Source of the DNA: an uncultured Desulfobulbia bacterium
Lineage (GTDB): Bacteria; Desulfobacterota; Desulfobulbia; Desulfobulbales; SURF-16
Direction: 5' to 3'
Assembly (NCBI GenBank): GCA_964653055.1
Contig: CAZZCA010000008.1
Coordinates: forward strand, 5,371-69,370
DNA: 64,000 bases
A program made the position numbers and the translations under genes. Below are positions 1 through 64,000 of the stretch, piece by piece (positions within the stretch are counted from its first letter, which is position 1; every line of letters begins with the position of its first letter). The notes under the pieces were generated by a model, which made no database searches, was not told where the DNA came from, and was given only the letters and a program-made list of their open reading frames with translations.

Positions 1-1
1 T

Positions 2-463
2 AAGACCATTCAGTATAAGGATACAGGGGTTATCCTCGAGGTAACCCCCCAGATTAATTATAACGGGATTATCCTCCTTGATATCAAGCAGACGGTGAGT
101 AATGCTGTTGCCACGACAACAGGTGTTGAATCTTCTGCTACTATTCAGTCCAGGGAGGTAGAGACAAAGCTGGCGGTGAAGGACGGCCAGTCAATTATGA
201 TCGGCGGCATGATCAAGAAGGATGAAGGGGTTACTGAATCTGGAATTCCCCTGTTGAAGGACATCCCGCTCCTTGGTTATTTCTTTAAGTATGAGAGAGA
301 TAGCACCACTAAAACCGAGCTCTTGATCATGGTTACCCCTTATGTAATCGAGACCGAGGATGTTCTTGATCAATATGTCCGGGAGTTTGGCAATAAGATG
401 AATGAACTGCGAAGAGAGATTAATCCGCCACAGCAGACTAAAAGCAGTATCAGTGCAGAGTAG
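2..463 (+). CDS. gspD: Type II secretion secretin, C-terminal part (5' truncated by window edge)
   Basis: Frame is open from base 2: KTIQYKDTGVILEVTPQIN...SREVETKLAVKDGQSIMIGGMI...IPLLKDIPLLGYFF...KTELLIMVTPYVI, the secretin C-terminal signature. GspD versus another secretin cannot be resolved here. Confidence 0.8.
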   Translation, partial: KTIQYKDTGVILEVTPQINYNGIILLDIKQTVSNAVATTTGVESSATIQSREVETKLAVKDGQSIMIGGMIKKDEGVTESGIPLLKDIPLLGYFFKYERDSTTKTELLIMVTPYVIETEDVLDQYVREFGNKMNELRREINPPQQTKSSISAE

Positions 464-471
464 AGGAAGAG

Positions 472-804
472 ATGCGGCAGATAATAATTGATGAGTTAAG
501 TAAGGAAGAACACGATAATCTGGATTCCTACCTGAAACGAACGGTGAAAACCGCGGGGATGGACGGGGTGTTCTGGTTGTCGATTCCAGATGATCTGCTG
601 GCCGAGGCCCAGCAGGGTCATGAGGACTGCGGACCTTTTTTCTTTGGCATAGAGCTTATGGAGCATAAATTGATAATTGAGCTCTTGGTTCGCAGTGAGA
701 GTAATCTGCACTGCTCCTGTATATCATATGCCTCTAAAAGTCAGCGGGAATTTTTGTTCTCTTTCCTTGATCGGATGATTGAAGAGGAGAAGATCAGAGC
801 CTGA
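472..804 (+). CDS. Conserved hypothetical protein, 110 aa
   Basis: AGAGGAAG RBS, follows the secretin stop by 8 nt, ends just before a terminator; no recognisable motif. Confidence 0.75.
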   Translation: MRQIIIDELSKEEHDNLDSYLKRTVKTAGMDGVFWLSIPDDLLAEAQQGHEDCGPFFFGIELMEHKLIIELLVRSESNLHCSCISYASKSQREFLFSFLDRMIEEEKIRA

Positions 805-824
805 CCCTCTAAATTTTAGAATAT

Positions 825-864
825 AAAAAAAAGCCCCAGTCATTTAATGACCGGGGCTTTTTTT
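825..864. terminator. Bidirectional rho-independent terminator
   Basis: A8-GCCCCAGTCA-tttaa-TGACCGGGGC-T7 between convergent genes. Confidence 0.85.
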
Positions 865-902
865 ATATACAGCTTAAATCTAATCTGGGTGATTACAAAA
901 AA

Positions 903-1076
903 TTACCACCAGCAGATAGTCTGATCAGCAGCATAGATCTTATCGACCAGAGCGTCATAATCAGGGCTGTCAGCATGAAGATCAAAACTGTCGGCTTCCC
1001 GGTCACGGGAAACAATTTCAACCAGTTTATTAGTAGTTTCGTCAGGGGCGGAACGATATACATTTAAAATTTTCAT
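903..1076 (-). CDS. Small conserved hypothetical protein of YTD cluster (57 aa; possibly DsrH/TusB-like), absent from ORF track
   Basis: Hand translation MKILNVYRSAPDETTNKLVEIVSRDREADSFDLHADSPDYDALVDKIYAADQTICWW*; AGGAG RBS upstream; fills the gap between the 101-aa gene and the terminator. Confidence 0.8.
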   Translation of the reverse strand: MKILNVYRSAPDETTNKLVEIVSRDREADSFDLHADSPDYDALVDKIYAADQTICWW

Positions 1077-1094
1077 TATAAACTCCTGTATCCT

Positions 1095-1400
1095 TTAAAT
1101 TACACCGTAAGGAATTATATTGGTCATATCCCGTAATTTCTCACCGAGCTCTTCAATGGTCATGGGCTCGAGCTGGTTGAGCTCGCAGTTGGCAGCTTTG
1201 GTGCTGAATATCTCACCTTCCATGTCACGGAGCATCTCAATGGACTCGATATTATGCTCACCGAGTTTATCCATATCAACATCATTCATAACGCAGCCGT
1301 AAGCATACATATTCTCAACTGCAAGACCGAGAGCTGAACGGATACCATCAACCGCAGAGTCTTTGTTTCTGTACATCAAACATACTTTTTTATATTCCAT
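1095..1400 (-). CDS. DsrE/F-like conserved hypothetical protein of YTD cluster
   Basis: AGGAG RBS; N-terminal beta-alpha pattern (VCLMYRNKDSAVDGIRSALGL) resembles DsrF/TusC; operon context. Confidence 0.75.
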   Translation of the reverse strand: MEYKKVCLMYRNKDSAVDGIRSALGLAVENMYAYGCVMNDVDMDKLGEHNIESIEMLRDMEGEIFSTKAANCELNQLEPMTIEELGEKLRDMTNIIPYGVI

Positions 1401-1412
1401 TATAACAAACTC

Positions 1413-1727
1413 CTATAAACTTAAGTAACAGTCATAATCTTCAATGATGATTCCGTGCTGGGCCTGGGTGCCCATTTTGGTTTCATCAAGTCCTGCCGGA
1501 ATATCATCAACTGCGTAACCCATATTCTTGTAGCTGTCCACACAGATGGCTACATCGTCGGCAATACTGCAGAGTTCGGGGAATTCCGGCAGTTTGGCGT
1601 TCTTGGTTGCGTCCCAGGTGAAGAATACCTTAACAGCAGAGCCCTTGGCTTTAGCTGCTTTGGTAATCCCCATGACGTGCTGGAAATTATCAGGGTTGGT
1701 AACAAAAATACCGATACTTTTGGCCAT
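1413..1727 (-). CDS. DsrE-family sulfur relay protein
   Basis: IGIFVT...VKVFFTWDAT...AICVDS pattern with Cys at the DsrE active-site position; GAGGAC RBS. Confidence 0.8.
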   Translation of the reverse strand: MAKSIGIFVTNPDNFQHVMGITKAAKAKGSAVKVFFTWDATKNAKLPEFPELCSIADDVAICVDSYKNMGYAVDDIPAGLDETKMGTQAQHGIIIEDYDCYLSL

Positions 1728-1797
1728 GTTGTCCTCCAGTTAAAACATTGGCAGCGTATCTTGCTTAAGACACGCTGCCATGATGTTGATGGAAAAA

Positions 1798-2049
1798 TTA
1801 AGCTTTTGCGATATAGAAACGAATGAAGCCAGAATCTTCTTTCTCGCCGAGGTAGTCGTGACCTGAACGCTCACACCAGCCGGGGAGATCATTCCGGGAG
1901 CCGGGATCGGTACCGAGAATTTCAAGAACATCGCCGGAGCCGAGTTTGTTCATCTCTTTTTTGGTTTTCAGTAAGGGCATGGGGCAGCTGAGACCTTTGG
2001 CGTCGAGGGTGGCAGCTACATCAATGTTGTCCGGTGCTTGTTTGCTCAT
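1798..2049 (-). CDS. tusA: TusA/SirA-family sulfurtransferase
   Basis: LDAKGLSCPMPLLKTKK (CPxP motif), LEILGTDPGS; GAGGA RBS. Confidence 0.92.
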   Translation of the reverse strand: MSKQAPDNIDVAATLDAKGLSCPMPLLKTKKEMNKLGSGDVLEILGTDPGSRNDLPGWCERSGHDYLGEKEDSGFIRFYIAKA

Positions 2050-2386
2050 GGTTTCCTCCTACAATGGATTACCGTTAATATTGACATCAAGGTATTGCTA
2101 ATAAATAATCACTCTTTATCTAAACTATAGGGCTGAAAATGTTAAGGCTTTAACAGGAATGATGGATACTGTCAAGAAAAATGAGGGGGGATTCAATTTG
2201 CCTGTCATGGCTCTTGCTTAAATAGCTTAAATTTGTTGTGACATGCTTGACAAACAGCGTTGCCGTGGGTAAAGAATTATTGATCTTAAACTCTGAGGTT
2301 AAGATGTATAAGGAATCTGAGTCGGCCTTGGTGCCGGTGGCAGTTATCATTGATGTAACTGTCAGAAAAAAAGGAGATTTTTTGTT

Positions 2387-3616
2387 ATGAGTGAAGGAAT
2401 TTTTGGCAGCAAGGTAAAGAAACTGTACAAGGCGCTCTGTCAGGAGGAGTGGAACGCCATGACTGCAGGTATTCTGGTGGCTCTGTTCAGCATCCTGATC
2501 ATGGCCTGGTGGCGTCCCTGGGGCGCAGTTGGTGCGGTACGGAATTGGGGTGACTGGATCGTTTATGGTCTTGGTCTGTGGGATTCATTAGGTTTCTGGG
2601 AGGCTGATGCTCCCAAAAATATTCTTTATAATTCCGGTTCGGTAATTGGTATCGGTTTTGTCGGCGGCGCTTTTGTCTCAGCCTGCCTGGGTAACGATTT
2701 TGCCATCCGTATTCCTCCGGTGATTGAGCTGGTCAAAGGTGTTATGGCCGGTCTGCTTCTTGGTGTCGGTTCTACCCTTGCCGGTGGTTGTAATGTCGGT
2801 GGTATGTTCAACGCCATCGGTAATCTGGCAGCCAATGGTTTCACCATGTGGCTCGGCCTTATTATTGGTGTTCTGCTCGGTCTCAAATACATCTACTGGG
2901 AGATGGAGCATATCAGCTGGGGTGGCGGTGGTGCCAAAACCATTGAATTTCCCAGTGGCCTGAAGGCTCTCCTGGGTGTTGTTGCCCTGGTTGCTCTTAT
3001 TGCCGGCGCTTATTCCTATGCCGGTAACGAAGACAGCGATTATATCGCCTCGCTCAGTGGTATCCTGATTATTGCCGCAGGACTTGGTTATACCATGCAG
3101 CGCGGTCGCTGGTGTATGGTTCAGGGTTTCCGTGAACCCCATATGACCGGTGACTGTACCATGGCAAAAGCAGTGGCTCTCAGCATCATGATTGTTGCTG
3201 TTGGCGCTGCTGTACTCAAATATGGTGTTCCCATGCGTTTTGATGGTGATCCTGTTCTTCACCCCATTAATTATGTTCGCGGTACCTTTGGCTGGGGCTC
3301 CATTGTTGGTGGTCTGATCTTTGGTTTTGGTGCTATGCTGGCCGGTGGCTGTGGTACCGGTACCCTGTGGCGGGTTGGTGAGGGTCAGGTTAAGCTCTGG
3401 CTGGTTGTCCCCATTTTCGGTATTACCAACTCTATTATGACCGGTTGGTTCCGTGATGGTGATTTTGAAGCCGATGGCCTCCTGGGGTCCTACCTCTTCC
3501 TCCCCGATGTTATGGGGTTTGGCGGGTCTCTGTTCCTGGTTGCCGGTTCTATGCTGGCCTGGTACCTCATTGTTGAGTGGAACGAGGATTCCAATAAGCT
3601 GGTTCTCGACATGTAG
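2387..3616 (+). CDS. YeeE/YedE-family sulfur-compound (thiosulfate) transporter
   Basis: Polytopic membrane protein with Cys motifs LAGGCNVG, QRGRWCMV and LAGGCGTGTL; divergent from tusA. Confidence 0.9.
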   Translation: MSEGIFGSKVKKLYKALCQEEWNAMTAGILVALFSILIMAWWRPWGAVGAVRNWGDWIVYGLGLWDSLGFWEADAPKNILYNSGSVIGIGFVGGAFVSACLGNDFAIRIPPVIELVKGVMAGLLLGVGSTLAGGCNVGGMFNAIGNLAANGFTMWLGLIIGVLLGLKYIYWEMEHISWGGGGAKTIEFPSGLKALLGVVALVALIAGAYSYAGNEDSDYIASLSGILIIAAGLGYTMQRGRWCMVQGFREPHMTGDCTMAKAVALSIMIVAVGAAVLKYGVPMRFDGDPVLHPINYVRGTFGWGSIVGGLIFGFGAMLAGGCGTGTLWRVGEGQVKLWLVVPIFGITNSIMTGWFRDGDFEADGLLGSYLFLPDVMGFGGSLFLVAGSMLAWYLIVEWNEDSNKLVLDM

Positions 3617-3669
3617 AATTTTTCCTTAAAAACAGGAGCTTGATCGAACTCCTGTTTCTGATCCACATT

Positions 3670-3706
3670 GACGCGTTGTCGGTTTACTGGCAACGCGTCT
3701 TTTTTT
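3670..3706 (+). terminator. Rho-independent terminator after yeeE
   Basis: GACGCGTTG...CAACGCGTC followed by T7; a second hairpin AAACAGGAG/CTCCTGTTT lies at 3630-3657. Confidence 0.75.
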
Positions 3707-3740
3707 GCCTTGACAGGTCCGGGTTTCAGGACGACACTAA

Positions 3741-5603
3741 ATGAAGTTGAGTCGTTGTGGGGAATTTATGGGTCTTCAGAAAAAAATATCTACATTACAG
3801 CGTTCCAGCCTTCTTGTTGACGATGAGGTTATCATCATTGTTGATGATGACCCCATTATCCGGGAGGCCTTGCTTGTCTATTTCAGGGAGCAGGGACTGA
3901 AGGCAGTGGGAGCTGGCAGTCGGCATGAGCTTTGCCAGGAACTTTCTTCAATTTGCGGGGCTCTTGTCCTTCTTGATATCGGTCTGCCAGATGCCGATGG
4001 AGTTGCGCTCATTGAAGAGATCAAGTCTCTTTCTGCTGATACCTCGATAATCATGCTCTCCGGGGTGGCTGATCTCAAGGTGGCGGTTTCCTGTATCCGT
4101 AAGGGCGCTGATGATTACCTGACCAAGCCGGTTCACTTTACCGAAATTGGTCATGTGGTGGCCCGGGTGCTGGAGAAGCGCCGCCTTCTTCTTGATAACC
4201 GTCGCTATCAATCCGAGCTTGAGCAGTCGTCTTTCCGAATCAGCCTGCTTCGCCAGCTGGCCTGGAAGATGAATTCCCTGTATCTCGAATCAGCTGATCT
4301 TGATGATATCCTCCGGGCGATTCTGGTGGCCACCACCTTTGAGTACGGTCTGGGCTTTAACCGGGCCTTTCTCCTGATGGTGGACGATGAGGGTCAGCGG
4401 CTGAAGGGTCGTTTAGCCATTGGTCCGGCCTGTCGTGAAGAGGCCGGCCGGGTCTGGGACGAGATGAAAGACCGTCATCTTGATTTTTTCGATATTATCA
4501 ATAACCTCAAAGAACAGCAGGCCTATGTTGAGGGCGGGGTCAACGAGACCATTGCCAACCTGCAGGTTGATCTGGATCAGGATGACCATATCCTGGTAAG
4601 ATCAGTACTTGACCGCCAGAGCTTCAAGGTTGAGGCTGGTAGAAGTAAAATCGATGTTTCATCCATTCTTCTTGATTTATTAGCCAGTGATTCTTTTGTG
4701 GTGGTCCCTCTTTTTGCCCCGGATCGCCCCATTGGGGTAATTATTGCGGATAATTTTGTCACCGGGAGATCTATTGCCGATAGCGAGGTTGAGGTGCTGG
4801 AGCTTTTTGCCGGCCAGGCATCCCTGGTCATCGAACAGGCCCGGCTTAGGCGCCAGATGCAGGGCAAGATAGTTCAGCTCCAGGAGCTTGCCCGGGAACT
4901 CGATGACAGTAAGGACCTGCTGGTAGAGTCGGAATGTTACGCCGCTGTCGGTCAGATGGCAGCCCAGGTTCTTCATGTTATCAAAAATCCGGTAACTGCC
5001 ATTGGCGGAGTGGCCCGGATGCTTGCTAAAAAAATAGAAGACGATCACTGGCGTAAATTCCTTGAGGTAATGGTCCTGGAGACAGACCGGCTGGAGACAT
5101 CGCTATCCGAGCTCTTTGATTTTGTCAGTAAGACCGAGATTGTTAAGGAAAAGGCCCATTTAAACCCCCTTATTCATAAGAGTATTCTTCTTCTTCAGTC
5201 CGCCATGGAGCGCCAGGGGGTGAGTTGGCAGGTTGATCTGACCCCGGTGGATCCTTTGATTGATATGGACCGGAAGCAGGTTCAGCAGGTTTTTCTTAAT
5301 ATTTTCCGTAACAGTCTTGATGTGATGAATGAAGGTGGTCGCCTCACGGTATCATCCAGGTGTGCAGACGGTTTTGTTGAGATTGTGGTGCGGGATACCG
5401 GCCCGGGGATCTGCGAAAGCGGGGGAAAAAGGCTGCTTGAACCATTTTATACCACCAAGGCCCATGGTACCGGGATGGGTCTGGCCATGGTTGATCGATA
5501 TGTGGTGGCCCATGGCGGCAATTTTTCCCTTGGCCAATATGATGGAGGAGCCGAGGTAAAGGTGAGCCTGCCTCTCACCCATAGAGATGATGAAGATAAA
5601 TAA
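3741..5603 (+). CDS. Hybrid REC-GAF-histidine kinase (start may be ATG 3768)
   Basis: REC (IVDDD, LLDIGLPD, YLTKP), GAF (FVVVPLF...GVIIADN), H-box LHVIKNP, N-box NIFRNS, G-boxes DTGPGI and FYTTKAHGTGMGL. Confidence 0.9.
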   Translation: MKLSRCGEFMGLQKKISTLQRSSLLVDDEVIIIVDDDPIIREALLVYFREQGLKAVGAGSRHELCQELSSICGALVLLDIGLPDADGVALIEEIKSLSADTSIIMLSGVADLKVAVSCIRKGADDYLTKPVHFTEIGHVVARVLEKRRLLLDNRRYQSELEQSSFRISLLRQLAWKMNSLYLESADLDDILRAILVATTFEYGLGFNRAFLLMVDDEGQRLKGRLAIGPACREEAGRVWDEMKDRHLDFFDIINNLKEQQAYVEGGVNETIANLQVDLDQDDHILVRSVLDRQSFKVEAGRSKIDVSSILLDLLASDSFVVVPLFAPDRPIGVIIADNFVTGRSIADSEVEVLELFAGQASLVIEQARLRRQMQGKIVQLQELARELDDSKDLLVESECYAAVGQMAAQVLHVIKNPVTAIGGVARMLAKKIEDDHWRKFLEVMVLETDRLETSLSELFDFVSKTEIVKEKAHLNPLIHKSILLLQSAMERQGVSWQVDLTPVDPLIDMDRKQVQQVFLNIFRNSLDVMNEGGRLTVSSRCADGFVEIVVRDTGPGICESGGKRLLEPFYTTKAHGTGMGLAMVDRYVVAHGGNFSLGQYDGGAEVKVSLPLTHRDDEDK

Positions 5604-6579
5604 ACCCCTAACTTCCGCTCTCCATGTGGTAGCGGAAGGTTCCTCTCGTCCCCGTCCGGCTTTTTTGGCTACTCTGGGGGTTGGGGATCGGATAAGGGCC
5701 GAGGTTCTGGAATTATTGGCAGACGGCAGGGCGGTTCTTGATGTTAGAGGTAATAAGATCGTTGCCCGGAGTATGGTTGATCTTACGGTGGGGGCCAAGG
5801 TCTTGCTGGAGGTAAGAGAGGCAGGGGACCTGCCCCGGCTGGTTCGTTTATTTATTGAGCCGGGCCATGACCAGGTGACGACCATGGTGGCGACCCTGGC
5901 CCGAGTTCAGTCCTTGCCAGCGGCTGATATTGACCCATCAGCCCTTGCCGGCCTCAGCCCCTTTGGTCGACTCATTGTTTCTTTGGCGACAATTTTCAGC
6001 CGCCAGGCCCCTGATCCAGAGCTTGTCCATTTGATTAGCCTTTTGTCGGGATTAGCGTCACCCCCTTCCCCTAAGTCGGGTCGGCAGCATTCCTCCGATA
6101 CTGGTTTTGCTACTGGTGGCTCCATGGAGGCCATTAAGGCTCTTCTTGATATGACAGAGGCCCATCAGTCCTTTAATGCCGGCCAGGATGTCACGGAAAA
6201 TGGTGGTTTTTTAATGTTTCCCTGTCTCATGGCCAGGAAGCATGGCTGGGGTGAATGGTTTTTTTCCTGGGACCATGGGGCGGAAGAGGAGGGCTATAAA
6301 TTAAAATTCTTTCTGGAGATGACCAGATTAGGACCTCTTGCCCTGTCACTTTCCTGTCATGATCAGCAATTGCACGGGGTTTTTCGCCTCAGTAACCCCC
6401 AGGCTGTATCTTTTGTCAAAGAACACTTGCCCTTATTGGAAACAACCTTTCTTGAAAAAGGCTTTACCCGCTGTTCCTTTATCTGTCGTCATGATTCAGT
6501 CCATGTCTTACAGGAGATTAAAGACATGGCGGGTCACGTCGGTGAAAACCAATTTGCCCTGGTGGATATGAAGGTCTGA
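5587..6579 (+). CDS. FliK-like (flagellar hook-length control C-terminal domain) protein
   Basis: C-terminal FFLEMTRLGPLALSL...LHGVF...VKEHLPLLETTF resembles the FliK_C domain; overlaps the kinase stop. Confidence 0.55.
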   Translation: MMKINKPLTSALHVVAEGSSRPRPAFLATLGVGDRIRAEVLELLADGRAVLDVRGNKIVARSMVDLTVGAKVLLEVREAGDLPRLVRLFIEPGHDQVTTMVATLARVQSLPAADIDPSALAGLSPFGRLIVSLATIFSRQAPDPELVHLISLLSGLASPPSPKSGRQHSSDTGFATGGSMEAIKALLDMTEAHQSFNAGQDVTENGGFLMFPCLMARKHGWGEWFFSWDHGAEEEGYKLKFFLEMTRLGPLALSLSCHDQQLHGVFRLSNPQAVSFVKEHLPLLETTFLEKGFTRCSFICRHDSVHVLQEIKDMAGHVGENQFALVDMKV

Positions 6580-6831
6580 TTTCTTTAGTTCTAATCAGCT
6601 TTAACCAGCCAGCGGCACTACAGAAAGTCGGGAGGAGAAGTGACCATCAGCTTTGTAACCTCCTGAAGCCTTTGCAATTACCCGGCAGAATATCAGCCAT
6701 CCCCTGTTAAATGTTTACTCTTTACTCCTTACTCCCCCTCTTTTCTGGCCTCGGTTTTTATTAAATTTCCCCTGGTTGCCCCTGGCAAGGTGTCAAAGGT
6801 AAAGATTTGACCCCCTGCCTTCCCTGCCTTT

Positions 6832-8166
6832 CTATTCTTTAGTTTTGGTCAGGGAGGGGCGCTGCCAGGACAGAATGGCTGCCCCTGTTCCCATAAATGA
6901 AGTTGCCAGCAGGGTTATCTGTAATGCCTGGCAGAATTGCCAGGCCAGTTCCGGCTGGAAATTATGAATGTTCAGGCCGCCTGTGAGGCGGTGAAAGCTC
7001 AGGGAGAGAGAGAGGGTTGAAATGGCGATTCCACTCATCATCCCCAGATTTCTGGCAGTGGCCAGCATGGCAGCAGCGGTTCCGCTGATGTGGTCTTTGA
7101 CCTGAAGAAGAACCGAGGCAGAGTTGGGGGAAAGAAACATGGCCTGGCCGACACCGAGGAGGCTCAGCTTGAGGGCGATGGTAAGAGGCCTGGTTTCAGG
7201 GGTTAAGCCACTTAAGAGGATCAGGCCGGCTGTTGAGATGGCAAGGCCTGCGGTGGACAGGACCTTGGCCCCGATATGATCGGCCAGCCACCCTGCAGCC
7301 GGGGCAATTATAAGGGCGCTTAAGGGGATGGCGGTCATGATCAGACCGGTCTGCAGGGCAGAAGCCTGCAAGACCAGCTTCAGGTAAAAGGGAATGATAA
7401 TCAGCACGGTGAAGAGAAGGTGGAAGGAAAGGCTGGCACTTAAAATGCCGATGGCAAAGAATTTTCTGGTGAGTAATTTTACCGGCAGGATCGGTTCAGC
7501 CAGTTGTTTTTCCCGGCGGTAGAAAAAAAAGCTGATAATTATCAGGAGAAAAAGGCCGCCGGTGATATGGAGCAGGGAGATGGGTGGCTTGCCGGCGTTG
7601 GTCAGCAGCAGGCAGGTTATGATCAGGATTATTGCCCACAGGGCGCCTCCCGGCCAGTCGAAATTGTTTTTATTGTTCTGCTCGGACTTGGGCAGGGCTT
7701 TGATGGCAGCCCCATAGAGAACAAGGGCCAGGGGGCCGGAGAGGTAGAAGAGGCTGCGCCATGAGCTTGCATCAATGAGAATGCCGCTGATTACCGGGCC
7801 GGTCATCAGGCCTAAAGAGACGGGGATACCGATTAAGCCCATACTGCGACCCAGGCGATCTGGGGGGATTATCTGCTTGATAATGGCCGGGCCGGCAGCC
7901 ATCATCATGGCCGCACCCAGGGCCTGGCCGAATCGGCAGCCCACCAGGATTGTCAGCGATGGGGCCAGGGCGCAGCCAAGTGAGCAGCCGGCAAAGATCA
8001 ACAGGCCCCGCCGGTAAATGGTGCTGCGGCCGATTTGATCACCAAGGTGGCCCCAGATCAGCAGGGTGGCGCTGGTGGTGAGAAGATAGGCCAGAACCAC
8101 CCACTCGGTGTCGGCCAGGCTGCAGGCGAATTCGTCCATGATGGAAGGCAGGGCGATATTAACCAT
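6832..8166 (-). CDS. MFS transporter, DHA2 (EmrB/QacA) family; true start probably further upstream (see findings)
   Basis: Motif A GHLGDQIGRS, RFGQALGAAM, WRSLFYL, FDWPG; about 14 hydrophobic segments. Confidence 0.9.
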   Translation of the reverse strand: MVNIALPSIMDEFACSLADTEWVVLAYLLTTSATLLIWGHLGDQIGRSTIYRRGLLIFAGCSLGCALAPSLTILVGCRFGQALGAAMMMAAGPAIIKQIIPPDRLGRSMGLIGIPVSLGLMTGPVISGILIDASSWRSLFYLSGPLALVLYGAAIKALPKSEQNNKNNFDWPGGALWAIILIITCLLLTNAGKPPISLLHITGGLFLLIIISFFFYRREKQLAEPILPVKLLTRKFFAIGILSASLSFHLLFTVLIIIPFYLKLVLQASALQTGLIMTAIPLSALIIAPAAGWLADHIGAKVLSTAGLAISTAGLILLSGLTPETRPLTIALKLSLLGVGQAMFLSPNSASVLLQVKDHISGTAAAMLATARNLGMMSGIAISTLSLSLSFHRLTGGLNIHNFQPELAWQFCQALQITLLATSFMGTGAAILSWQRPSLTKTKE

Positions 8167-8392
8167 GGAGCTGTCCAGGGTGGATAGAAATACCCCGCCG
8201 CTGACCAGGAGAAAGGCGATATGACTTTTGGGGTTTGAGGGGATAAGAATTTCCTTTAATTGTTGCGGGAAGAGAACATTTTGATTAATTTGGCACTCTA
8301 TTTATAACACATGCCTGTTTGGTTAAACAAGATCAATGGGTTTAGCCGGGCTTATTAATGATAACCAAATGTGGATCACCGGAGATATTGGG

Positions 8393-8899
8393 ATGATGAA
8401 TTATAGAGCAGGAAGGGTTAAGGTTTTTTGCGCCGCCATGATTATGGTGCTGGGGCTGGCAATTGCCGCAAATGTTCAGGCTGCCCCCCGGATGCCTCAT
8501 TTCAAGCTTCCCCAGGCTGTGGATGGTAGCATGCTCGACAGTGATAAGCTTGAGGGCAAGGTTCTTCTGGTTACCTTCTTTGCCACCTGGTGTCCCCCCT
8601 GTATGCAGGAGATCCCCACCCTGATTGAGTTGCAGGACCATTATGCTGCCAAAGGGTTTTCCATTGTTGGTATTTCCGTTGATGAGGGCGGCCCTAGGAT
8701 CGTGGCTAAGCTGGTCAAGAAGATGAATATAAATTACCCGGTTGTTATGGGTGATGCCGGTGTTGACCGGGGTTTTGGCGGGATTATCGGGATTCCCACT
8801 TCTTTTTTGATTAATAAAAAGGGCAAGGTGGTTAAAAGTTATCCCGGCTATGTCCCCCATCATGTTCTGGTTGCTGACATTGAAGAGCAGCTCCGCTGA
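8393..8899 (+). CDS. TlpA-family periplasmic thiol-disulfide oxidoreductase
   Basis: Signal peptide; VLLVTFFATWCPPCMQEIP; GIPTSFLINKKG. Confidence 0.92.
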   Translation: MMNYRAGRVKVFCAAMIMVLGLAIAANVQAAPRMPHFKLPQAVDGSMLDSDKLEGKVLLVTFFATWCPPCMQEIPTLIELQDHYAAKGFSIVGISVDEGGPRIVAKLVKKMNINYPVVMGDAGVDRGFGGIIGIPTSFLINKKGKVVKSYPGYVPHHVLVADIEEQLR

Positions 8900-8931
8900 G
8901 ACCTGCTGATGAGGGGTGCTTCATTTTCCGG

Positions 8932-8961
8932 TTGACAGCAAAAAGGCAAGCACAGTATATT
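8932..8961 (+). promoter_or_regulatory. Sigma70-like promoter of the small secreted protein gene
   Basis: TTGACA-18 nt-TATATT, 55 nt upstream of ATG 9017. Confidence 0.6.
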
Positions 8962-9016
8962 GTCTTAATTATTTATTAATTAAAGTTCTTATTAATTACA
9001 TAAAAAGGAGATAATC

Positions 9017-9223
9017 ATGAGCAAGAAATTAATCGGTTTGGCAATGGCTATGGTTTTCAGTATGAGTGTAGCTGGTGGTGCTTTGGCTGCTACTGTTAAA
9101 TGTACTGTTGACAGTGTTGATGGTAACAAAGTTACCATGACCTGTAAAAAAGCAAGCAAGCTTCATGCTGGTGATAAAGTTAAAGTAAAACCTGCTAAGA
9201 AAAAAGCGGTTGAAGGCTGCTAA
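9017..9223 (+). CDS. Small secreted beta-rich protein with C-terminal GC, ExtJ-like
   Basis: AAGGAG RBS; signal peptide ending ALA-A; mature TVKCTVDSVDGNKVTMTC...AVEGC; resemblance to Geobacter ExtJ is from memory. Confidence 0.8.
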   Translation: MSKKLIGLAMAMVFSMSVAGGALAATVKCTVDSVDGNKVTMTCKKASKLHAGDKVKVKPAKKKAVEGC

Positions 9224-9254
9224 TTATCGCCTTTAATCTCTTTTCACGTTGTGA

Positions 9255-9293
9255 AAGACCGTTTGATCTTCGGATGAAGCGGTCTTTTTTTTT
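9255..9293 (+). terminator. Rho-independent terminator
   Basis: AAGACCG...cTTCGg loop...CGGTCTT followed by a T run. Confidence 0.85.
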
Positions 9294-9370
9294 GGGGTTT
9301 GCCCTCTCTGGTTTCGATGGGGTATTCTCTGTAATAACAACATGTTAGCTTGGGGCTGTCGGGGATAGGG

Positions 9371-10180
9371 ATGGATGTTTTTTATGGAGCCTTTCTTGGG
9401 TTTCTCCAGGGGGCCACAGAGTTTCTGCCTATTTCAAGTTCCGCTCACCTAGCTCTGGCTGGGTATTTCTTTCAGGTGGAGCAGGCCGGGCTGACCTTTG
9501 ATGTGGCCCTGCACCTGGGAACTCTCCTGGCTATTTTATGCTATTTCCGACAGGATTTTATGGCTATGGTCCGGGGGCTCTTGGCTCGGGGTACCTGGCA
9601 GGAGATAGCGGAGCAGCGTCGGCGGATTTTGTTTATAACTCTGGCCACCATGCCGGCGGTGGGGGCAGGTCTTGTCTTTGGTCATGCAGCGGAAACTGTT
9701 TTTCGTTCACCCCTGATTATTGCCTTTACCCTGTCAGCAGCCGGCCTGTTGCTCTGGTTTGCCGATAAATGGGGGAAGAAGGACCGTGATTACACCTCCA
9801 TAACTTTGAAAGACGCGTTTATAATCGGCTGTGCCCAGGCCCTGGCTTTGATCCCGGGGGTGTCCCGCAGTGGCAGTACCATGACGGCGGCTCTTTTCCT
9901 TGGCCTCAGCCGGCCGGCGGCGGCTCTTTTTTCTTTTCTGCTGTCAGCCCCGGTTGTGTTTGGCGCGGGAATTTATAATATCCCCAAGGTCATGGATCAG
10001 AGTTTTGCTCCGGGACAGGTAGCTTTTTATTTGACCGGGGTAGGGGTGGCTGCTGTTTCCGGTTATCTGTTCATCGCCTTTCTCATGCGTTTTGTCCGGA
10101 CCAGGAGTCTTGCTCTCTTTGCCTATTATCGTTTTCTGCTGTCGGCTCTGGTGGTGCTGGCTCTTGCTCTTGGTTATTAG
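9371..10180 (+). CDS. uppP: Undecaprenyl-diphosphate phosphatase
   Basis: LQGATEFLPISSSAH, DVALHLGT, ALIPGVSRSGST, FSFLLSAP. Confidence 0.95.
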   Translation: MDVFYGAFLGFLQGATEFLPISSSAHLALAGYFFQVEQAGLTFDVALHLGTLLAILCYFRQDFMAMVRGLLARGTWQEIAEQRRRILFITLATMPAVGAGLVFGHAAETVFRSPLIIAFTLSAAGLLLWFADKWGKKDRDYTSITLKDAFIIGCAQALALIPGVSRSGSTMTAALFLGLSRPAAALFSFLLSAPVVFGAGIYNIPKVMDQSFAPGQVAFYLTGVGVAAVSGYLFIAFLMRFVRTRSLALFAYYRFLLSALVVLALALGY

Positions 10181-10261
10181 TGGCGATGTGGTAAAATACG
10201 GATTAAGATTATTTCAGGTCATGCTCCAGGCAGGCCTTAAGTTTTACAGGAGGAGGTTGGA

Positions 10262-10951
10262 GTGGCATCTGTAGAGTTATCTGACAAGGCCCAGCAGGTC
10301 TTAAGACGGATCCGCAAGAGGTTCAAGGTTGGCTTTGAGCCGTTTCGGGTTAAAGACATAGAGTTGCAGATTCTTAAGGTGACAGACCTTGAGCATCTGC
10401 TGGCAGGCAAGGATCCTTTTGCCGATGTTTCGGCCTTTCCTTTCTGGATCAAGCTGTGGGAGGCGGCGATGATGCTGTCTGGGATCATGGCCTCCATGGA
10501 ACATGACAGCAAGAGACGGGTACTAGAGCTGGGTGCCGGCCTGGGTGTCCCCGGTCTGGTGGCTGCCGCCCGTGGAGGCCAGGTAACCATCAGTGATTAT
10601 GAACCCCATATTCTTGATTTTCAGCGGGTCAGTGCTGCTGCCAGTGGTCTGGAGAATATTGAGTTCAGGATGATTGACTGGAAAAACCCACCGGAGATGC
10701 CCCGTTTTGATATGATTGTCGGGGCGGAGATTCTGTTTCGGGATGAGTTTTTTCAGCCCCTTCTTGATGTTTTTGACCGCTATCTGGCTCCGGACGGGAT
10801 CATCTATCTCTCCCATGACTCCAGGCGCAAGAGTGTGCCCAAATTCCTGGAGGTTGCCAAAAAAGATTATGAAATTGCCGTGATGTCACGGAAGATGCGC
10901 TCTGAAGATGGCGAGATTACTATTCTGATCAATCGTCTTAAGCGGAGATAA
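10262..10951 (+). CDS. Class I SAM methyltransferase, METTL21/Nnt1-like (putative protein lysine MTase)
   Basis: PFWIKLWEAA, VLELGAGLGVPG, ISDY, IVGAEILF; GTG start with AGGAGG RBS. Confidence 0.85.
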   Translation: MASVELSDKAQQVLRRIRKRFKVGFEPFRVKDIELQILKVTDLEHLLAGKDPFADVSAFPFWIKLWEAAMMLSGIMASMEHDSKRRVLELGAGLGVPGLVAAARGGQVTISDYEPHILDFQRVSAAASGLENIEFRMIDWKNPPEMPRFDMIVGAEILFRDEFFQPLLDVFDRYLAPDGIIYLSHDSRRKSVPKFLEVAKKDYEIAVMSRKMRSEDGEITILINRLKRR

Positions 10952-10997
10952 TGGTTTGCCGGTTTTTTTGATAAGCTTACTTTCTTAAAGGGTTTCT

Positions 10998-11810
10998 ATG
11001 CGGTATCAGGATATCGACTGGAACAGTTTATGGCAGGAGGCCCGGCGCCAGAAAAGCTGGCAGAAGAAGAAAAGCAGTGACTGGGACAGGAAGGCCGCTG
11101 GTTTTGCTGAAAGAAACTGTGATTCTGCCTATGTTGAGCTCTTTCTGCGGCAGATGGATATTGATTCTGATTTTAGTATTCTGGATATTGGCTCCGGCCC
11201 CGGGACTCTGGCCCTGCCCTTGGCCCGGAAAACCCGAAAGGTAACGGCAGTTGATTTTTCACCGGCCATGCTGAAGGAGTTGAGTCGGCGGGCGGATTTG
11301 GAGGAATTAACAAATATCAGGACGGTTGAGGCCTCGTGGACTGATGACTGGCAGCAGGCCGGGATTGAACCCCATGATGTGGTTGTCTGTTCCCGGGCCC
11401 TTTCGGTGGATAATCTCCAGAAGGCCCTGGCCCGGCTGGATGGTTGGGCCAGAAAGAGGGTCTATGTTACCGATCGGGTGGGTAGCGGTCCTTTTGATCC
11501 GGACCTTTTTGCCCTTTTAGATCGTCCGTTTGTGGCTGGACCTGATTATATCTTTACCATTAATATGTTATACCGAATGGGAATAAACCCTTCAGTTGAT
11601 TATATTGAACTGGAGCAGTCCCGTGTTTTTGCCAGTCACGAGCAGGCAATGGCGGCCTGCAGGTGGATGTTTGAATCATTGAACGGGGAGGAAGAGGATA
11701 AGCTGGCGGCCTTTGTTGAGCAGCGTCTTCGCCCTGTTGCTGACGGGATGATGCAGTACAGCAGGCGTACCCCGGTTAAATGGGCTCTTATTTCCTGGGC
11801 CAAGGATTAA
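10998..11810 (+). CDS. Class I SAM-dependent methyltransferase
   Basis: ILDIGSGPGTLA, VTAVDFSPAML, HDVVVCSR. Confidence 0.88.
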   Translation: MRYQDIDWNSLWQEARRQKSWQKKKSSDWDRKAAGFAERNCDSAYVELFLRQMDIDSDFSILDIGSGPGTLALPLARKTRKVTAVDFSPAMLKELSRRADLEELTNIRTVEASWTDDWQQAGIEPHDVVVCSRALSVDNLQKALARLDGWARKRVYVTDRVGSGPFDPDLFALLDRPFVAGPDYIFTINMLYRMGINPSVDYIELEQSRVFASHEQAMAACRWMFESLNGEEEDKLAAFVEQRLRPVADGMMQYSRRTPVKWALISWAKD

Positions 11811-11825
11811 TCAGCAGGTGTTGTT

Positions 11826-13172
11826 ATGAGAATCATGATTGTCGGGGCCGGCCATGTCGGTCATTATCTCTGTGAGAAATTGTCAGTGGAAGGTCAGGAA
11901 GTTGTTCTGGTTGACCGGGATAAGGTCAAGCTGCAGCGGATGGAGCGGGAGCTTAATATCCTGCCGGTTTATGGCAGCGGCGCCTCATCTCGAGTCCTGG
12001 AAGAGGCTGGTATTGAGAACACCGATCTCTTTATTGCGGTTACTGATAGCGATGAGGTGAATCTGATATCCTGCATTATTTCCAAGCAGTATCAGGTAAA
12101 AAGTCGAATTGCCCGGGTTCGTAATGAGGATTTTTATGAGGCAGGGGAATCACTTTCGGAAAAGGCCCTTGATATTGATCTTCTCATCAGTCCTGATATT
12201 GCCATGACCGATGAGATTCTTCAGCTCAGCCAGCTTTCCGATGCCTTTGATGTAGCTGAGTTTGCTGGCGGTCAGGTAGAGCTTTTGGGCTATGATGTCA
12301 ATGGGTCCAATCCCATGGTGGGGGTTTCCCTCCAGCAGATGCAGCGGATGCAGAGCCATAATAATTTTGTTATTGTCGCTATTCTTCGGGAAGAGGAGAC
12401 CATTATTCCTCGGGGTGAGACCACCATTGAGGAGGGTGATAAGATTTATCTGGTTGCCCGGAAGAAGGACCTGGCCGAGGTGGAGTCGCTTTTTAATTTT
12501 ACCGGTCGGGCAGCCCGTGAGGTTTTCATTATCGGTGGCGGCAGTATCGGCTACCAGGTGGCTAAACGGATGGAACAGCAGCAGATTAATGTCCGTCTGG
12601 TGGAGGAGGACCCGGAGCGTTGTGATTTTCTCACCAGTCAGTTGGACAATACGGTTGTCCTTAATTTTGACGGGCTTGAGGCCCATGATCTGCTTGAGGA
12701 AGGGATCGATCGGGCTGACCTGGTGGTTTCGGTTACCGATAGTGATACCACCAATATTCTTTCCAGTCTGCTGGCCAAACACCATGGTGCCAGTAAATGT
12801 ATTACTAAAATTACCCGTCCGGATTTTATTCCCCTGCTGGGGAAATTGGGGATTGATGTTGCCTTGAGTCCGCGGATGGCAGCGGCGGACATGATTCTTC
12901 GTTATGTCCGGGGGGGAGGCAAAATTGTATCGGTGGCTACTATTCTTGGCAGTGATGCTGAGGTGGTGGAAATTGAGGTTCCGGATAAAGAAACATTTAG
13001 CGGGGTGCTGCTCCAGGACCTGCAGTTCCCCCGGGATGCGGTTATCGGAGCAATTGTTCGCAAAAAAAAGGTGGTTATTCCCTCTGGGTCAACTAAACTG
13101 CGTACTGGCGATAAGCTGGTAATCTTTTTTGCCAGTGGCGCCATCTCTCATATTGAAGAGTTTTTTGGTTAA
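11826..13172 (+). CDS. trkA: Trk potassium uptake NAD-binding regulatory subunit
   Basis: Two RCK_N Rossmann motifs (IVGAGHVG, IIGGGSIG), each followed by an RCK_C domain. Confidence 0.95.
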   Translation: MRIMIVGAGHVGHYLCEKLSVEGQEVVLVDRDKVKLQRMERELNILPVYGSGASSRVLEEAGIENTDLFIAVTDSDEVNLISCIISKQYQVKSRIARVRNEDFYEAGESLSEKALDIDLLISPDIAMTDEILQLSQLSDAFDVAEFAGGQVELLGYDVNGSNPMVGVSLQQMQRMQSHNNFVIVAILREEETIIPRGETTIEEGDKIYLVARKKDLAEVESLFNFTGRAAREVFIIGGGSIGYQVAKRMEQQQINVRLVEEDPERCDFLTSQLDNTVVLNFDGLEAHDLLEEGIDRADLVVSVTDSDTTNILSSLLAKHHGASKCITKITRPDFIPLLGKLGIDVALSPRMAAADMILRYVRGGGKIVSVATILGSDAEVVEIEVPDKETFSGVLLQDLQFPRDAVIGAIVRKKKVVIPSGSTKLRTGDKLVIFFASGAISHIEEFFG

Positions 13173-13201
13173 GGTTCTCCTCTGGACCGGGTATGTGAAA
13201 A

Positions 13202-14725
13202 ATGCGTAGCGGCGGTGTATTAAATATTATCGGCAAGCTTCTTATTCTCTTGTCGTTTTTCCTCCTTACCCCCATTCCCTTCAGCCTCTATTTCAATGAC
13301 GGCATGGTCAGGGTGTTTCTGGTCTCATCTCTGCTGGGTGCCCTGGCCGGCGGCTTGATGGTGGCTTTGTTTCTGGAAGAGGACCTGGGCTATCGGGACG
13401 GGTTTGCGGTGGTGGTTTTAAGCTGGCTCGGTCTGGCTTTTATTGGCTCTCTGCCTTATTATTTCTGTGGGTTGGTACCTTCCTATGTGGATTGTTTTTT
13501 CGAGTCCATGTCCGGCTTTACCACCACTGGTTCGACAATTCTGGCCGAAGTTGAGGTGTTGCCCCGTAGTTTATTGTTCTGGCGGGCCACTACCCATTGG
13601 CTTGGCGGCATGGGTATTATTGTTCTTTCCCTGGCGATTCTTCCCCTGCTCGGCGTGGGAGGGATGCAGCTTTTCCAGGCGGAGATGCCCGGCCCCACCA
13701 AGGACCGCCTTGCTCCCCGGATTCAGGACACGGCCCGGATTCTCTGGGGTGTTTATTTTCTTTTTACCCTGCTTGAGATTGTTCTCTTGATGCTGGGGGG
13801 CATGAGCTTTTTTGATGCCACCTGCCATGCCTTTGCCACCCTGGCCACCGGTGGTTTTTCCACCCATACCGCAAGTGTTGCCCATTACGCTTCAGCTTAT
13901 ATTGATTATGTGATTGTGGTCTTTATGCTGCTGGCGGGGATTAATTTCTCCCTCCATCACCAGGCTCTGAAGAAGGGTCGTCTGTCTGTTTATTGGCAGA
14001 GCGAGGAATGCCGGTTTTTCCTCTTTCTTGTCACCTTTGTCACCATCTTTATCTTTGTGGTCAATGTTGCGGGTCAGGTTTATGCCTCTTATGGTCAGGC
14101 TTTCCGCGATACTTTGTTCCAGGTGGTGGCGATTATCACTACCACTGGTTTTGGTACAGCTGATTTTGATCAATGGCCGGTGGTCTGCAAGCTCCTGCTT
14201 CTGTCATTGATGTTCATCGGGGGCTGTGCCGGCTCCACCGGTGGCGGGATCAAGGTGGTTCGGTTGCTGCTTTTTTTCAAATATGCCCGGCTTCAGCTGC
14301 GGAACCTGGTGCATCCTCGGGCAGTGGGGGCAATCAAGCTGGGGAACCAGAAGGTGCCGAAAGAGGTGATGATTTCCATTCTCGGCTTTTTTGGGCTTTA
14401 TCTGGCCTTTTTTATGTTTGCAAGTATCATCGTTACCCTCCAGGGGGTGGATTTGATTACCGGGATGACTGCGGTGACCGCTACCTTGAATAATATCGGA
14501 CCTGGTCTGGCCGGGGTTGGCCCTGCCCGGAATTTTGCTGAGCTGCCGGTACTGGTAAAATGGGTGCTCAGTTTCTGCATGCTGGCCGGTCGTTTGGAAT
14601 TGTATACCGTGGCTGTGCTTCTGAGCCCTGATTTCTGGCAGATGGCCCGGCGCCCCCAATGGCGACCGGCCGGCTTGATCAAGGCCAGGCTGGCTGCCAG
14701 AAATGCAGAGGACAGTGATAAATAA
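13202..14725 (+). CDS. trkH: Trk potassium uptake membrane subunit
   Basis: [54 protein letters not shown]. Confidence 0.95.
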
Positions 14726-14727
14726 TC

Positions 14728-16596
14728 ATGGCAGATTATGACATAATTGTAATCGGCGCCGGTCATGCCGGCTGTGAGGCGGCCCTTGCCGCTGCCCGGA
14801 TGGGATGCCGGACAGCCATGCTCACTATTAATGCTGACAGTATCGGTGCCATGAGCTGCAATCCGGCCATCGGCGGTCTGGCCAAGGGGCATCTGGTCAA
14901 AGAGATTGACGCCCTTGGTGGTGAGATGGCGAAAAATATCGATGCCACCGGTATCCAGTTCCGTCGGTTAAATACCAGCAAAGGACCGGCTGTCTGGTCA
15001 TCCCGGGCCCAGGCTGATCGACTCCTCTATCGCCTGCGGATGAAAGGGGTGGTGGAAAATCAGCCCAATCTTGACATCAGGCAGGATGTGGCTGATCGTC
15101 TGCTCATTGAAAATGACCAGCTGGTTGGGGTAATGACCTCTCTGGACGAGGTTCTTAATTGCCGGGCCCTGATCATAGCCACGGGCACCTTTTTAAATGG
15201 TCTGATCCATATCGGAATGAAGTCTTTTCCTGCTGGGCGAATGGGGGATGTGCCTTCTCTCAGCCTGGCAGAGAGCCTTTCCTCCTGCGGCTTTAAGATG
15301 GGTAGGATGAAAACCGGCACCACCCCCCGTCTTGACAGTAGCACCATTGATTATTCAGAACTGGAGGCCCAGTTCACTGATGAGAGCCCTTCCCTGTTCT
15401 CCTTTGCCAGTTCCGGAGACCCGGTTCTGGAACAGCGTCCCTGTTATATTACCTATACCAATGAAAAAACCCATGAGATTATCCGGGGTGGAACGGATCG
15501 TTCCCCCATGTATGCCGGGATCATCGAGGGGGTAGGGGCCCGTTATTGTCCTTCCATCGAGGACAAGGTCATGCGTTTCCCGGAAAAAAATCGTCACCAG
15601 ATATTCCTTGAGCCGGAAGGGCTGGATACGGTGGAGGTCTACCCAAATGGTGTACCCACCAGTATGCCGGTGGATGTCCAGCTGGCCATGCTGCGCAGTA
15701 TCAAGGGTCTTGAGCAGGTTAAGATGATCCGCCCCGGCTATGCCATTGAATATGATTATATTGACCCCCTGGAGCTGCACCCGTCCCTTGAGACCAAGCG
15801 GGTTAAGGGCCTTTTTCTGGCCGGTCAGATCAATGGGACCTCCGGTTATGAAGAGGCTGCGGCCCAAGGCCTGATTGCCGCCATCAATGCGGTAAACAAA
15901 TTGCGGGGTCAGGAGCCGCTGGTCCTTGATCGCTCCCAGGCCTATATCGGTGTTCTTATTGATGACCTGGTTACCCGGGGGACCAGTGAGCCCTATCGCC
16001 TCTTTACCTCCCGGGCTGAATATCGACTTCTTCTGCGGGAGGATAATGCTGATCTGCGTCTGCGGGAGATCGGTTATGGTCTTGGCCTGATCTCGGATGA
16101 AGATTACCTTGCTTTCAGCAAAAAGAGTGGAGCCATTGCTCAGGCTGTTACCTGGCTCAGTGAGGTTAGGGTGAACCCCACAGCTGCCATCAATGACCGA
16201 TTGACCGCCCGGGACATGGCTCCTTTGCGCCAGCCGGTAACCCTGGCTGAGCTGTTGCGGCGGCCGGAGCTTGGTCTGGCTGACCTTGCCCCTATAGCCG
16301 GGCTGGAAGAGCTGGAGGTTGCGCCGGAGGTAGCTGAGGAAGTGGTGATAGCGGTAAAATACGAAGGATATATTGACCGCCAGCAGGAGCAGGTTGAGCG
16401 TTTTCGCCGATTGGAAAATATTGCCCTGCCCGAGGATATGGAATATCAGGGCCTGCCCGGACTTTCCAATGAGGCGGTGGAGAAATTAAGTCGGGTTGCC
16501 CCCAGGTCTCTTGGCCAGGCCTCGCGGATTTCCGGGATAACCCCGGCGGCAATCTCGGTTTTACAGGTTCACCTTAAGAAGGAGGGCTTGTTATGA
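14728..16596 (+). CDS. mnmG: tRNA uridine-5-carboxymethylaminomethyl modification enzyme
   Basis: [58 protein letters not shown]. Confidence 0.97.
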
Positions 16597-17846
16597 AAAA
16601 GATTCTGGTGGTGGAAGATAATCGGATGGTTGGCCTTATGGTCTCCAAACGTCTGGAGCAGCAGGATTATGAGCCGGTCTGGGTTAAAACCATGGCTGAG
16701 GCCAGGCATTGCCTGGAGGATGGAATTTTATTCTTTGCCGCTCTTCTTGACTATAATCTGCCGGACGCCGCCAATGGAGAGATAATTGATCTGGTGGTGG
16801 ATCGGGACATCCCCTCTATTGTTTTCACCGGTATGGTTGACAATGAGGTACGGGACAAGGTCTGGGCCCGGAATGTGGTGGATTATGTATTGAAGGAGGA
16901 TAGCCAGAGCCTCAATTATATTATTTATATGCTGGGTCGCCTTGAGAAGAACCGGGGGGTCAAGGTCCTGGTGGTTGACAGCTCTCCCTTGCAGCGACAG
17001 ATGCAGGTTGACCTGTTGAAGATTCATCATTATCAGGTATTGGTGGCTGATAGTGGTGCTGAGGCCCTGGAGCTTTGTCAGCAACACCCTGAGATCAAGC
17101 TGATTATTACCGATGTCCAGCTGCCGGAAATGGACGGTCTGGAGCTGGTGAAGAGGTTGCGGCGCAAGTACAGACGGGAGGATCTGGCCATTATCGGGAT
17201 CTCGTCGAGGCGGGAGCACCTGATGGCTGCCCGTTTTATTAAATACGGGGCGACTGATTTCCTGGTCAAGGAATCACTTATTGCCGAGGAATTTTACAGC
17301 AGGGTTACTCAGGCCATTGAGTACCTGGAACAGATCTGCCTTATCCGGGAATCAGCGATTAAGGATCATCTTACCGGTCTTTATAATCGCCGTTATTTTT
17401 TTGATGCCGGAGCTAGTATGGTGGCTAGTGCCCAGCGGAACAGGACGGGCCTGGTCTGTGCCATGCTTGATATTGATTTTTTTAAAAAGGTTAATGATTC
17501 CTATGGCCATGATATGGGGGACCTGGTTCTTCGGCAGGTTGCAGATATCCTTGCTAAAAGAATCCGTAAGTCCGACATTGTTGCCCGGGTGGGGGGGGAG
17601 GAGTTCTGTATCCTGGCCCAGAATGTTAAGCCAGAGGCGGTGGCGGATATTTTTGACGGTCTCAGGCGGATAGTGGGTGATGCGGTGATTACGGTTCCGG
17701 GGACTGAGGAGAAATTATCTATTACCGTCAGTATCGGGGTCACCACCCGGGCTACATCATCCCTGGGTGAGATGATGAAAACGGCAGATGCCTTTCTTTA
17801 CCAGGCCAAGGAGCAGGGCCGGAATCGGGTTGTCGGTGATTGCTAA
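16593..17846 (+). CDS. REC-REC-GGDEF diguanylate cyclase (PleD-like architecture)
   Basis: Two receiver domains; [10 protein letters not shown]; RKSD I-site; GGEEF active site. Confidence 0.93.
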
Positions 17847-17859
17847 CGGACCAGAGGTG

Positions 17860-18897
17860 ATGAGCAGGATTGCTGCCGGCCTCTTTATCCCGGATGATCA
17901 GATCAGGGAGGTGGAGCCTTTAGCCGGCGGCCATATTAACGAGACCTTCCTTGTTCATTGTGCTGAGGTAAGTGAAAATTTCATCCTCCAGCGTTTAAAT
18001 TCCCGGGTTTTCCCAGAGTCTCGTGGCCTCATGGCCAATCTCGAGCTTCTTTTTGACCATCTGCCGGCGGTGCCATTTCTGCCCCGGCCCCTTCCCACCA
18101 TGACCGGTCGGTTTTATTGGCAGGATAATGATCTGTGGCGGGCATTTGCCTATGTTGCCGGGTGCTGTCCCGGCAGGGAGAATGCTGACCCGGGTCAGGG
18201 GGCAGAGGCCGGGAAAATTCTCGGCCGCTTTCATAGCCTGACAGCAGATCTTTCTCCCGCTGGTTTTATGGATCCCCTGCCCGGGTTTCATGTCACCTCA
18301 GTCTATCTTGCCCATTATGACAAGGTCTGCCAGAAGCTGAAACCAGAACCCCGGGAGAGTAATTGCCATGCTTTTATTGCCAGCCGAAGGTCCCGGGCCA
18401 GGGTATTGGAATCAGCCAGGTTCCGGGGCGAGCTTGAACCAGGAATCATCCATGGTGATCCCAGGCTTGCCAATATCCTTTTTGATAAGGATGATGGCCG
18501 GGCTCGGGTCCTGATTGACCTTGATACTGTGGGGCCTGGTCTGGTGCTTTGGGATATTGCTGATATGATCCGGTCATGCAGCCAGGACCAGAACGGCTGC
18601 TTTGTCACCAATTGCTGTGAGGCAACCATTGTCTCCTACCTGGCAGAGGCCGGCAGCCTGCTTACCCCAGGTGATCTTGATTATCTCTTTGATGCCATCT
18701 GGCTTTTGCCTTATGAGCTTGGTCTTCGTTTTTTTAGCGATTATCTGGCTGGCAACAGGTATTTTCAGGTAAGTGATGAGAAAGATAACCTGGGCCGGGC
18801 CGAGGATCAGTTTGCTCTGGTTGCCAGTATTGAGAGCCAGGAAGATGAGATCCGGTGGATAATAGATCAGCAGACAGCGCCGTTTAGAACAAAATAA
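17860..18897 (+). CDS. Aminoglycoside phosphotransferase/choline kinase-like protein (NahK-like sugar kinase possible)
   Basis: GGHINETF, LQRLN, IIHGDPRLANILF, LIDLDT; AGAGG RBS supports ATG 17860. Confidence 0.85.
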   Translation: MSRIAAGLFIPDDQIREVEPLAGGHINETFLVHCAEVSENFILQRLNSRVFPESRGLMANLELLFDHLPAVPFLPRPLPTMTGRFYWQDNDLWRAFAYVAGCCPGRENADPGQGAEAGKILGRFHSLTADLSPAGFMDPLPGFHVTSVYLAHYDKVCQKLKPEPRESNCHAFIASRRSRARVLESARFRGELEPGIIHGDPRLANILFDKDDGRARVLIDLDTVGPGLVLWDIADMIRSCSQDQNGCFVTNCCEATIVSYLAEAGSLLTPGDLDYLFDAIWLLPYELGLRFFSDYLAGNRYFQVSDEKDNLGRAEDQFALVASIESQEDEIRWIIDQQTAPFRTK

Positions 18898-18913
18898 TAA
18901 AGAGAGTTTCCCC

Positions 18914-19465
18914 ATGTCTATATACCTTATTCGCCATGGCAAAACAGCTGCCAATAAAGAAAATCGCTTTGCCGGTCGGACAGAAGAGCCCCTGCACCTA
19001 GAGGGGCTTACTCACCTGGAGGAGGTGGCAGCCGGTTTGTCATCAGCTGGTCTTGACCGGGTCTACGCCGGGCCGTTATTACGGACCAGGCAGTCTGCCG
19101 AGATCATAGCCAGGGCCTGTGGCTGTTCCTCTGCCGTGCTCAGTGGATTAAATGATATTGATCTGCCCCATTGGGACGGTTTGACCAAGGACGAGATAAG
19201 AGAGAGGTTTGGCCCGGAGTATCCTACCTGGCTGGCGGACCCCCCCGGGTTTCAGGTTGCTGGCTGTGAGACTCTGGCTGATGTTCAGGCTCGGGCGGTG
19301 CGGGATGTGGAACAGGTCCGGGCAGAAAATAAAGGGCTGACGATTCTGCTGGTTACCCATCTCATTGTTGCCCGCTGCCTCATCCTTCATTACCGGGATC
19401 AGCCCCTTGCTGATTTTCGCTCGGTGGAGGTGGCCAATGGAGCCATGGTGCCTATTATTGATTAA
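18914..19465 (+). CDS. Histidine phosphatase (phosphoglycerate mutase family)
   Basis: YLIRHGKT, RTRQSA, LLVTH. Confidence 0.9.
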   Translation: MSIYLIRHGKTAANKENRFAGRTEEPLHLEGLTHLEEVAAGLSSAGLDRVYAGPLLRTRQSAEIIARACGCSSAVLSGLNDIDLPHWDGLTKDEIRERFGPEYPTWLADPPGFQVAGCETLADVQARAVRDVEQVRAENKGLTILLVTHLIVARCLILHYRDQPLADFRSVEVANGAMVPIID

Positions 19466-20319
19466 CGGTTGATGTCGCGATGGGCAATGGTTGTCTTGAT
19501 GTCCTTTGCCTTGAGGAATTGACCAAGACGAGCTGTTACCGCCACTGATCGGTGGTGGCCGCCGGTGCAGCCCATGGCAATGGTGAGCCGGGCCTTTCCT
19601 TCCTCCTGGTATTGGGGGATGACCGAGAGGATCAGTTCCTCCAGTTTTTGAAGAAAATCCTGGCTGGCAGTATGATTCAGGACATAATCTGCCACAGCCT
19701 GCTCCAGGCCGGTATGGTGTTTCAGCTCAGGAATATAATAGGGGTTGGGCAGAAAACGCACGTCCCAGACAATATCGGCCTCTGTTGGTAGTTTATGTTT
19801 GAATCCGAAGGAAAGCAGGTTGATCCGCATGCCGGTGACCTGTTCATCGGTGATGCTGTTATGGATTCGCTGGCGCAGGTCCCTGGTGCTGAGGGTGCTG
19901 GTGTCGATTATGGATGTTGCCAGTTTTTTCAGGGGCTCGAGGCTTTCTTTTTCCAGTTTGATCCCTTCTCTGATTGAGCTGGCAGGAGCCAGGGGGTGGC
20001 TGCGGCGATGCTGGCTGAAGCGGCTGATCAGGGTTGCCTCATCGGTTTCAAGAAAAATCAGGTCAAGGCCGTGGTCTTTGATCAGGGATGCTATTTCCAT
20101 GCTGCCGGCGGGGAAGGCTTTGTCTCTGCAGTCCATGACCAGGGCCAGGCGGGTATGGCTGAATTTGTTCTGCTTGATTCGTTCAAGAAGGTTGGAGAGC
20201 AGGAAGAAGGGCAGGTTGTCAATGGCGTAAAAGCCTTCATCCTCAAGGAAATTAAGGGCCGTGCTTTTGCCGGAGCCGGAAAGACCGGTTATGATAATGG
20301 CATGGGTTGTGGGGGTCAT
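19462..20319 (-). CDS. rapZ: RNase adapter / P-loop protein RapZ (YvcJ)
   Basis: ITGLSGSGKS, SFGFKH, DVRFLPNP, GCTGGHHRSV. Confidence 0.95.
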   Translation of the reverse strand: MTPTTHAIIITGLSGSGKSTALNFLEDEGFYAIDNLPFFLLSNLLERIKQNKFSHTRLALVMDCRDKAFPAGSMEIASLIKDHGLDLIFLETDEATLISRFSQHRRSHPLAPASSIREGIKLEKESLEPLKKLATSIIDTSTLSTRDLRQRIHNSITDEQVTGMRINLLSFGFKHKLPTEADIVWDVRFLPNPYYIPELKHHTGLEQAVADYVLNHTASQDFLQKLEELILSVIPQYQEEGKARLTIAMGCTGGHHRSVAVTARLGQFLKAKDIKTTIAHRDINR

Positions 20320-20325
20320 GATTTT

Positions 20326-20787
20326 TTATCCTCCGGCCAGATCAGCTGCCGATGCGGTTATGGACAGCAGATCCTCTCTGCTTTCGGCTTTAAGCAGGTT
20401 GTTTCGGGTTTCCGGTTCTTTTAGAAAGCGGGAAAGCTGGGCCAGGCATTTCAGGTATGAGGATGTGGACGAGGTCGGTGCCAGCAGCAGGAAGAAAAGA
20501 TGAACCGGCTTATTGTCATGGGCGTCAAAAGGGATCCCCTTGTGGCTGCGACCGAAACATATTTCTATCTGGTTAAGGCTGGCTATTTTGCCGTGGGGAA
20601 TGGCGATGCCGTTGCCTATTCCGGTGGAGCCCAGCTCTTCCCGTTCAAGGATGATCTGCATTAATTCGTCAGAATCAACGCCAATGGCAGCGGAGGAAAC
20701 CATGGCTGCTAACTCCCGGAGGACTTCGTCCCTGTTGCTGGCCTTGAGGTCGGCTGCGATCCGGTTTTTGTCGAGGTTATGGATCAT
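20326..20787 (-). CDS. ptsN: PTS IIA(Ntr)
   Basis: REELGSTGIGNGIAIPH, FDAHDNKPVHLFFLL. Confidence 0.93.
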   Translation of the reverse strand: MIHNLDKNRIAADLKASNRDEVLRELAAMVSSAAIGVDSDELMQIILEREELGSTGIGNGIAIPHGKIASLNQIEICFGRSHKGIPFDAHDNKPVHLFFLLLAPTSSTSSYLKCLAQLSRFLKEPETRNNLLKAESREDLLSITASAADLAGG

Positions 20788-20789
20788 GA

Positions 20790-22232
20790 TCAGGTCAGCT
20801 TGGGTCGTTTGCGGTATTTGGATGACAATATACCAAGTTGTTCCCGGTATTTGGCCACGGTTCTTCGGGCCAGTTTAATTTCTTCGTTTTGGAAAATATC
20901 GGCAATACTTTTGTCGCTTAATGGCCGTTCCGGATCTTCCTCCTGGATGATCTGGCGGATCCTGGCCTTGATACTCTGGGAGGAGAGGGCTTCCCCGTGT
21001 TTCTGTTCAATGGCTGAGGTAAAGAAAAATTTCAGCTCGAAGGTGCCCTGGGGGCTGTGCACGTATTTATTGGTGGTTACCCGACTGATGGTGGATTCGT
21101 GCATGTCAATGTCTTCAGCCACGTCCCGGAGAACCATGGGCCGCATATGGGTTACCCCTTTTTCAAAGAAGCTGTGTTGAAATTTAAGGATACTTTCCAC
21201 TACCTTGTAGATGGTCTGTTGTCGCTGCTGGATACTCTTGATCAGCCAGGCGGCTGATTTCAGTTTTTCCCGGATATAGTCCTTGGTGGCGTCAGCCTCG
21301 GTGGAGCTTTTCTTGAGAATTTCCCGGTAATATCTACTTATCTTCAGTCGGGGCAGTCCTTCATCGTTTAGCAGGATGACATATTCACCGTCAATTTTCT
21401 GGATGTAGACATCCGGGGTAATATAATGGGGATTTTCATCCAGATAGGCCCTTCCTGGATGGGGATCAAGGCCGGTAATGATGTTGACCGCATTAACGAT
21501 ATTTGGGATTGACTCTTTGGTCGCCTGGCCAATGGCCTTGTAATTTCTGGTCTCAAGGAGGCTCAGGTGTTCATTGACTATTTCATAGGGCAGAGTTTTT
21601 TCCAGATTGAGGCGTTTGAGCTGGAGGAGCAGGCATTCCCGCACGTCCCTGGCTCCGACTCCGGCAGGGTCCATGTCCTGGATGTCCTTTATCATCTTGC
21701 GGATGATGGATGGCTCATAGGGCAGGGCATGTTCAAGCTCTTCGCTGCTGATTTTAAGAAAGCCGTCCTGGTTAAGGTTCCCCAGGATATAGATCCCTGC
21801 CTCAAATTCATCAGGGTGGAGGTTGGCCAGGCTCAATTGCCATTGGAGGTGGCTGCGCAGAGTGGCTTTCTGGCTGAGAATGTCCAGGACGGAGGGCTGG
21901 TCATTGTTCTCCCGGGGTAGATAGGTGGAGGATGTGGAGGTTTCGTATTCATTGACATAATCGGACCAGTCAATTTCCCCCAGGGAGGACTGGGACTCCA
22001 TATTGACCTCGGCGGTCTGTTCTGTTGGTGCGGCTTCTTTCTTGTGCTCCTCTTCTCTGCCATCTGTGGGTTGTTCTTCTTCCAGCAGAGGGTTCTGTTC
22101 AATCTCCTGCTGGATGGTATCAGCCAGTTCCAGTCGGGAAAGCTGTAACAGCTTGATCGCCTGTTGCAGCTGGGGGGTCATTACCAGCTGCTGCGTCAGT
22201 TTAAGCTGTTGTCTAATTTCAAGAAAGGCCAT
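20790..22232 (-). CDS. rpoN: RNA polymerase sigma-54
   Basis: MTPQLQQAIKLLQL, MHESTISR, RpoN box ARRTVAKYRE. Confidence 0.97.
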   Translation of the reverse strand: MAFLEIRQQLKLTQQLVMTPQLQQAIKLLQLSRLELADTIQQEIEQNPLLEEEQPTDGREEEHKKEAAPTEQTAEVNMESQSSLGEIDWSDYVNEYETSTSSTYLPRENNDQPSVLDILSQKATLRSHLQWQLSLANLHPDEFEAGIYILGNLNQDGFLKISSEELEHALPYEPSIIRKMIKDIQDMDPAGVGARDVRECLLLQLKRLNLEKTLPYEIVNEHLSLLETRNYKAIGQATKESIPNIVNAVNIITGLDPHPGRAYLDENPHYITPDVYIQKIDGEYVILLNDEGLPRLKISRYYREILKKSSTEADATKDYIREKLKSAAWLIKSIQQRQQTIYKVVESILKFQHSFFEKGVTHMRPMVLRDVAEDIDMHESTISRVTTNKYVHSPQGTFELKFFFTSAIEQKHGEALSSQSIKARIRQIIQEEDPERPLSDKSIADIFQNEEIKLARRTVAKYREQLGILSSKYRKRPKLT

Positions 22233-22243
22233 TAATTAAATTC

Positions 22244-22963
22244 CTACATCATGAAGTCGTTGCCCAGATACATCTTGCGGGCAGTATCGCATTGAATAAC
22301 AGCCTCTGCATCACCTTCGCTGAGGATTCGGCCGTTACTGACAATATATGCGTAATCACAGACACTTAATGTCTCGCGGACATTATGGTCCGAGATCAGG
22401 ATGCCCAGACCTTTGTGTTTCAGGTCACGGATGATCAGCTGGAGATCAGCCACTGCCAGGGGGTCGATACCGGCAAAAGGCTCGTCCAGGAGGATGAAGT
22501 CCGGGTTAATGGCCAGGGCCCGCATGATTTCCACCCGGCGTCGTTCGCCGCCGGACAGGCCATAGCCTTTGTTGTTGGCCAGGTGCTCAAGCTTTAAGTC
22601 CGCCATTAATTTTGCCGTTCGCTCTTTGATCAGGTTTTCTTTAACTCCCAGGGGTTCGAGAATGATCCGGACATTTTCCTCAACCGTTAATTTGCGGAAG
22701 ATGGAAGGTTCCTGGGCCAGATAGGAGATACCCCTGGCCGCCCGTTTATAAACCGGCAGCGAGGTGATGTCTTTATTGTTAAGGACAATCTGGCCGGAAT
22801 CTGGCCGGACAAAGCCGGCAATAGAATAGAAGGTGGTGGTCTTGCCCGCTCCGTTTGGCCCCAGAAGCCCGGTTATCTGTCCCTTGCTCACCTTGACATT
22901 GATGCCGTCCACCACTCGGCGGCCACCGTATGACTTGGTTATGTTGCGGGTTTCCAGGATCAT
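22244..22963 (-). CDS. lptB: LPS export ABC ATPase
   Basis: GLLGPNGAGKTT, YLAQEPSIFRKL, LSGGERRRVEI, ISDHNVRETL. Confidence 0.96.
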   Translation of the reverse strand: MILETRNITKSYGGRRVVDGINVKVSKGQITGLLGPNGAGKTTTFYSIAGFVRPDSGQIVLNNKDITSLPVYKRAARGISYLAQEPSIFRKLTVEENVRIILEPLGVKENLIKERTAKLMADLKLEHLANNKGYGLSGGERRRVEIMRALAINPDFILLDEPFAGIDPLAVADLQLIIRDLKHKGLGILISDHNVRETLSVCDYAYIVSNGRILSEGDAEAVIQCDTARKMYLGNDFMM

Positions 22964-22966
22964 GGG

Positions 22967-23572
22967 CTATTTGTCGGCATCGGGGTAGAAGAAGGCCTTT
23001 ACCCGGCCCCCTTCTTTTTGCCCTGATTCAATAATGGTGGTATTTTTGGTGAGATCCAGGAGGATCTGGTCGCCGGTAACCAGATTGTTATTATGCCATA
23101 CCTTGGTGTTGCCCATGAGCAGGGCCTGATTGGTGCTGGCCTGGTATTCCAGCTTATTGCCGGTGGCGATTAATTCATCTTTGACGATCTCCACCTTACC
23201 CTGGGCATGGATCTTGTTGATCTGCTGGCCCGGTTTTTTGTTCTTGCTGTTGGTGCGGTGGAAGACGGTCATGGTGGCTGCCCGGATGGTCAGGGGCCCC
23301 TGTCTGGCCTCGACTTTGCCGCTGAAGGTGACCGTGTTTTTCTTCTGGTCGGAGACCATGCGGTCGGCCTCAATATGGATGGGCTCCTGTCCTTTTACCT
23401 GGGCCATGGCTGTAGTGGTCAGGAGAAAGGTGACAAGGACCAGGGCATGCGGGATCGTTATCAAAAAACGGCGGCAGTGGTTAAGGCAGGCTGAAGAGAT
23501 AATGGTCATTAAGAATGATACCTTTATGGGTTCCTGGTTGTTGGTTTTAATGATCAATCTGCTCAGGTCCAA
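22967..23572 (-). CDS. lptA: LPS transport periplasmic protein (start may be ATG 23509)
   Basis: PIHIEADRM, VTFSGKVEARQG, GDQILLDL, GRVKAFF; directly upstream of lptB. Confidence 0.88.
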   Translation of the reverse strand: MDLSRLIIKTNNQEPIKVSFLMTIISSACLNHCRRFLITIPHALVLVTFLLTTTAMAQVKGQEPIHIEADRMVSDQKKNTVTFSGKVEARQGPLTIRAATMTVFHRTNSKNKKPGQQINKIHAQGKVEIVKDELIATGNKLEYQASTNQALLMGNTKVWHNNNLVTGDQILLDLTKNTTIIESGQKEGGRVKAFFYPDADK

Positions 23573-23752
23573 TTAAGGCTCTGATTAACCAATCATACAG
23601 AGTGGGTTGGTCAAAGTAAAGAGCGAAGGCGCAATTATTGCATAAGTGCCTTTTCTCCGGTCTTTTTCTTTGCGTACTTGCTGGCTATGGGGTAAAACTG
23701 GAGGGAATCAGGTTGGCAGATTCGGCCTGCTGGCTTTTGTTAATAATTAATT

Positions 23753-24646
23753 ATGGAAAAAATTATGCGGACAGGTTTGGAAAAGGCCAATATCCTTATT
23801 GAATCACTGCCATATATCAAGGAGTTCTATAAAAAGACAGTGGTGATCAAATATGGCGGTCATGCCATGGTTGATGATGAGCTTAAGAAGAATTTTGCCC
23901 TTGATATAATCCTGATGAAATATATAGGGATCAATCCGGTGATCGTCCATGGTGGCGGCCCTCAGATAAATCAATTCCTTAAGAAGATGAATATCCAATC
24001 TGATTATATTCAGGGGATGCGGGTTACTGACGGCGAGACCATGGATGTGGTGGAGATGGTTCTGGTGGGAAAGGTCAATAAGGAGATTGTTGGTCTGATT
24101 AATTATCATGGCGGCCGGGCCATCGGTCTGTCCGGCCGGGATGGTGATCTGATCCAGGCTAAAAAAATGAAAGTAATGAAGAGTCTGGTGGAGAACGCTC
24201 CGCCGGAGCTTATTGATCTTGGTCGGGTGGGCAGTGTGACCAGGGTTAACCCTGAAGTTCTGGTAACCCTGGACAGTCAGGATTTTATTCCGGTTATCGC
24301 CCCGGTGGGGGTTGGTGAGGATGGCGGTTCATATAATATCAATGCCGATCTGGTTGCCGGGGCGGTGGCCGCTGAGCTCCAGGCTGAAAAATTGGTGCTG
24401 CTTACTGATGTGGAAGGGGTAATGGACCAGGACAATAAACTGGTCAGTTCCATGAGAAGCGATGAGGTTGACAGGATGATCGAGGACGAGGTGGTGTCCG
24501 GCGGGATGATCCCCAAGGTTAAATGCGGTCAGGATGCGGTTGGTCGCGGTGTGCGCAAGGCCCATATAATTGACGGCCGGATTCCCCATGCCTTGCTTCT
24601 GGAGATATTTACCCGGGAAGGGGTTGGAACTGAGATAACCTCCTGA
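23753..24646 (+). CDS. argB: Acetylglutamate kinase
   Basis: [35 protein letters not shown]. Confidence 0.97.
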
Positions 24647-24660
24647 TTGACAGATGAGGG

Positions 24661-25860
24661 TTGGATATAATGGATATTATTAAGCGAAGTGACGCGGTTT
24701 TTGCTAATACCTACGGCCGTTATCCGGTGGTGATGGAGAAGGGTTCTGGCTGTATTTTATATGATATTGAAGGGCGGGAGTATCTTGATTTTGTCTCAGG
24801 CATTGCAGTTTGCAGCCTGGGTCATTGTCATCCGGAGGTTACTGCGGCTATCTGTGATCAGGCCGGGCGTCTGCTCCATGTGTCAAATTTATACTATACC
24901 CTGCCCCAGACCGAGCTGGCCGAGATGCTGGTGGCTAATTCCTTTGCCGATAAGGTCTTTATGGCCAACAGCGGGGCCGAGGTCAATGAGGCGGCAATTA
25001 AACTGGCCCGTAAATACGGTGGCCCGCATCGTTATGAGATTGTTTCCCTGGAAGGTTCCTTTCATGGCCGTACTCTGGCAACGGTGGCGGCAACCGGCCA
25101 GCCCAAATTCCATCAGGGGTTTGAGCCCCTGCCCGCTGGTTTCAAACATGCCCCTCTGGGTGATCTGGAGGCGGTTAAGGGCATGATCAACGACCAGACC
25201 TGTGCCATCCTCTGTGAGCCTCTGCAGGGGGAGGGCGGTGTTCGGCCTCTTGCCCAGGAGTTTTTTCAGGGTCTGCGGGATCTCTGTGATCAGCACGACC
25301 TGGCCCTTATTCTGGATGAGGTCCAGGTGGGCATGGGACGAACCGGCACCCTTTTTGCCCATGAACAATACGGGGTTACTCCGGATATCCTGACCTCGGC
25401 CAAGGCTCTTGGCAATGGGCTTCCCATTGGCGCCATGCTGGCAACCGATAAGGTGGCGGCCTCTTTTATGCCCGGAGACCATGCCTCCACCTTTGGCGGT
25501 AATCCGGTGGCAAGTGCGGCAGCAGTGGCAACCTTGAAGATTATGCTGGCAGACGGGTTTTTGGATGATGTCGCAGCCAGGGGTGTTTATCTTGCCGGTC
25601 GTCTCCATGAGCTGGTTCATAAATTCCCCAACCTGGCAACCGGGGTCAGGGGGATGGGTCTGATCCAGGGACTGGTCCTCAGTGAAACCGGTGCTGCCCA
25701 GGGGGTGGAGATGGTCAACGCCCTGCTTGAGCGCGGTGTTCTTTTGAATTTTGCCGGCGGTGTTGCCCTGCGCTGCATTCCGCCCCTGGTGGTGAGCCGT
25801 GAGCAGATTGACACCCTGATTGAGACCATGGCTGAAGTGCTGGCCGGTTTTGACCGGTGA
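24661..25860 (+). CDS. argD: Acetylornithine aminotransferase
   Basis: DFVSGIAVCSLGH, SFHGRT, EPLQGEGG, DEVQVGMGRTG, AKALGNG; arg operon context. Confidence 0.95.
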   Translation: MDIMDIIKRSDAVFANTYGRYPVVMEKGSGCILYDIEGREYLDFVSGIAVCSLGHCHPEVTAAICDQAGRLLHVSNLYYTLPQTELAEMLVANSFADKVFMANSGAEVNEAAIKLARKYGGPHRYEIVSLEGSFHGRTLATVAATGQPKFHQGFEPLPAGFKHAPLGDLEAVKGMINDQTCAILCEPLQGEGGVRPLAQEFFQGLRDLCDQHDLALILDEVQVGMGRTGTLFAHEQYGVTPDILTSAKALGNGLPIGAMLATDKVAASFMPGDHASTFGGNPVASAAAVATLKIMLADGFLDDVAARGVYLAGRLHELVHKFPNLATGVRGMGLIQGLVLSETGAAQGVEMVNALLERGVLLNFAGGVALRCIPPLVVSREQIDTLIETMAEVLAGFDR

Positions 25861-25992
25861 AAATGCTTTCCAAAAGGCTTGTTTTTTTGTAATAATTAAT
25901 ATTTTTCTTTGATTTATGTCACCGGTCAACCCTTAACCTGACGACTTCAGGGTTCAGGCCCATGATGAAAACGTGAAAATCTGGATAGGATA

Positions 25993-26907
25993 ATGAAAAA
26001 ACATCTCCTTGCCCTTTGGGATTTTAATCGGGAAGAGCTTGCCGCTTATATCGGGCGGGCCATGGAACTTAAGCAGGAATCTCAAAGCGGGGTTTCCCAT
26101 CAGCAATTGGCCGGTAAGGTCGTTGGGATGATTTTTGAGAAACCATCCACTAGGACCCGGGTTTCTTTTGAGTCGGCCATGTATGGGTTGGGGGGACAGG
26201 TTATTTATCTCTCCGGCCGGGACACCCAGCTTGCCCGGAATGAACCCTTGAAAGATATGGCCCGGGTAATGGCCCGTTATGTCGATGCCGTGGTGGTTCG
26301 AACCTTTGGTCAGGACATTGTTGATGAGCTGGCCCGCTATTCCTCGGTGCCGGTGATTAACGCCCTGACCGATCTCTTCCACCCCTGCCAGATTCTTAGT
26401 GATATCATGACCGTGGTGGAGAATAAGGGGCCCATTGGGAAGCTGAAGATCGCCTGGGTGGGTGATGGTAATAATATGGCCAATACCTGGATTCAGGCGG
26501 CCAGTCGTCTTGGCTTTGAGTTAATTCTCGCCTGCCCCGAGGGGTATGATCCTGATCCGGGTATTATGGAAAAGGCCAGGGCCGAGGCCGTGCTGCCCAT
26601 TACCCTGGTTCGTGACCCCCAGGATGCGGTGGCTGAGGCAGATGTAGTTAATTGTGATGTTTGGGCCTCCATGGGCCAGGAAAGTGAAGCAGAAGAACGG
26701 CTGGCGATTTTTCAGCCTTATCAGGTAAATCGCAGTCTGTTGGCGGCGGCTCCGGATGATATCATCGTTCTTCATTGTCTGCCTGCTCATCGGGGCGAGG
26801 AGATCAGTGATGCGGTGCTTGAGGGTGACAAATGCGTTGCCTTTGATCAGGCGGAAAACAAGATGCATATCCATAAGGCAATTCTGGAAAAACATATTCT
26901 CAGGTAG
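25993..26907 (+). CDS. argF: Ornithine carbamoyltransferase
   Basis: FEKPSTRTRVSF, HPCQ, HCLPAHRGEE. Confidence 0.97.
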   Translation: MKKHLLALWDFNREELAAYIGRAMELKQESQSGVSHQQLAGKVVGMIFEKPSTRTRVSFESAMYGLGGQVIYLSGRDTQLARNEPLKDMARVMARYVDAVVVRTFGQDIVDELARYSSVPVINALTDLFHPCQILSDIMTVVENKGPIGKLKIAWVGDGNNMANTWIQAASRLGFELILACPEGYDPDPGIMEKARAEAVLPITLVRDPQDAVAEADVVNCDVWASMGQESEAEERLAIFQPYQVNRSLLAAAPDDIIVLHCLPAHRGEEISDAVLEGDKCVAFDQAENKMHIHKAILEKHILR

Positions 26908-26916
26908 GATTAATAA

Positions 26917-28125
26917 ATGGCAACAGATATAAAAAAGATAATTCTGGCATACTCCGGTGGTCTTGATACCTCGGTTATTTTACGTTGGCTCAAAGAGGAA
27001 TATCAATGCCCGGTGGTGGCCTATGCTGCTGATGTCGGTCAGAAAGAAGACTGGGATCAGGTTCGGGCCAAGGGTATGGCCACAGGAGCGGAAAAGGTTA
27101 TTATTTCCGACCTGAAAGAGGAGTTTGCCCGGGATTATATTTTCCCGGCCTTTCGCGCCAATGCCATTTATGAGGGATCTTACCTCCTCGGGACCTCTCT
27201 GGCCCGGCCGATTATTGCCAAGGAGCAGGTTCGGATCGCCGAGGTTGAGGGCGGGGATGCGGTGAGCCATGGGGCAACCGGCAAGGGTAACGATCAGGTT
27301 CGGTTCGAGATGGGTTATCTTGCCCTTAATCCGCGATTGACCATTATCGCACCCTGGCGGACCTGGGACCTTAATTCCCGGACCAAGCTCATGGCCTATG
27401 CGGAAAAATATGACATTCCCATCCCAGTGACCAAGAAGAACCCCTATAGCTCTGATGAGAACCTTCTCCATATCAGTTTTGAGGGCGGGATTCTGGAAGA
27501 TCCATGGAACGAGCCGGAGGAGAGCATGTTCAAGCTCAGTCGTTCGCCGGAGGATGCTCCGGATACTCCCACCTATATTGAAATGGAGTTTAGAAACGGT
27601 GACCCGGTAGCCATTGACGGGGAGGAATTATCACCTGCCGCCATGATGACCCGGCTTAATAAACTGGGAGGGGCAAATGGTATCGGTCGACTCGATATGG
27701 TGGAGAATCGTTTTGTCGGGATGAAGTCCCGGGGGGTTTATGAAACTCCCGGTGGCACTATTCTTCGGGCAGCCCACCGTGACCTGGAAACCATTACCCT
27801 TGACCGGGAAGTGATGAAGATCCGGGACAGCCTGATTCCCCGTTACGCTGATCTTATTTATAACGGGTTCTGGTTCTCGCCGGAGATGGAGCTCCTGCAG
27901 CAGACCATGGATACCGCCCAGACAACGGTTAATGGCTTTGTCCGGATGAAACTCTATAAGGGAAATTGTATCCCCGTGGCTCGCAAATCAGACCAGTCTC
28001 TCTATCAGGAGAGTTTTGCAACCTTTGAAGAGGATGAGGTTTATACCCAGTCTGATGCCGCGGGTTTTATCCGCTTAAACGCCCTGCGCATGACCATGCA
28101 GGCCCTGGCTCAGGGTAAGAAGTAA
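26917..28125 (+). CDS. argG: Argininosuccinate synthase
   Basis: [35 protein letters not shown]. Confidence 0.97.
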
Positions 28126-28142
28126 AAAGACGGGGGATTGAT

Positions 28143-29543
28143 TTGAAAGAGCAGGATAAAGCTGCAGCCAAGCCATGGGGCGGTCGTTTTGCCGAAAAAA
28201 CCGCAGCCTCGGTGGAGGCCTTTACCGCTTCGGTTCATTACGATTGCCGTCTCTACCGGCAGGACATTGCCGGCAGCCGGGCCCATGCCAAGATGCTGGC
28301 AAAACAGGGTCTGATCACCGACGATGAGCTGGCTCAGATAATAGAAGGGCTTACTGCCATTGAGCAGGACATTGAGGCCGGTCGTTTTGAGTTCAAGGCT
28401 GAGCTGGAAGATGTTCATATGAATATCGAAAAGGCCCTAACCGACCGGATCGGCTCGGCCGGGGCCAGGCTCCATACGGCCCGAAGCCGTAATGATCAGG
28501 TCGCCCTTGATGTCCGGCTCTATCTCCGGGACGAAACCGAGCGCCTCATGGACCTGCTTGCGGAAGTGCAGAAGGTTTTTGTTCGCCTTGCCCGTCGTTA
28601 TCTCGGTGCGGTGATGCCCGGCTATACTCATCTCCAGCGGGCCCAGCCCCTTCTCCTGTCTCACCATCTTCTGGCCTATTACGAGATGTTTGGCCGTGAT
28701 CGGCAGCGTCTGGCTGAAGGCTATAAGCGGATCAATGTCCTGCCCCTGGGGGCCGCTGCTCTGGCTGGCACCGGCCTGCCCATTGACCGGGAATTTGTTG
28801 CCCGGGAGCTGGGTTTTGCCAAGGTTTCGGCCAATAGTATGGATACCGTGGCAGACCGCGACTTTATTATTGAGACCATGTCTAACTGTACCCTGATCCA
28901 GCTTCATCTCAGCAGGCTGGCCGAGGAGCTGGTTCTCTGGTCCAGTGAGGAGTTTGGGTTTATCGAGCTGGCGGATAGTTTCTGTACCGGCAGTTCCATT
29001 ATGCCCCAGAAAAAAAATCCGGATATCCCTGAGCTGATTCGGGGTAAGAGTGGTCGGGTAACCGGCAACCTCATGGCCCTGATCACCATGGTTAAAGGTC
29101 TGCCCCTGACCTATAACCGCGATCTGCAGGAAGACAAGGAACCGCTTTTTGATACCCTGGATACGGTGACTCAGGAGCTGGCCATTACCGCCGAGCTTCT
29201 GGTCAATTCCCGTTTCCGGACCAATCGTCTGGAAGATGCTACCCGGGCTGGTTTTATGACCGCCACTGACCTGGCAGATTACCTGGTTTTGCAGAATGTT
29301 CCTTTTCGCCAGGCCCATGAGATTGTCGGTAAAACCGTGGCCTATTGCATAGCCGAGGAAAAAGACTTGCCCGATCTTACCCTGGGGGAATTGCAGGAAT
29401 TTTCCGAGGTCATCGGGGAAGATGTTTTTGATGTCCTTACGGTTAAAGGTTCGGTGGCAAGCAGAAAATCCACCGGCGGCACTTCGGAAACCCGGGTGGC
29501 AGAGGCGTTGGCCCGGGCTGAACAGGAATTGGGGATCAGTTGA
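28143..29543 (+). CDS. argH: Argininosuccinate lyase
   Basis: WGGRF, TARSRNDQ, PGYTHLQRAQP, GSSIMPQKKNPD. Confidence 0.97.
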   Translation: MKEQDKAAAKPWGGRFAEKTAASVEAFTASVHYDCRLYRQDIAGSRAHAKMLAKQGLITDDELAQIIEGLTAIEQDIEAGRFEFKAELEDVHMNIEKALTDRIGSAGARLHTARSRNDQVALDVRLYLRDETERLMDLLAEVQKVFVRLARRYLGAVMPGYTHLQRAQPLLLSHHLLAYYEMFGRDRQRLAEGYKRINVLPLGAAALAGTGLPIDREFVARELGFAKVSANSMDTVADRDFIIETMSNCTLIQLHLSRLAEELVLWSSEEFGFIELADSFCTGSSIMPQKKNPDIPELIRGKSGRVTGNLMALITMVKGLPLTYNRDLQEDKEPLFDTLDTVTQELAITAELLVNSRFRTNRLEDATRAGFMTATDLADYLVLQNVPFRQAHEIVGKTVAYCIAEEKDLPDLTLGELQEFSEVIGEDVFDVLTVKGSVASRKSTGGTSETRVAEALARAEQELGIS

Positions 29544-30571
29544 TGGTTAAAAAAATATGTATATTGATTGGATTGCTGGTGCTGGTGATTGGCTGTGGCA
29601 AAAAAACATCGCTGGTGCCGCCGAAAGCGGCAACCCCCCGGCCAATTAATGATTTGAGCTGTGAGCTGGGTGAGAAAGGTGCGGAGTTTTCCTGGACATA
29701 TCCCGTCAAATCGGTTGCCGGGGTGGATATTGATAATATCCGCTATTTCAGGCTCTATAAGTCCATGGCAAGCGCTGATGAGTATTGTGATGACTGCCCG
29801 GTGAAATATGTCGATCTGCTTAAGGTCGAGGCAGGCAATGTCGCCCCCGGTGATACCTTGACAGTTTTTGATCCCAACCTTACTCCCAGGCATCATTACA
29901 CCTATTCAGTGGTTTCATGGTCCGGCTGGCATGACAGCCGTGGCTCAAATATTGTTTCATTCTGGTGGGATCAGCCGGCAGCAGCTCCGGCAGGTCCGCG
30001 GGTTGAGGTCGGTGACGGTTTTCTGGCCCTTAAGTGGCAACCGGTAACAAGCTATCACGACGGTTCACCCTTGGTGGAAGGGGCTCTTTATCAGGTTTTT
30101 CGCCAGGTGGCCGGGGGTGAGATGGTGGCTGTCACCGACAAGATTGATGAGCCTTTATTTGTTGATCAGGGCCTGGTAAATGACCGGAAGTATAGTTACC
30201 AGGTTAAGTCGTTTCATAAACTGGGAGAGACCCTTATCCAGGGTGGAACAAGTGAAGTGGTCAGGGCTCTTCCCAAGGACCGGACTCCGCCTCCGGTTCC
30301 CGCTCTGCTTTCGGTGGTTCGGGTTGATGAGGGGATTAAGGTTCTCTGGGATACAGTAACCGCCCCTGACCTGGCCGGCTATCGGGTTTATCGTCGGCTG
30401 CTGACTGATGATCAATGGCAGCTGGTAGGTAAGACCGGCAGCGGGGCATTTTCTTTTGTTGACCTTGACCAGAAGGCCTGTGTCCAGGGTTGCCGATACG
30501 GGGTTAGTTCGGTTGACAGCTCCCCCCAGACCAATGAAAGTGCCATGTCGCCGGAGGTTGTATTCGATTAA
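29540..30571 (+). CDS. Lipoprotein with fibronectin type III repeats (LptM/YifL-like N-terminus)
   Basis: Lipobox LVIGC followed by GKKTSLVPP; three FN3-like repeats (W...YRVYRR...YxV); CDDCP motif. Confidence 0.8.
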   Translation: MMVKKICILIGLLVLVIGCGKKTSLVPPKAATPRPINDLSCELGEKGAEFSWTYPVKSVAGVDIDNIRYFRLYKSMASADEYCDDCPVKYVDLLKVEAGNVAPGDTLTVFDPNLTPRHHYTYSVVSWSGWHDSRGSNIVSFWWDQPAAAPAGPRVEVGDGFLALKWQPVTSYHDGSPLVEGALYQVFRQVAGGEMVAVTDKIDEPLFVDQGLVNDRKYSYQVKSFHKLGETLIQGGTSEVVRALPKDRTPPPVPALLSVVRVDEGIKVLWDTVTAPDLAGYRVYRRLLTDDQWQLVGKTGSGAFSFVDLDQKACVQGCRYGVSSVDSSPQTNESAMSPEVVFD

Positions 30572-30580
30572 GGAAAATCT

Positions 30581-31828
30581 ATGGATCATTTTATTTATAA
30601 AAACAACAGTCTTCACTGCGAAGACCTGGCAGTGGAGGAGATCGCAGCGGAAGTGGGCACTCCTTTCTACCTTTACAGTGCTGCAACCCTGTCGGCCCAT
30701 TTTAAGGCCTTTGATCAGGCCTTTACCCTGCCTCATATCACCTGTTTTGCGGTTAAGTCCTGTTCTAATATCGCCATCCTGAACCATTTTGCCAATATGG
30801 GCGGTGGGGCTGATATTGTCTCCGGTGGCGAATTGTATCGGGCTCTGCGGGCTGGAGTTGACCCTGAAAAGATAGTTTATTCTGGGGTGGGCAAGAGGGA
30901 GGACGAACTTCGTTTTGCCCTTGAGTCCGGGATTTTGATGTTCAATGTGGAGTCGGTGGAGGAACTTGGCGCCCTGCAAAAGGTGGCGGCAGATATGGGG
31001 GTAAAGGCCCCGGTATCTCTACGGATTAACCCGGATGTGGACCCAAAAACCCATGCCTATATCTCCACCGGTCTTGCCAAGAATAAATTCGGGATCCCGG
31101 TGGACGAGGCTGTGGCGGTTTATCAGGATGCCGCCGCCATGGCAAATATCGAGATCAGGGGTGTGAGTTGCCATATCGGCTCCCAGCTTACCCAGATCTC
31201 TCCTTTTGTCGAGTCCCTGACCAAGGTTAAGCTTTTTATCGGTCGTCTGGCTGAGGTAGGGATAGAGATTTCCTACCTGGACCTTGGCGGCGGTGTGGGG
31301 ATTCGCTATAACGAAGAAGAGCCCCCTCTCCTCAGTGCCTATGCCCAGGCGATTATGGACGAAATGGCAGGCCTGGACTGTACTCTGATTCTGGAGCCGG
31401 GCCGGGTAATTGTCGGTAATGCCGGCATTCTGGTGACTAGGGTTCTTTATACCAAGGAAGGTGGCAAGAAATTTGTGGTGGTTGATGCCGGAATGAATGA
31501 TCTGGCTCGACCCAGCCTCTATGACGCTTACCATGCCATTGAACCGGTGGAGAAAAGCTCCCGGCAAGAGGTGGAGGTTGATGTGGTGGGTCCCATCTGT
31601 GAGACCGGGGATTTTCTGGCCCGGGGCCGGCAGATTGCCGCCTGTAACAGTGGAGAATTGCTTGCTGTGCGCAGTGCCGGGGCCTATGGCTTTACCATGT
31701 CTTCTAATTATAATTCCAGGCCCAGGGTGGCGGAGGTCCTGGTTGATGGCAGTGATTTTCATCTTATCCGGCAGCGGGAAACCTATCAGGACCTCATTGC
31801 TGGTGAGAATATCCCCGGGGAGAAATAA
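30581..31828 (+). CDS. lysA: Diaminopimelate decarboxylase
   Basis: GTPFYLYS, FAVKSC, ISTGLAKNKFG, HIGSQ, EPGR, VVGPICETGD, GAYG. Confidence 0.97.
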   Translation: MDHFIYKNNSLHCEDLAVEEIAAEVGTPFYLYSAATLSAHFKAFDQAFTLPHITCFAVKSCSNIAILNHFANMGGGADIVSGGELYRALRAGVDPEKIVYSGVGKREDELRFALESGILMFNVESVEELGALQKVAADMGVKAPVSLRINPDVDPKTHAYISTGLAKNKFGIPVDEAVAVYQDAAAMANIEIRGVSCHIGSQLTQISPFVESLTKVKLFIGRLAEVGIEISYLDLGGGVGIRYNEEEPPLLSAYAQAIMDEMAGLDCTLILEPGRVIVGNAGILVTRVLYTKEGGKKFVVVDAGMNDLARPSLYDAYHAIEPVEKSSRQEVEVDVVGPICETGDFLARGRQIAACNSGELLAVRSAGAYGFTMSSNYNSRPRVAEVLVDGSDFHLIRQRETYQDLIAGENIPGEK

Positions 31829-31836
31829 GGCAGAAG

Positions 31837-32667
31837 ATGGATTTTCCGATAAAATTCACCAAGATGAGCGGCACGGGCAATGATTTTATTCTGATTGATC
31901 ATCGTCAGACCCTGCTGGCTGCAGACGAGATGGCAGACTTTGCCCGGGCGGTATGTCGTCGCAAATTTTCCGTTGGCGCCGATGGTTTGATCCTGCTGGA
32001 AGATGATCCTGGGGCTGATTTTCGTTGGCAGTTCTTTAATGGTGATGGCAGTGTTGCCGAGATGTGCGGTAATGGGGCCCGCTGTGCTGCCCGTTTTGCC
32101 CACAGTAAGGGGATTGCTCCGGCGGATATGTCTTTTATCACCATTGCCGGCGAAATTAAGGCCGAGGTCAAGGGAGAACTGGTCAAGCTGGCCATGACCC
32201 CGCCGGAAGATCTTGTTCTTGATCGGCAGGTGGAGCTTGGTGGTGGAATCAAGACAGTTCACAGTCTCAATACCGGGGTTCCCCATGCCGTGGTCTTTCT
32301 GGCTGAAAACGGGAATACCCCGGTGAAGGAATGGGGCCATAGTATTCGCTTCCACGACATGTACCAGCCGGCTGGCACCAATGTTAATTTTGCCGAAGTC
32401 CTGACCAGGCATGAGCTTCATGTCCGCACCTATGAGCGGGGGGTTGAGGATGAGACCATGGCCTGCGGAACCGGGGCGGTGGCTTCCGCAATTATTGCCG
32501 GCAAGCTGGGCCAGGTTGAGTCACCGGTGCAGGTCACTACTTCCGGTGGCGAAAAATTGATTATTTATTTTGCCTTTCTTGATGACGGATCAGTGGTAGA
32601 TGTTTATCTTGAAGGGCCGTCTCATTTTATTTATGAGGGCTGGCTGGATAAAGAAGCCCTGGGCTAA
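31837..32667 (+). CDS. dapF: Diaminopimelate epimerase
   Basis: KMSGTGNDF, AEMCGNGARC, NTGVPH, ERGVEDETMACGTG. Confidence 0.97.
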   Translation: MDFPIKFTKMSGTGNDFILIDHRQTLLAADEMADFARAVCRRKFSVGADGLILLEDDPGADFRWQFFNGDGSVAEMCGNGARCAARFAHSKGIAPADMSFITIAGEIKAEVKGELVKLAMTPPEDLVLDRQVELGGGIKTVHSLNTGVPHAVVFLAENGNTPVKEWGHSIRFHDMYQPAGTNVNFAEVLTRHELHVRTYERGVEDETMACGTGAVASAIIAGKLGQVESPVQVTTSGGEKLIIYFAFLDDGSVVDVYLEGPSHFIYEGWLDKEALG

Positions 32668-32769
32668 TTTTTATAATTTGATTTTTCAGCGATTCAGATC
32701 GCTTACAGTAAGTGTAGCCTGAGATTTAGGGGAATATTTTTTTTAAATTTACATATAGGGAGGGAAGAG

Positions 32770-33651
32770 ATGAATCCATTTAAAGGAGCTTTTGTTGCCA
32801 TCGTCACACCGTTTATTGATGGCGAGATAGATGAAGCCGGACTGGTTGACCTTATTGAGTTTCAGGTGGAGAATGGAACCCATGGGATTGTGCCCTGTGG
32901 CACCACCGGTGAATCAGCCACCATGAGCCATGAAGAGCATCATCGGGTGGTGGAGCTCACCATCAAGACAGTTAATGGTCGGGTTCCGGTTCTGGCCGGT
33001 ACTGGTTCCAACAGCACCGCAGAAACCATTGAGTTAACCAGGCATGCCAAAGAGGCCGGGGCGGCCGGGGCGTTGATGATTACCCCATATTATAATAAAC
33101 CTTCCCAGGAAGGCCTGTACCAGCATTTTAAGGCGGCAGCCGAGGCTGTTGATATCCCTATAATCATGTATAACGTGCCCAGTCGCACCTCGATTAATAT
33201 GTTGCCGGCCACTGTTGCCCGCTGTGCCGAGATGGATAATATCGCAGGCATTAAAGAGGCCACCGGCTGTCTCAACCAGATTAGTGAGGTTATCCGCCTC
33301 TGTCCTGAGGACTTCTCCCTGATGTCCGGTGATGATTTTACCTCCATGGCCACTGTTGCGGTGGGTGGTACCGGGGTTATATCCGTAACCTCCAATGTTG
33401 ATCCTAAAAGCATGGCAACCATGATGGATGCGGCCCTGGCCGGTGATCTGGCCACAGCCCGGGAACTGCATTACAAGATGTTCCCCCTGATGCAGGCCAT
33501 GTTTTTTGATACTAATCCGGTTCCAGCTAAGACGGCCCTGCAGCTCATGGGCAAGATTCAGTCTGCCAGCCCCCGCCTCCCTCTCTGGCAGGCTGGAGAC
33601 GATTCCCTGGCCCGGATGAAGAAAGTTTTTACTGAATACGGTTTGATCTGA
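32770..33651 (+). CDS. dapA: 4-hydroxy-tetrahydrodipicolinate synthase
   Basis: GTTGES, TPYYNKP, YNVPSRT, GIKEA, TNPVPAK. Confidence 0.97.
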   Translation: MNPFKGAFVAIVTPFIDGEIDEAGLVDLIEFQVENGTHGIVPCGTTGESATMSHEEHHRVVELTIKTVNGRVPVLAGTGSNSTAETIELTRHAKEAGAAGALMITPYYNKPSQEGLYQHFKAAAEAVDIPIIMYNVPSRTSINMLPATVARCAEMDNIAGIKEATGCLNQISEVIRLCPEDFSLMSGDDFTSMATVAVGGTGVISVTSNVDPKSMATMMDAALAGDLATARELHYKMFPLMQAMFFDTNPVPAKTALQLMGKIQSASPRLPLWQAGDDSLARMKKVFTEYGLI

Positions 33652-33664
33652 GGAGTATGACAAG

Positions 33665-34477
33665 ATGGCAACAAAAGTAATTGTGGCCGGTGCTGCCGGC
33701 CGGATGGGTCAGCGTATCGGCTATATGGTAAGCCAGAATAACGACCTTGAGCTGGTGGCTGGTTTTGAGCAGGCCGATAATCCGGCAGTGGGTCGGGATG
33801 TGGGTGAGGTTGGTGGTTACGGTGAGGCCGGTGCGACAATTGGTCCTGATCTGACTTCGGTAATTGATAAGGGCGAGGTGATAATTGATTTCACCTTCCA
33901 TACCGCCACCATGGAATTTGCCAGGGAGGCAGCCCGTCAGGGTGTGGCCATGGTTATCGGAACCACCGGGCTCAGCCAGGAAAATCTGGCGGAACTGGAA
34001 GAGCTGGCCAAAGACATTGCCATTGTCCAGGCCCCCAATATGGCGGTGGGTGTCAATGTCCTGTTCAAGATAACTGAAAAAGTGGCGGCCATTCTCGGTG
34101 ATGACTATGACATTGAGGTGATGGAGGCCCATCACCGGATGAAAAAAGACGCACCCAGCGGTACCGCCCTTAAACTTGGGGAAATGGCGGCCCAGGGGGT
34201 TAATCGTGACCTGCAGAAGGTTGGGGTTTTCGAACGAAACGGTATTATCGGTGAAAGGACCGATGACGAAATCGGGATCCAGACCATTCGGGCCGGTGAT
34301 ATTGTTGGTGAGCATACGGTTTATTTTGCCGGCCCCGGTGAACGGGTGGAGCTGACCCACCGGGCCCATAACCGGGATAATTTCGCCCGGGGTGCAGCAG
34401 TGGCTGCCTCCTGGGTTGCCGGTCGGCCCAATGGCCTGTACACCATGTTTGATGTTCTTGGTCTTGGCGATCTTTAG
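33665..34477 (+). CDS. dapB: 4-hydroxy-tetrahydrodipicolinate reductase
   Basis: GAAGRMG, IGTTG, EAHHRMKKDAPSGTA, RAGDIVGEH. Confidence 0.97.
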   Translation: MATKVIVAGAAGRMGQRIGYMVSQNNDLELVAGFEQADNPAVGRDVGEVGGYGEAGATIGPDLTSVIDKGEVIIDFTFHTATMEFAREAARQGVAMVIGTTGLSQENLAELEELAKDIAIVQAPNMAVGVNVLFKITEKVAAILGDDYDIEVMEAHHRMKKDAPSGTALKLGEMAAQGVNRDLQKVGVFERNGIIGERTDDEIGIQTIRAGDIVGEHTVYFAGPGERVELTHRAHNRDNFARGAAVAASWVAGRPNGLYTMFDVLGLGDL

Positions 34478-34489
34478 CAGGGGCTTGTT

Positions 34490-35254
34490 CTGAAGATTGT
34501 TCGTTGTCAGACCGAAGATGGCCCCTCTTTCGGGGTGTTGGTCGGAGATGAAATTCGTCTGCTGACCGGATCCCCCTATGAGGGCTGCCATTATAATGGC
34601 CAGGTGCTTTCTCTGGCCTCCACTCATCTTCTTGCCCCCTGTCAACCCGGTAAGATTATAGCTATAGGCATCAATTATATCCCCCATGCGGCAGAGCTTG
34701 ATTTTGCTGTACCGGCAGAACCCCTTATCTTTCTTAAACCACCATCCGCCCTGATTGGCCCCGGTGAGGCTGTTATGCTGCCGGCCATGAGCTCCCAGGT
34801 GGAGTATGAGGGGGAATTGGCGGTGGTAATCGGCAGGCAGACCAGGTCAATTAGTCAGGATCAGGCCTTGAGCGCGGTTTTGGGCTATACCTGTATCAAC
34901 GATGTCACGGCCCGGGATCTGCAGAAAAGGGATGTTCAGTTTACCCGATCCAAGAGTTTTGATACCTTCGCTCCTCTTGGCCCCTGGATCGAAACCGATC
35001 TTGATCCTGCGGATGTGATGGTTGAGACCAGGCTGAATGGTGAGTTACGGCAACAGGCCAATACCAAAGAGATGGTCCGCTCGGTGGCTGAGCTCATTTC
35101 CTTTATTTCCGGGATAATGACCTTGTTGCCCGGTGATATCATTGCCACCGGTACACCAGCCGGGGTTGGCCCCATGGCCCATGGCGATGAGGTTCAGGTA
35201 GCGGTGGCAGGAATCGGCCCTCTGGTTAATCCAGTAGTGGCGGAGAAGGAGTAG
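34490..35254 (+). CDS. Fumarylacetoacetate hydrolase family protein (probable CTG start at 34490; ORF track uses GTG 34535)
   Basis: KIIAIGINY, IFLKPPS, EYEGEL, NDVTARDLQ, KSFDTF, PGDIIATGTP. Confidence 0.92.
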   Translation: MKIVRCQTEDGPSFGVLVGDEIRLLTGSPYEGCHYNGQVLSLASTHLLAPCQPGKIIAIGINYIPHAAELDFAVPAEPLIFLKPPSALIGPGEAVMLPAMSSQVEYEGELAVVIGRQTRSISQDQALSAVLGYTCINDVTARDLQKRDVQFTRSKSFDTFAPLGPWIETDLDPADVMVETRLNGELRQQANTKEMVRSVAELISFISGIMTLLPGDIIATGTPAGVGPMAHGDEVQVAVAGIGPLVNPVVAEKE

Positions 35255-35257
35255 CAA

Positions 35258-35752
35258 ATGGCCCAGGTATTAATTGGACTGGGATCCAACCTTGGAGACC
35301 GCGGGGCATTTTTACAGGAGGCCTGGCAGCAGCTGGCAATTGGCGGGATGTGTAAGCTCCAGCGGCTTTCGTCCCCTTATCTTTCAGAGCCCGTGGGCAT
35401 TGAGACGGATAATTGGTTCATCAATGCTGCAGGTCTTCTGGAAACTGCCTTGTCAGCCAGCGAATTATTGACCAGGATGCTGACAATCGAGACTGATCTG
35501 GGTCGTGACCGGAGTAAGGGTGATGACCGGACCATAGACCTTGATCTTCTTTATTATGATAACCTGGTGATTAACGAACCGGGGCTGATCCTGCCCCATC
35601 CCGGTATCAGCAGCCGACTTTTTGTTCTCTGTCCCCTGTTGGAGCTTGCCCCCGATTTTCTGGACCCGGCTACCGGCCTTTCCGTTCAGACCATGCATGA
35701 AGCCCTGGTCCCGGATTATCAAATCAGGAAAATTAGCTGGGAGGAGAAGTGA
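35258..35752 (+). CDS. folK: 2-amino-4-hydroxy-6-hydroxymethyldihydropteridine diphosphokinase
   Basis: IGLGSNLGD, FINAA, RTIDLDLL, LPHP, RLFVLCPL. Confidence 0.94.
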   Translation: MAQVLIGLGSNLGDRGAFLQEAWQQLAIGGMCKLQRLSSPYLSEPVGIETDNWFINAAGLLETALSASELLTRMLTIETDLGRDRSKGDDRTIDLDLLYYDNLVINEPGLILPHPGISSRLFVLCPLLELAPDFLDPATGLSVQTMHEALVPDYQIRKISWEEK

Positions 35753-36009
35753 GCCCGATTCGTCTTGTCATTCTTGCCGTTCTCTTTTATCTTCTTTACA
35801 GGTTGATTTTTTCTTCCCGGAAAAAGAAGAAAAAACAGGCTGGCAGTGCAGGAGGAGCCGCGATCCAGGATGTGCTGGTTGAGGATCCAATCTGTCATTC
35901 CTATGTGGCGAAAGGTCAGGCCGTTACAGCGACCCATAAGGGGAAAACCTATTATTTTTGCAGTGACGCCTGTCGCCAGAAATTTCGTCAGCAACAGAAA
36001 GATAATTGA
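35749..36009 (+). CDS. Small membrane-anchored YHS/TRASH domain protein
   Basis: N-terminal TM segment; DPIC...YYFCSDAC. Confidence 0.85.
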   Translation: MSPIRLVILAVLFYLLYRLIFSSRKKKKKQAGSAGGAAIQDVLVEDPICHSYVAKGQAVTATHKGKTYYFCSDACRQKFRQQQKDN

Positions 36010-36041
36010 TTATTTTTAAATAATGGAAAAAGGAGAGGGAA

Positions 36042-36686
36042 ATGAAATTCTTTATCGATACAGCAAATATTGACGAGATCAAAAAGGCGGTGGACATGGG
36101 CCTGGTTGATGGGGTAACTACCAACCCCTCTCTCATTGCCCGGGAGAACAAGCCATTTGTCGAGATTCTCAAAGAGATCTGCGCAGTGGTTGATGGACCT
36201 ATCAGCGCCGAGGTAGTAAGCCTGGACGCCGAGGGAATGCTGGCCGAGGGTCGGGAACTTGCCGCCTTAAATCCCAATATTGTAATTAAGGTTCCACTGA
36301 TAACCGAAGGTCTGAAGGCCGTTAAGATGTTTGCTGCTGAAGGGATCAAAACCAACGTAACTCTGGTCTTTTCTTCAGCCCAGGCCCTGTTGGCGGCCAA
36401 GGCCGGGGCTACCTTTGTCAGCCCCTTTGTCGGTCGGCTGGATGATCTTTCCCAGACCGGTATGGACCTGGTTGCCGATATTCTTAATGTCTATGATAAT
36501 TACGGCTATGAGACCGAGGTGATTGTTGCCAGTGTTCGCAGCCCCATGCATGTAATGGATGCGGCCCTGATGGGAGCCGACATTGCCACCATACCCTTCA
36601 AGGTTATTGCCCAGCTGGCCAAACACCCGCTCACCGATATCGGTATGGAGCAATTTCTGGCCGATTGGGAGAAGCGACAAGGTTGA
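36042..36686 (+). CDS. fsa: Transaldolase / fructose-6-phosphate aldolase
   Basis: [35 protein letters not shown]. Confidence 0.93.
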
Positions 36687-36693
36687 TTGGCTG

Positions 36694-37245
36694 ATGACAT
36701 TGTCTTCCTTACCAAATATTCTCACTGCTTACCGTTTTGTGGTGGCCCCGGTACTGCTTTTCTGTCTGTATCCCGGGGCCTCTACCTCGGTGAGCCTCTT
36801 TGCCTTTGCCCTTTTCCTTTCTGCGGCTCTTACTGACCTGGCAGACGGCTATATTGCCCGTAAATACCAGGCAGAAACAGTGCTGGGCAAATTAATGGAC
36901 CCGCTGGCGGATAAGGTTCTGGTGACTGTTGCCCTGGTGATGCTGATCCCTCTGGGACGTATTCCGGCCTGGATAACCTTTCTGATCTTGTCCCGGGAAA
37001 TGATTATCACAGGTCTCAGGGCTCTGGCTGCCGCCTCAGGGATAGTAATTGCCGCAAGTTCTCTGGGCAAAATTAAAAGCATAATTCAGCTTACCTCTCT
37101 CTGCGTTCTAATCTTCCCCTTAGGGGTCTTACCCATTCCCTACCTGCATCAGATAGGGCAGGTCCTGCTTTACCTGGCTCTGGTTCTCACCATCTGGTCC
37201 GGTCTGGACTATTTTTACCGCTTTCAAAAGGTATATCGGGGCTGA
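36694..37245 (+). CDS. pgsA: CDP-diacylglycerol--glycerol-3-phosphate 3-phosphatidyltransferase
   Basis: LPNILTAYR, TDLADGYIAR, GKLMDPLADK, REMIITGLR, LGKIK. Confidence 0.93.
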   Translation: MTLSSLPNILTAYRFVVAPVLLFCLYPGASTSVSLFAFALFLSAALTDLADGYIARKYQAETVLGKLMDPLADKVLVTVALVMLIPLGRIPAWITFLILSREMIITGLRALAAASGIVIAASSLGKIKSIIQLTSLCVLIFPLGVLPIPYLHQIGQVLLYLALVLTIWSGLDYFYRFQKVYRG

Positions 37246-37323
37246 CCTTCCGCTGCTTTTTCCTTCTTTTTAGTCAGTGCTAATTTTTTCTTGACTTCAA
37301 TTCGCCCTTAGTTTAAATGCTAT

Positions 37324-37338
37324 TAATAATTATTATCG
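37324..37338. promoter_or_regulatory. Putative Fur-family (Fur/PerR) box upstream of the cyd operon
   Basis: TAATAAT-T-ATTATCG matches the 7-1-7 Fur consensus TGATAAT-N-ATTATCA at 12 of 14 positions; the region is AT-rich. Confidence 0.4.
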
Positions 37339-37369
37339 TTAACTTAAGCAAACACTGAAGGACATTGTT

Positions 37370-37579
37370 ATGGTCAGTCGAATATTTAATTTTTATCTGG
37401 ATGGCTTTCGCTCCATGCAGGTTGGCAGAAAGCTCTGGCTCATAATTTTTATTAAACTATTTATCATGCTTGTTGTTCTCAAAACCTGGTTTCCAGATTA
37501 TCTGCAGACTAATTTTGCAACGGACGAGGCACGGGGACAGCATGTATTGACAAATCTTATTTCCGCTGCCGGGAAATAA
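37370..37579 (+). CDS. DUF4492-family small membrane protein (cydAB-associated)
   Basis: FYLDGFRSMQVGRKLWLIIFIKLFIM...FPDYL; position immediately before cydA. Confidence 0.85.
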   Translation: MVSRIFNFYLDGFRSMQVGRKLWLIIFIKLFIMLVVLKTWFPDYLQTNFATDEARGQHVLTNLISAAGK

Positions 37580-37617
37580 GGCAAGTAAGTTTTTATTAAT
37601 CGAAGTAGGAGGAAAAA

Positions 37618-39153
37618 ATGATCGAACAAATTGATCTATCACAGGTTAATTGGGCCAGGGCCCAGTTTGCCCTTACCGCAATGTATCATTGGATATTTGT
37701 CCCATTGACCCTGGGCTTGTCGTTTCTTCTGGCCTTTTTTCATACGATCTATGTGAAAACCGGCAATAACGAATGGAAAAATCTCACTAAGTTCTGGATG
37801 ACTCTCTTTGGCATCAACTTCGCCATTGGAGTGGCCACCGGAATCATTATGGAGTTTGAATTCGGAACCAACTGGTCAAATTATTCCTGGATGGTGGGTG
37901 ATATCTTCGGTGCACCTCTCGCCGTGGAAGGAATTTTTGCTTTTTTTCTGGAAGCTACTTTCTTTGCTGTTATGTTTTTCGGCTGGAATCGGGTTTCTAA
38001 GGGCTTTCACCTTTTCTCCACCTGGATGGTGGCCATCGGCTCCAATCTTTCCGCCCTCTGGATTCTGGTTGCCAACGGCTGGATGCAGTTCCCCACCGGT
38101 ATGCACTTCAACCCGGATAATGCCAGGTTTGAGATGCTTAATTTCTGGGAGGTTCTTTTCTCGCCGGTTGCCATCAGTAAATTTACCCACACCACCAGCT
38201 CCAGCTTTCAGTTGGCATCGATTTTTGTAATTGGTATTTCCTGCTGGTATCTCCTTAAAGGCCGGCATCAATTAATGGCCAAGAGAAGTATTGTGGTGGC
38301 TTCGGTTTTCGGGATTGTCGCGTCTGGCTTTGTTGCCTTTACCGGTGACGAGGCAGCCTATGAGGTTGCTCAGAAACAGCCCATGAAGCTTGCCGCCATG
38401 GAAGGCCTTTATGACGGTGAGAAGTCAGCTGCCATTGTCGCTGCCGGAATTCTTAATTCTGCTAAAGAGATTGGTGACAGCCAGGACGCCTTTGTTTTTG
38501 AGGCCAAGGTGCCCGGTCTTCTTTCACTCCTTGCCAACCGCGAGGCCGGTTCCTTTGTTCCCGGCATAAATGATCTGGTTTACGGTAATCGGGAAGAGGG
38601 TATTGTCGGTGCTGGTGAGCGGATTGCCCGTGGTAAACTGGCTATTAAACACCTGGCTGACTATAAAGAGGCCAAAAAGCATGGTGATGATCATTATGCT
38701 GCCCAGGCCCTCAGCCAGTTTGATGATTATCAGGCAGATCTTGGCTATGGCTATCTTGATAAGCCTGCCGATATCGTGCCGCCGGTGGCCACTACTTTTT
38801 ACAGTTTCCATATAATGGTTATTCTTGGAACCCTGTTTCCCCTTGTTTTCCTCATGGCCCTTTTGCTGGCAATGAAGGATAAACTCGAGAGCAACCGCTG
38901 GCTCCTTAACCTGGGAATGGCCTGTATCCCCTTGAGCTATATCGCCTCTCAGGCTGGATGGGTAGTAGCTGAGGTAGGTCGTCAGCCCTGGGCTATTCAG
39001 GGCCTGCTGCCGGTGGGTGTTGCCAGCTCCAACCTGACCACTGGAACAGTGCAGACAAGCTTTTTCATATTCTTTACATTATTTACCGTGCTTCTCATTG
39101 CCGAGCTAAGAATAATGTATAAACAGATTCAGACTGGCCCGGAGGAGAATTAA
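37618..39153 (+). CDS. cydA: Cytochrome bd ubiquinol oxidase subunit I
   Basis: ARAQFALTAMYHWIFVPL, GIIMEFEFG, QPMKLAAMEG, GWVVAEVGRQPW. Confidence 0.97.
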   Translation: MIEQIDLSQVNWARAQFALTAMYHWIFVPLTLGLSFLLAFFHTIYVKTGNNEWKNLTKFWMTLFGINFAIGVATGIIMEFEFGTNWSNYSWMVGDIFGAPLAVEGIFAFFLEATFFAVMFFGWNRVSKGFHLFSTWMVAIGSNLSALWILVANGWMQFPTGMHFNPDNARFEMLNFWEVLFSPVAISKFTHTTSSSFQLASIFVIGISCWYLLKGRHQLMAKRSIVVASVFGIVASGFVAFTGDEAAYEVAQKQPMKLAAMEGLYDGEKSAAIVAAGILNSAKEIGDSQDAFVFEAKVPGLLSLLANREAGSFVPGINDLVYGNREEGIVGAGERIARGKLAIKHLADYKEAKKHGDDHYAAQALSQFDDYQADLGYGYLDKPADIVPPVATTFYSFHIMVILGTLFPLVFLMALLLAMKDKLESNRWLLNLGMACIPLSYIASQAGWVVAEVGRQPWAIQGLLPVGVASSNLTTGTVQTSFFIFFTLFTVLLIAELRIMYKQIQTGPEEN

Positions 39154-39154
39154 G

Positions 39155-40291
39155 ATGATTGGACAACTTGACATATCGACTTTACAGCATATCTGGTGGA
39201 TCATTGCGTCCCTGGTGGGCTCTCTGTTCCTTTTCCTTACCTTTGTCCAGGGTGGACAGACCCTGCTTCTGACCCTGGCCTCCGGTGATGATGAAAAGAC
39301 CCTGGTGGCTAATTCACTGGGACGTAAATGGGAGCTTACCTTTACCACCCTGGTCTTATTCGGTGGTGCTTTGTTTGCCGCTTTCCCTAAATTTTATGCC
39401 ACCAGCTTCGGCGGCGCCTATTGGGTATGGATGTTGATCCTCTTTACCTTTATTGTTCAGGCGGTGAGCTACGAGTTCCGCCGTAAGCCCGGCAACCTGC
39501 TTGGGACTAAGGTTTATGACGTTTTTCTGTTCATAAACGGCTCGGTGGGAGTTTTGCTCATCGGCGCTGCGGTTGCCACCTTTTTCAGCGGCTCTGCCTT
39601 TATCTTAAATGATTATAACCAGGTGACCTGGCAGACCTCCATCAGGGGTATTGAGGCGGCTTTTAGCCTCTTTAACCTTTCCTTTGGCCTGTTTCTGGTT
39701 TTTGTTGCCCGGATCCTCGGTGGTATGTATTTGATTAATAATATCGATCACCCTGAGCTTACTGCCAAATGTCGGCATTCGGTCTGGCTTAACTTCGTAG
39801 TTGCTCTTCCGTGCCTTTTTTATGTACTGGTGAACCTGGTTTTCATGGAAGGTTTTGCCATTAATCCGGATACCGGTGAGGTGTTTATGCAGCCGGGTAA
39901 ATACCTGAATAATATGCTGGCTAATCCATTGATACCCGCCCTGTTGATTGGTGGTCTTGGCGGTGTTATCTATGGTGTTGTGGCAACCAAATTCATGGAT
40001 TCTGATTATGGTATCTGGTTTGGCGGCATTGGGACTGTGCTGGTTGGTCTGGCTGTATTTTTCCTGGCCGGCTTCAATAATACGCCGTTTTATCCGTCGT
40101 ACTCCGACCTTCAGTCCAGCCTCAGCATTGCCAATGCCTCAAGCAGTCACTACACCTTGACTGCCATGACCTATGTTGCCCTGGCTGTACCCTTTGTTCT
40201 GGCCTATATCGTTTATGTCTGGCGCCAGATGGATTGCCGACGGCTGACCATCAGTGAGCTTACCGGGGAAGATGCCCGTAAAATGTATTAA
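39155..40291 (+). CDS. cydB: Cytochrome bd ubiquinol oxidase subunit II
   Basis: GRKWELTFTTLVLFGGALFAAFP, AVSYEFR, SSHYTL; follows cydA. Confidence 0.95.
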   Translation: MIGQLDISTLQHIWWIIASLVGSLFLFLTFVQGGQTLLLTLASGDDEKTLVANSLGRKWELTFTTLVLFGGALFAAFPKFYATSFGGAYWVWMLILFTFIVQAVSYEFRRKPGNLLGTKVYDVFLFINGSVGVLLIGAAVATFFSGSAFILNDYNQVTWQTSIRGIEAAFSLFNLSFGLFLVFVARILGGMYLINNIDHPELTAKCRHSVWLNFVVALPCLFYVLVNLVFMEGFAINPDTGEVFMQPGKYLNNMLANPLIPALLIGGLGGVIYGVVATKFMDSDYGIWFGGIGTVLVGLAVFFLAGFNNTPFYPSYSDLQSSLSIANASSSHYTLTAMTYVALAVPFVLAYIVYVWRQMDCRRLTISELTGEDARKMY

Positions 40292-40303
40292 GAGGAGGAT
40301 ATA

Positions 40304-40396
40304 ATGACCTTAGCATTAATTTTAGGTTGGGTTGCCCTGATTGTTGTTTCATATGAAGGCGCGGTCTATGCCCTTAACAAGACCGGGATTCTTTAA
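40304..40396 (+). CDS. Putative cytochrome bd small single-TM subunit (CydX/CydS-like), 30 aa, absent from ORF track
   Basis: GAGGAGG RBS 12 nt after the cydB stop; MTLALILGWVALIVVSYEGAVYALNKTGIL*. Confidence 0.75.
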   Translation: MTLALILGWVALIVVSYEGAVYALNKTGIL

Positions 40397-40412
40397 TCCT
40401 GTTTAGCAAATT

Positions 40413-40449
40413 CTGCCTCATGTCATTGATTGCAGTTGACATGGGGCAG
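40413..40449 (+). terminator. Hairpin ending the cyd operon
   Basis: CTGCCTCATGTCA / TGACATGGGGCAG inverted repeat; lacks a strong U-tract. Confidence 0.5.
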
Positions 40450-40464
40450 ATAGCTTTCTATATT
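40436..40464 (+). promoter_or_regulatory. Sigma70 promoter of tRNA-Leu
   Basis: TTGACA-17 nt-TATATT, ending 14 nt before the tRNA. Confidence 0.7.
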
Positions 40465-40478
40465 CCACACCACATCAT

Positions 40479-40565
40479 GCCGGAGTGGTGAAATTGGTAG
40501 ACGCACGGGATTCAAAATCCCGCGGATGTACGTCCGTGTCGGTTCGATTCCGACCTCCGGCACCA
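40479..40565 (+). tRNA. tRNA-Leu(CAA), 87 nt, long variable arm, encoded CCA
   Basis: GCCGGAG acceptor stem; D-loop TGGTAGAC; anticodon arm CGGGA-TTCAAAA-TCCCG; T-arm GTCGG-TTCGATT-CCGAC; 3' CTCCGGCACCA. Confidence 0.97.
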
Positions 40566-40595
40566 TATAATCCAATATCATCTGATATTGTCTAT

Positions 40596-40630
40596 AAACC
40601 CTGTCAGCCGTAAGGCTTGCAGGGTTTTTT
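40596..40630. terminator. Terminator after tRNA-Leu
   Basis: AAACCCTG-tcAGCC-GTAA-GGCTtg-CAGGGTTTTTT (GNRA loop, U-tract). Confidence 0.8.
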
Positions 40631-40710
40631 AATTCTGGATCAGCCGAAGGATGAGCTGGGGGTAGTAGGTGATTAGGGCCAAGAGGAGCGAGCAGGCCGA
40701 GGAGGGGCAG
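40629..40710 (-). pseudogene. Degenerate remnant of the dctM 3' end (left island boundary repeat)
   Basis: 68/84 aligned columns identical to 48952-49035, with a 2-nt deletion; encodes LPLLGLL/LLLALITYYPQLILRLIQN* versus DctM LPFLGLLLLTLALITYCPQLSLWLVQK*. Confidence 0.8.
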
Positions 40711-40779
40711 CCCGGCAGAACATTTAGATGGTGTATAGAATTAGTCAGGAGAAGGCTTCTCGGTATTGTTTCCTGTTTT

Positions 40780-42108
40780 TTACCAGCGCCGATACAAATC
40801 TGCCAATTTTTTAATTGGCATTCCGCAGAGCAACCCAAGGATCATAAGCTGATTAATCATGGTGGTACGGAATATGCCAAGCCGTTGCCAGCGCCGAGCC
40901 GATGTTATGGCTTCCCGGGGAAGGGTTATTATTCTGCCCCGACACCGGAGGCGGTGCACAAGCTCAAGATCCTCCATAATAGGCATGGTGGCAAAACCGC
41001 CCACCTCCTCAAACATTCTTTTTTTCATAAACAGTCCCTGATCACCATAGGGATATTTCAATTTTGTCGAACGAAAATTTGCCACCCACTCAACTACCCG
41101 CATTGGCAGCCTGGAATCATTTGTTTTAAAACGAAAGGCCCCTGCTACAGTGGCAGGATTATCCAGGGCATGGATGATCATATTGGCGTATCCGGCTGGC
41201 AGGATTGTGTCGGCGTGCAAAAACAGCAGGATCTGCCCTTGGGCAACACTTGCCCCCCTGTTTAATTGAGCAGCACGGCCCTGGCTAACCTTCAAGATCG
41301 TGGCCCCGCTCTTCAATGCTATTTCCCGAGAATTGTCATGACTGCCTCCATCCACCACAATGACTTCAATATTTTCGGCCCGGTTTATTTGTTTCAGGGT
41401 TGCACCAAGTACCGGCGCCTCATTCAAAGTGGGGATAATAACTGATATAACGGCATTGGAATCAAATATATCTTTATAGTGGGAATTGGAACGGATCATA
41501 TCCAAATCATTTGGCCTGTCCACATCACTTAAAATCGGCAATTCTGCCAAGCGGAGATCAAGCCCTTTGACCTTCTTCCTGGTTTGTTCAAAAACCTGCT
41601 CTGTTCCCCAGTCAATTTCTTTAAATAAGTCCTGGTGTGCGGACTTCATTCCAATAAGGTAATATCCACCATCAGCCGCAGGACCAAGGACAACATCGTT
41701 TTTATTCAAACCCTCCCGGGCACGGGAAATAATATCTGCGGTCAGCCCTGGAATGTCAGTGCCAATGATGATGGTCGCGCCTGTAGCCTCATTTTCCCGG
41801 GTGACCGTTTCGATTGCCCGCTGCATTCGCTGACCAATAGTGCCTGATGGTTGTGATCTGTAATGCAGGTCATGGCCCAGCCAGGCGCGGAAGTCTTTAA
41901 GGGGGGCCCCTGTGCAATATACCGTAACGAGTATGTTTTTTTTGCCGAACTCATTGCGAAAAGACCTGGCAACTCCCACAATGTATTCAGTCATGCGTCT
42001 ATGCAGCTGAGCTGCTTTTTCAGCCCCGAGCGCCGGGATCAATCGGGTTTTTGCCTTTCCTGCCTCCGGAAAACGACAAAAAATCAGTAATCGGCAATTT
42101 AGAGTCAT
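40780..42108 (-). CDS. Fused glycosyltransferase pair: TIGR04282-type (DUF2064/CofC-like) plus TIGR04283-type (GT2)
   Basis: N-half PEAGKAKTRL, IGTDIP, VLGPAADGGYYLIG, SDVDRPNDL; C-half ISVIIPTLNEA, VVDGGSHD, GRAAQLNRGA, LFLHADT, YGDQGLF, PIMED, TSARRW. Confidence 0.88.
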   Translation of the reverse strand: MTLNCRLLIFCRFPEAGKAKTRLIPALGAEKAAQLHRRMTEYIVGVARSFRNEFGKKNILVTVYCTGAPLKDFRAWLGHDLHYRSQPSGTIGQRMQRAIETVTRENEATGATIIIGTDIPGLTADIISRAREGLNKNDVVLGPAADGGYYLIGMKSAHQDLFKEIDWGTEQVFEQTRKKVKGLDLRLAELPILSDVDRPNDLDMIRSNSHYKDIFDSNAVISVIIPTLNEAPVLGATLKQINRAENIEVIVVDGGSHDNSREIALKSGATILKVSQGRAAQLNRGASVAQGQILLFLHADTILPAGYANMIIHALDNPATVAGAFRFKTNDSRLPMRVVEWVANFRSTKLKYPYGDQGLFMKKRMFEEVGGFATMPIMEDLELVHRLRCRGRIITLPREAITSARRWQRLGIFRTTMINQLMILGLLCGMPIKKLADLYRRW

Positions 42109-42212
42109 CGTTGTAATCCAGACATTTTCGAGATCGATTGTCCAATTTGTTCATCACTATAATAGGCCATCTGTGATGGTGGTGAGATCAGGTTTCTTTG
42201 ATAAATAAAGAC

Positions 42213-44054
42213 TTATGGTTTTTGCTTAGACAGTAAAGGTATCGAGGACACTCCGGCTATTAGCAGGACCCCGACGAAAAACTCAGGGGTAAGATTTCCC
42301 TGCAGGACTTCCAGTAGAGAACTTGAGAAAACAATATAGGCTATGCAGGCTGGCAGCATACAGATAAAAGAGCTTATTGCGTAATGGCTGAACTTAACCT
42401 TGGTAAGTCCAAAAGCGTAGTTAAGGAGGTTAAAAGGAAAAAGAGGGATCAGTCGGGTAAAGGCGACTGCTTTCCAGCCATGTCTCTCAACCATGGTGTC
42501 TAGTTGTTGCAATTTCGAGCTGCGCAGTTTTTCTTCTATCCAGGACCTACCGATGTAGCGGGAGATGAGGAAGGCAATACAGGCTCCGACGGTAGCGCCG
42601 CTGATGCTGTATATTACGCCCCATAATGGCCCGAACAGGATGCCGCCGATAATGGTGAACGGCAGTCCTGGAAGTAAAAGTGCTGGAGCCGCAGCATAGG
42701 TCAGCATGAAGATAAGAGGAGCCAGTGCTCCATAACCCTGGATTAGCGATTGTAGTTTCTCTTGATCAAGGTAGTGGCTCATCCCGCTCAGGTGGGCTGT
42801 TGCCAGTGCAATGATAAATGTAATCAGGGTCAGCAGCCGTGGCATATTTATTCGCGGTTTCTTGTCTTCCCCGGTAAAGGTCCTAATCCGGCTGGTGGTA
42901 GGATGTATTTTCTTTTTAAAATGGCGTTTCAACTGCAGGCGGTTGAGGTATGTCCAGGGGGCTTTAGAGCTTTTTGTCTTGCCGGCAAGAGTTGCCTCAG
43001 GGGCAAAAAGTAGATCAAGGATGTGACTGGTTGGTGTGATTGAACCCAAAAAGTTAACACAGCCGGCGCAATAGGTAAGAATCAGTCTGCCATTGGCTTC
43101 TTCTTTTCGCCGTCTTCCCCAGACCTTTGCCAAATCATCATTAACACACCCTACAGACCCTCCTTCGCCACAGCAAAGAGTTTTGAGACTATGGTGTTCC
43201 ATCTCTTTAATCGTTAATGATTTTTCCATGGCTATTTTGCGGATAGCCGCATGAATATGCGTATCATTTCTGGTGCTGCATGGGTCGTGTATAGTGATCT
43301 CTGCTGGAATATCTGCTTTTGCCGGCAGTGATGTTTCCGCCAGATATTCGTATACTGTTTTAACATTAAGGTTATTTCCATATTGCTTGAAGACCCGGTA
43401 GCAGTTAGGACAGGCCACCAGGATATTTTCTACCCCATGCTGTAACAGGTATTCTTTCATTTCACCAAACATGGCATGGAAATGTTTTTCTCTGCCAAGG
43501 TCATGGGATGGTTTGGTGCAACAGTCCAGAACTATTCCGAGATCTGGCAGAGTGGTCTGCAGGTGATCGAAGAGAGATTTGACCCTGCCCGGCCTGGTCC
43601 CGGGAAGTGCACACCCCGGGAAAAGGATGGTGTCGCAGTTTTTCGGGAGGGCGTAGTAGGAATAATGCCTGGAGGCCCCCCGTTTCTCATAACCCAGGAT
43701 AGTGTTATAGGCGGAAAAATCCTCTATTCCCACGGCAACAGCCTCCTGCCGCATTGCCAGAAAGAGTGCTGCCGGGTTCAGTCCGATTTTAGGCGGACAG
43801 CTGTTTGCGCATAGGCCGCAGAGGCTGCATTCAAAGGCAAGCCCTGGGGTGTCCAGGGAAAAACTGGCGGCAATGGCCTTTGGAGAGCCATTTTTTTGGA
43901 GAAAGGAGCATTCTTTTTGACAGAGTCCGCATTCGATACATTTGTCGACATGACACGCAAGTTCTTTCTGAATAGTGAGGCTTTGTGGTGAATACGATGT
44001 TTCAGGCATGATATGTCCGGGCAAAGAGAAAGCTGTATTTATGGCAGGGTCCAA
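42213..44054 (-). CDS. Fe-S/CCG-domain oxidoreductase (HdrD/GlpC-like) fused to a C-terminal DedA/TVP38 (VTT) membrane domain
   Basis: CIECGLCQKEC and CSLCGLCANSCP ferredoxin motifs; PGC, CCTKP, ACPNC, HDPCS, CCGEGG, YCAGC; C-terminal LPGLPFTIIGGILFG...RLIPLFPFNLLNYAFG. Start may be ATG 44009. Confidence 0.88.
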   Translation of the reverse strand: MDPAINTAFSLPGHIMPETSYSPQSLTIQKELACHVDKCIECGLCQKECSFLQKNGSPKAIAASFSLDTPGLAFECSLCGLCANSCPPKIGLNPAALFLAMRQEAVAVGIEDFSAYNTILGYEKRGASRHYSYYALPKNCDTILFPGCALPGTRPGRVKSLFDHLQTTLPDLGIVLDCCTKPSHDLGREKHFHAMFGEMKEYLLQHGVENILVACPNCYRVFKQYGNNLNVKTVYEYLAETSLPAKADIPAEITIHDPCSTRNDTHIHAAIRKIAMEKSLTIKEMEHHSLKTLCCGEGGSVGCVNDDLAKVWGRRRKEEANGRLILTYCAGCVNFLGSITPTSHILDLLFAPEATLAGKTKSSKAPWTYLNRLQLKRHFKKKIHPTTSRIRTFTGEDKKPRINMPRLLTLITFIIALATAHLSGMSHYLDQEKLQSLIQGYGALAPLIFMLTYAAAPALLLPGLPFTIIGGILFGPLWGVIYSISGATVGACIAFLISRYIGRSWIEEKLRSSKLQQLDTMVERHGWKAVAFTRLIPLFPFNLLNYAFGLTKVKFSHYAISSFICMLPACIAYIVFSSSLLEVLQGNLTPEFFVGVLLIAGVSSIPLLSKQKP

Positions 44055-44202
44055 GTTGCCATAAATCTTGGTGTTCTCCTATTTTGTTGTTTGACTGTAA
44101 GTAAGGAGCCATGCCACATTTATTGATGTTAAAGCGGCAATTCCAATATGTAAGCATACAGGAATTGCCTTTGATAGAGCGACAATCTTATGAATACTTA
44201 AG

Positions 44203-44622
44203 TTATTTTTTGACCAACAGGTCACTATATGGCCATTTCTCCACACCGCCTCTTAAGATGGTTAGTTTCTCCTCGGGAACCCCTTGGCTCTTCATGTAAG
44301 AATAGGTTCTTTTGGCCCCGCCTCCGCCTCTGGGACAAACGACAACCACATTGTTGGCGGTGTCTTTAAAGGATTTTACGGCCACGTCGAGCTGTGCCCG
44401 CTGGGCATCTGTTTTGACGGGGTAGGCATTCGTCTCCAGGGAACCGGGAAAATGATGGGCTGTAAATTCATCTTTCACCTGGATGTCGACAATGATCATG
44501 GGCTTATTGTTTTCCAGCCATTGTTTAAACTGATTGGTCTCCAGGTAATTAAATTGCTCAAAAATAAAAGCTGCATTGAGCAGGCAGATAAGGGAAATAG
44601 CAGTAATAGTTAATTTTTTCAT
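44203..44622 (-). CDS. Secreted single-domain rhodanese
   Basis: Signal-like N-terminus MKKLTITAISLICLL; IVDIQ...HFPGS; active loop VCPRGGG; LRGGVEKW; AAGAGG RBS. Confidence 0.85.
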   Translation of the reverse strand: MKKLTITAISLICLLNAAFIFEQFNYLETNQFKQWLENNKPMIIVDIQVKDEFTAHHFPGSLETNAYPVKTDAQRAQLDVAVKSFKDTANNVVVVCPRGGGGAKRTYSYMKSQGVPEEKLTILRGGVEKWPYSDLLVKK

Positions 44623-44726
44623 GTGGTTTTCCTCTTGGTGTAGTAGTGAAATTGTCATACCATTTGAATAATTAAAAACAAGTTATCTCGTATTTTCCGA
44701 TATTGCAAATTGGAAATATCTATAGT

Positions 44727-44741
44727 ATAGCTATTAGCTAT
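44727..44741. promoter_or_regulatory. Putative LysR operator (ATAG-N7-CTAT, T-N11-A)
   Basis: ATAGCTATTAGCTAT, a near-perfect palindrome in the divergent lysR/rhodanese intergenic region. Confidence 0.55.
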
Positions 44742-44779
44742 TTGGTAATTAAATACTTGTTTTCTGGACAAGGAATCTC

Positions 44780-45691
44780 ATGGAAATCAATAAACTTGAA
44801 GCCTTCTGTAAGGTGGTTGAGCTAAAGAGTTTTACCCGGGCGGCTGAAGCGGTGTTTCTTACCCAGCCAACTGTCAGCGAACATATTCGCAGTCTTGAGC
44901 AGGAGCTTGGAGAAAAACTCCTGGACAGGATGGGACGAGTTGTGGAACCGACTCCGGTGGGGCGTTTATTTTATGGATATGCCCGTAAAATTCTTAAAAC
45001 CCGGAATGAGGCCAAGGAGGCGGTGGCACAGTTCAGTGGCAATCTGGTCGGTAGTATTCTGGCTGGTTGCAGTACCATACCTGGAACGTATTTACTCCCG
45101 GAATTGATTGGCGGATTTCGTGCCCGTTACCCTTCCATTAAAACGACTCTGCATATAAGTAGTTCGCGAATTATTGCTGGAAAGGTGTTGGAGGGTGAGT
45201 TGGATTTTGGGGTGGTTGGGGCCAAATGGCGGGAAAGTGGCCTGAACTGGGCCCAGATGTTTCATGATGAGTTGATTCTGGCCGTACATCCTGATCATCC
45301 GTGGGCGATGGACGGCAAGCCGGTGCCATTGGCCAGAGTTATGCAGGAACCTTTTATTCTGCGTGAGACTGAATCCGGCACCAGGAAAGTATTTTCCCTG
45401 ATTCTTGCCGAAAACGGGCTGAAGGAAAACGATCTTCGCGAAGTTGCTGAAATAGGCTCCACTGCAGCAATTAAAGAAGCGGTCAAGGCAGGAATCGGAA
45501 TCTCTATTCTATCCCGGTGTGCTCTTAAGGATGATATTAACTGTGGCCGAATTGCGGCTGTAAATATTCACAGTCAGACACTGGAACGGTCATTTTACCT
45601 GGTGCAGCGTAAAAATAGAGAGCTTTCCCCTGTTGCTTCGGTGTTTTTGGAATATCTCCGGGATAATGCAGAGTCGGTTGGTGTAATTTAG
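44780..45691 (+). CDS. LysR-family transcriptional regulator (resembles the CysL / selenium-metabolism-associated subfamily)
   Basis: HTH FCKVVELKSFTRAAEAVFLTQPTVSEHIRSLE; GCSTIPG; RETESGTRK; IKEAVKAGIGIS. Confidence 0.93.
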   Translation: MEINKLEAFCKVVELKSFTRAAEAVFLTQPTVSEHIRSLEQELGEKLLDRMGRVVEPTPVGRLFYGYARKILKTRNEAKEAVAQFSGNLVGSILAGCSTIPGTYLLPELIGGFRARYPSIKTTLHISSSRIIAGKVLEGELDFGVVGAKWRESGLNWAQMFHDELILAVHPDHPWAMDGKPVPLARVMQEPFILRETESGTRKVFSLILAENGLKENDLREVAEIGSTAAIKEAVKAGIGISILSRCALKDDINCGRIAAVNIHSQTLERSFYLVQRKNRELSPVASVFLEYLRDNAESVGVI

Positions 45692-48600
45692 TCTTGATTC
45701 TTGAGTTTTATGTTATGCGTTGAAAAAGTTTTTTCCCGATTAGACCACAGGGGGCATTTCTGGTGAATACAATCCGAATTTTTTGGGTATTGATTACAGA
45801 CAGGCTTAGAGTCAGCGATTAAGTCAAGGCCCATCTCCCGGCTGATCAATGCCGCCTCCTGTAGGGTGGCAACCGATTCCCGCAGACAGCAACGGGCCCC
45901 TGTCACCTCAGATAGCTTGAGCAAGATCCGACCAACTGCCCCCATGGCCAACTGTCGCCCCTCGGGTGTCATCGGAGTACTCTGGAGAATTATGGCAAAG
46001 CCAATTCCTGCCCCTACAGCCGCCCCGCAATTGCCCATAAAGCCACAGGAGCCCCCTGGCACTCTGGCTCCGCGAGCCAGGGCAAGATCCACCATTTCGT
46101 TCTTGTCGATTCCTTGACTATTAGCAAAGGCGGCAACCATAACCGCTGGAACCAGTAAATGGTGTTCTGGACCATGCATGGGAACAGCCGGATGACTGCG
46201 AATTTTAGTTAACAACGATAAAATATCACTTTCAGTACTTCTTGAGCAGATATGCCTTATCACCTCAGCACCTTCCTGCTGGTGACATGAGTCACAGACA
46301 AAATGACCACCCTTACACAAGACAGAGGCCCCTGTCGAAGATCCGCAATAATGACAGACAGTATCTTTTTCCTGCCATCCATAAACAAGTTCTTGACCAC
46401 AGACCATACAACCGGATGTTAAGTGAGGAAGAGATTCAGGAGCAGGTGAGATTTTTTCCTGGTTTTTAAGCATGGCCAATGGAAATGGCTGGGGATCGCT
46501 CTTGTTACCGGTACAAGCACAGCCACCGGCCATGTCCTGATTACTGACTGCGCCCTGTTTATCAAGTACCCATAATGATGTGTTATCCTCATGGGGGTTC
46601 ATACCCCTGGTCAGCGTGGTGCGCTTACCTTTGAGCAGGAATTGACCATCTTCTCGATAAAGGCCGCCATGGGGGCCAGGATAAATAACCTCGAGTTCAT
46701 CTTGCTCGAAGGCCTGCTTGAAGGCTACAAAGGTAAGAGAATAGAAATCGACTCCCCCAAGTTGGCGATAAGGGAATCGTTTAAGCAAGGAGATATCTCT
46801 GAAACCGGACGCCTGAAGCATGGCCACAAGTTTTTCCTGCTCCATAGCGCCGCCAAGACATTCTCCCCGCAGTTTATGGTTAACCATTATTGATATCGGC
46901 AAGGGACCATCGGTTACTATATCTGAAACCACCAATCGCCCTCCTGGTTTTAAAATTCGGAAGGCCTCTGCCATGGTCTGCCGTTTATCAGCGCTGAGGT
47001 TAATCACACAATTTGAGATTACTGCATCTGCCATCTGATCAGCCAAGGGGATGGCCTCGAGAAAACCTTTGCAGAAATTAACATTATCATAACCGAGACG
47101 TGCAACTACATCTCTTTTGGAATCAGCTGCAAGGTCCAGCATGTCATCGGTCATGTCAATTCCAATTACCCGGCCTTTTCCACCCACCGCGTCAGCGGCC
47201 ATAAAACACTCCACTCCGGAGCCACTGCCCAGATCAACCACAACCTCACCAGTCTCTGGTGCGGCATCATCCACCGGGCTGCCACATCCGTAAGAGCGCT
47301 TACGGCTAACCTCAGGGATATAGCCGGCATCTTGCTGGCTGCCAGCAAAAGGGTTGATTATTTCTTTATTGTCCTTTCTTGCGGCCTGGGCATAAAAATC
47401 ACCCACCAACGACCGGTCTGCGCCACCAGTTAAGGATATCAGACAATTGCAATGAGTAAGGCTTACCCCGGTCTGATCCTCATCGGCAGAAGGGCAATCA
47501 TGACGAACATCGCCCATGCGCAGAATTATCTCTGGAGTTTCCGGCTGATTGCAGTTAGCTGCCTGTCGACTGATCAGGTAGAGGCATATTTTATTATAAA
47601 GTTCAAGGTAGGGATCATGGCCAACCAATTCGCCGGCCTGGATAAAACTATGGTCATGATCACCGCCACCGGTAAGAAAACGGAAAGGATCATCAGCCGT
47701 CCGGGAGTGATCGAGAAGGCTTGCCCGCCGAACCTTATAACTGATTTTGCTATTACGCCATACTTCAGCCAACCCCTGGCTAAGATGACCCATGTTCATT
47801 TCATCTAAAGCCACCAGGGCCGGGGAAGGATAAATACAGGCATCAGGGCCAATGGCCAGGGATTGCCAGCCACTATTGCTGAGATCGTGTCTGGTTCCTC
47901 GAGGTGCCATTACCTGGGCCCGCAGGTAGTCAAAATTGTCAATTATTACTCCCAGTTTGCCGGCAACCTGATGGGCCTTTAGCAGGTTATTGAAAATTTG
48001 CTCAGGAGCAACAAATCTGCTGTCATCGCCTTTACCGCGTTTGAAATACCAGAGGTAGTGAATATTCTTGACTCCCATTTCGGCGGCTACCAGGGTCAAG
48101 GTCGGCAAATCATTTACATTATCACGTTGAACAACGGTGGAAAGGGTTACAGCAAAACCTTCAGCCTGTAACAAATTGACTGAATTAATTAATTTCTGGT
48201 AGGTACCTTTGCCTCGAATAAGGTCATGCCCTTTTTCAAGACCGTCCATACTTAGCTGGAGGTGAAAACGCTTACGGGGCAGGCGGCGCAGATCATCAAG
48301 GTGACGGGGGACAGCCATGCCATTTGTTAATACCACAACATGGAGTTTGGGGTTTGCGGCAAGCAGGTCAGCTAATCGGGGTAACAGGCCAGGGTAGACC
48401 AATGGCTCACCACCGGTAAAGATAAGAAGCTCAAGACCAAGTTCAAGGGCTTGCTTGATTGCCAAATCAAGATATTCCTGGGGAAGATGATCAGCCTGGG
48501 CCGGTGAACTGCTGAAAAGGCAGTGACAGCAGGACAGGTCACAGGCATTGGTCAGGTGAATCCACAACTCCCTTAACCTGGTAAGGGTCAGATGCTTAAA

Positions 48601-48858
48601 TCGTCCCTGATAATGAGCAATGGCCCCGGGATCAATGAGCAGACGAAGACGTTCAAGATGAAAGTCCGGCGATGACTCATCAACAGAATAACCCTGTATA
48701 ACTCTGTCTGCTGATGCTGATGGCACAAACCAGTCCGGAACATCTGGGTTAAGGTAAATGGGGCAGCCGGCAAATTCATAGCGTTGCCAATTAGTATTTT
48801 TAATGGTCCAATTTGTCATAGTTAAGAATTCCCTACTATATAATAACTCTGGATTCAA
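45688..48858 (-). CDS. Radical SAM / degenerate SPASM + ArsM-like As(III) methyltransferase + DUF5714 fusion (start may be ATG 48819)
   Basis: CDLSCCHC (C106-C110-C113), FTGGEP; MTase SYGCGSP, VDLGSGSG, IGIDMT, ISNCVINL, GECLGGA; Cys-rich C-terminus CMVCG...CHYCG...HGPEHH...GSCGFMGNCGAA...RCC. Confidence 0.85.
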   Translation of the reverse strand: MNPELLYSREFLTMTNWTIKNTNWQRYEFAGCPIYLNPDVPDWFVPSASADRVIQGYSVDESSPDFHLERLRLLIDPGAIAHYQGRFKHLTLTRLRELWIHLTNACDLSCCHCLFSSSPAQADHLPQEYLDLAIKQALELGLELLIFTGGEPLVYPGLLPRLADLLAANPKLHVVVLTNGMAVPRHLDDLRRLPRKRFHLQLSMDGLEKGHDLIRGKGTYQKLINSVNLLQAEGFAVTLSTVVQRDNVNDLPTLTLVAAEMGVKNIHYLWYFKRGKGDDSRFVAPEQIFNNLLKAHQVAGKLGVIIDNFDYLRAQVMAPRGTRHDLSNSGWQSLAIGPDACIYPSPALVALDEMNMGHLSQGLAEVWRNSKISYKVRRASLLDHSRTADDPFRFLTGGGDHDHSFIQAGELVGHDPYLELYNKICLYLISRQAANCNQPETPEIILRMGDVRHDCPSADEDQTGVSLTHCNCLISLTGGADRSLVGDFYAQAARKDNKEIINPFAGSQQDAGYIPEVSRKRSYGCGSPVDDAAPETGEVVVDLGSGSGVECFMAADAVGGKGRVIGIDMTDDMLDLAADSKRDVVARLGYDNVNFCKGFLEAIPLADQMADAVISNCVINLSADKRQTMAEAFRILKPGGRLVVSDIVTDGPLPISIMVNHKLRGECLGGAMEQEKLVAMLQASGFRDISLLKRFPYRQLGGVDFYSLTFVAFKQAFEQDELEVIYPGPHGGLYREDGQFLLKGKRTTLTRGMNPHEDNTSLWVLDKQGAVSNQDMAGGCACTGNKSDPQPFPLAMLKNQEKISPAPESLPHLTSGCMVCGQELVYGWQEKDTVCHYCGSSTGASVLCKGGHFVCDSCHQQEGAEVIRHICSRSTESDILSLLTKIRSHPAVPMHGPEHHLLVPAVMVAAFANSQGIDKNEMVDLALARGARVPGGSCGFMGNCGAAVGAGIGFAIILQSTPMTPEGRQLAMGAVGRILLKLSEVTGARCCLRESVATLQEAALISREMGLDLIADSKPVCNQYPKNSDCIHQKCPLWSNREKTFSTHNIKLKNQD

Positions 48859-48951
48859 GTATTGCTCTTCAAACTTGAACTAGGGAATTGCCCAGCTTCT
48901 TTCAGAAGATTTGTTTATGGGGCCGGGTAGGCGCTTGGTCTTTATGGGTAT

Positions 48952-49035
48952 TTATTTCTGGACCAGCCAGAGGCTTAGCTGGGGGCAGTAGGTGATAAGG
49001 GCCAGGGTCAGCAGGAGTAGGCCGAGGAAGGGCAG
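48952..49035 (-). repeat. Intact copy of the boundary repeat (3' end of dctM)
   Basis: 81% identical to 40629-40710, same orientation. Confidence 0.8.
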
Positions 49036-50235
49036 GGTGGCCCGGTAGAGTTTGATGATCGGTTGTTCAAAGCGGTAGCTGGCGAGAAAGAGGTTGAGGC
49101 CCACCGGTGGGGTGCAGTAGCCGATCTGAAGGTTGGTGAGGAAGATGATGCCGAGATGGATGAGATTGATGTCGTAGCTCTTGGCAATGGGGACAATCAG
49201 CGGCACTACCAGGACCAGGGCAGAGAAGATGTCAAGCATGGAACCAATAATCAGCAGAAACACATTTAAGAGCAGAAGGAAGGTGTATTTATTGTTGACA
49301 TATTGGTGGATAAACTCAAATATCCGGGTTGGGATCTCCATATCCACCAGGAAATTGGTGGAGGCCATGGAGGCACCCAGGATTATTAGGATCCCCCCGA
49401 ACAGCATCATTGAATGGACCATTAATCCGGGCAGACGCTGCCAGGAGATGTCTTTATAGATCACCACTTCCACAATCAGGGCGTAAAGAACGGTAACCGC
49501 TGCTGCTTCGCCCACCACGAAAAACCCCCCATAGATCCCCCCCAGGACAAGAAATGGCAGGGGTAGTTCCCAGGCAGCTTCTCTTAGTCCCTTTATAATT
49601 TCTGATTTATCTATGGGTTTATTTTCTTTGGGGGGGCTCTTTTTCATGCAGTAGATGCTGATGATGGTCAGCATCAGGAGGCCGGGGATGAGGCCGGCTA
49701 AAAAGAGCTGGTCGATTCGGGTCTCGGCAATTACTCCGAAGAGGATCAGGGGCAGGCTGGGTGGGAAAAGAAGGCCGATGCTGCCGGACGAGGTGATGAG
49801 TCCCAGGGAGAATTTTTCCGAATAATTATCCTTGAGCATGGCCGGCATGAGCAGGCCACCCATGGCAAAGATGGTTACCCCGGATGCACCGGTGAAGGCG
49901 GTGAAGATGGCACAGATTAGAAGGGCAACCATGGCAAGCCCCCCCGGCATCCAGCCCAGAAGCAGGCGGGAAAGATTGAGTAGCCTTTGGGGGGTATTGC
50001 TTTCCGAGAGGATGGATCCGGCAAAGATGAACAGGGGGAGAGCCAGCAGGAGTGGGGTGTCGGCCAGCCGGGACATTTCGATGATTACCACCGAAATGTC
50101 GATACCAGCCCCATAAAAAGAGATCAGGGCAATAGCGGCGATGACAATAAAGAGAGGGCAGCCGATGACGGCTAGCAGGATGGGGATGAATTTAAAAAGG
50201 ACCATGCTATTTTCCGCCCCTGGCAAGCCCGGCAA
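48952..50235 (-). CDS. dctM: TRAP transporter large permease
   Basis: LLALPLFIFAG, GSIGLLFPPS, TPPVGLNLF; about 12 TM segments. Confidence 0.94.
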   Translation of the reverse strand: MPGLPGAENSMVLFKFIPILLAVIGCPLFIVIAAIALISFYGAGIDISVVIIEMSRLADTPLLLALPLFIFAGSILSESNTPQRLLNLSRLLLGWMPGGLAMVALLICAIFTAFTGASGVTIFAMGGLLMPAMLKDNYSEKFSLGLITSSGSIGLLFPPSLPLILFGVIAETRIDQLFLAGLIPGLLMLTIISIYCMKKSPPKENKPIDKSEIIKGLREAAWELPLPFLVLGGIYGGFFVVGEAAAVTVLYALIVEVVIYKDISWQRLPGLMVHSMMLFGGILIILGASMASTNFLVDMEIPTRIFEFIHQYVNNKYTFLLLLNVFLLIIGSMLDIFSALVLVVPLIVPIAKSYDINLIHLGIIFLTNLQIGYCTPPVGLNLFLASYRFEQPIIKLYRATLPFLGLLLLTLALITYCPQLSLWLVQK

Positions 50236-50701
50236 TTATTTTAAGCAGGTCCCCTGTAAAATGGAGGGTGATCAGAGCAAAGCCCAGGGGGAAGATCAGG
50301 CTCCAGATCCAGGCCGGCATGAGCAGGCTGGTGCCGCCGTATGTCATTTCGGATGAGGTAAAGATAATTGCCGCTGCGGTTAAGGCTCCGGTCACCAGTA
50401 TGGAGCAGAGATTAATGACGAGTTCCAGCCAGGTTTGCACCTTGTTTGGTGCCAGGTAAGAGGCAATGTCAATGGCGATGTGTTTGCCTTCCCGGGTGGC
50501 CACCACTGCCCCCATCATCCCTACCCAGAGGACCAGTTGACGGATTAAGGGCTCACTCCAGAGAAAACCGGTCCCCATGGTGGTGCGCAGGATGATCTGG
50601 CTGCAGGCGATAATGATGATTGCTGTCAGCAGCAGGCAGAGCAGGCCGTCTTCCAGCAGCCTGAGCCAGCGGCTGCCTTTATCAAGAAACTGCAGGCTCA
50701 T
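50207..50701 (-). CDS. dctQ: TRAP transporter small permease
   Basis: Four TM segments; WSEPLIRQLVLWVGMMGA...REGKHIAID. Confidence 0.9.
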   Translation of the reverse strand: MSLQFLDKGSRWLRLLEDGLLCLLLTAIIIIACSQIILRTTMGTGFLWSEPLIRQLVLWVGMMGAVVATREGKHIAIDIASYLAPNKVQTWLELVINLCSILVTGALTAAAIIFTSSEMTYGGTSLLMPAWIWSLIFPLGFALITLHFTGDLLKIIAGLARGGK

Positions 50702-51690
50702 TTGCGATACTGATCAAGGATTTGCATGGTGCTTTGCAGAACTTCCCGGGAAAAGGCCTTGCCGGTGATCTGGCGAACGGTCTGGTCCCGCAGGTTGAGT
50801 AATTCCTCTTCTGTCCCAGGCTGAGGCTGGATCATCTGGACACCGTTTTGTTGCAGGACCTGGCGGGCCTCATGGTTACTTTTGCGGGTATCGGCCAGTA
50901 AAAGGCCGAAATGTTTCTCGGCTGCCTTTTTCATGATGGCCTGATAGGGTGCGGGCAGGCGGGAGAAGTGGCGATGATCGAGGAGGAAGGCTCCATAGGC
51001 ATAACCAAAGGGGATGTCGGCAATATAGCGGGCCTTGGTGAACCATTGCAGGACGATGGAGCCGTAAAAACTATTGAATACCGTTTCCACCATTCCGGTC
51101 TGCAACGAGGTAAGAACATCTGGGATGCCAAGAGGGGTGGGGGCTATGCCCAGGGTCTGCAGATAGGCAGAGCTGATCGGGTCCCCTTCCGGGGTCCAGC
51201 ACCTGCTTTTTTGCAGGTCGGACAAGGTGGTCATGGGGGTGGTTGACATGGTGTAGATAAAGCCGATTTCGGTAAGGGCCAGCAGCTGAAGGCCACGGTG
51301 GCTGAAGACCTGGTCGAAATGGGGCCGCAGACCATGGCGGACCTGATCCACCTCCTGGTATGAGCGAAAGAGAAAGGGGATGCCCATTACCCGGAAATCA
51401 GGGATGATCTCGCCGATACCGGTCATGGTGAAGCCGCCGCCATGGAGCTGACCAACCCGCATCTTGCGGAGCATGGCCTTGTCGTCTCCCATTATGCCGC
51501 CGGGGTAGATCTTAAAGCCGATTTCCCCGTTGCTTTTTTCTTGGACCTCCCGGGTAAAGTCGCGGAACCGTTTCACCCAGATACTGCCTTCCGGCGCTAT
51601 GGAGGCAATTTTGAAAAGATAACGAGGGCCGGCCAGGGCGGGTAGCGCCATACATAGGCTTAAGAGTAGGGTGATGATGGTTGTTTTCAT
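50698..51690 (-). CDS. dctP: TRAP substrate-binding protein (TatP(T)-type DctP)
   Basis: Signal peptide; KIASIAPEGSIW; YPGGIMGDD; LQTGMVE. Confidence 0.9.
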   Translation of the reverse strand: MKTTIITLLLSLCMALPALAGPRYLFKIASIAPEGSIWVKRFRDFTREVQEKSNGEIGFKIYPGGIMGDDKAMLRKMRVGQLHGGGFTMTGIGEIIPDFRVMGIPFLFRSYQEVDQVRHGLRPHFDQVFSHRGLQLLALTEIGFIYTMSTTPMTTLSDLQKSRCWTPEGDPISSAYLQTLGIAPTPLGIPDVLTSLQTGMVETVFNSFYGSIVLQWFTKARYIADIPFGYAYGAFLLDHRHFSRLPAPYQAIMKKAAEKHFGLLLADTRKSNHEARQVLQQNGVQMIQPQPGTEEELLNLRDQTVRQITGKAFSREVLQSTMQILDQYRK

Positions 51691-51691
51691 A

Positions 51692-52534
51692 TTAGAAGTA
51701 TAGCTCGATATCGGCCAGTAATTGTCTGGCCCGTTTTTTGGCAATTTGATTGGCCAGGGTCAGTTCCGGCCTGTCGGTCAGGGGGAAATAAATTACTTCC
51801 TGGAGCAGGGACTGATAAAGTTTACGGTTGAAGGTGGTGCGGGCGTAAGTTTCAGCATAGCTCACCTGGACCGGCAGAAATTGGCGTTTGCTCAGTTTCA
51901 AGGCTCGTTCAAAATGGTTGTGGCTGGCCTTGGGCCGACCCCCGAAAGTAGGTGGCCTGGAGCCGTAAATGGCCCCCAGGAGGAGATGGGCGCCGCCATA
52001 ATAATAGCCATCATCCAGTTCGATGACCTGTTTCATGATTTCTTCCACCTGGACGAGAGCTGCCATGGCCGCCGGGCTTCCTTGCTGGAAATTGATCCAG
52101 CTTGCCAGGCTGTAGCCTCCCCAGAAGAGATGATCGATTTCTCGGCATTGGGCCAGGCTCTGGCTGAATTCAGGGCCGGCATTTTGGGCATTGACTCCGC
52201 ACCTGGTCAGTAGGTTCTGGCCGTAGTCTCTTGCCCGAAAGCTCATTTCCTCTGCCCGCTCCTTGCGCTCGCAGGCGGCAAGGGCGGTGCTATAGGCAGT
52301 ATAGGCCTTGGTTGCCTGGATCAATAATTCAGCATTATCCGGGTTATTGGCGGTCATGCTGTCTATTATCAGGAGAAAGGCCGGGGCACCATCGCATACC
52401 AGATCAAGATCAGACTGGTATTGAAGGCCGGTTATTGCCGGAGGGATCACTGAGTTATAGACCATGCTGGCGCAACCGGTCAGCAGGACGGTCAGCACGG
52501 TGATGATAATATTCTGCCGGAAATGACGACTCAT
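51692..52534 (-). CDS. tatT: TRAP-associated TPR lipoprotein (TatT)
   Basis: Lipobox LLTGC; YYYGGAHLLLGAIYGSRPPTFGG; HFERAL; NQIAKKRA; first gene of the dctPQM operon. Confidence 0.8.
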   Translation of the reverse strand: MSRHFRQNIIITVLTVLLTGCASMVYNSVIPPAITGLQYQSDLDLVCDGAPAFLLIIDSMTANNPDNAELLIQATKAYTAYSTALAACERKERAEEMSFRARDYGQNLLTRCGVNAQNAGPEFSQSLAQCREIDHLFWGGYSLASWINFQQGSPAAMAALVQVEEIMKQVIELDDGYYYGGAHLLLGAIYGSRPPTFGGRPKASHNHFERALKLSKRQFLPVQVSYAETYARTTFNRKLYQSLLQEVIYFPLTDRPELTLANQIAKKRARQLLADIELYF

Positions 52535-52591
52535 AATTAATCAATATATATGGCTGCTGGTCGCTGTCAAGGTTTCGCTTTATCTATCATT

Positions 52592-52621
52592 TTGACATGT
52601 TGCCGTGTGCCGTGCTATATT
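52592..52621 (+). promoter_or_regulatory. Sigma70-like promoter for hemL (a back-to-back TTGACA on the minus strand near 52565-52570 may serve tatT)
   Basis: TTGACA-18 nt-TATATT. Confidence 0.5.
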
Positions 52622-52745
52622 GGTTTGCGTTTTTAAATAAACTTTAATTCATTGCAGGTGTACATGAACACTTATCTGCGTTGGTTTTGCTAATTAGGTA
52701 ATACGAGTTTTTTTTAATTAAAGATGGAATATGAGGAGCTATCTA

Positions 52746-54035
52746 ATGAAGACTGATCTTTCCAAATCATTGTTTGCAACGGCCCAGACCCTTATCCCCG
52801 GTGGGGTTAACAGCCCTGTTCGGGCCTGTAAATCAGTTGGCTGTGATCCGCGGTTTATCAAGCGGGCGGATGGTTCTAAAATTTATGACGTGGACGGCAA
52901 TGAGTATATTGATTTTGTCTGTTCATGGGGGCCCATGATTCTGGGTCATAATCATCCGGCAGTGGCCGAGGCCATTACCCGTGCCATGGCAGATGGTACC
53001 AGTTTTGGAGCCACCGCCGAGCTGGAGATTAAGCTGGCTCAGCAGGTGGTGGATGCAGTTCCGTCGGTTGATATGGTTCGTTTTGTCAGCTCCGGCACAG
53101 AGGCCACCATGAGTGCGGTCCGGCTGGCCCGGGGTTATACCGGCAAAAATGTCATTGTCAAGTTTAATGGCTGTTATCATGGCCATGCCGATTCATTTCT
53201 GGTTCAGGCCGGCTCCGGGGTAATTACCCTGGGGATTCCGGGCAGCCCCGGGGTGCCGGAAGACATTGTGAAAAATACCGTGTCCATTCCTTATAATAAT
53301 GAGGAGATCCTGGAAAAAACCCTGCGGGACGCGGATCTGGATATTGCCTGTATAATCCTTGAGCCCATTGCCGGCAATATGGGTGTGGTGGCACCGGCCC
53401 CGGGTTTTCTGCAGAAGGTGCGGGAACTTACCAGTGAGCTGGGAATTGTTCTGATCTTTGATGAGGTTATTACCGGTTTCAGGGCCAGTTATGGTGGGGC
53501 CCAGGAAAAATTTGGGATTATGCCGGACCTTACCTGTCTCGGTAAGATTATCGGCGGTGGCTTGCCGGTTGGTGCCTATGGCGGCAAGAAAGAGATCATG
53601 GAGCAGATTGCTCCCACCGGCCCGGTTTACCAGGCTGGAACATTGTCTGGTAACCCTCTGGCCATGGCTGCCGGGTCTGCAATGCTGGAGGCTCTGAGTG
53701 AGCCTGGCCTTTACGACCGTATTGATGCCAAGGCTGAGGCCTTTGCCCGCGAGCTGGACGGGCTGGCGGCTAAATACCTGGATGTCCATACCTTAAATCG
53801 TCAGGGTTCTGTAATGACCCTGTTCTTTGCCGAGGGTCCGGTGGTTGACTTTGATTCAGCGATGAAGGCAGATACCGATAAATATGGTCGTTACTACCGG
53901 GAGATGCTGGAAAGTGGCATTTATCTGGCGCCCTCCCAGTTTGAGGGGATGTTTATCTCAGACGCCCATACTGACGCCGATTTGAGTAGGACATTAGAAA
54001 TGACTGAACGGTCATTCAAAAAATTGCAGGATTGA
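52746..54035 (+). CDS. hemL: Glutamate-1-semialdehyde 2,1-aminomutase
   Basis: [56 protein letters not shown]. Confidence 0.97.
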
Positions 54036-54102
54036 GTTCAATTTGATTGACTTTGGCCTGATTGTATGATATTTGCTTTCGAAGATTAACAGAGGTGGGA
54101 TA

Positions 54103-54327
54103 ATGGCTGGTGGCAGTAAAGAGCTGATGAAACTCATATCAGTGTTCGGTACCATTGGCATAACCATGGCAGCTTCTGTGTTCGTTGGTCTTGGTATCGG
54201 TTATTATATTGACCATGAATTATTTGATGAAAAAACGAGTCCATGGTTTACCCTGATTTTTCTGGGGTTTGGCATTGTGGCCGGTTTTAAGAATCTCTGG
54301 CAGATGTCGAGGCGTAAGGATTTATAA
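54103..54327 (+). CDS. atpZ: AtpZ/AtpI-family protein (ATPase gene 1)
   Basis: Two TM segments; GLGIGYYID...PWFTLIFLGFGIVAGF; first gene of the atp operon. Confidence 0.85.
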   Translation: MAGGSKELMKLISVFGTIGITMAASVFVGLGIGYYIDHELFDEKTSPWFTLIFLGFGIVAGFKNLWQMSRRKDL

Positions 54328-54752
54328 TGAAGAGTATTGATCAAGATAAGCTTGCGGATTTTCCTCTTCGCAGGGTTGAGATACTCAATTGGGTACTTGC
54401 TGCCCTTTTGACTTTGATCGCTGCTTTCACTACGCCATATTTTATTGCTAAGAGCGTGTTTATTGGCGGATTGTTGGCCAATATCAGTTACCTCTTCCTG
54501 AAGAGAGACCTGAAGAATTTTCTTCAGGGAAAGCTGCTGTTAAGCGGCCAGGAGAGGATGGCTAAGGTCCAGTTTTATTTTAAGTATTATGTCAGGCTGG
54601 GAGTGCTGGCGATAATACTTTATATTCTGGTACGCAGGGGCGTTGCTCATCCCCTGGGCCTGCTGGTAGGTCTGTCGGTAATAGTTTTAAGTATAACCAT
54701 AACGGTAACAACAGTTATCAAAAGGTTCTTTTTTACTGCCGAAGAGGCATAG
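54327..54752 (+). CDS. atpI: ATP synthase subunit I
   Basis: Four TM segments, GGLLANISY, between atpZ and atpB. Confidence 0.82.
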   Translation: MKSIDQDKLADFPLRRVEILNWVLAALLTLIAAFTTPYFIAKSVFIGGLLANISYLFLKRDLKNFLQGKLLLSGQERMAKVQFYFKYYVRLGVLAIILYILVRRGVAHPLGLLVGLSVIVLSITITVTTVIKRFFFTAEEA

Positions 54753-54762
54753 GAGTTAGATT

Positions 54763-55485
54763 ATGGAACATCCGATATTATTTATTTCAGTCATCCTGGA
54801 AAAACTTGGACTGCCCATTCCTCATGGTTTGGTTGGTGAAACTCTGCTTGAGAAGCTGGTTTCTCCCCATATGACTTATACCTGGCTGGTCATGGCTATT
54901 CTGATCATCGCTCCGAAAATTACCATGGGCAAAATGGAGCTGGTACCCGGTTCCGGTCAGAACTTCTGGGAAGCTTGTGTCGGCGGCCTTGAAGACTTCA
55001 TGGCTGAGCATATGGGTGCTGAGCGGGCGGCGGCCATGTTCCCCATGATCGCTACCTTTGCCTTTTATATCCTGGTTGCCAACATGATGGGTCTTGTGCC
55101 AGGGTTCATGTCTCCGACCTCCAACCTGAATATCACCCTGGGAATGACTCTTATTGTCTGGGTTGTTCATCATTTCCTCGGTCTTAAGCATCATGGCTTC
55201 AAATATGTCAAACACTTCATGGGTCCCATGTGGTGGCTGGTACCTTTGATGCTGCCCATCGAGATTATCAGTAATATTGCTCGTATCCTTTCCCTGTCCA
55301 TCCGGCTTTTCGGTAATATCATGGCCAAGGAAACCCTGCTGGCTATTCTCTTCATGCTGGTTGGCTGTTATTTCGGACCGCTGCCGATTCTCTGTCTCGG
55401 TGTTCTGGTATCTGTTGTTCAGACCATGGTATTTGTTCTGCTGTCCGTACTGTATTGTGCCGGTGCCATGGAAGATGCCCATTAA
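54763..55485 (+). CDS. atpB: F0 ATP synthase subunit a
   Basis: NMMGLVPG, PTSNLN, SLSIRLFGNI, QTMVFVLL. Confidence 0.96.
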   Translation: MEHPILFISVILEKLGLPIPHGLVGETLLEKLVSPHMTYTWLVMAILIIAPKITMGKMELVPGSGQNFWEACVGGLEDFMAEHMGAERAAAMFPMIATFAFYILVANMMGLVPGFMSPTSNLNITLGMTLIVWVVHHFLGLKHHGFKYVKHFMGPMWWLVPLMLPIEIISNIARILSLSIRLFGNIMAKETLLAILFMLVGCYFGPLPILCLGVLVSVVQTMVFVLLSVLYCAGAMEDAH

Positions 55486-55494
55486 GCAAATTAA

Positions 55495-55914
<420 letters not shown>

Positions 55915-55955
55915 GATTAGCATCTTCCGGCAATATGTCGGAAAACAGGATTGAG

Positions 55956-55985
55956 AAAAAGGTCGCATTTATGCGGCCTTTTTTT
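55956..55985 (+). terminator. Rho-independent terminator after atpE
   Basis: AAAAAGGTCGCAT-tt-ATGCGGCCTTTTTTT. Confidence 0.85.
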
Positions 55986-55998
55986 ATTGGTTAATAAT

Positions 55999-56724
55999 AT
56001 GACAGATGTGGTTATTGAGCCGGGTCGGCAACGGGGTGAACCTGAGATTGCCGGGCCATGCCTTTTTTTTATTAACCCCCATGAATCAAGCAAGGCATCT
56101 AAAGAAGCTGTTGCCAGGGGTGCAATCAGGCATAATCTCTTTCATAGCTCGCTTTATGAGTTAGATGATGGCAGCGGTCAGGTATGGGCTGGCCCAGCAA
56201 TTGGTGCGCCCATGGCAGTGATGACCCTGGAGAAGCTTATTGCCCTTGGAGTGGATACCTGCATTGTGGTGGGCTGGTGTGGTTCCCTGCAGGCGGAGTT
56301 ACCCATTGGCACAGTATTGGTTCCTGATCAGGTAATCAGCGGTGAGGGTACTTCCGCATATTATGCCGGTCCTGATAATGATCTGCCGGCAGCTGATCTT
56401 TCCAAAGACCTTTTTTCTTATCTCGAGGCAGCTGATTTTGCTGTGCAGCGTGGGCCGGTGTGGAGTACCGATGCTCCATATCGTGAGCATTGGTCGAAGA
56501 TGGCTGATCTGCGTGGGCAAGGTGTGGCGGCCGTTGATATGGAATTTTCTGCTCTTACGGCAGCGGCGTCGTTTCGGGGAATAAGCCTTGCCGGTGCTTT
56601 GCTGGTTTCGGATGAAATTGGCGATCATGTCTGGACCCCTGGTTTCCGCCATAAATTATTTAGGCGCCAGAGCAGGCAGCTCTTTGAGTGCCTGGGTGAT
56701 TTCTTCGGTGCTAAATCCAGCTGA
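55999..56724 (+). CDS. Nucleoside phosphorylase (PNP/UDP family)
   Basis: GPAIGAPMA, VGWCGSL, VWSTDAPYRE, AVDMEFSAL, LVSD. Confidence 0.88.
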   Translation: MTDVVIEPGRQRGEPEIAGPCLFFINPHESSKASKEAVARGAIRHNLFHSSLYELDDGSGQVWAGPAIGAPMAVMTLEKLIALGVDTCIVVGWCGSLQAELPIGTVLVPDQVISGEGTSAYYAGPDNDLPAADLSKDLFSYLEAADFAVQRGPVWSTDAPYREHWSKMADLRGQGVAAVDMEFSALTAAASFRGISLAGALLVSDEIGDHVWTPGFRHKLFRRQSRQLFECLGDFFGAKSS

Positions 56725-56738
56725 TTAAGGTGTTAGTT

Positions 56739-58070
56739 ATGAATGTTCATATTGTCAGCCTGGGCTGTCCGAAGAACCTGGTGGACAGTGAAGTGATGAT
56801 GGCCAAGCTTGTTGCTTGCGGCTACCAGGTCTGTGACGATCCCGCCAGTGCCGATCTTATTCTGATTAATACCTGTGGCTTCATTCAGTCGGCAGTGGAG
56901 GAGGCAATTGACGAGATCCTGGACCTCAGCCGGATAAAGGATGAGAGATCTGAGGTAATCTTAGCAGTTACCGGTTGCCTGGTTCAGCGTTATGGTGATT
57001 CACTGATTCAGGAGTTGCCGGAGGTTGATCTCTTTATCGGAACCGAGGGTTTTGACCGGATTGTTGAGCTGGTTGCTGAAGTGCGTCACAAAAAGAAGAC
57101 CATCTTGGTTCATGAGGCGCCCCGGTCAATTATGAACCATCAAATGACCAGGCAACTATCCACTCCTTCCCATCGGGCTTATCTCAAGATCAGTGAGGGT
57201 TGCTCCAATCGCTGTACCTATTGCATGATTCCTTCTATCAGGGGCCCACTGCGCAGCCGAACCATTGATGATGTGGTGGCAGAGGCGGTTTTCCTGTCAG
57301 CTGGCGGAGTTCGGGAGATTACCCTGGTGGGCCAGGATCTTACTGCCTATGGTCAGGATCTGGATGATCCGACTTCCGGTCTTGAGAATCTATTGACGTC
57401 TCTTCTTGCCAGAAGCAATGTGGACTGGCTCCGGCTGCTTTATCTCTACCCCAACCTGGTGAGCGATGAGCTTTTGCAGATGATGGCAGCTGAACCGCGC
57501 CTGCTTTCTTATCTGGATATTCCCATTCAGCATGTCAGTGACCAAGTGCTGAAGAGAATGGGCAGGCCCTTTGATTCTCGTCTTCTGCACAGTCTTTTTG
57601 AAAGAATCCATTCCCTGGTGCCGGAAGCTGCGGTTCGAACCACCATTATGGTCGGTTTTCCCGGTGAGACTGATGAGGATATCGATAAGGTGGCTGAGTT
57701 TTTACGAACCTGGCGCCTGAACCATGTGGGTATCTTTGCCTATTCCAATGAGGAAGGGTGCTCTGCCTATAATTATAAGAACCAATGCCCGGAAGAGGTC
57801 AAGCAGGAGCGTTTTCGCTACCTGATGGAGCTGCAGGCTGAAATTTCCCTGGCCTTAAATCAGGAGCGGGTGGGTCGGGAATTACCGGTCTTGGTGGAAG
57901 GGATCAGTGAGGAAACCGAGCTGCTTCTTGAAGGGCGGACCATGATGCAGGCCCCGGATATTGATGGCTGTGTTTATATTGCCGAGGGTAATTGTCGGGC
58001 TGGTGAAATTGTCAGGGTAAGGATTAACGAGGCCCACCCTTATGATCTGGTGGGTGGGATTGTTGATTAG
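56739..58070 (+). CDS. rimO: Ribosomal protein S12 methylthiotransferase
   Basis: SLGCPKNLVDSE, NTCGFI, EGCSNRCTYC, RLLYLYP, QAPDIDG TRAM domain. Confidence 0.96.
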   Translation: MNVHIVSLGCPKNLVDSEVMMAKLVACGYQVCDDPASADLILINTCGFIQSAVEEAIDEILDLSRIKDERSEVILAVTGCLVQRYGDSLIQELPEVDLFIGTEGFDRIVELVAEVRHKKKTILVHEAPRSIMNHQMTRQLSTPSHRAYLKISEGCSNRCTYCMIPSIRGPLRSRTIDDVVAEAVFLSAGGVREITLVGQDLTAYGQDLDDPTSGLENLLTSLLARSNVDWLRLLYLYPNLVSDELLQMMAAEPRLLSYLDIPIQHVSDQVLKRMGRPFDSRLLHSLFERIHSLVPEAAVRTTIMVGFPGETDEDIDKVAEFLRTWRLNHVGIFAYSNEEGCSAYNYKNQCPEEVKQERFRYLMELQAEISLALNQERVGRELPVLVEGISEETELLLEGRTMMQAPDIDGCVYIAEGNCRAGEIVRVRINEAHPYDLVGGIVD

Positions 58071-58342
58071 TTGTTTATCTTTTCCCGCAGGTTTTTGCCT
58101 ACCTTGAAAAAAGGCAGTTTCTTGGGGGAAACCTTGAGAACCTCTCCGGTTTTGGGGTTTCTGCCCTGATAACTTTTGTATTTCTTAACGATAAAACTGC
58201 CAAAACCCCTGATTTCAATGCCGTCACCCTTGGCCAGGGAATCAGTCATGGTTTCCAGAATAGTATGGACGATGGCGCTGGCTTCTTTAACCGAAAGTTT
58301 GGTCTGCTGGGCGACAGCTTCAATGAGATCTGATTTGTTCAT
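58067..58342 (-). CDS. ihfB: Integration host factor beta / HU-family DNA-binding protein
   Basis: MNKSDLI, IEIRGFGSF, GRNPKTGE, PFFKVGK. Confidence 0.85.
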   Translation of the reverse strand: MNKSDLIEAVAQQTKLSVKEASAIVHTILETMTDSLAKGDGIEIRGFGSFIVKKYKSYQGRNPKTGEVLKVSPKKLPFFKVGKNLREKINN

Positions 58343-58445
58343 TTTCTCTCCTGAGCATTGATGTTTGTCAGGTGGCAAGGGGAATCATAACCGCCATTAA
58401 ATTATCATAAACGGATAACTGTTGGAATGTAAAGGGTTTTTTAGT

Positions 58446-59156
58446 CTATTTGAAAATTGACTTGAGCTCGGCGCGACTTAAACTTCGGAATTTTCCCAGG
58501 GGTAGTTTCCCCAGTTTCAGGCTGCCATAGGCGATGCGTTGCAGGTGGATAACCGGATGGTTTATGGCAGCGAACATCTTGCGGACCTGTCGTTTACGGC
58601 CTTCGTGAATAATGATCTCAATTACAGATTCCCGGGCTGATTTTCTCAGAACCCGGAGCCGAGCCGGTGAGGTCGTTCGGTTGTCAATAACTATACCCTG
58701 GGCCAGTTGTTTAAGGGCTGCCCTGGAGGGGCTACCCTTAACTTTGGCGACATAGGTCTTATTGATATTGAATTTGGGGTGCAGGATCTGATGGGTAAGC
58801 TCACCGTCATTGGTAAGGATCAGAGCGCCTTCGGTGTCAAGGTCAAGGCGACCAACCGGAAAGAGCCTGGCCTTGAGCCCAGTCAGCAGGGAGGTGACAA
58901 TGGGGCGGCCCTGGGGGTCGTGCATGGTGGTGACATAGCCGGCTGGCTTATTGAGGAGGATGTAGGTTTTTTCTTCAGAGTCAGAGATCGGCTTGTTGTT
59001 GACCTTGACCTGGTGGGATCCGGGATCAATTTTGACCCCCATTTCAGTGACAACACTGCCATCAACGGTTACCTGGCCGCTGCGGATAAGCTCTTCCGCT
59101 CCTCGTCTTGAACTGACCCCGGCTTTTGCCAGAATTTTTTGCAGTCTTTCTTTCAC
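58446..59156 (-). CDS. rluB: RluB/RsuA-family rRNA pseudouridine synthase
   Basis: S4 domain ERLQKILAKAGVSSRR; PVGRLDLDTEG; EGRKRQVRKM. Confidence 0.88.
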   Translation of the reverse strand: MKERLQKILAKAGVSSRRGAEELIRSGQVTVDGSVVTEMGVKIDPGSHQVKVNNKPISDSEEKTYILLNKPAGYVTTMHDPQGRPIVTSLLTGLKARLFPVGRLDLDTEGALILTNDGELTHQILHPKFNINKTYVAKVKGSPSRAALKQLAQGIVIDNRTTSPARLRVLRKSARESVIEIIIHEGRKRQVRKMFAAINHPVIHLQRIAYGSLKLGKLPLGKFRSLSRAELKSIFK

Positions 59157-59172
59157 AGGGGGTCAGGGGGAA

Positions 59173-59601
59173 TTAATAATCTCCCCGCCGGTACTTCACC
59201 GTTTCCATATAGGAAACAGCGGCAATCTGCTCAAGGAGAATGGCCAGGTGGTCATCTTTGGGCAATTGCTTCTGCAGGTCGATTAAGGTCTGGTTATTGT
59301 CTTCCAGGGATGAGATAAAGGGTTCGAGAGCGGCTGTCTTTATGTCAGTGCGACCCAGGGCCATCTGGTAGGCATCCAGGGTGTTGATGGTGATTTCACC
59401 CAGGGCAAGGCTTTCCAGGCGGAGGGATGATGCGGCTTGCTCCGGGGCTATGGGACTGACATCTTCCCCCTGATTCACCGCCGTTGTCATATTGTGCAGG
59501 CGGTTGGTTAATATACTTTTAAAATCCTGATCACTGGCTGCCCGATTGGTTCTGGCACTGTTGTCTACTTTGATATGGGGATTGATCTCGTTTATTTTCA
59601 T
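59173..59601 (-). CDS. Conserved hypothetical protein, 142 aa
   Basis: Helical protein ending KYRRGDY; no motif recognised; preceded by a sigma28-like promoter. Confidence 0.75.
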   Translation of the reverse strand: MKINEINPHIKVDNSARTNRAASDQDFKSILTNRLHNMTTAVNQGEDVSPIAPEQAASSLRLESLALGEITINTLDAYQMALGRTDIKTAALEPFISSLEDNNQTLIDLQKQLPKDDHLAILLEQIAAVSYMETVKYRRGDY

Positions 59602-59662
59602 TTTGGCATCCGTAGTTTAATTCTGGTTTCTGAGCTGCGGACTGATGTTATTGTTAGTTCTG

Positions 59663-59690
59663 TTATCGGTCAGCATCGGAGGCTTCTTTA
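59663..59690 (-). promoter_or_regulatory. Putative sigma28 (FliA) promoter
   Basis: Minus strand TAAAGAAG-cctccgatgctg-ACCGATAA versus consensus TAAA-N15/16-GCCGATAA. Confidence 0.5.
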
Positions 59691-59717
59691 ATGAAAATTA
59701 TTGGGTTAATCGGTTAA

Positions 59718-61493
59718 TCAGCGAAGAGAAGCCGGCAGGATGGATTGGATTTTACTGTCCACCAGGTTTTTAGTGGCCGGGTCAACTTCCAGAACATGAG
59801 GATACCATGGTTTCATGCGGCAATCAATGACAATGGGGGGCTGCAGGCCTACATGGAAGCGGTTGATGTCCTGCCTGGCGCTATAAATGTCTGCTGCTGG
59901 TTCAAAGCGGGTAAAGAAGGTCCAGATGAACTCCTGCATACTGACGGTGGCCTCGTCAGTGCTGTCCACCAGAATTACCACCGGCCAGTCGGCCAGTTCG
60001 GGGCTGGCGGCCAGTCGTTTGGCCATGTCCTTTTCTTCCTCATAGGGCAGGCCCTCAACAACCAGGGTGCCGGGTAGATAGGGACAGGGTTTGGTGCAAC
60101 CCTGGGGCAGCTCACCGTTAAATGAACGGGGCAGTTTGTTCCGCACCTCCTTACCCAGCCCCATGAGCAGAGCCTTGGAACCGTTATTCACTGAAGGGCC
60201 GGTGTAGTCCAGGGTATCCTGGGAAACGTTGGCAAAGATGAAAAGATCCTGTTGCCAGTTAACCCGTTCCAGAACATGGGTCCAGAGTTTGCCGAAATCG
60301 CAGATGTCAATATCACCATCGGTGATAATCAGGAATTTGGTAAGGGATAGCTGGCCCTCTCCAAGAATCCGCAGGCCAGCGGCAAATGATTCCCGGGGAT
60401 AACGATCAGTTACCCGGGCGGCGGCCAGGCAATGGAAACCGGCTTCGCCAAAGGTTTTTAATTGCTTTACTCCGCTCATCACCAGGGGAAAGAGGGGGGA
60501 GAGCAGGTCCTGGAGGAAATCGCCAATAAAGAAGTCTTCCTGTCTTGGCCGTCCCACTATTGTGGCAGGATAAATGGCGTCTTTGCGATGATAGAGCCGG
60601 TCAACCTGGAAGATGGGATAATCATGGATGAGTGAATTATAGCCGTAATGGTCGCCAAATGGCCCTTCCGGTTTGCGGACATGGGGTGGGACCTGGCCCT
60701 TGGCTGCAAACTCCACATGGGCAACCAGGGGATGGCCACCGGCCGGATCAGTGGTTACGGGCAGTTTATTGCGTAGCAGGAGGGAGGCCAGCATTAGCTC
60801 CGGGATGTTTTCCGGCAGGGGGGCAATGGCGGCCAGCATCAGGGCCGGGGGGCCGCCGATGAACAGGGTCATGGGCAGGCTCTGGTTAAGTTGTTCTGCT
60901 GCATGGTAATGGAAGCCGCCGCCCTTGTGGATCTGCCAGTGGATGCCGGTGGTGGTGTCGTCGTGGCGCTGGATCCGGTACATTCCCAGATTATGGCCCC
61001 GTCCGTCGGGATGTTCGGTATAGACCAGGGGCAGGGTTACAAATGGACCGCCATCGGTGTCCCAGGAGGTCAGCATGGGCAGTTCAGACAGCCGGGCCGG
61101 GTTCATGCAGCACTCAAGGATGGGGGCTTCTTTAGTTTTTTTGGTGCCGATTTTCATGGCCTGGGGCACCATGCCCCGCATGGCCCAGATGGAGCTCATG
61201 GACGGTGGCATCATGGTCTCGGCACAATGGACCAGGTCCCGGACAAATTGCAGGGGTTGATGACCAAAGGCCAGTTCCATGCGGCGTGCGGTGCCGAAAA
61301 GATTGGTTACCACCGGGAAACTGCTGTTTTTGACCTTGGTGAATAAAAGAGCCGGGCCACTCTGGGCAATTACCCGGCGGTGGATTTCGGCTATTTCAAG
61401 GTGGGGATCCACTTCAGTATCGATGGTGAGCAGTTCCGATTCTTTTTGCAGAATTTGGAGAAAGGCGCGCAGGTCTTTAATGATAGGTTTCAT
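59718..61493 (-). CDS. UbiD-family (prFMN-dependent) decarboxylase, long form; possibly menaquinone (futalosine pathway) MqnL
   Basis: EIAEIHRR, VVTNLFG, DGGPFVT, NLGMYR, EGPFGDHYG, TIVGRPRQED, DTLDY. Confidence 0.9.
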   Translation of the reverse strand: MKPIIKDLRAFLQILQKESELLTIDTEVDPHLEIAEIHRRVIAQSGPALLFTKVKNSSFPVVTNLFGTARRMELAFGHQPLQFVRDLVHCAETMMPPSMSSIWAMRGMVPQAMKIGTKKTKEAPILECCMNPARLSELPMLTSWDTDGGPFVTLPLVYTEHPDGRGHNLGMYRIQRHDDTTTGIHWQIHKGGGFHYHAAEQLNQSLPMTLFIGGPPALMLAAIAPLPENIPELMLASLLLRNKLPVTTDPAGGHPLVAHVEFAAKGQVPPHVRKPEGPFGDHYGYNSLIHDYPIFQVDRLYHRKDAIYPATIVGRPRQEDFFIGDFLQDLLSPLFPLVMSGVKQLKTFGEAGFHCLAAARVTDRYPRESFAAGLRILGEGQLSLTKFLIITDGDIDICDFGKLWTHVLERVNWQQDLFIFANVSQDTLDYTGPSVNNGSKALLMGLGKEVRNKLPRSFNGELPQGCTKPCPYLPGTLVVEGLPYEEEKDMAKRLAASPELADWPVVILVDSTDEATVSMQEFIWTFFTRFEPAADIYSARQDINRFHVGLQPPIVIDCRMKPWYPHVLEVDPATKNLVDSKIQSILPASLR

Positions 61494-61747
61494 TTATGCT
61501 CTTCTTTTAAAAAAAGGGAATGATATTCGTCTTCTTGCAGGTGGTTGTGCATGATGCCGGTGGCAAATTCCACTACCTGTTTGATCTCATCGTCAGTCAG
61601 CCGGGGGATCAGGGTTTCAAGTAATTCGGTTGAGGTAAAATGGCGAAGAAATGTTGCCAGTGACTCTTCGTCGGTTTCACGGTTGAGACCGAAACAAATG
61701 GTAAATGGGTCGGGGATGGAATCGCTCATGGTTGGCTGCTGGCTCAT
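61490..61747 (-). CDS. Small conserved hypothetical cytoplasmic protein
   Basis: FGLNRETDEESL...LIPRLTDDEI...HLQEDEYHSLFLKE; stop overlaps the ubiD start. Confidence 0.75.
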   Translation of the reverse strand: MSQQPTMSDSIPDPFTICFGLNRETDEESLATFLRHFTSTELLETLIPRLTDDEIKQVVEFATGIMHNHLQEDEYHSLFLKEEHK

Positions 61748-61780
61748 TGAATTTCCTTAAAATATGGGTGTTGAAAACTA

Positions 61781-62176
61781 TCAGCGGAGATACCAGTGGA
61801 TTTTGCGGGTTCGGGGGCCGTCAAATTCACAGAAAAAGATCTTCTGCCAGGTTCCCAGCATCAGCCGGCCGTTTTCCAGGATTACGGTTTCACTGCAGCC
61901 AAACAGTGAGGCCAGGACATGGGAAGGAGAATTACCCTCCAGGTGCCGATAGTCAAGGTGGAAGGGGATGATGTCTTTAAGGGCCATGATGATATCGGTC
62001 TGGACAGTTGGGTCTGCCCCTTCGTTGATGGTAAGGGCGCCGGTGGTATGGGGGTTGAACAGGTAGCACACACCGTCCTTGATGTTTGTCTTGGCCAGCT
62101 CTTTGTTGATCGCCCCGGTAATATCAAGCATTTCCATCTTGCTGCTGGTTCGGATGCTGATGGTCCCTTTGTTCAT
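61781..62176 (-). CDS. yjbQ: YjbQ/UPF0047 family protein
   Basis: PHTTGALTINE, YRHLEGNSPSH, LGTWQKIFFCEFDGPR. Confidence 0.92.
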   Translation of the reverse strand: MNKGTISIRTSSKMEMLDITGAINKELAKTNIKDGVCYLFNPHTTGALTINEGADPTVQTDIIMALKDIIPFHLDYRHLEGNSPSHVLASLFGCSETVILENGRLMLGTWQKIFFCEFDGPRTRKIHWYLR

Positions 62177-62366
62177 ATCTGTCCCTTGTTTTCCGCATTT
62201 TTCTGGTAGAGTTAAAGCTATTATAGAGCCAGTCCTCTTAACTTGCAAGAAGGCTCTGGGGTAAAGACCATTCAGCGCAGTTATCAATTGCGAACTTTGC
62301 CAGATTGAGTATAGATTATCTGTGCCTGGTTTTAGAAATTGATATTTGAATTTGCGGGAGGTGGAA

Positions 62367-63002
62367 ATGGAAGATGTTCTGAGCAGGATAGAGTGGCTTG
62401 GTCATGATGGTTTCCGGATCACGGCGGCAAGCGGGCAGGTGATTTATATTGACCCCTTTAAGTTGACCGGCAGCCCGGTGTCCGCGGATATTATTCTGAT
62501 TACCCATGAGCATTTTGATCATTGTTCGCCGGAAGATGTGGATTTGATCCAGGTTGAGGGTGGTGTAATTATTACAGAAGCGAAATCAGCGAAGAAATTA
62601 AAGGGCCAGGTTGATGTGGTGGCCCCTGGTGATTCCCGTGAGATTGAGGGGACTAAAATAGAAGCGGTGGTTTCATACAATATCGGCAAGAAATTTCATC
62701 CCCAGGGTAAGCGTTGGCTCGGTTTCATTATAACGGTTGACGGGGTCAGGATTTATCACGCCGGGGATACCGATTATATTCCGGAGATGAAAAATATGGA
62801 TGTTGATATCGCCCTGCTTCCGGTTTCCGGTACCTATGTGATGACAGCTGATGAGGCGGTACAGGCGGCTCTGGACCTGGAGCCTGAGGTGGTGATACCC
62901 ATGCATTACGGTGATATTGTCGGTGAGCTTGCGGATGCGGAAAAATTTGCCCAAAACCTGGCCGGCAGGCTCAGGGTTGAAGTATTGCCGAAAACAAGTT
63001 GA
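62367..63002 (+). CDS. Metallo-beta-lactamase-fold hydrolase
   Basis: WLGHDGF, YIDP, ITHEHFDH, YHAGDT, IPMHY; GGGAGG RBS. Confidence 0.92.
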   Translation: MEDVLSRIEWLGHDGFRITAASGQVIYIDPFKLTGSPVSADIILITHEHFDHCSPEDVDLIQVEGGVIITEAKSAKKLKGQVDVVAPGDSREIEGTKIEAVVSYNIGKKFHPQGKRWLGFIITVDGVRIYHAGDTDYIPEMKNMDVDIALLPVSGTYVMTADEAVQAALDLEPEVVIPMHYGDIVGELADAEKFAQNLAGRLRVEVLPKTS

Positions 63003-63017
63003 TAAATGGATATTTGA

Positions 63018-63698
63018 GTGGATTATTTCCCGGTTTGTCTTGATATAAAGGATCGCCCCTGCCTGGTGGTGGGTGGCGGTCGAGTAGCGGTACGTAAGGT
63101 GGATGGTCTTCTGGCCTGTGGTGGTGCGGTGACGGTGGTCAGTCCCGAGCTGGTAGAGGGGCTGGCGGCCATGGTGGCAGATGGCAGGGTCCGTCATCTG
63201 GACCGTGGCTACCAGCGTGGTGATCTGGCAGGTTCTTTTCTGGTGATTGCAGCCACCGATGACGAGGACGTTCAGGCCGAAGTTTTTAAAGAGGCAGAGG
63301 AGCATCATATTCTCCTGAATGTTGCCGATGTTCCCAAATGGTGTAATTTTATTCTGCCGGCCACTGTTCGGCGGGGCAGTCTTGCGGTTTCAATTTCAAC
63401 TGGCGGTAAAAGTCCGGCTCTAGCCAGAAAAATCCGCCAGGATCTTGAAAAAGATTTCGGAGCAGAATATGATCTTCTGTTGCAGATGCTTGGCAGCCTT
63501 CGTTCCCATGTCCTCGGTCAGGGCCGTAAACATGAAGAGAACAAGGTGGTTTTTGAACAATTGCTTCATCCGGAAATGATTACCTGGGTCAGAGAGCAGA
63601 GCTGGCGGCGGGTGGAAGAACATCTTTGTTCTGTACTGGGGCCTGATTTTGATCTGGCATCGGTTGGTTTTTCCCCGGATCAGGGTAGTGGATCTTAA
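63018..63698 (+). CDS. sirC: Precorrin-2 dehydrogenase / sirohydrochlorin ferrochelatase (SirC/Met8p, CysG N-terminal type)
   Basis: LVVGGGRVAVRK, VIAATDD, LNVADVP, ISTGGKSPALA. Confidence 0.9.
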   Translation: MDYFPVCLDIKDRPCLVVGGGRVAVRKVDGLLACGGAVTVVSPELVEGLAAMVADGRVRHLDRGYQRGDLAGSFLVIAATDDEDVQAEVFKEAEEHHILLNVADVPKWCNFILPATVRRGSLAVSISTGGKSPALARKIRQDLEKDFGAEYDLLLQMLGSLRSHVLGQGRKHEENKVVFEQLLHPEMITWVREQSWRRVEEHLCSVLGPDFDLASVGFSPDQGSGS

Positions 63699-63722
63699 CT
63701 GCAAAACTAAGGTGCGGCTTAA

Positions 63723-64000
63723 ATGTTATTTAAACTGACATTCATTCTCTATGTTCTGGCCTTAACTAATTATGCGGTGTTTTTTGTTAGCCAGAACAAA
63801 AAAATGCGGAAGGTGGCCCGCATGGTTTTGCTGGCAGCCGGTGTTGTTCATTGTGTCACCATTGGTGGTCGTTATCTCCTTGCCGGTCATACTCCGCTTA
63901 CCACCCACCATGATACGGTTTCTTTTTTCGCCTGGTCCATGACCTGGGCATTTCTTTCTTTTCGCTGGCGTTATCAGGTCAAGAATTTCGGCACCTTTGT
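63723..64000 (+). CDS. ccsA: Cytochrome c biogenesis protein CcsA/ResC-like (3' truncated by window edge)
   Basis: Hand translation MLFKLTFILYVLA...HCVTIGGRYLLAGHTPLTTHHDTVSFFAW...; sirC-ccsA-(hemA) order is typical of Desulfobacterota. Confidence 0.75.
   Translation, partial: MLFKLTFILYVLALTNYAVFFVSQNKKMRKVARMVLLAAGVVHCVTIGGRYLLAGHTPLTTHHDTVSFFAWSMTWAFLSFRWRYQVKNFGTF

Follow-up and report, generated by a model that had tools for sequence, protein, structure and literature searches.

A decayed copy of the dctM 3' end beside tRNA-Leu suggests an old insertion of a five-gene cluster in an uncultured Desulfobulbaceae lineage

Introduction

Between the last gene of a TRAP transporter operon and a leucine tRNA gene, an uncultured marine Desulfobulbaceae lineage carries five unusual genes, and on the far side of these genes stands a second, damaged copy of the 3' end of the operon. 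How did the five genes come to lie there, and what does the damaged copy record? We address this question in a window of 64,000 nucleotides, which is the whole stretch of DNA that was analyzed (contig CAZZCA010000008.1, assembly GCA_964653055.1). The five genes are a radical-SAM, methyltransferase and glycosyltransferase set, and their family names point to arsenosugar and selenium metabolism. If their arrival stranded the damaged copy, this remnant would provide a boundary that is precise to the base (40710/40711) and a rough age of arrival. It would also show the cluster travelling as a unit, apart from a two-gene radical-SAM/DedA version that is fixed in a core locus of relatives.

The phenomenon itself is ordinary. 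Displaced gene ends beside inserted DNA have been known since the e14 prophage in icd of E. coli K-12, for which the published accounts describe a displaced 3'-end pseudogene, icdC (Hill, Gray & Brody, 1989, PMC210168; PMC13626634). In homology-facilitated illegitimate recombination, foreign DNA enters by one-sided homology in a conserved gene without an integrase (PMC3240628), and the displacement of T6SS effector modules in Vibrio cholerae leaves 3' gene remnants (PMC5361080).

Two Copies of the dctM 3' End

The intact copy belongs to dctM, the last gene of a TAtT-dctP-dctQ-dctM operon. Its product matches PF06808 over 5-413 of 413 positions with 277.8 bits and TIGR00786 with 361.3 bits (cutoff 268). 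The operon and the two copies of its end are located as follows.

51692-52534, TAtT gene of the dctM operon (PF16811)
50698-51744, dctP of the dctM operon
50207-50701, dctQ of the dctM operon
48952-50235, minus strand, intact dctM, TRAP large permease (PF06808, TIGR00786)
48952-49035, minus strand, resident dctM tail, corresponding to the remnant but intact
40629-40710, minus strand, decayed remnant of the dctM 3' end (1-nt frameshift, 3-nt deletion, non-conservative replacements C>Y, S>I and W>R)

The remnant repeats the last 27 codons and the stop of dctM with a frameshift, and lies 8.2 kb from the intact gene. Its 82 nt align with the 84 nt of the resident tail at 69 of 85 columns (81%), with gaps of 3 nt in the remnant and 1 nt in the resident tail. 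The two copies have the same orientation, both being on the minus strand, and the TAA stop occupies the identical alignment column in both. The first-pass annotation of this DNA had given 68 of 84 columns, a net deletion of 2 nt and the same orientation, which our recomputation found to be essentially right. When 40566-40840 is compared with the rest of the window by blastn, the dctM tail is matched with E = 3e-17 and the next best match has E = 0.014. The Smith-Waterman score is 88, compared to a mean of 26 (sd 2.7) and a maximum of 37 among shuffles (n = 100, whole window, both strands).

Translated, the remnant reads LPLLGLL, then passes through the frameshift and continues as LLLALITYYPQLILRLIQN up to its stop, while the resident tail reads LPFLGLLLLTLALITYCPQLSLWLVQK up to the stop. 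The remnant, the resident DctM and the DctM of the nearest relative have in common a short, clade-specific C-terminus, PQL.L.L[VI][QE][KN] followed directly by the stop. As all three share this shortened C-terminus, the stranded tail belongs to this orthologue lineage, and a distant paralogue is not its source.

Seven substitutions are specific to the remnant, five of them at codon positions 1-2, and two indels come in addition; the tail-specific changes number four in the resident copy and seven in the nearest relative. The decay of the remnant is thus neutral-looking. The resident tail is identical to that of the nearest relative at 70 of 84 positions, which resembles the gene-wide 84.5%, in a comparison that spans 82 nt and has no DNA-level outgroup. 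The GC3 of the resident tail is high, dctM-like and not cargo-like. By sequence, the resident tail looks native and is not detectably foreign; the first-pass annotation had supposed that the incoming cargo restored dctM with a homologous copy. Homology past either end of the 82-84 nt is marginal in anchored tests (p about 0.05-0.1), and the inner edge of the homology is abrupt although the resident side is constrained coding sequence there.

The Remnant in a Native Gene-End Context

The remnant keeps the context of a native gene end, namely a stop codon with a strong bidirectional terminator just beyond it, and this terminator is common to the remnant and the tRNA gene.

40479-40565, plus strand, tRNA-Leu, anticodon CAA (ARAGORN; Rfam tRNA, 54.8 bits)
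40596-40627, both strands, bidirectional intrinsic terminator hairpin (fold energies, shuffles)

The hairpin folds with -20.9 kcal/mol on the plus strand and -19.1 kcal/mol on the minus strand (z = -4.6 and -4.9), and 0 of 200 shuffles were as good. One stem pair carries a compensatory change in a sibling strain. On the plus strand, a U6 tract follows the hairpin and serves the tRNA, for which a promoter-like site is found at 40436-40464 (TTGACA-17-TATATT, 11 of 12 matches). On the minus strand, the hairpin begins 5 nt past the stop codon of the remnant, in agreement with the earlier claim that this stop abuts the tRNA-Leu terminator. An Rfam scan of the region returned nothing besides the tRNA. 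Intact dctM runs towards the five genes, and no terminator was found after it, the downstream 66 nt folding with -5.6 kcal/mol (z = -1.0); the first cargo gene may thus be transcribed together with dctM. The gene-end and terminator context of the remnant suggests that a whole dctM once ended at this hairpin.

Gene Content and Composition of the Cargo

The DNA between the two copies, in the following called the cargo, holds five genes separated by short spacers of 69-148 nt.

40711-48951, cargo of five genes, 8,241 bp (Pfam, NCBIfam)
40780-42108, minus strand, fused TIGR04282 (DUF2064) and TIGR04283 (GT2) "arsenosugar biosynthesis" glycosyltransferases (NCBIfam)
42213-44054, minus strand, fusion of a 4Fe-4S dicluster/CCG domain and a VTT (DedA) membrane domain (Pfam)
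44203-44658, minus strand, rhodanese-domain protein (Pfam PF00581)
44780-45691, plus strand, LysR regulator of the selenium-metabolism-associated type (NF040786, 302.9 bits, cutoff 250)
45688-48858, minus strand, triple fusion of radical SAM, ArsM-like SAM methyltransferase and DUF5714 (Pfam)

The glycosyltransferase fusion (442 aa) reaches 201.8 bits with TIGR04282 (cutoff 134) and 249.6 bits with TIGR04283 (cutoff 182). The Fer4/CCG-DedA protein is a partial match to NF045663 (diclust_near_Sec) under the cutoff, and the LysR gene is divergent from the rhodanese gene. With the triple fusion, all ArsM equivalog models of NCBIfam stay under their cutoffs at 217.7 (263), 158.8 (500) and 104.6 (400) bits, and its methyltransferase is ArsM-like at the domain level only. 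Linked through their family names, the five genes may form an organo-arsenic and selenium-associated radical-SAM and glycosyltransferase cluster.

Within the cargo, neither an integrase nor a transposase nor terminal inverted repeats were detected, and Pfam and NCBIfam assign all five ORFs otherwise, to one metabolic cluster without phage or conjugation genes. Because the spacers are 69-148 nt long, there is no room for a decayed integrase. The first-pass annotation had likewise seen no integrase. Neither inverted nor direct repeats reached significance at the ends of the cargo, the whole cargo matched no plasmid, and no phage relative of it was found. A search for a degenerate tail motif in viral contigs found nothing. 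In metagenome contigs the motif had no match either, even from this species, which that collection evidently does not contain.

The GC and codon-usage comparison proposed with the first-pass annotation sets the cargo apart. All five cargo genes have a GC3 of 0.46-0.51, compared to a mean of 0.651 (sd 0.038, minimum 0.586) in the other minus-strand genes (n = 14) and of 0.555 (sd 0.034) in the other plus-strand genes (n = 33), and the difference is significant (Mann-Whitney p = 2.3e-5). Cargo genes account for four of the six genes with the most atypical codon usage in the window. The flanking cydB and dctM are typical in composition, so that the limits of the outlier coincide with the repeats.

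The homologues of the cargo also differ from those of the backbone. The best non-self homologues reach 51% identity for the radical-SAM fusion and 56% for the glycosyltransferase (metagenomes), in contrast to 91% for DctM and 80% for CydB; faster-evolving families could partly explain the lower identity of the cargo proteins. In a search for a donor, the matches to the glycosyltransferase fusion (best 56%) were not linked to other cargo genes, and a cluster with all five cargo genes was not found in the loci scanned. In three Desulfobulbales genomes, the radical-SAM fusion is not near dctM but occurs together with a DedA gene, in a locus that is conserved and bounded by the gatC/gatA side and by fpg.

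The Locus in Relatives and Sibling Strains

The four-gene module TAtT-dctPQM is kept in seven relatives: four loci from a scan of a genome collection with DctM (68-74% identity), the nearest relative, found in a protein database (91%), and two relatives at 77%. With a DctM amino-acid identity of 68-91%, these relatives are distant and their flanks are rearranged in any case. The flanks of the four loci are all different, and the two relatives at 77% have other neighbors around dctM. In the nearest relative, whose dctM has 84.5% nucleotide identity, a 5.7-kb contig shows dctM followed by a convergent DUF2058 gene at the contig end; hemL-TAtT-dctPQM synteny is common to this genome and ours. The first-pass annotation had regarded a cargo in place in all relatives as speaking against an insertion, and none of the seven carries the cargo after dctM.

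The same annotation had proposed that tRNA-Leu and dctM ancestrally converged on the terminator, which close relatives would preserve as an empty site. This part did not find support beyond the remnant itself, as an empty site was seen neither in relatives nor in strains. No relative examined has tRNA-Leu beside dctM or beside cydB, and approaching from the cydB side, no tRNA follows cydB in relatives at 76-80%. Contigs of four metagenome runs show uniform depth over 37000-53000, and no joint that would skip the cargo, from ~40.6 kb to 48.9 kb, was seen among them. Both the remnant and the cargo are present in all contigs and strains of this species, and every context of identical CydB and glycosyltransferase proteins has the cargo.

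In three sibling strains, an integrase island is inserted precisely at the 3' end of tRNA-Leu(CAA); 24-25 nt of this end are repeated at its distal boundary, and the integrase lies beside the tRNA. The tRNA-Leu locus is a live integration hot spot. Across our window, a second copy of the tRNA-Leu 3' end is absent with up to 3 mismatches allowed. The earlier statement that the tRNA was not the target thus stands for this cargo, which has neither a tRNA-end repeat nor an integrase, but does not extend to the locus as a whole.

Origin of the Cargo: a Probable Old Insertion and Its Alternatives

The repeat, the gene-end context, the composition of the cargo and the locations of its homologues therefore make an old insertion at the dctM 3' end the best reading. 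An ancestor of the species probably received an 8.2-kb foreign block of five genes within the final ~84 nt of dctM. Before the event, dctM would have ended at the hairpin 40596-40627, a two-way terminator in common with the convergent tRNA-Leu(CAA). The incoming DNA would have been joined such that the operon side kept a complete dctM reading frame, and the other copy of the last 27 codons would have been left beyond the cargo beside the old terminator, where it may have decayed neutrally since. We infer that the joining was homology-anchored, which we prefer over a site-specific integrase that was later lost cleanly. It might have been a Campbell-type single crossover with a circular intermediate bearing the dctM tail of a close relative or, alternatively, homologous recombination on one side and illegitimate joining on the other. 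The event would date to roughly half of the divergence from the nearest known relative and would be older than the strain diversity seen today.

Several observations count against the insertion. The cargo lacks an integrase, a transposase and terminal repeats, no plasmid or phage relative of it was found, the resident tail is native-like, and the search for a donor cluster with the same five genes found none. Moreover, no cargo-free site was found, the nearest relative has the DUF2058 gene after dctM, all strains are occupied, and only 82 nt carry the historical signal. The interpretation in the first-pass annotation is partly supported by the repeat, the native gene end, the outlying cargo and the homologues located elsewhere, while the empty site has not appeared and the tRNA locus has proven to be a hot spot for another island.

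Alternatively, a second dctM from a duplicated or closely related incoming TRAP operon might once have stood between the cargo and tRNA-Leu, and a deletion might have spared only its final 82 nt. In this case, the repeats would not be the ends of an insertion, and any route of arrival would be conceivable for the cargo. The four genes TAtT-dctPQM behave as a portable module whose flanks differ among all seven relatives, and the split between remnant and resident tail is old (branches of 7 and 4 compared to 7 for the sister lineage), which also fits diverged gene copies. Nevertheless, this history is unlikely: it takes two events and a coincidence, since the deletion would have to end within the very gene that, as an intact copy, borders the cargo on the opposite side. 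Furthermore, the compositional step coincides exactly with the repeat boundaries, and no other TRAP remnant is visible in the 69-nt spacer.

Site-specific integration of the e14/icd type appears rather improbable as well. Here, the element would have brought a replacement tail to the dctM 3' end and its integrase and mobility genes would later have been cleanly deleted. The topology is identical to icd/e14/icdC as described in PMC13626634, which cites PMC210168; the homology stops with the stop codon on one side and breaks off sharply on the inner side, and the species hosts active tyrosine-integrase islands at the adjacent tRNA. Yet a recombinase is missing and the 69-148-nt spacers are too small for a decayed one, the cargo is one metabolic cluster without phage or conjugation genes, the resident tail is native-like and not cargo-like in divergence and GC3, and the tail motif is absent from viral contigs.

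It is very unlikely that the cargo was resident and the TRAP side moved, with hemL-TAtT-dctPQM rearranged next to the cargo and tRNA-Leu and the tail duplicated at the breakpoint. While the neighborhoods of cydAB and dctPQM are both shuffled among relatives and the tRNA-Leu/cydB adjacency is specific to this lineage, the compositional outlier is the cargo and not the TRAP operon (dctPQM GC3 of 0.67-0.70, typical of minus-strand genes here), hemL-TAtT-dctPQM synteny also occurs in the nearest relative, and the remnant has the stop and the terminator of a proper gene end. That the two tails are similar by chance, or are unrelated hydrophobic coding ends that converged, has only the short length in its favor and is refuted by the E-value in the window, by shuffles that never came near the score, and by the stop position and clade-specific motif that both copies share.

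Returning to the old insertion, a farther-reaching version can be formulated: an integrase-free, homology-anchored capture of an organo-arsenic/selenium cluster via the 3' end of a TRAP permease gene, with the tail as a datable fossil and with tRNA-Leu and the dctM tail as a compound hot spot for two insertion mechanisms in one species. We regard this combination as doubtful.

Comparison With Known Systems

In e14/icd, as here, the gene is intact up to the inserted block, a diverged C-terminal direct repeat lies at the far side and function is kept. The e14 prophage carries its own integrase and excises, whereas here no recombinase or phage gene, excision or unoccupied site was seen. In contrast to e14, the cargo is one metabolic cluster and the stranded copy is frameshifted and ~19% diverged. 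Like genomic islands in general, the cargo has a distinct composition with sharp limits and is absent at the same position in relatives. With the cases of illegitimate recombination (PMC3240628) and T6SS module displacement (PMC5361080), our locus has in common that displaced gene-end fragments serve as a record, and it may also share the entry without an integrase by homology on one side. Those cases are recent or experimental, whereas the event here is probably old; a donor locus was not found, and at their age the joints of the cargo no longer show microhomology legibly.

By its position beside tRNA-Leu(CAA), the locus resembles the tRNA islands with P4-type tyrosine integrases, one of which the sibling strains carry, complete with tRNA-end repeat and integrase. 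Different from these islands, the cargo has the terminator and the dctM remnant between itself and the tRNA and shows neither feature.

For the gene content, the systems to compare are the radical-SAM/TIGR04282/TIGR04283 "arsenosugar biosynthesis" neighborhoods and the cyanobacterial arsenosugar genes ArsM and ArsS. Like the arsenosugar neighborhoods named by NCBIfam, the cargo has both glycosyltransferases, with model scores above cutoff, and an ArsM-like methyltransferase joined to a radical SAM domain. The cluster also includes a DedA/VTT membrane domain, as in relatives. Unlike in the arsenosugar systems, the cargo combines the DUF5714 triple fusion, Fer4/CCG-DedA, rhodanese and a selenium-type LysR, which did not occur together in the loci scanned.

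Gene Calls at the Locus

Public gene calls place the start of the triple fusion at 48819, which yields a protein of 1043 aa. The Fer4/DedA gene appears split in one public contig, but the sequence is identical and the split is a gene-calling difference. The 69-aa ORF at 40629-40838, which overlaps the end of the glycosyltransferase gene, was described in the first-pass annotation as the remnant plus an unrelated frame. Its translation bears this out, as the remnant tail is read on into unrelated frame; the ORF is a dctM pseudogene fragment and should not be called a gene.

A decayed copy of the dctM 3′ end

The 3′ end of dctM occurs twice in the window, intact in the resident gene and decayed in a remnant, and the two copies enclose 8,241 bp with five genes, referred to here as the cargo.

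Gene order of the locus, listed in plus-strand order
37618–39153: cydA
39155–40291: cydB
40479–40565: tRNA-Leu(CAA), preceded by a promoter-like site
40596–40627: hairpin, between tRNA-Leu(CAA) and the remnant
40629–40710, minus strand: dctM remnant, 82 nt
Within 40780–44054, minus strand: cargo gene, TIGR04282 + TIGR04283 glycosyltransferase fusion, both above cutoff, 442 aa
Within 40780–44054, minus strand: cargo gene, 4Fe-4S/CCG redox domain + DedA/VTT membrane domain fusion, 613 aa
Cargo gene: rhodanese
Cargo gene: LysR regulator, satisfying the model for selenium-metabolism-associated regulators
45688–48858, minus strand: radical SAM + ArsM-like methyltransferase + DUF5714 fusion, 1056 aa; the five cargo genes, between remnant and intact dctM, end at 48858
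48952–50235, minus strand: dctM, intact (TRAP operon)
Minus strand: dctQ and dctP, between dctM and the TAtT-type gene (TRAP operon)
51692–52534, minus strand: TAtT-type T-component (TRAP operon)
Beyond the TRAP operon, divergent: hemL

Aligned with the last 84 nt of dctM, the remnant matches in 69 of 85 columns, with one 3-nt gap in the remnant and one 1-nt gap in the resident copy. Both tails lie on the minus strand and their TAA stops share an alignment column. Compared with the remaining window sequence, this match stands out at E = 3e-17 (runner-up, E = 0.014), and its score of 88 compares with at most 37 in 100 shuffles of the remnant searched on both window strands; the similarity noted in the first-pass annotation is thus significant. 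Judged by its sequence the remnant is dead, having suffered a frameshift, the loss of one codon and the non-conservative changes C>Y, S>I and W>R. Of the seven substitutions private to the remnant, five are at codon positions 1 or 2, which agrees with the expectation under neutral decay. The 69-aa ORF at 40629–40838 is, as had been suspected, an artefact of reading on from the remnant tail.

Edge-anchored tests for longer homology gave p ~0.05–0.1 at either end of the repeat, and its firm extent is therefore taken as 82–84 nt. Since the inner side of the resident copy is constrained coding DNA, the point where similarity breaks off sharply, 40710/49035, is a real junction. The outer edge is non-coding in both copies, and the original repeat may have run beyond the stop codon there; the other cargo junction could then lie anywhere within 48859–48951.

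Starting 5 nt past the remnant's stop codon, the hairpin is strongly folded in either orientation, at −20.9 kcal/mol on the plus strand (z = −4.6) and −19.1 kcal/mol on the minus strand (z = −4.9), and none of the shuffles reaches such stability. On the plus strand it is followed by six U, where the tRNA transcript ends. No comparable terminator is found 3′ of intact dctM (−5.6 kcal/mol, z = −1.0), and just 93 nt (48859–48951) lie between that gene and the first cargo gene, which has the same orientation. The dead copy retains a genuine gene-end look and the live copy has lost such an end. No other single point speaks as well as this terminator contrast for a complete dctM having formerly ended at 40629.

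Origin of the resident tail and age of the event

A shortened C-terminus, ...PQLSLWL-x-x-x-stop, unites the remnant and the resident tail with the nearest relative (L005, a 5.7-kb contig from a sister lineage); it is absent from the 118 other listed orthologues (ending in ...LSLFLVRLLG or similar) and places the three tails in a single narrow clade. Between the resident tail and the nearest relative, 70 of 84 positions agree, in line with the gene-wide level (84.5%), and G or C occupies ~23 of the 28 third positions of the resident tail (manual count), which is dctM-like, not cargo-like. Hence, the resident tail is not detectably foreign; duplicated native sequence or a same-clade donor would fit, and these data give no sign of the gene having been restored by a foreign copy, as the first-pass annotation proposed. 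The remnant matches the same relative at 65 of 82 positions; private changes in the three-way comparison number seven in the remnant, seven in the relative and four in the resident tail, and all differ at three sites. The private divergence of the remnant (~8.5% plus indels), set against a third-position divergence of ~30% from the sister lineage, would place the insertion very roughly halfway back to the sister-lineage split, old enough to be common to all strains.

Composition and content of the cargo

GC3 is 0.46–0.51 in all five cargo genes, compared with a mean of 0.651 in the other minus-strand genes of the window (n = 14, sd 0.038, minimum 0.586) and 0.555 in the other plus-strand genes (n = 33, sd 0.034); a rank test gave p = 2.3e-5, and the strand difference was allowed for in judging the cargo. 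Of the six genes in the window with the most atypical codon usage, four belong to the cargo. Because cydB (0.56) and dctM (0.69) are typical, the step in GC3 coincides with the repeats. The main rival explanation takes the remnant as the leftover of a second dctM that was mostly deleted; if so, the repeats would no longer be linked to the cargo boundaries where this step is seen. The repeats as cargo boundaries are the best available reading, and one that we consider rather probable. Across the whole window, the excess of minus- over plus-strand GC3 is accompanied by a positive GC skew all along, and two more plus-strand genes have cargo-like low GC3 (55951–56724, 0.457; 63018–63698, 0.467).

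The closest non-self relatives of the radical-SAM and glycosyltransferase fusions are 51% and 56% identical, compared with 91% and next 77% for DctM and 80% for CydB in the backbone. Homologues of the triple fusion are widespread in Desulfobulbales (>100, 48–51% identical to the window copy), and the window's protein is an outlier equally far from all of them, within a larger, five-gene cluster. Three Desulfobulbales genomes hold the radical-SAM fusion and a small DedA gene at one conserved locus, which lies between fpg and a group made up of 5-formyl-THF cyclo-ligase, deacetylase, response-regulator, gatC and gatA genes; the surroundings are free of genes for glycosyltransferases, LysR, rhodanese, dctM and tRNAs. 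No donor was found, and the nearest metagenome glycosyltransferase loci are without the other cargo genes.

TIGR04282 and TIGR04283 are NCBI-named arsenosugar-biosynthesis transferase families, and the adjoining LysR regulator meets a selenium-metabolism model; thus the element handled by the cluster could be arsenic or selenium. The ArsM-like domain scores under every ArsM cutoff. Both fusions at 40780–44054 are unusual. The cargo may receive read-through from the TRAP operon. No recombinase or transposase is encoded among the five genes, and the spacers (69–148 nt) leave no space for a decayed one, which bears out the earlier statement that no integrase is visible. Furthermore, neither inverted nor direct repeats reach significance at the cargo ends, no plasmid matches the cargo, and Rfam hits in the region are to the tRNA only.

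Relatives, strains and the empty site

The TAtT-dctP-dctQ-dctM module is kept in all seven relatives examined. The gene 3′ of dctM is phosphoribosyltransferase-like in three, and Band_7 and cytochrome c552 in two 77% relatives. In the nearest relative it is a DUF2058 gene convergent with dctM; this relative has hemL-TAtT-dctPQM synteny in common with the window at 80–87% nucleotide identity. Another relative (L001) has other genes there. None of the seven carries the cargo 3′ of dctM, which leaves standing the first-pass proposal that it entered at this site. A tRNA-Leu 3′ of dctM is likewise found in none of the seven, nor does a tRNA follow cydB in the cydB relatives. An empty site was not found in the relatives, so the proposed ancestral convergence of dctM and tRNA-Leu would be read from the remnant only.

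The population of this species is nearly clonal (1–2 differences per 20 kb), and every recovered context has both remnant and cargo. Contigs from four runs span 40537–53000 with even depth, and no joint skips from about 40.6 kb to 48.9 kb. The species' contigs from four runs break inside the tRNA-Leu gene (40505–40537), where depth rises 20-fold, because the tRNA sequence is common to other community members; this is an assembly effect and not biology.

Possible mechanism

The feature is real and is a fresh example of an already known scar type; from it we infer how the locus was arranged ancestrally, where the resident tail came from and by what mechanism the cargo entered. The e14 prophage lies in icd, and its far side carries the displaced icdC end (PMC13626634, citing Hill et al. 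1989, PMC210168). The present locus has the same topology of intact gene, inserted block and displaced end, but it lacks the defining recombinase and its replacement end looks native. These two differences would favor a homology-anchored insertion event. A circular intermediate with a dctM tail might have entered by a single crossover, or homologous recombination in dctM at one side might have been combined with illegitimate joining at the other. Precedents for the latter are homology-facilitated illegitimate recombination (PMC3240628) and T6SS effector modules whose displacement leaves 3′ remnants (PMC5361080).

A separate island at tRNA-Leu

Two sibling-strain contigs from other samples (L016 and L017) are 99.98–99.99% identical to the window up to 40566 and then diverge. 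A 403-aa tyrosine integrase gene, encoding Arm-DNA-binding, central and catalytic domains, starts 229 nt past the tRNA/divergence point (L016, 11413–12852; L017). At the far end, a third sibling contig (L021) has, in order, island DNA, a 24-nt repeat of the tRNA 3′ end that lacks one G, the spacer, the hairpin, the remnant and the cargo; all three contigs end within the island. The insertion point is exactly after tRNA-Leu(CAA), at 40565/40566. A tRNA-Leu-targeting island is thus present in this species, and in the window strain the site is unoccupied. As regards the cargo, the earlier view of the tRNA as a non-target stands, but the tRNA is an active target of the integrase island.

Over 11.5 kb, L021 shows 14 differences from the window, of which 12 fall inside 40560–40672 (113 nt, beside the far end of the island), including a compensatory T-A to C-G pair in the hairpin stem and two changes in the remnant. 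The decay changes of the window's remnant are retained in L021. This stretch of L021 probably came in as a recombination tract, its source being a diverged lineage already possessing the remnant, and this is a further argument for an old cargo event.

Follow-up and report, generated by a model that had tools for sequence, protein, structure and literature searches.

To our knowledge, only two radical SAM enzymes make C–As bonds, ArsS of arsenosugar synthesis and ArsL of arsinothricin synthesis. Both came from aerobes or phototrophs. For the arsenosugar pathway of Synechocystis, we know of no described step beyond the enzymology of ArsM and ArsS. In the arsinothricin genes arsQML of Burkholderia gladioli, ArsL makes the C–As bond and works with ArsM; its Cys-rich RCCLKC motif holds arsenite. 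ArsS adenosylates DMAs(III) by attaching a 5'-deoxyadenosyl group (PMC13598754). Here we analyze a five-gene cluster in a window of 64,000 nucleotides (the whole stretch of DNA analyzed) from an uncultured Desulfobulbia bacterium, in which a radical SAM domain, a predicted ArsM-type methyltransferase, and a DUF5714 domain share one polypeptide.

All five predicted open reading frames were found where the initial annotation had placed them (Table 1), and Pfam and NCBIfam profile matches confirm the domain make-up that it had assigned. The lysR gene converges on the radical SAM fusion gene, which it overlaps by 4 bp, and diverges from the rhodanese operon across an intergenic region of 121 bp. 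The reported lack of arsR, arsC, and acr3 also holds, as the Pfam annotation of the window (1.8–58.8 kb) showed none of them, and neither did a motif search across the whole window. The description of the cluster as an island is unsupported. The cluster adjoins a tRNA-Leu(CAA) gene and has a slightly lower G+C content (0.45–0.49 vs 0.50–0.54, i.e., 3–5 points). The annotated window contains no integrase or mobility genes; no att-like repeat, repeat of the tRNA 3' end, or direct repeat was found; and the flanks are core genes.

Table 1. Features of the five-gene cluster, with positions in the window
Feature	Position	Strand	Extent	Evidence
GT fusion gene	40780-42108	-	442 aa	TIGR04282 and TIGR04283, scores above curated cut-offs
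Fe-S/CCG/VTT fusion gene	42213-44009	-	598 aa from ATG; ORF to 44054	Pfam
Rhodanese gene	44203-44622	-		PF00581, E=1.5e-9
Candidate LysR site	44727-44741	.	15-nt palindrome	Read from sequence
lysR gene	44780-45691	+		NF040786; Pfam HTH_1 and LysR_substrate
Radical SAM/ArsM/DUF5714 fusion gene	45688-48819	-	1043 aa from ATG
Fusion, N-terminal half	47422-48819	-	aa 1-466	N-domain, radical SAM core, SPASM/twitch-like extension
Fusion, ArsM-type domain	46540-47421	-	aa 467-760	NF008823, Methyltransf_31
Fusion, DUF5714 domain	45688-46434	-	aa 796-1043 and stop codon	PF18978, E=1e-52

The methyltransferase is, as far as its sequence can tell, a genuine ArsM-type domain with an intact As(III)-binding triad. 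It matches Methyltransf_31 in Pfam (E=8e-30) and carries the SAM motif DLGSGSG (VVDLGSGSG) in a class I SAM-binding fold. Three cysteines, C512 (YGCG), C604 (SNCVINL), and C654 (GECLGGA), align by phmmer to the cysteines that bind As(III) in the crystal structures of CmArsM (C72, C174, and C224), CrArsM, and AS3MT. All 73 Desulfobulbales sequences compared, and likewise 17 sequences that span several phyla, keep this triad without exception. The best PDB sequence matches of the domain are CrArsM (5evj), human AS3MT (8xt7), and CmArsM (4fr0), and a Foldseek comparison with ArsM structures gave E~1e-18. The match to the arsenite methyltransferase model NF008823 (E=2e-64) and the three retained cysteines bear out the earlier call of a radical SAM enzyme fused to ArsM. 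The NF008823 match is domain-level rather than full-length (model positions 38–234 of 272), and its 217.7 bits do not reach the whole-protein cut-off of 263. A counterpart of the fourth, N-terminal ArsM cysteine (CmArsM C44, disulfide cascade) is not evident in the fusion. This score and the fourth cysteine were both counted against an organoarsenical reading. There is no cysteine between 460 and 512; the invariant C459, together with C457, sits 53–55 residues before C512, and this pair could replace the fourth cysteine. A conserved CxC (C767 and C769) lies just after the domain.

The radical SAM domain belongs to the SPASM/twitch lineage rather than to the ArsS type, and it is unrelated to ArsS and ArsL beyond the superfamily level. 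The Radical_SAM match of Pfam in the 1043-aa fusion has E=8e-20, the CX3CX2C motif (C93, C97, and C100) is invariant, a GGE motif (FTGGEP) is present, and a small beta3-alpha N-domain precedes the core. The best NCBIfam matches are SPASM/twitch-lineage enzymes, and neither ArsS (TIGR04167) nor ArsL (NF040542) is among the best 25 of 60 (rank 25, 45.8 bits). Foldseek matched the core plus extension to CteB (5wgg/5why) and anSMEcpe (4k36–4k39) with TM 0.65–0.76, and BlsE and SkfB are among the closest PDB sequence matches. The SPASM/twitch-like extension is degenerate. Pfam SPASM scores E=0.08 there, under the gathering score; C442 and C459 are its only invariant cysteines in 17 sequences across phyla; and in the same 17 sequences, the Cys set for the auxiliary [4Fe-4S] cluster of SPASM/twitch enzymes is absent. 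Scanning the extension with Pfam and NCBIfam at E<=10 returned weak SPASM-type matches alone and no match to DUF3641 or TIGR04167, in agreement with the initial annotation, which had recognized no ArsS-type C-terminal domain. An ArsS-type identity is ruled out by the absent DUF3641 and the SPASM/twitch lineage. An ArsL identity was also rejected, with no NF040542 among the best 25 NCBIfam matches and no C-terminal RCCLKC tail. The SPASM/twitch members characterized so far mostly modify peptides or cofactors, which counts against an organoarsenical reading.

In the DUF5714 domain, a zinc-ribbon hairpin with four cysteines leads into a helical bundle. The domain has 14 conserved cysteines, the motif HGPEHH, and, in RCC(L/Q)RE, a vicinal Cys pair that is invariant. 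Its AF2 model has a pLDDT of 82.9, and a Foldseek search of this model against the PDB returned nothing at E<=0.001. The domain matches the N-terminal half of NF045648 (positions 23–276, E=2e-39), far under the cut-off; this is the model of the 'metal-binding double selenoprotein MbdU', whose 'CU' motif may correspond to the invariant CC pair.

The accessory genes that had been likened to those around ArsS, the glycosyltransferase (GT) pair and VTT, are real, and both GT domains exceed curated cut-offs: TIGR04282 scores 201.8 bits (cut-off 134; aa 7–202) and TIGR04283 scores 249.6 bits (cut-off 182; aa 221–439). Pfam assigns them to DUF2064 and Glycos_transf_2, the TIGR04282 part having a CofC/MobA-like nucleotidyltransferase fold and the TIGR04283 part being a GT2. 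Their fusion is common (7891 matches; older JGI name, 'rSAM/selenodomain-associated transferase 2/1'). The current NCBIfam label of both families, 'arsenosugar biosynthesis glycosyltransferase', presumably stems from gene co-occurrence and not from experiment, and the families are unmentioned in the literature searched. The neighboring HdrD/GlpC-like protein (Fer4_17/Fer4_8, CCG x2, and VTT_dom in Pfam) contains two ferredoxin motifs (CxxCxxCxxxC), a pair of complete CCG motifs, and a VTT/DedA (TVP38) domain of about 5–6 hydrophobic segments. It reaches 210 bits against NF045663 (cut-off 530; positions 300–670 of 759), and the N-terminal flavoprotein part of that model is missing. Fe-S/CCG-VTT fusions form a conserved family (2259 matches, 56–72% identity), and in the two neighborhoods of homologs inspected, the genes stand alone.

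The rhodanese is a single domain with a catalytic-loop Cys (VVVCPRGGGGAKR) and a hydrophobic segment at aa 4–22, probably a signal peptide or membrane anchor, which matches the earlier call of a secreted rhodanese. The regulator scores 302.9 bits (cut-off 250) against the model labeled 'selenium metabolism-associated LysR'. The lysR/rhodanese intergenic region contains a perfect 15-nt palindrome, ATAGCTATTAGCTAT, with T-N11-A. T-N11-A palindromes are read as LysR sites under the general LTTR-box rule, and ATAGCTATTAGCTAT is a candidate LysR binding site.

The radical SAM-ArsM-DUF5714 fusion is not a single occurrence but forms an uncharacterized family conserved across phyla. It comprises >120 clusters at about 50% identity, conserved over the full length and mostly from Desulfobulbales, with homologs in Eisenbacteria, Chitinivibrionales, Pirellulaceae, Acidobacteriota, and Desulfuromusa; the literature searched contains no description of it. 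Close relatives of the radical SAM domain are joined to ArsM in both orders, rSAM-ArsM (P0404, P0412, and P0432) and ArsM-rSAM (P0425, P0430, and P0435). The SNCV[IV]N and C[IL][GS]GA-type motifs are kept in most two-domain relatives checked, and the top NCBIfam match of the two that were scanned (P0404 and P0430) is arsenite methyltransferase.

Across most genomes, the genes around the fusion are not conserved. A VTT/DedA gene is present in 16 of the 52 fusion loci with downstream sequence, immediately downstream in 14, versus 1 of 64 plain-ArsM loci (Fisher p=7e-6, which exaggerates the significance because metagenome loci are not phylogenetically independent). TIGR04282/TIGR04283 genes adjoin or lie near the fusion in five loci (L010, L013, L014, L088, and L126) and in 0/64 plain-ArsM control loci. 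The most complete order, VTT - rhodanese - TIGR04282 - TIGR04283 - fusion, is that of L013, from a very distant lineage; its tandem rhodanese is the only rhodanese at a fusion-homolog locus. In four loci (L003, L101, L102, and L111), the gene immediately upstream of the fusion encodes a MerA-like flavoprotein disulfide reductase, with the order VTT - disulfide reductase - fusion in L102 and L111; in L089, a reductase of the same family separates VTT from the GT fusion. Where this reductase stands beside VTT and GT/fusion genes, it is a separate gene (NF004991). The order in other loci is fusion - VTT. LysR and the Fe-S/CCG module were found beside no other fusion gene among the loci compared; this and the stand-alone Fe-S/CCG-VTT homologs were counted against an organoarsenical reading. 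The expectation that homologs of the five genes co-occur elsewhere is therefore borne out for VTT, rhodanese, and TIGR04282/TIGR04283 (L013 and others) and not for LysR and Fe-S/CCG. The five-gene arrangement is unusual, not typical.

We tentatively propose, with a little less than even confidence, that the cluster encodes an anaerobic pathway to a SAM-derived organoarsenical, in which a non-orthologous radical SAM enzyme makes a C–As bond on the ArsM product. The ArsM domain would methylate As(III) to MAs(III) or DMAs(III) and hand the methylated trivalent arsenical to the radical SAM domain without release, where the invariant Cys442/Cys459 pair may hold it. A SAM-derived radical, which could be the 5'-deoxyadenosyl that ArsS uses or, as with ArsL, a different fragment, would then form a further C–As bond. 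DUF5714 may serve as a metalloid-binding or thiol-redox module that captures As(III) or re-reduces enzyme disulfides, by analogy with AhpD, DUF2284, and the Cys/Sec tails of other anaerobe ArsM proteins. The HdrD-like Fe-S/CCG module may provide disulfide or As(V) reduction, a place that the MerA-like flavoprotein disulfide reductase would fill in other genomes. The TIGR04282 nucleotidyltransferase-like and TIGR04283 GT2 domains would derivatize the arsenical product, VTT/DedA would carry it, or a lipid-linked form, across the membrane, and LysR would control the divergent rhodanese/Fe-S-VTT/GT operon. The 'glycosylated methylarsenical' named earlier is a predicted product. No ars operon context or resistance genes were seen at the fusion loci inspected. 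The arsenic role lacks support from regulatory context, since the fusion mostly has no conserved neighbors and is never in an ars operon.

An alternative that we consider unlikely keeps the arsenite methyltransferase of an anaerobe and denies the C–As bond. The radical SAM domain would be a SPASM-type maturase or redox helper, which might modify cysteines of its own ArsM/DUF5714 or a separate peptide or cofactor, and the neighbors would serve thiol/membrane homeostasis. Its nearest structural and HMM relatives (CteB, anSMEcpe, SkfB, AlbA, MftC, and PqqE) do modify peptides or proteins, the beta3-alpha N-terminal domain of the AF2 model recalls a peptide-recognition element, and more remote relatives keep a significant SPASM domain. 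However, Pfam finds no PqqD/RRE on this N-terminal domain, neither a conserved small ORF nor a substrate gene occurs in the neighborhoods examined, only two cysteines are invariant and those of the auxiliary cluster are lost, and the same lineage includes small-molecule enzymes (BlsE, NirJ, AhbD, MoaA, and HpnH). The repeated fusion to ArsM in both domain orders likewise argues for a shared small substrate. The neighborhood data also speak to chance adjacency, i.e., five unrelated, widespread Desulfobacterota genes with separate functions and no common pathway. The three large families are each usually alone in the neighborhoods examined, and their best-match identities differ (51%, 60%, and 72%), suggesting different gene histories. 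Yet partial sets recur in varied order and in distant lineages (L010, L013, L014, L088, L089, L102, L111, L126, and the fusion-VTT pairs), and none of the partner set surrounds the 64 plain ArsM genes except for one DedA. We consider chance adjacency very improbable.

The substrate could also be selenium or another soft element (tellurium, antimony, or sulfur) instead of arsenic, which we judge quite improbable. The ArsM-like domain would then methylate selenide or a thiol, the rhodanese would serve as carrier of a persulfide or perselenide, with a seleno-sugar-like product built by the GT pair. The initial annotation had offered such a Se/S analogue. In favor of this reading, the LysR passes NF040786 and is a formal member of this 'selenium metabolism-associated' family. 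In addition, NF045663 ('diclust_near_Sec') is similar to the Fe-S/CCG part and the selenoprotein MbdU to DUF5714, a rhodanese occurs here and in L013, and no ars genes are nearby. The selenium reading rests mostly on family names derived from selenocysteine-containing homologs, which do not designate selenium as the substrate, and both NF045663 and NF045648 are matched far under their cut-offs. The class of homologs behind these 'selenium' labels is reported as implicated in Hg/As metal(loid) chemistry (PMC13188914). The methyltransferase retains the exact three-Cys As(III) site of the solved ArsM/AS3MT structures, and the annotated 1.8–58.8 kb of the window contains no selD, selA, selB, yedF, or sen genes. 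The selenium reading is weaker than the arsenic reading.

The stronger claim, that the fusion enzyme is a third, independent radical SAM route to C–As bonds after ArsS and ArsL and makes a new organoarsenical in anaerobic sulfur-cycling bacteria, is a doubtful one. Under this claim, the compound could be a methylarsenical that is activated by a nucleotide, glycosylated, or linked to a lipid and that VTT carries across the membrane, and arsenosugar- or arsenolipid-like organoarsenic production in sulfidic sediments would gain a genetic basis. Formation of a new C–As bond would show how anaerobic sediment bacteria build complex organoarsenicals, extend the SPASM/twitch lineage by a new reaction, and give first functional handles on the orphan families DUF5714, TIGR04282/TIGR04283, and the VTT fusions with their reductase partners. 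The family is widespread, with its many Desulfobulbales clusters and a scattering of members across at least five further phyla, and physically couples a non-orthologous radical SAM enzyme to ArsM.

The cluster combines features of several known systems. Like Synechocystis ArsM and ArsS, it pairs an ArsM-type methyltransferase with a CX3CX2C radical SAM enzyme, but here the two are fused, an extra DUF5714 is present, and the host is anaerobic. TIGR04282, TIGR04283, and VTT/TVP38 are all in the window, as in ArsS (TIGR04167) neighborhoods, whereas the radical SAM domain, unlike ArsS, is of the SPASM/twitch lineage without DUF3641, and the cluster, unlike the Synechocystis pathway, also carries a disulfide-reductase module and a rhodanese. 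Compared with arsQML, the cluster lacks both an ArsQ permease and the context of an ars operon; the resemblance between RCCLKC of ArsL and the invariant RCC(L/Q)RE of DUF5714 covers three residues only, and the RCC here is internal to a separate 250-aa domain, whereas that of ArsL is in a C-terminal tail. SPASM/twitch enzymes (anSMEcpe, CteB, SkfB, BlsE, and PqqE) are the best structural and NCBIfam matches of the radical SAM domain, which differs from them in its absent auxiliary-cluster Cys set and in that no peptide substrate gene was found. The Fe-S/CCG/VTT protein resembles HdrD/GlpC/DsrK-type CCG proteins and NF045663 in its two ferredoxin [4Fe-4S] motifs and two CCG domains, but unlike NF045663, it has a VTT/DedA membrane domain fused in place of the flavoprotein domain. 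The ArsM-DUF5714 part is similar to anaerobe ArsM proteins with a Cys/Sec-rich C-terminal redox/metal-binding domain; unlike these Cys/Sec-tailed ArsM/MbdU families, it contains no selenocysteine and scores far under their cut-offs, and it is joined to a radical SAM domain, which none of them has.

The radical SAM–ArsM–DUF5714 fusion protein is no isolated oddity: it belongs to a conserved family. Searching 5.8 billion proteins recovered more than 120 full-length fusion clusters at ~50% identity, mostly from Desulfobulbales and including Desulfobulbaceae, Desulfocapsaceae, Desulfurivibrionaceae, and Thiovibrio. Among species genomes, carriers include Hydrosulfovibrio, Desulfogranum japonicum, Candidatus Electrothrix, Eisenbacteria, Chitinivibrionales, Pirellulaceae, Acidobacteriota, and Thermoanaerobaculia, as well as one Desulfuromusa. 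Databases name the family "DUF5714 domain-containing protein" and nothing more. The first genome scan relied on ArsM motifs and recovered mostly plain ArsM; DUF5714-specific patterns were used for the metagenomes.

The 40.7–48.9 kb region of the window holds five genes in total, and open reading frames with Pfam and NCBIfam matches confirmed each with the domains stated in the initial annotation, whose description was therefore accurate. The fusion gene most likely starts at an ATG 39 nt inside the longest open reading frame. It converges with the lysR gene (4-bp overlap), which in turn diverges from an operon of the rhodanese, Fe-S–VTT (DedA/TVP38-type membrane domain), and glycosyltransferase (GT) fusion genes across an intergenic region of 121 bp. 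The palindrome in this region includes T-N11-A and is a candidate LysR box. The TRAP transporter genes lie immediately upstream of the fusion gene, across a gap of 132 bp, and were not seen beside fusion homologues in the other loci examined. The tRNA-Leu(CAA) is the sole RNA gene found in the window by Rfam and ARAGORN; no riboswitch or SECIS element was matched near the cluster in the Rfam scan. The small ORF directly after cydB, where public contigs also annotate a gene, probably encodes a small cytochrome bd subunit of the CydX-like kind. A TusA gene and a gene for a YeeE/YedE-type membrane protein, which lie at the window's left end some 40 kb away from the cluster, form an uptake pair for sulfur (or selenium) compounds.

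Features of the gene cluster and its surroundings (window coordinates)
Feature	Position	Strand	Basis or remark
TusA gene and "Sulf_transp" membrane protein	1826–3616
30-aa hydrophobic ORF MTLALILGWVALIVVSYEGAVYALNKTGIL	40306–40398	+
tRNA-Leu(CAA)	40479–40565	+	Between cydAB and GT fusion; adjoins cluster
Terminator-like hairpin	~40594–40630		After tRNA-Leu(CAA)
TIGR04282–TIGR04283 GT fusion	40780–42108	−	Both domains above cut-offs
HdrD-like Fe-S protein fused to VTT/DedA membrane domain	42213–44009	−	Fe-S part with two ferredoxin and two complete CCG motifs
Rhodanese, single-domain, N-terminal hydrophobic signal or anchor	44203–44622	−
Perfect 15-nt palindrome ATAGCTATTAGCTAT	44727–44741		lysR/rhodanese intergenic region
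LysR regulator	44780–45691	+	Above curated NF040786 cut-off ("selenium metabolism-associated LysR")
Radical SAM/ArsM/DUF5714 fusion	45688–48819	−	Pfam and NCBIfam; 1043 aa
TRAP transporter, TPR-protein-associated (TatT, DctP, DctQ, DctM)	48952–52534	−	Same strand as fusion

By profile and motif, the class I methyltransferase of the fusion protein is a real ArsM-type domain. The ArsM call of the initial annotation holds, with arsenite methyltransferase NF008823 as the best NCBIfam match (E=2e-64) and the As(III) cysteine triad kept, at a domain score of 217.7 bits that falls below the whole-protein cut-off of 263. The closest solved structures are Chlamydomonas ArsM, human AS3MT, and Cyanidioschyzon ArsM. 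C512 (YGCG), C604 (SNCVINL), and C654 (GECLGGA) align to three crystallographic As(III) ligands and are invariant in 73 homologues, and also in 17 homologues spanning several phyla; no counterpart of the fourth, N-terminal cysteine of ArsM is evident in the fusion protein.

The radical SAM domain (Pfam E=8e-20; canonical CX3CX2C) belongs, judging from its profile matches and predicted fold, to the SPASM/twitch lineage. The AlphaFold model of the full-length fusion has a pLDDT of 82.6, and Foldseek matched the radical SAM domain to CteB and anSMEcpe at TM 0.65–0.76, with BlsE and PqqE also among its SPASM-type relatives. The auxiliary-cluster cysteines are lost, C442 and C459 alone being invariant, and the N-terminal 85 aa of the fusion gave no RRE/PqqD match. 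Membership of ArsS, the arsenosugar enzyme, is ruled out: TIGR04167 was absent among the best 25 NCBIfam matches, and the C-terminal extension failed to match DUF3641 even at E<=10, its SPASM signal staying below threshold. This bears out the earlier remark that an ArsS-type C-terminal domain is lacking. Membership of ArsL, the arsinothricin enzyme, was rejected too, its profile being absent from these 25 best NCBIfam matches; the likeness of the RCC motif in DUF5714 to that of ArsL remains only a lead.

An exhaustive HMMER search with the radical SAM domain alone yielded 109 representatives at E<=1e-30, comprising, by length and Pfam content, triple fusions, radical SAM–ArsM proteins, reversed ArsM–radical SAM proteins, and some apparently stand-alone radical SAM proteins. 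The ArsM signature motifs are kept in most two-domain proteins checked, in both orders, and the two proteins scanned (P0404 and P0430) had arsenite methyltransferase as their best NCBIfam match. Because the radical SAM and ArsM domains are fused in both orders, the architectures provide strong evidence that they would share one substrate. Three of the reversed fusions (P0425, P0430, and P0435; ~680–710 aa) contain a full SPASM domain, and their architecture is sister to that of the window's family.

In the DUF5714 domain (Pfam E=1e-52), 14 cysteines are conserved, there is an HGPEHH motif, and RCC(L/Q)RE holds an invariant vicinal pair; the modelled fold is a zinc-ribbon hairpin with a helical bundle. 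A sequence search against the PDB returned no match, and Foldseek with a dedicated model of the domain found nothing at E<=0.001 (best E-value 0.45). Its sole family resemblance is to the model "metal-binding double selenoprotein MbdU", of which it matches the N-terminal half; MbdU was reportedly defined by Haft & Tolstoy in 2025. The Sec motif listed for MbdU is "CU" (PMC13188914). About 30 stand-alone DUF5714 proteins of ~240 aa occur on metagenome contigs (L135, L141, and L148–L172). Across ~18 such loci, cytidylyltransferase-like genes were neighbours in 5 of 18 and sugar-nucleotide enzymes and GT1 in 4, a weak theme that was uninformative about function. In a Thermoanaerobaculia MAG (L016, 9680–13356), a two-domain radical SAM–ArsM gene without DUF5714 is followed directly by a CobW/HypB/UreG-family GTPase of the metallochaperone type, which hints that another metal-handling protein may replace DUF5714.

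Conserved neighbours of the fusion gene are missing in most genomes, and it never lies inside an ars operon; a Pfam census within ±4 kb of 16 genomic fusion loci turned up neither a dominant partner nor any ars gene. Of the 52 fusion loci that include downstream sequence, 16 have a VTT/DedA gene, and in 14 it follows the fusion immediately; among 64 control loci with plain ArsM, 1 has such a gene (Fisher p=7e-6, the loci being non-independent). TIGR04282/04283 genes adjoin the fusion at four loci (L010, L013, L014, and L126) and lie 3 kb from it in Desulfuromusa (L088), against 0 of the 64 controls. The L013 operon, whose fusion is 33% identical, runs VTT, tandem rhodanese, 04282, 04283, fusion. 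Its tandem rhodanese (810–1709) matches NF045521, "rhoda_near_glyco", weakly and below cut-off; the name suggests that curators were already aware of rhodaneses close to glycosyltransferase genes. A MerA/lipoamide-dehydrogenase-like flavoprotein disulfide reductase is encoded directly upstream of the fusion at L003, L101, L102, and L111, and at L089 a reductase of that family (NF004991, above cut-off) is flanked by VTT and the GT fusion; its recurrent place is thus between VTT and one of the two fusion genes. Genes for glucose-6-phosphate and 6-phosphogluconate dehydrogenases, which are NADPH sources, precede the L102 operon (1741–10714). The window cluster lacks the flavoprotein and has the Fe-S/CCG module instead, which aligns to the part of NF045663 after that model's flavoprotein domain and looks like an alternative reductase. 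The GT fusion and Fe-S/CCG–VTT families are both common and uncharacterised (7891 and 2259 matches, respectively). Five Fe-S/CCG–VTT homologues (P0242–P0244, P0255, and P0261; ~830–855 aa) carry a C-terminal extension of ~240 aa without a Pfam match.

The cluster had been called a genomic island, which was not established, since the window's flank annotation includes no integrase, no att-like repeat was found, and the 57 kb of flanks encode core metabolism (arginine and lysine synthesis, rpoN, cytochrome bd, ATP synthase, and hemL). The direct-repeat search gave no support, and the tRNA-Leu 3′ end has no second copy anywhere in the window. Slightly low G+C and tRNA adjacency are the sole island-like features.

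The most economical reading, to which we give a little under an even chance, is that ArsM has in the window family a third radical SAM partner, non-orthologous and covalently fused to it. It is unlikely that the radical SAM domain instead has a SPASM-type maturase or redox role; its SPASM-type relatives speak for such a role, the lost auxiliary-cluster cysteines against it. Selenium or another soft element as the substrate is slightly less probable again: the LysR and MbdU names point that way, but such "selenium" family names reflect selenocysteine-containing homologues, which the literature ties to Hg/As chemistry (PMC13188914). Chance adjacency of the five genes seems least probable. Their proposed co-occurrence elsewhere held for VTT, TIGR04282/04283, and rhodanese, which recur in distant lineages in varied order; LysR and the Fe-S/CCG module adjoined no other fusion gene in the neighbourhood comparison, and both Fe-S/CCG–VTT homologues examined stand alone.

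Beyond domain assignments and co-occurrence, we infer every step of the radical SAM–ArsM partnership. Channelling would carry methylated As(III), which is toxic and readily oxidised, to a second step that forms a C–As bond, and the C442/C459 dithiol and the Cys-rich DUF5714 may offer sites for metalloid binding or disulfide redox chemistry. Processing of the product and its transfer across the membrane would fall to the reductase (Fe-S/CCG or flavoprotein), the GT pair, and VTT. The literature searched contained no mention of DUF5714 or TIGR04283, nothing linking arsenosugar, glycosyltransferase, and ArsM, and no paper describing a radical SAM–ArsM fusion. ArsS adds a 5′-deoxyadenosyl radical to the DMAs(III) made by ArsM (PMC13598754). 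In the case of ArsL, a Cys-rich tail holds the As(III) to which the enzyme adds the ACP radical, and ArsM methylates afterwards. Both precedents combine a radical SAM enzyme with ArsM to form C–As bonds, whereas the window family is non-orthologous and fused to ArsM. Within radical SAM–ArsM organoarsenical biosynthesis, new chemistry is a realistic prospect for this family.

Follow-up and report, generated by a model that had tools for sequence, protein, structure and literature searches.

DedA proteins are nearly universal, and their COG0398 branch includes relatives of human TMEM41B and VMP1. In E. coli, the ydjX-ydjY-ydjZ-ynjA-ynjBCD-ynjE operon encodes a YdjX-type DedA protein together with the YdjY lipoprotein, an AhpD-like protein, an ABC transporter, and a multi-domain rhodanese. 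A survey of the family tied COG0398 to aerobic metabolism and found PF07992/PF02852, the domains of class-I pyridine-nucleotide disulfide oxidoreductases, to be the commonest fusion partner of COG0398 proteins, while making no mention of an Fe-S/CCG-DedA fusion (PMC10127716). On the Fe-S side, HdrD of HdrDE, HdrB/HdrC of HdrABC, and DsrK of DsrMK combine two ferredoxin [4Fe-4S] motifs with the full CXnCCXnCXXC set, and Mycobacterium smegmatis EtfD (PDB 9ojn) joins Fer4 and CCG to a membrane domain within one polypeptide. EtfD is a pure electron wire, in which one CC is changed to CT and the His of CPHC caps the second cluster (PMC13083937). The protein described here carries the Hdr-type motif set and has a DedA domain in place of the cytochrome b partner. 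Although widely conserved among anaerobic bacteria, this membrane protein has gone unstudied; a literature search found no paper that mentions a Fer4/CCG-DedA fusion.

The gene lies at 42213..44054 on the minus strand of the window, that is, of the whole 64,000-nucleotide stretch of Desulfobulbia DNA that was analysed. Its frame runs for 613 codons without interruption from TTG 44054, which is merely the first possible start. Because an identical database protein opens at M16 (ATG 44009, 598 aa) and the conservation among aligned homologues begins downstream of that residue, ATG 44009 is probably the true start. An 11-bp inverted repeat, ATTTATGGCA...TGCCATAAAT (44037..44066, minus strand), is located just before the gene and overlaps a 7-codon upstream ORF with an AGGAG ribosome-binding site. 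The earlier note had read two ferredoxin motifs, CCG motifs, and a DedA domain in one ORF, and the Pfam matches within the single open frame agree with it. The fusion is genuine rather than an artefact, and it is widely conserved in anaerobic bacteria. A database search returned 2,226 homologues at E<=1e-10, and the Pfam architecture was identical in all 120 of the best 120 of these. Species-representative genomes supplied 53 full-length fusion loci, and among 400 genomes sampled from the phylum, 23 (about 6%) carry the fusion. Split forms, with the Fe-S and VTT parts as adjacent genes, occur in G230, G373, G089, and G181.

From the N terminus, the protein starts with a ferredoxin-like domain (43785..43949, minus strand; Pfam Fer4_17/Fer4_8, residues 36-90) whose two CxxCxxCxxxC motifs, C39-C49 and C76-C86, should bind two [4Fe-4S] clusters of the cubane type. 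Pfam CCG then matches two stretches with 41.6 bits against a cut-off of 20.6. The first motif, C148...C178-C179...C215-P-N-C218 (43380..43628, minus strand), was read from the sequence and the alignment, where it falls on the CPHC of EtfD with Asn replacing the capping His. The second, C259...C294-C295-G...C329-A-G-C332 (43047..43298, minus strand; Pfam CCG residues 253-336), aligns to EtfD 637-712 in a region that AlphaFold modelled with a pLDDT of 80-95. All 18 Fe-S cysteines (C39/42/45/49, C76/79/82/86, C148/178/179/215/218, and C259/294/295/329/332) are invariant among 26 homologues of 55-70% identity. A Lys/Arg-rich linker (42810..42932, minus strand) leads to the first membrane helix, placed by a hydrophobicity scan at about residues 402-426. 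From this linker and the positive-inside rule, we infer that the Fe-S module faces the cytoplasm. The remainder is a YdjX/TVP38-type DedA (VTT) membrane domain (42225..42851, minus strand), which PF09335 matches at residues 461-578 with 105.9 bits against a cut-off of 33.9. An AlphaFold-based interface between the two halves was dropped, as the VTT half had a pLDDT of 35-65 and the overall pTM was 0.59.

The best PDB match of the Fe-S module is EtfD, by sequence (E 2e-9) as well as by fold (E 1.3e-7), while HdrB chains are fold matches at an E of about 6e-4 and a TM-score of 0.55 normalised to the target. This ranking fits an explanation in which the module, like EtfD, GlpC, or DsrK, shuttles electrons from a cytoplasmic donor to the membrane quinone pool and the DedA domain is a mere anchor, and several CCG proteins do act peripherally at membranes. 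However, the ligands differ from those of EtfD. Both CCG motifs are complete (CXnCCXnCXXC), with CC kept twice and CPNC where EtfD has CPHC, so that the fusion family keeps Hdr-type ligands and none of the non-catalytic substitutions of EtfD, whose CCG clusters are a linear [3Fe-4S] and a His-capped non-catalytic one. The membrane part of EtfD is an N-terminal heme-b five-helix bundle, whereas the VTT domain of the fusion has no His pair in its list of invariant residues, a lack that led us to reject a heme-binding membrane domain and leaves no cytochrome b partner of the HdrE, DsrM, or EtfD N-domain type in this protein. The electron-shuttle explanation also leaves unexplained why this VTT subfamily should have flavoprotein disulfide reductases and rhodanese among its partners, and we consider it very unlikely. 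The ligand set is HdrB-like and catalytic in type. LutA, GlcF, and GlpC, which are not disulfide reductases, also have two complete CCG motifs, so the pattern allows catalysis without proving it.

The module falls outside the named CCG equivalogs, scoring 19-43 bits on DsrK, TmcB, TfrB, GlcF, LdhH, and LutB against NCBIfam cut-offs of 333-800. The nearest family model for residues 34-388 is NF045663, with 209.9 bits against a cut-off of 530 over only profile positions 301-670; the N-terminal, GltD-like pyridine-nucleotide oxidoreductase domain of that family is absent from the fusion, and a search of this genome found no full NF045663 member. Cysteines in the VTT helices had been considered as a DsbD-like electron relay and were rejected, since many full-length fusions have Phe in place of C565 and Thr in place of C570.

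The VTT domain shares 38% identity with E. coli YdjX and 33% with YdjZ, and its homologues are named 'YdjX (TVP38/TMEM64 family)' by JGI. It scores far below the COG0586 UndP-flippase models (UptA, 18.2 bits against a cut-off of 250; PRK10847, 20 against 236). Compared with the published description of those flippases (PMC10127716), the motif TRLIPLFPFNLLNYAFG has a single Arg, and acidic residues are missing from the first re-entrant loop. By its Pfam match, its identities, and these residues, the domain is a member of the COG0398 (YdjX/TVP38) subfamily without the UndP-flippase Arg pair and acidic residues. These features bear on a possible role as a lipid-carrier flippase, in which the DedA domain would flip a polyprenyl-phosphate sugar or recycle undecaprenyl phosphate for neighbouring GT2/GT-C enzymes and the Fe-S module would be a gating redox sensor. 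The surroundings of the fusion are compatible with such a role, as polyprenyl-phosphate-type GT2 enzymes occur within 10 kb in 12 loci, GT-C-like membrane proteins in 14, cellulose-synthase-like GT2 enzymes in 13, and putative outer-membrane proteins in 15, and the genome studied here has the fusion's VTT as its only DedA domain and no DUF368 flippase that we could find. The missing second Arg and acidic residues, the UptA score, the presence of the fusion in so few of the phylum's genomes, and the 18 invariant Fe-S cysteines, which are many for a mere sensor, all argue against it, and we regard a flippase gated in this way as quite unlikely.

In a domain tree rooted on E. coli YdjX/YdjZ, the VTT domains of the fusion belong to a subfamily with a support of 0.94 that has exchanged its partners. 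Four of them are found: Fer4-CCG in fused form, NF045663-like flavoprotein-Fer4-CCG proteins as adjacent genes, MerA-like flavoproteins as adjacent genes, and rhodanese in fused form. Outward from the fused clade, the tree places stand-alone VTTs of ArsS/TIGR04282/3 clusters and then, two nodes outside the clade, the flavoprotein-adjacent VTTs, whose neighbouring MerA-like proteins carry a CL[NH]xGC redox disulfide. In one locus (L071), a stand-alone VTT gene has an NF045663-like protein (502 bits) as its immediate neighbour; in another (L074), a VTT-rhodanese, a MerA-like flavoprotein, ArsS, TIGR04283, TIGR04282, and ArsM stand together. The earlier note had mentioned MerA/dihydrolipoamide dehydrogenase-like flavoproteins paired with TVP38 domains and had proposed that the present protein replaces such a redox module by an anaerobe's Fe-S version. 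The pairing exists, both in L074 and as the commonest COG0398 partnership of the survey (PMC10127716), and the replacement fits the branching order of the tree. The fusion thus shares with the COG0398-flavoprotein pair a VTT subfamily, a disulfide-reductase-type module on the predicted cytoplasmic side, and, in L074, ArsS, TIGR04282/3, and rhodanese as neighbours. It differs in that its partner is an oxygen-sensitive Fer4 and CCG module N-terminal to the VTT, without an FAD or NAD(P)H domain.

In the window, the gene lies between a rhodanese and the glycosyltransferases, as the earlier note had placed it. The likely operon begins with a single-domain rhodanese with a CPRGGGG loop (44203..44658, minus strand), whose N-terminal hydrophobic segment (residues 15-36 in the hydrophobicity scan) suggests that it is exported or membrane-anchored. 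It ends with a 442-aa transferase (40780..42108, minus strand) in which TIGR04282 (DUF2064) and TIGR04283 (GT2) are fused, both above their cut-offs (201.8 against 134 and 249.6 against 182 bits). Divergent from the operon is the genome's only LysR_Se regulator (NF040786; 44780..45691, plus strand; 302.9 bits against a cut-off of 250). It is followed by a 1056-aa protein of radical SAM, ArsM-like methyltransferase, and DUF5714 parts (45688..48858, minus strand), whose radical SAM part reaches 45.6 bits on TIGR04167 against a cut-off of 300. No ArsS (TIGR04167) scored above the cut-off in this genome, the best match having 49 bits against 300, and the 1056-aa protein may stand in for the missing ArsS. 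As a general partner of the fusion, however, this gene was rejected, for it recurs in none of the 53 loci.

Across these 53 loci, the genes within 10 kb of the fusion include a rhodanese in 25, a glycosyltransferase in 23, ArsS or TIGR04282/3 in 16, and YdjY in 15, and another radical-SAM-like gene in 9 further loci. The possibility, raised by the earlier note, that the fusion occurs mainly in unrelated contexts with no link to glycosyltransferase or radical SAM genes is thus not borne out. Among the fusion-locus partners, all 36 tandem rhodaneses have an N-terminal hydrophobic segment, as do 9 of the 11 single rhodaneses and 11 of the 16 YdjY proteins, and none of the GT2, SelD, or LysR controls has one; the rhodanese and YdjY partners are therefore predicted to be extracytoplasmic. 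The E. coli ydjX-ynjE operon parallels the fusion loci in its parts, namely DedA, YdjY, an AhpD-like protein, an ABC transporter, and a rhodanese, and a YdjY model built from the fusion neighbours gives 228 bits on E. coli YdjY. That operon lacks an Fe-S/CCG module, glycosyltransferase, and ArsS genes, while the window lacks YdjY, and neither YdjY nor TIGR04169 was found in the genome.

The gene order of fusion, TIGR04282, and TIGR04283 is found again in a second locus (L012), and TIGR04282 follows the fusion in a third (L008). Of the 23 fusion-carrying genomes, 19 have ArsS, compared with 122 of the 377 others (Fisher p 2e-6; 10 of 14 at the family level), an association that is overstated by these statistics because relatives are not independent, and ArsS is co-located with the fusion in about 10 genomes. 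With TIGR04282/3 directly downstream in this window, the ArsM-like domain of the neighbouring gene, the assembly of ArsM, ArsS, TIGR04282/3, flavoprotein, and VTT in L074, and ArsS-bearing Synechococcus as the sole control genome that scores, these data point toward arsenic. The module would then reduce pentavalent methylated arsenic or re-reduce ArsM/ArsS dithiols for an arsenosugar-like pathway, and the DedA domain would flip or export a lipid-linked or glycosylated organoarsenical. The 'arsenosugar' names of TIGR04282/3, though, appear to rest on gene context, and a literature search found no paper reporting an assay of these proteins, which counts against that reading. An ArsM-like gene is near just 1 of the 53 fusion loci, this genome has no ArsS, and the rhodanese loop, as judged by its sequence, is of the six-residue sulfurtransferase type rather than the CX5R arsenate-reductase type. 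Moreover, HdrB-type sites are known for S-S cleavage and not for As(V) reduction. An arsenic-specific function therefore seems unlikely to us.

Selenium genes form another part of the surroundings. In 7 of the 53 other loci, a LysR_Se gene is found no more than 10 kb from the fusion, and 14 of the 53 have some selenium gene nearby (LysR_Se, SelD, YedF, or SclA-like). The genome studied here uses selenocysteine, as its SelD has an in-frame TGA, and no YedE was found in it; its single LysR_Se gene is the one divergent from the rhodanese-fusion-transferase operon, and the NCBI name of NF045663 is 'diclust_near_Sec'. A link between DedA and resistance to selenite has also been described (Ledgham 2005, as cited in PMC10127716). 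According to these observations, the exported rhodanese could capture Se, the DedA domain import it, and the Fe-S module supply SelD with selenide by reducing a selenotrisulfide or perselenide, providing an uptake route for Sec users without YedE. Yet SelD, found in 92% of the phylum, is not enriched in carriers (20 of 23 compared with 346 of 377 others, p = 0.43), two fairly complete carriers (G139, 99%; G169, 94%) have no SelD match, and the 30 LysR_Se loci with the highest scores all lack a fusion within 1.5 kb. On these three grounds, strict selenium dependence was rejected. LysR_Se could adjoin merely as a Sec/Cys isoform switch of neighbouring enzymes, as with HrsM (PMC5322559), and we hold a dedicated selenium uptake route to be rather improbable. 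Homologues were also searched for a selenocysteine in place of a CCG cysteine, which would have pointed to a catalytic residue, and in the three genomes covered (G199, G309, and G254), the stretch aligned with the Fe-S module contained no in-frame stop.

The reading that we favour, to which we give slightly better than even chances, is that in anaerobes the fusion corresponds to the aerobes' pair of DedA and class-I flavoprotein disulfide reductase, with an Fe-S module instead of the flavoprotein, and that, acting with an exported rhodanese, it would cleave an S-S-type bond at the membrane. The observations under it are the conserved architecture, the HdrB-like ligands, the YdjX-type membership, the swapping of VTT partners, and the link to exported rhodaneses and ArsS/TIGR04282/3. 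As a bitopic redox-membrane protein, the fusion would carry its Fe-S module on the cytoplasmic face. Reduced ferredoxin or a separate flavoprotein is the likely electron donor, and the two cubane [4Fe-4S] clusters would hand electrons to two HdrB-type (non-cubane) CCG clusters, forming a site of the kind that splits S-S bonds in heterodisulfide reductase. The bond may be a disulfide, a persulfide, a selenotrisulfide, or a thiol-metalloid bond, and the element As, Se, or S; an S-S, S-Se, or thiol-metalloid bond is thus the probable target. With exported rhodaneses and LysR_Se, SelD, YedF, and SclA among the neighbours of the fusion, the case for sulfur or selenium chemistry is no weaker than that for arsenic. 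In this scheme, the exported rhodanese would serve as carrier of sulfane sulfur or selenium and the TIGR04282/TIGR04283 transferases as further partners, while the DedA domain would move the substrate or product through the inner membrane, or present it there, in some coupling to cleavage. Translocation is weighed against by the view that COG0398 proteins are lipid scramblases and not solute carriers (PMC10127716). Since the contexts vary among glycosyltransferase clusters, YdjY alone, selenium genes, and SsuA-type ABC transporters, there may be no one substrate common to all.

For the COG0398 branch, the neighbours of the fusion, that is, exported rhodaneses and the 'arsenosugar-type' gene set, offer a testable lead to the role of its DedA proteins, and the widespread ArsS/TIGR04282/TIGR04283 gene set gains a redox and membrane component. 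Because strict anaerobes pair DedA with an oxygen-sensitive Hdr-like module, S-S-type bond cleavage at the membrane, rather than aerobiosis, would be the common denominator. The hypothesis is directly testable, since the fusion has a soluble domain, a separable rhodanese partner, and a likely regulator in LysR_Se. More broadly, and only as a tentative proposal to which we give low odds, the YdjX/TVP38-type DedA proteins may be not (only) lipid scramblases but the membrane core of a conserved envelope relay for thiophilic elements, with an exported rhodanese or YdjY outside and, inside, a disulfide or persulfide reductase that is of the Fe-S/CCG type in anaerobes and a flavoprotein in aerobes. 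ArsS-type radical SAM enzymes and their transferases would receive reduced S, Se, or As from this relay, and E. coli ydjXYZ-ynjA-E would be another form of it.

The fusion gene occupies a single open frame running from 44054 to 42213 on the minus strand (613 codons, counted from TTG), in which Pfam recognizes, above its cut-offs, a 4Fe-4S dicluster domain (residues 36 to 90), two CCG stretches (the best at 253 to 336) and a VTT/DedA domain (461 to 578). The frame, Fe-S motifs and membrane domain described in the earlier note are thus confirmed; however, its 5' end is probably 45 bases too long, because an identical database protein begins at Met16 (ATG at 44009, 598 aa) and conservation among homologues sets in only downstream of this residue. 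Upstream lies a rhodanese gene (44203-44658, minus strand), whose product has an N-terminal hydrophobic segment and a CPRGGGG loop of the sulfurtransferase type, and downstream a single ORF (40780-42108, minus strand) passes the curated cut-off for TIGR04282 as well as that for TIGR04283. No convincing terminator was found between these three genes, which probably form one operon, and the LysR_Se regulator (44780-45691; 302.9 bits against a cut-off of 250) is divergent from it. Between the rhodanese and fusion genes, an 11-bp inverted repeat (ATTTATGGCA...TGCCATAAAT, 44037-44066) overlaps a 7-codon upstream ORF (ATG at 44061, with an AGGAG ribosome-binding site) and may act as an operator or in the translational control of the fusion gene.

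Fusions of this kind make up a conserved family. Searching 5.8 billion proteins gave 2,226 matches at E<=1e-10, and the best 120, from Desulfobulbaceae, Desulfocapsa, Thermodesulfovibrionales/Nitrospirota, Syntrophobacteraceae and others, are 55 to 72% identical and all contain Fer4, CCG and VTT, annotated solely as "VTT domain-containing protein" or "YdjX (TVP38/TMEM64 family)/Fe-S oxidoreductase". In 26 homologues drawn from these 120, mean column identity is 72% and 18 of 18 Fe-S cysteines are invariant. We found no mention of a Fer4/CCG-DedA fusion in the literature, including the COG0398 survey (PMC10127716). The full-length fused gene is present in 23 of the 400 sampled genomes of the phylum; four genomes carry the two halves as adjoining separate genes (G230, G373, G089, G181), and one from the same family as the window genome (G220) has the Fe-S half by itself, at 57% identity. 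Longer variants of 830 to 855 aa (P0003-P0005; L018:9962-12457; L019; L003:1735-2394) include an additional polytopic membrane domain (about 220 aa), without a Pfam or NCBIfam match, for which other genomes have a gene of its own lying between the fusion and ydjY (40 to 54% identity) and which was not found in the window genome.

Among family models, the closest to the Fe-S half is that of NF045663, a flavoprotein/dicluster protein, matched in its C-terminal part (209.9 bits, below cut-off), and the fusion scores far under the cut-offs of the DsrK, TmcB, TfrB, GlcF and LdhH models. Its best solved relative is mycobacterial EtfD (sequence E 2e-9, fold E 1.3e-7), followed by LutA and HdrB. The CCG clusters of EtfD are a non-catalytic wire, in which the first CC is replaced by CT, which yields a [3Fe-4S] cluster of linear form, and the second cluster is capped by His583 of CPHC (PMC13083937). 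In contrast, the fusion family keeps both CC doublets invariant, and its CPNC aligns to the CPHC of EtfD. Judged from these motifs, the ligand set of the Fe-S half is of the HdrB type, in which an iron site is left open; this permits, rather than proves, disulfide-type catalysis. In the AlphaFold model, the CCG part is good (pLDDT 80 to 95) and the VTT part poor (35 to 65).

With E. coli YdjX and YdjZ the VTT domain shares 38% and 33% identity, respectively, whereas it reaches only 18 to 20 bits with the UptA and DedA equivalogs. Compared with the published description (PMC10127716), it shows a single Arg in place of the two found in UndP flippases, and its first re-entrant loop is free of acidic residues; by sequence it therefore falls in the COG0398 subfamily. 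That subfamily has been tied to aerobic metabolism, and its commonest fusion partners are PF07992/PF02852 flavoprotein domains (PMC10127716). Because the linker is rich in Lys/Arg and there is no signal peptide, we infer that the Fe-S module faces the cytoplasm. The window genome (1.87 Mb, 99.66% complete) has no DedA domain other than the fusion and no DUF368, so neither recognized type of undecaprenyl-phosphate flippase is present.

To place the VTT domain, we used 80 loci from species-representative genomes (53 full-length fusions and 27 in which only the VTT part matches or the gene is split), with the tree rooted on YdjX/YdjZ. The Fer4-CCG-fused VTT domains group in a single clade (support 0.89), inside which two members are secondarily unfused. 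The sister clade comprises stand-alone VTTs, located in ArsS/TIGR04282/TIGR04283/TIGR04169 clusters or beside an 850-aa NF045663-like protein; next outward are VTTs adjoining MerA/Lpd-like flavoproteins with a CL[NH]xGC redox disulfide, and outermost are fusions of a VTT with a rhodanese, from Gammaproteobacteria and under the control of ArsR-rhodanese proteins. One DedA subfamily has thus been joined by a sulfurtransferase and by disulfide reductases of two unrelated kinds, and it is chiefly on this partner swapping that we base the view that an S-S-type bond takes part in the chemistry they share. A Desulfuromonadales locus (L056:8321-10783), with LysR_Se, a rhodanese 42% identical to that of the window and a stand-alone VTT nested inside the fused clade, looks like the same operon after losing its Fe-S module.

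Within 10 kb of the 53 full-length fusions, we found a rhodanese at 25 loci, any glycosyltransferase at 23, ArsS or TIGR04282/3 at 16 (ArsS itself at 9, all above cut-off), a YdjY-domain protein at 15 (mostly directly downstream), a beta-rich protein of about 283 aa with a signal peptide, putatively of the outer membrane, at 15, a GT-C-like membrane protein at 14, a cellulose-synthase-like GT2 at 13, a polyprenyl-phosphate-type GT2 at 12, another radical-SAM-like gene at 9, LysR_Se at 7, SelD and YedF at 5 each, and a SclA-like desulfurase at 3. At least one of rhodanese, glycosyltransferase, selenium gene or YdjY occurs at 46 loci; four have no recognized neighbor, three of which end early on at least one side. 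By a crude test, N-terminal hydrophobic segments were detected in 36/36 tandem rhodaneses, 9/11 single rhodaneses and 11/16 YdjY proteins, and in none of the GT2, SelD and LysR control groups, which points to an extracytoplasmic location for the rhodaneses and YdjY proteins that partner the fusion. The exported single-domain rhodaneses beside the fusion at L042:1841-2362 and other loci have a YCGF[VT]KC loop (CxxxxC) and best match the N-terminal part of selenoprotein TsoB (UxxxxU); they resemble Cys versions of a redox site that contains Sec. A double-cubane-cluster reductase (NF040772, often with a BcrAD/BadFG-type ATPase) lies within 10 kb at 6/53 loci (L007, L023, L043, L044, L051, L054), adjoins LysR_Se in 4 of 30 LysR_Se loci (L109, L112, L114, L125), and may be a further member of the selenium-linked gene set.

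ArsS (TIGR04167, above cut-off) is present in 19 of the 23 carrier genomes versus 122 of the 377 others (Fisher p 2e-6); relatives are not independent, and when families are counted instead, ArsS occurs in 10 of the 14 that include carriers, the background by genus being about 41% (p = 0.02). About ten carriers have ArsS on the contig of the fusion and no more than 15 kb from it, and in the small f33-family genomes (G168, G228, G137, G257) a 666- to 704-aa frame with ArsS is directly upstream of a divergent fusion (31 to 36% identical). SelD, found in 92% of the phylum, is not enriched (20/23 carriers, p = 0.43), two fairly complete carrier genomes gave no SelD match, and the fusion adjoins none of the 30 best-scoring LysR_Se loci. 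Therefore, the fusion tracks the ArsS-type gene set better than selenium genes. ArsS is often itself a selenoprotein, with one in-frame TGA in many matches, and the LysR_Se beside the operon could be a sign of selenium chemistry or could, by analogy with HrsM (PMC5322559), reflect selenium-dependent switching of Cys-form enzymes. The SelD gene of the window genome has an in-frame TGA, and YedE was not found there. ArsS was not found in this genome either, and the neighboring 1056-aa radical SAM-ArsM-DUF5714 gene may stand in for it. TIGR04282 is itself fused to ArsS in two 573- to 577-aa proteins (L022:8163-9884, where this was scored, and L026:6779-8512). ArsM-like genes occur near only one of the 53 fusion loci; reduction of pentavalent arsenic by the fusion and flipping of a glycosylated product by its DedA domain, both suggested in the earlier note, are speculation.

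Subfamily phylogeny, shared neighbors and genome-level co-occurrence, with gene contexts drawn from 80 species-level loci and a sample of one phylum, all support the proposal of the earlier note that the fusion is the Fe-S form, in an anaerobe, of the redox module that pairs TVP38 with a flavoprotein in ArsS-type clusters. In the best-supported mechanism, which we favor by a modest margin of belief, a cytoplasmic HdrB-like site would cleave a disulfide, persulfide, selenotrisulfide or thiol-metalloid bond, and the YdjX-type DedA domain would couple this cleavage to the exported rhodanese; any particular substrate is held with much lower confidence. The set of parts seen in the clusters around the fusion, namely a YdjX-type DedA, YdjY, an AhpD-like protein, an ABC transporter and a rhodanese, is found in the uncharacterized ydjX-ydjY-ydjZ-ynjA-ynjBCD-ynjE operon of E. 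coli K-12 (L130, 1833401-1840774), which would serve as an easy genetic model.
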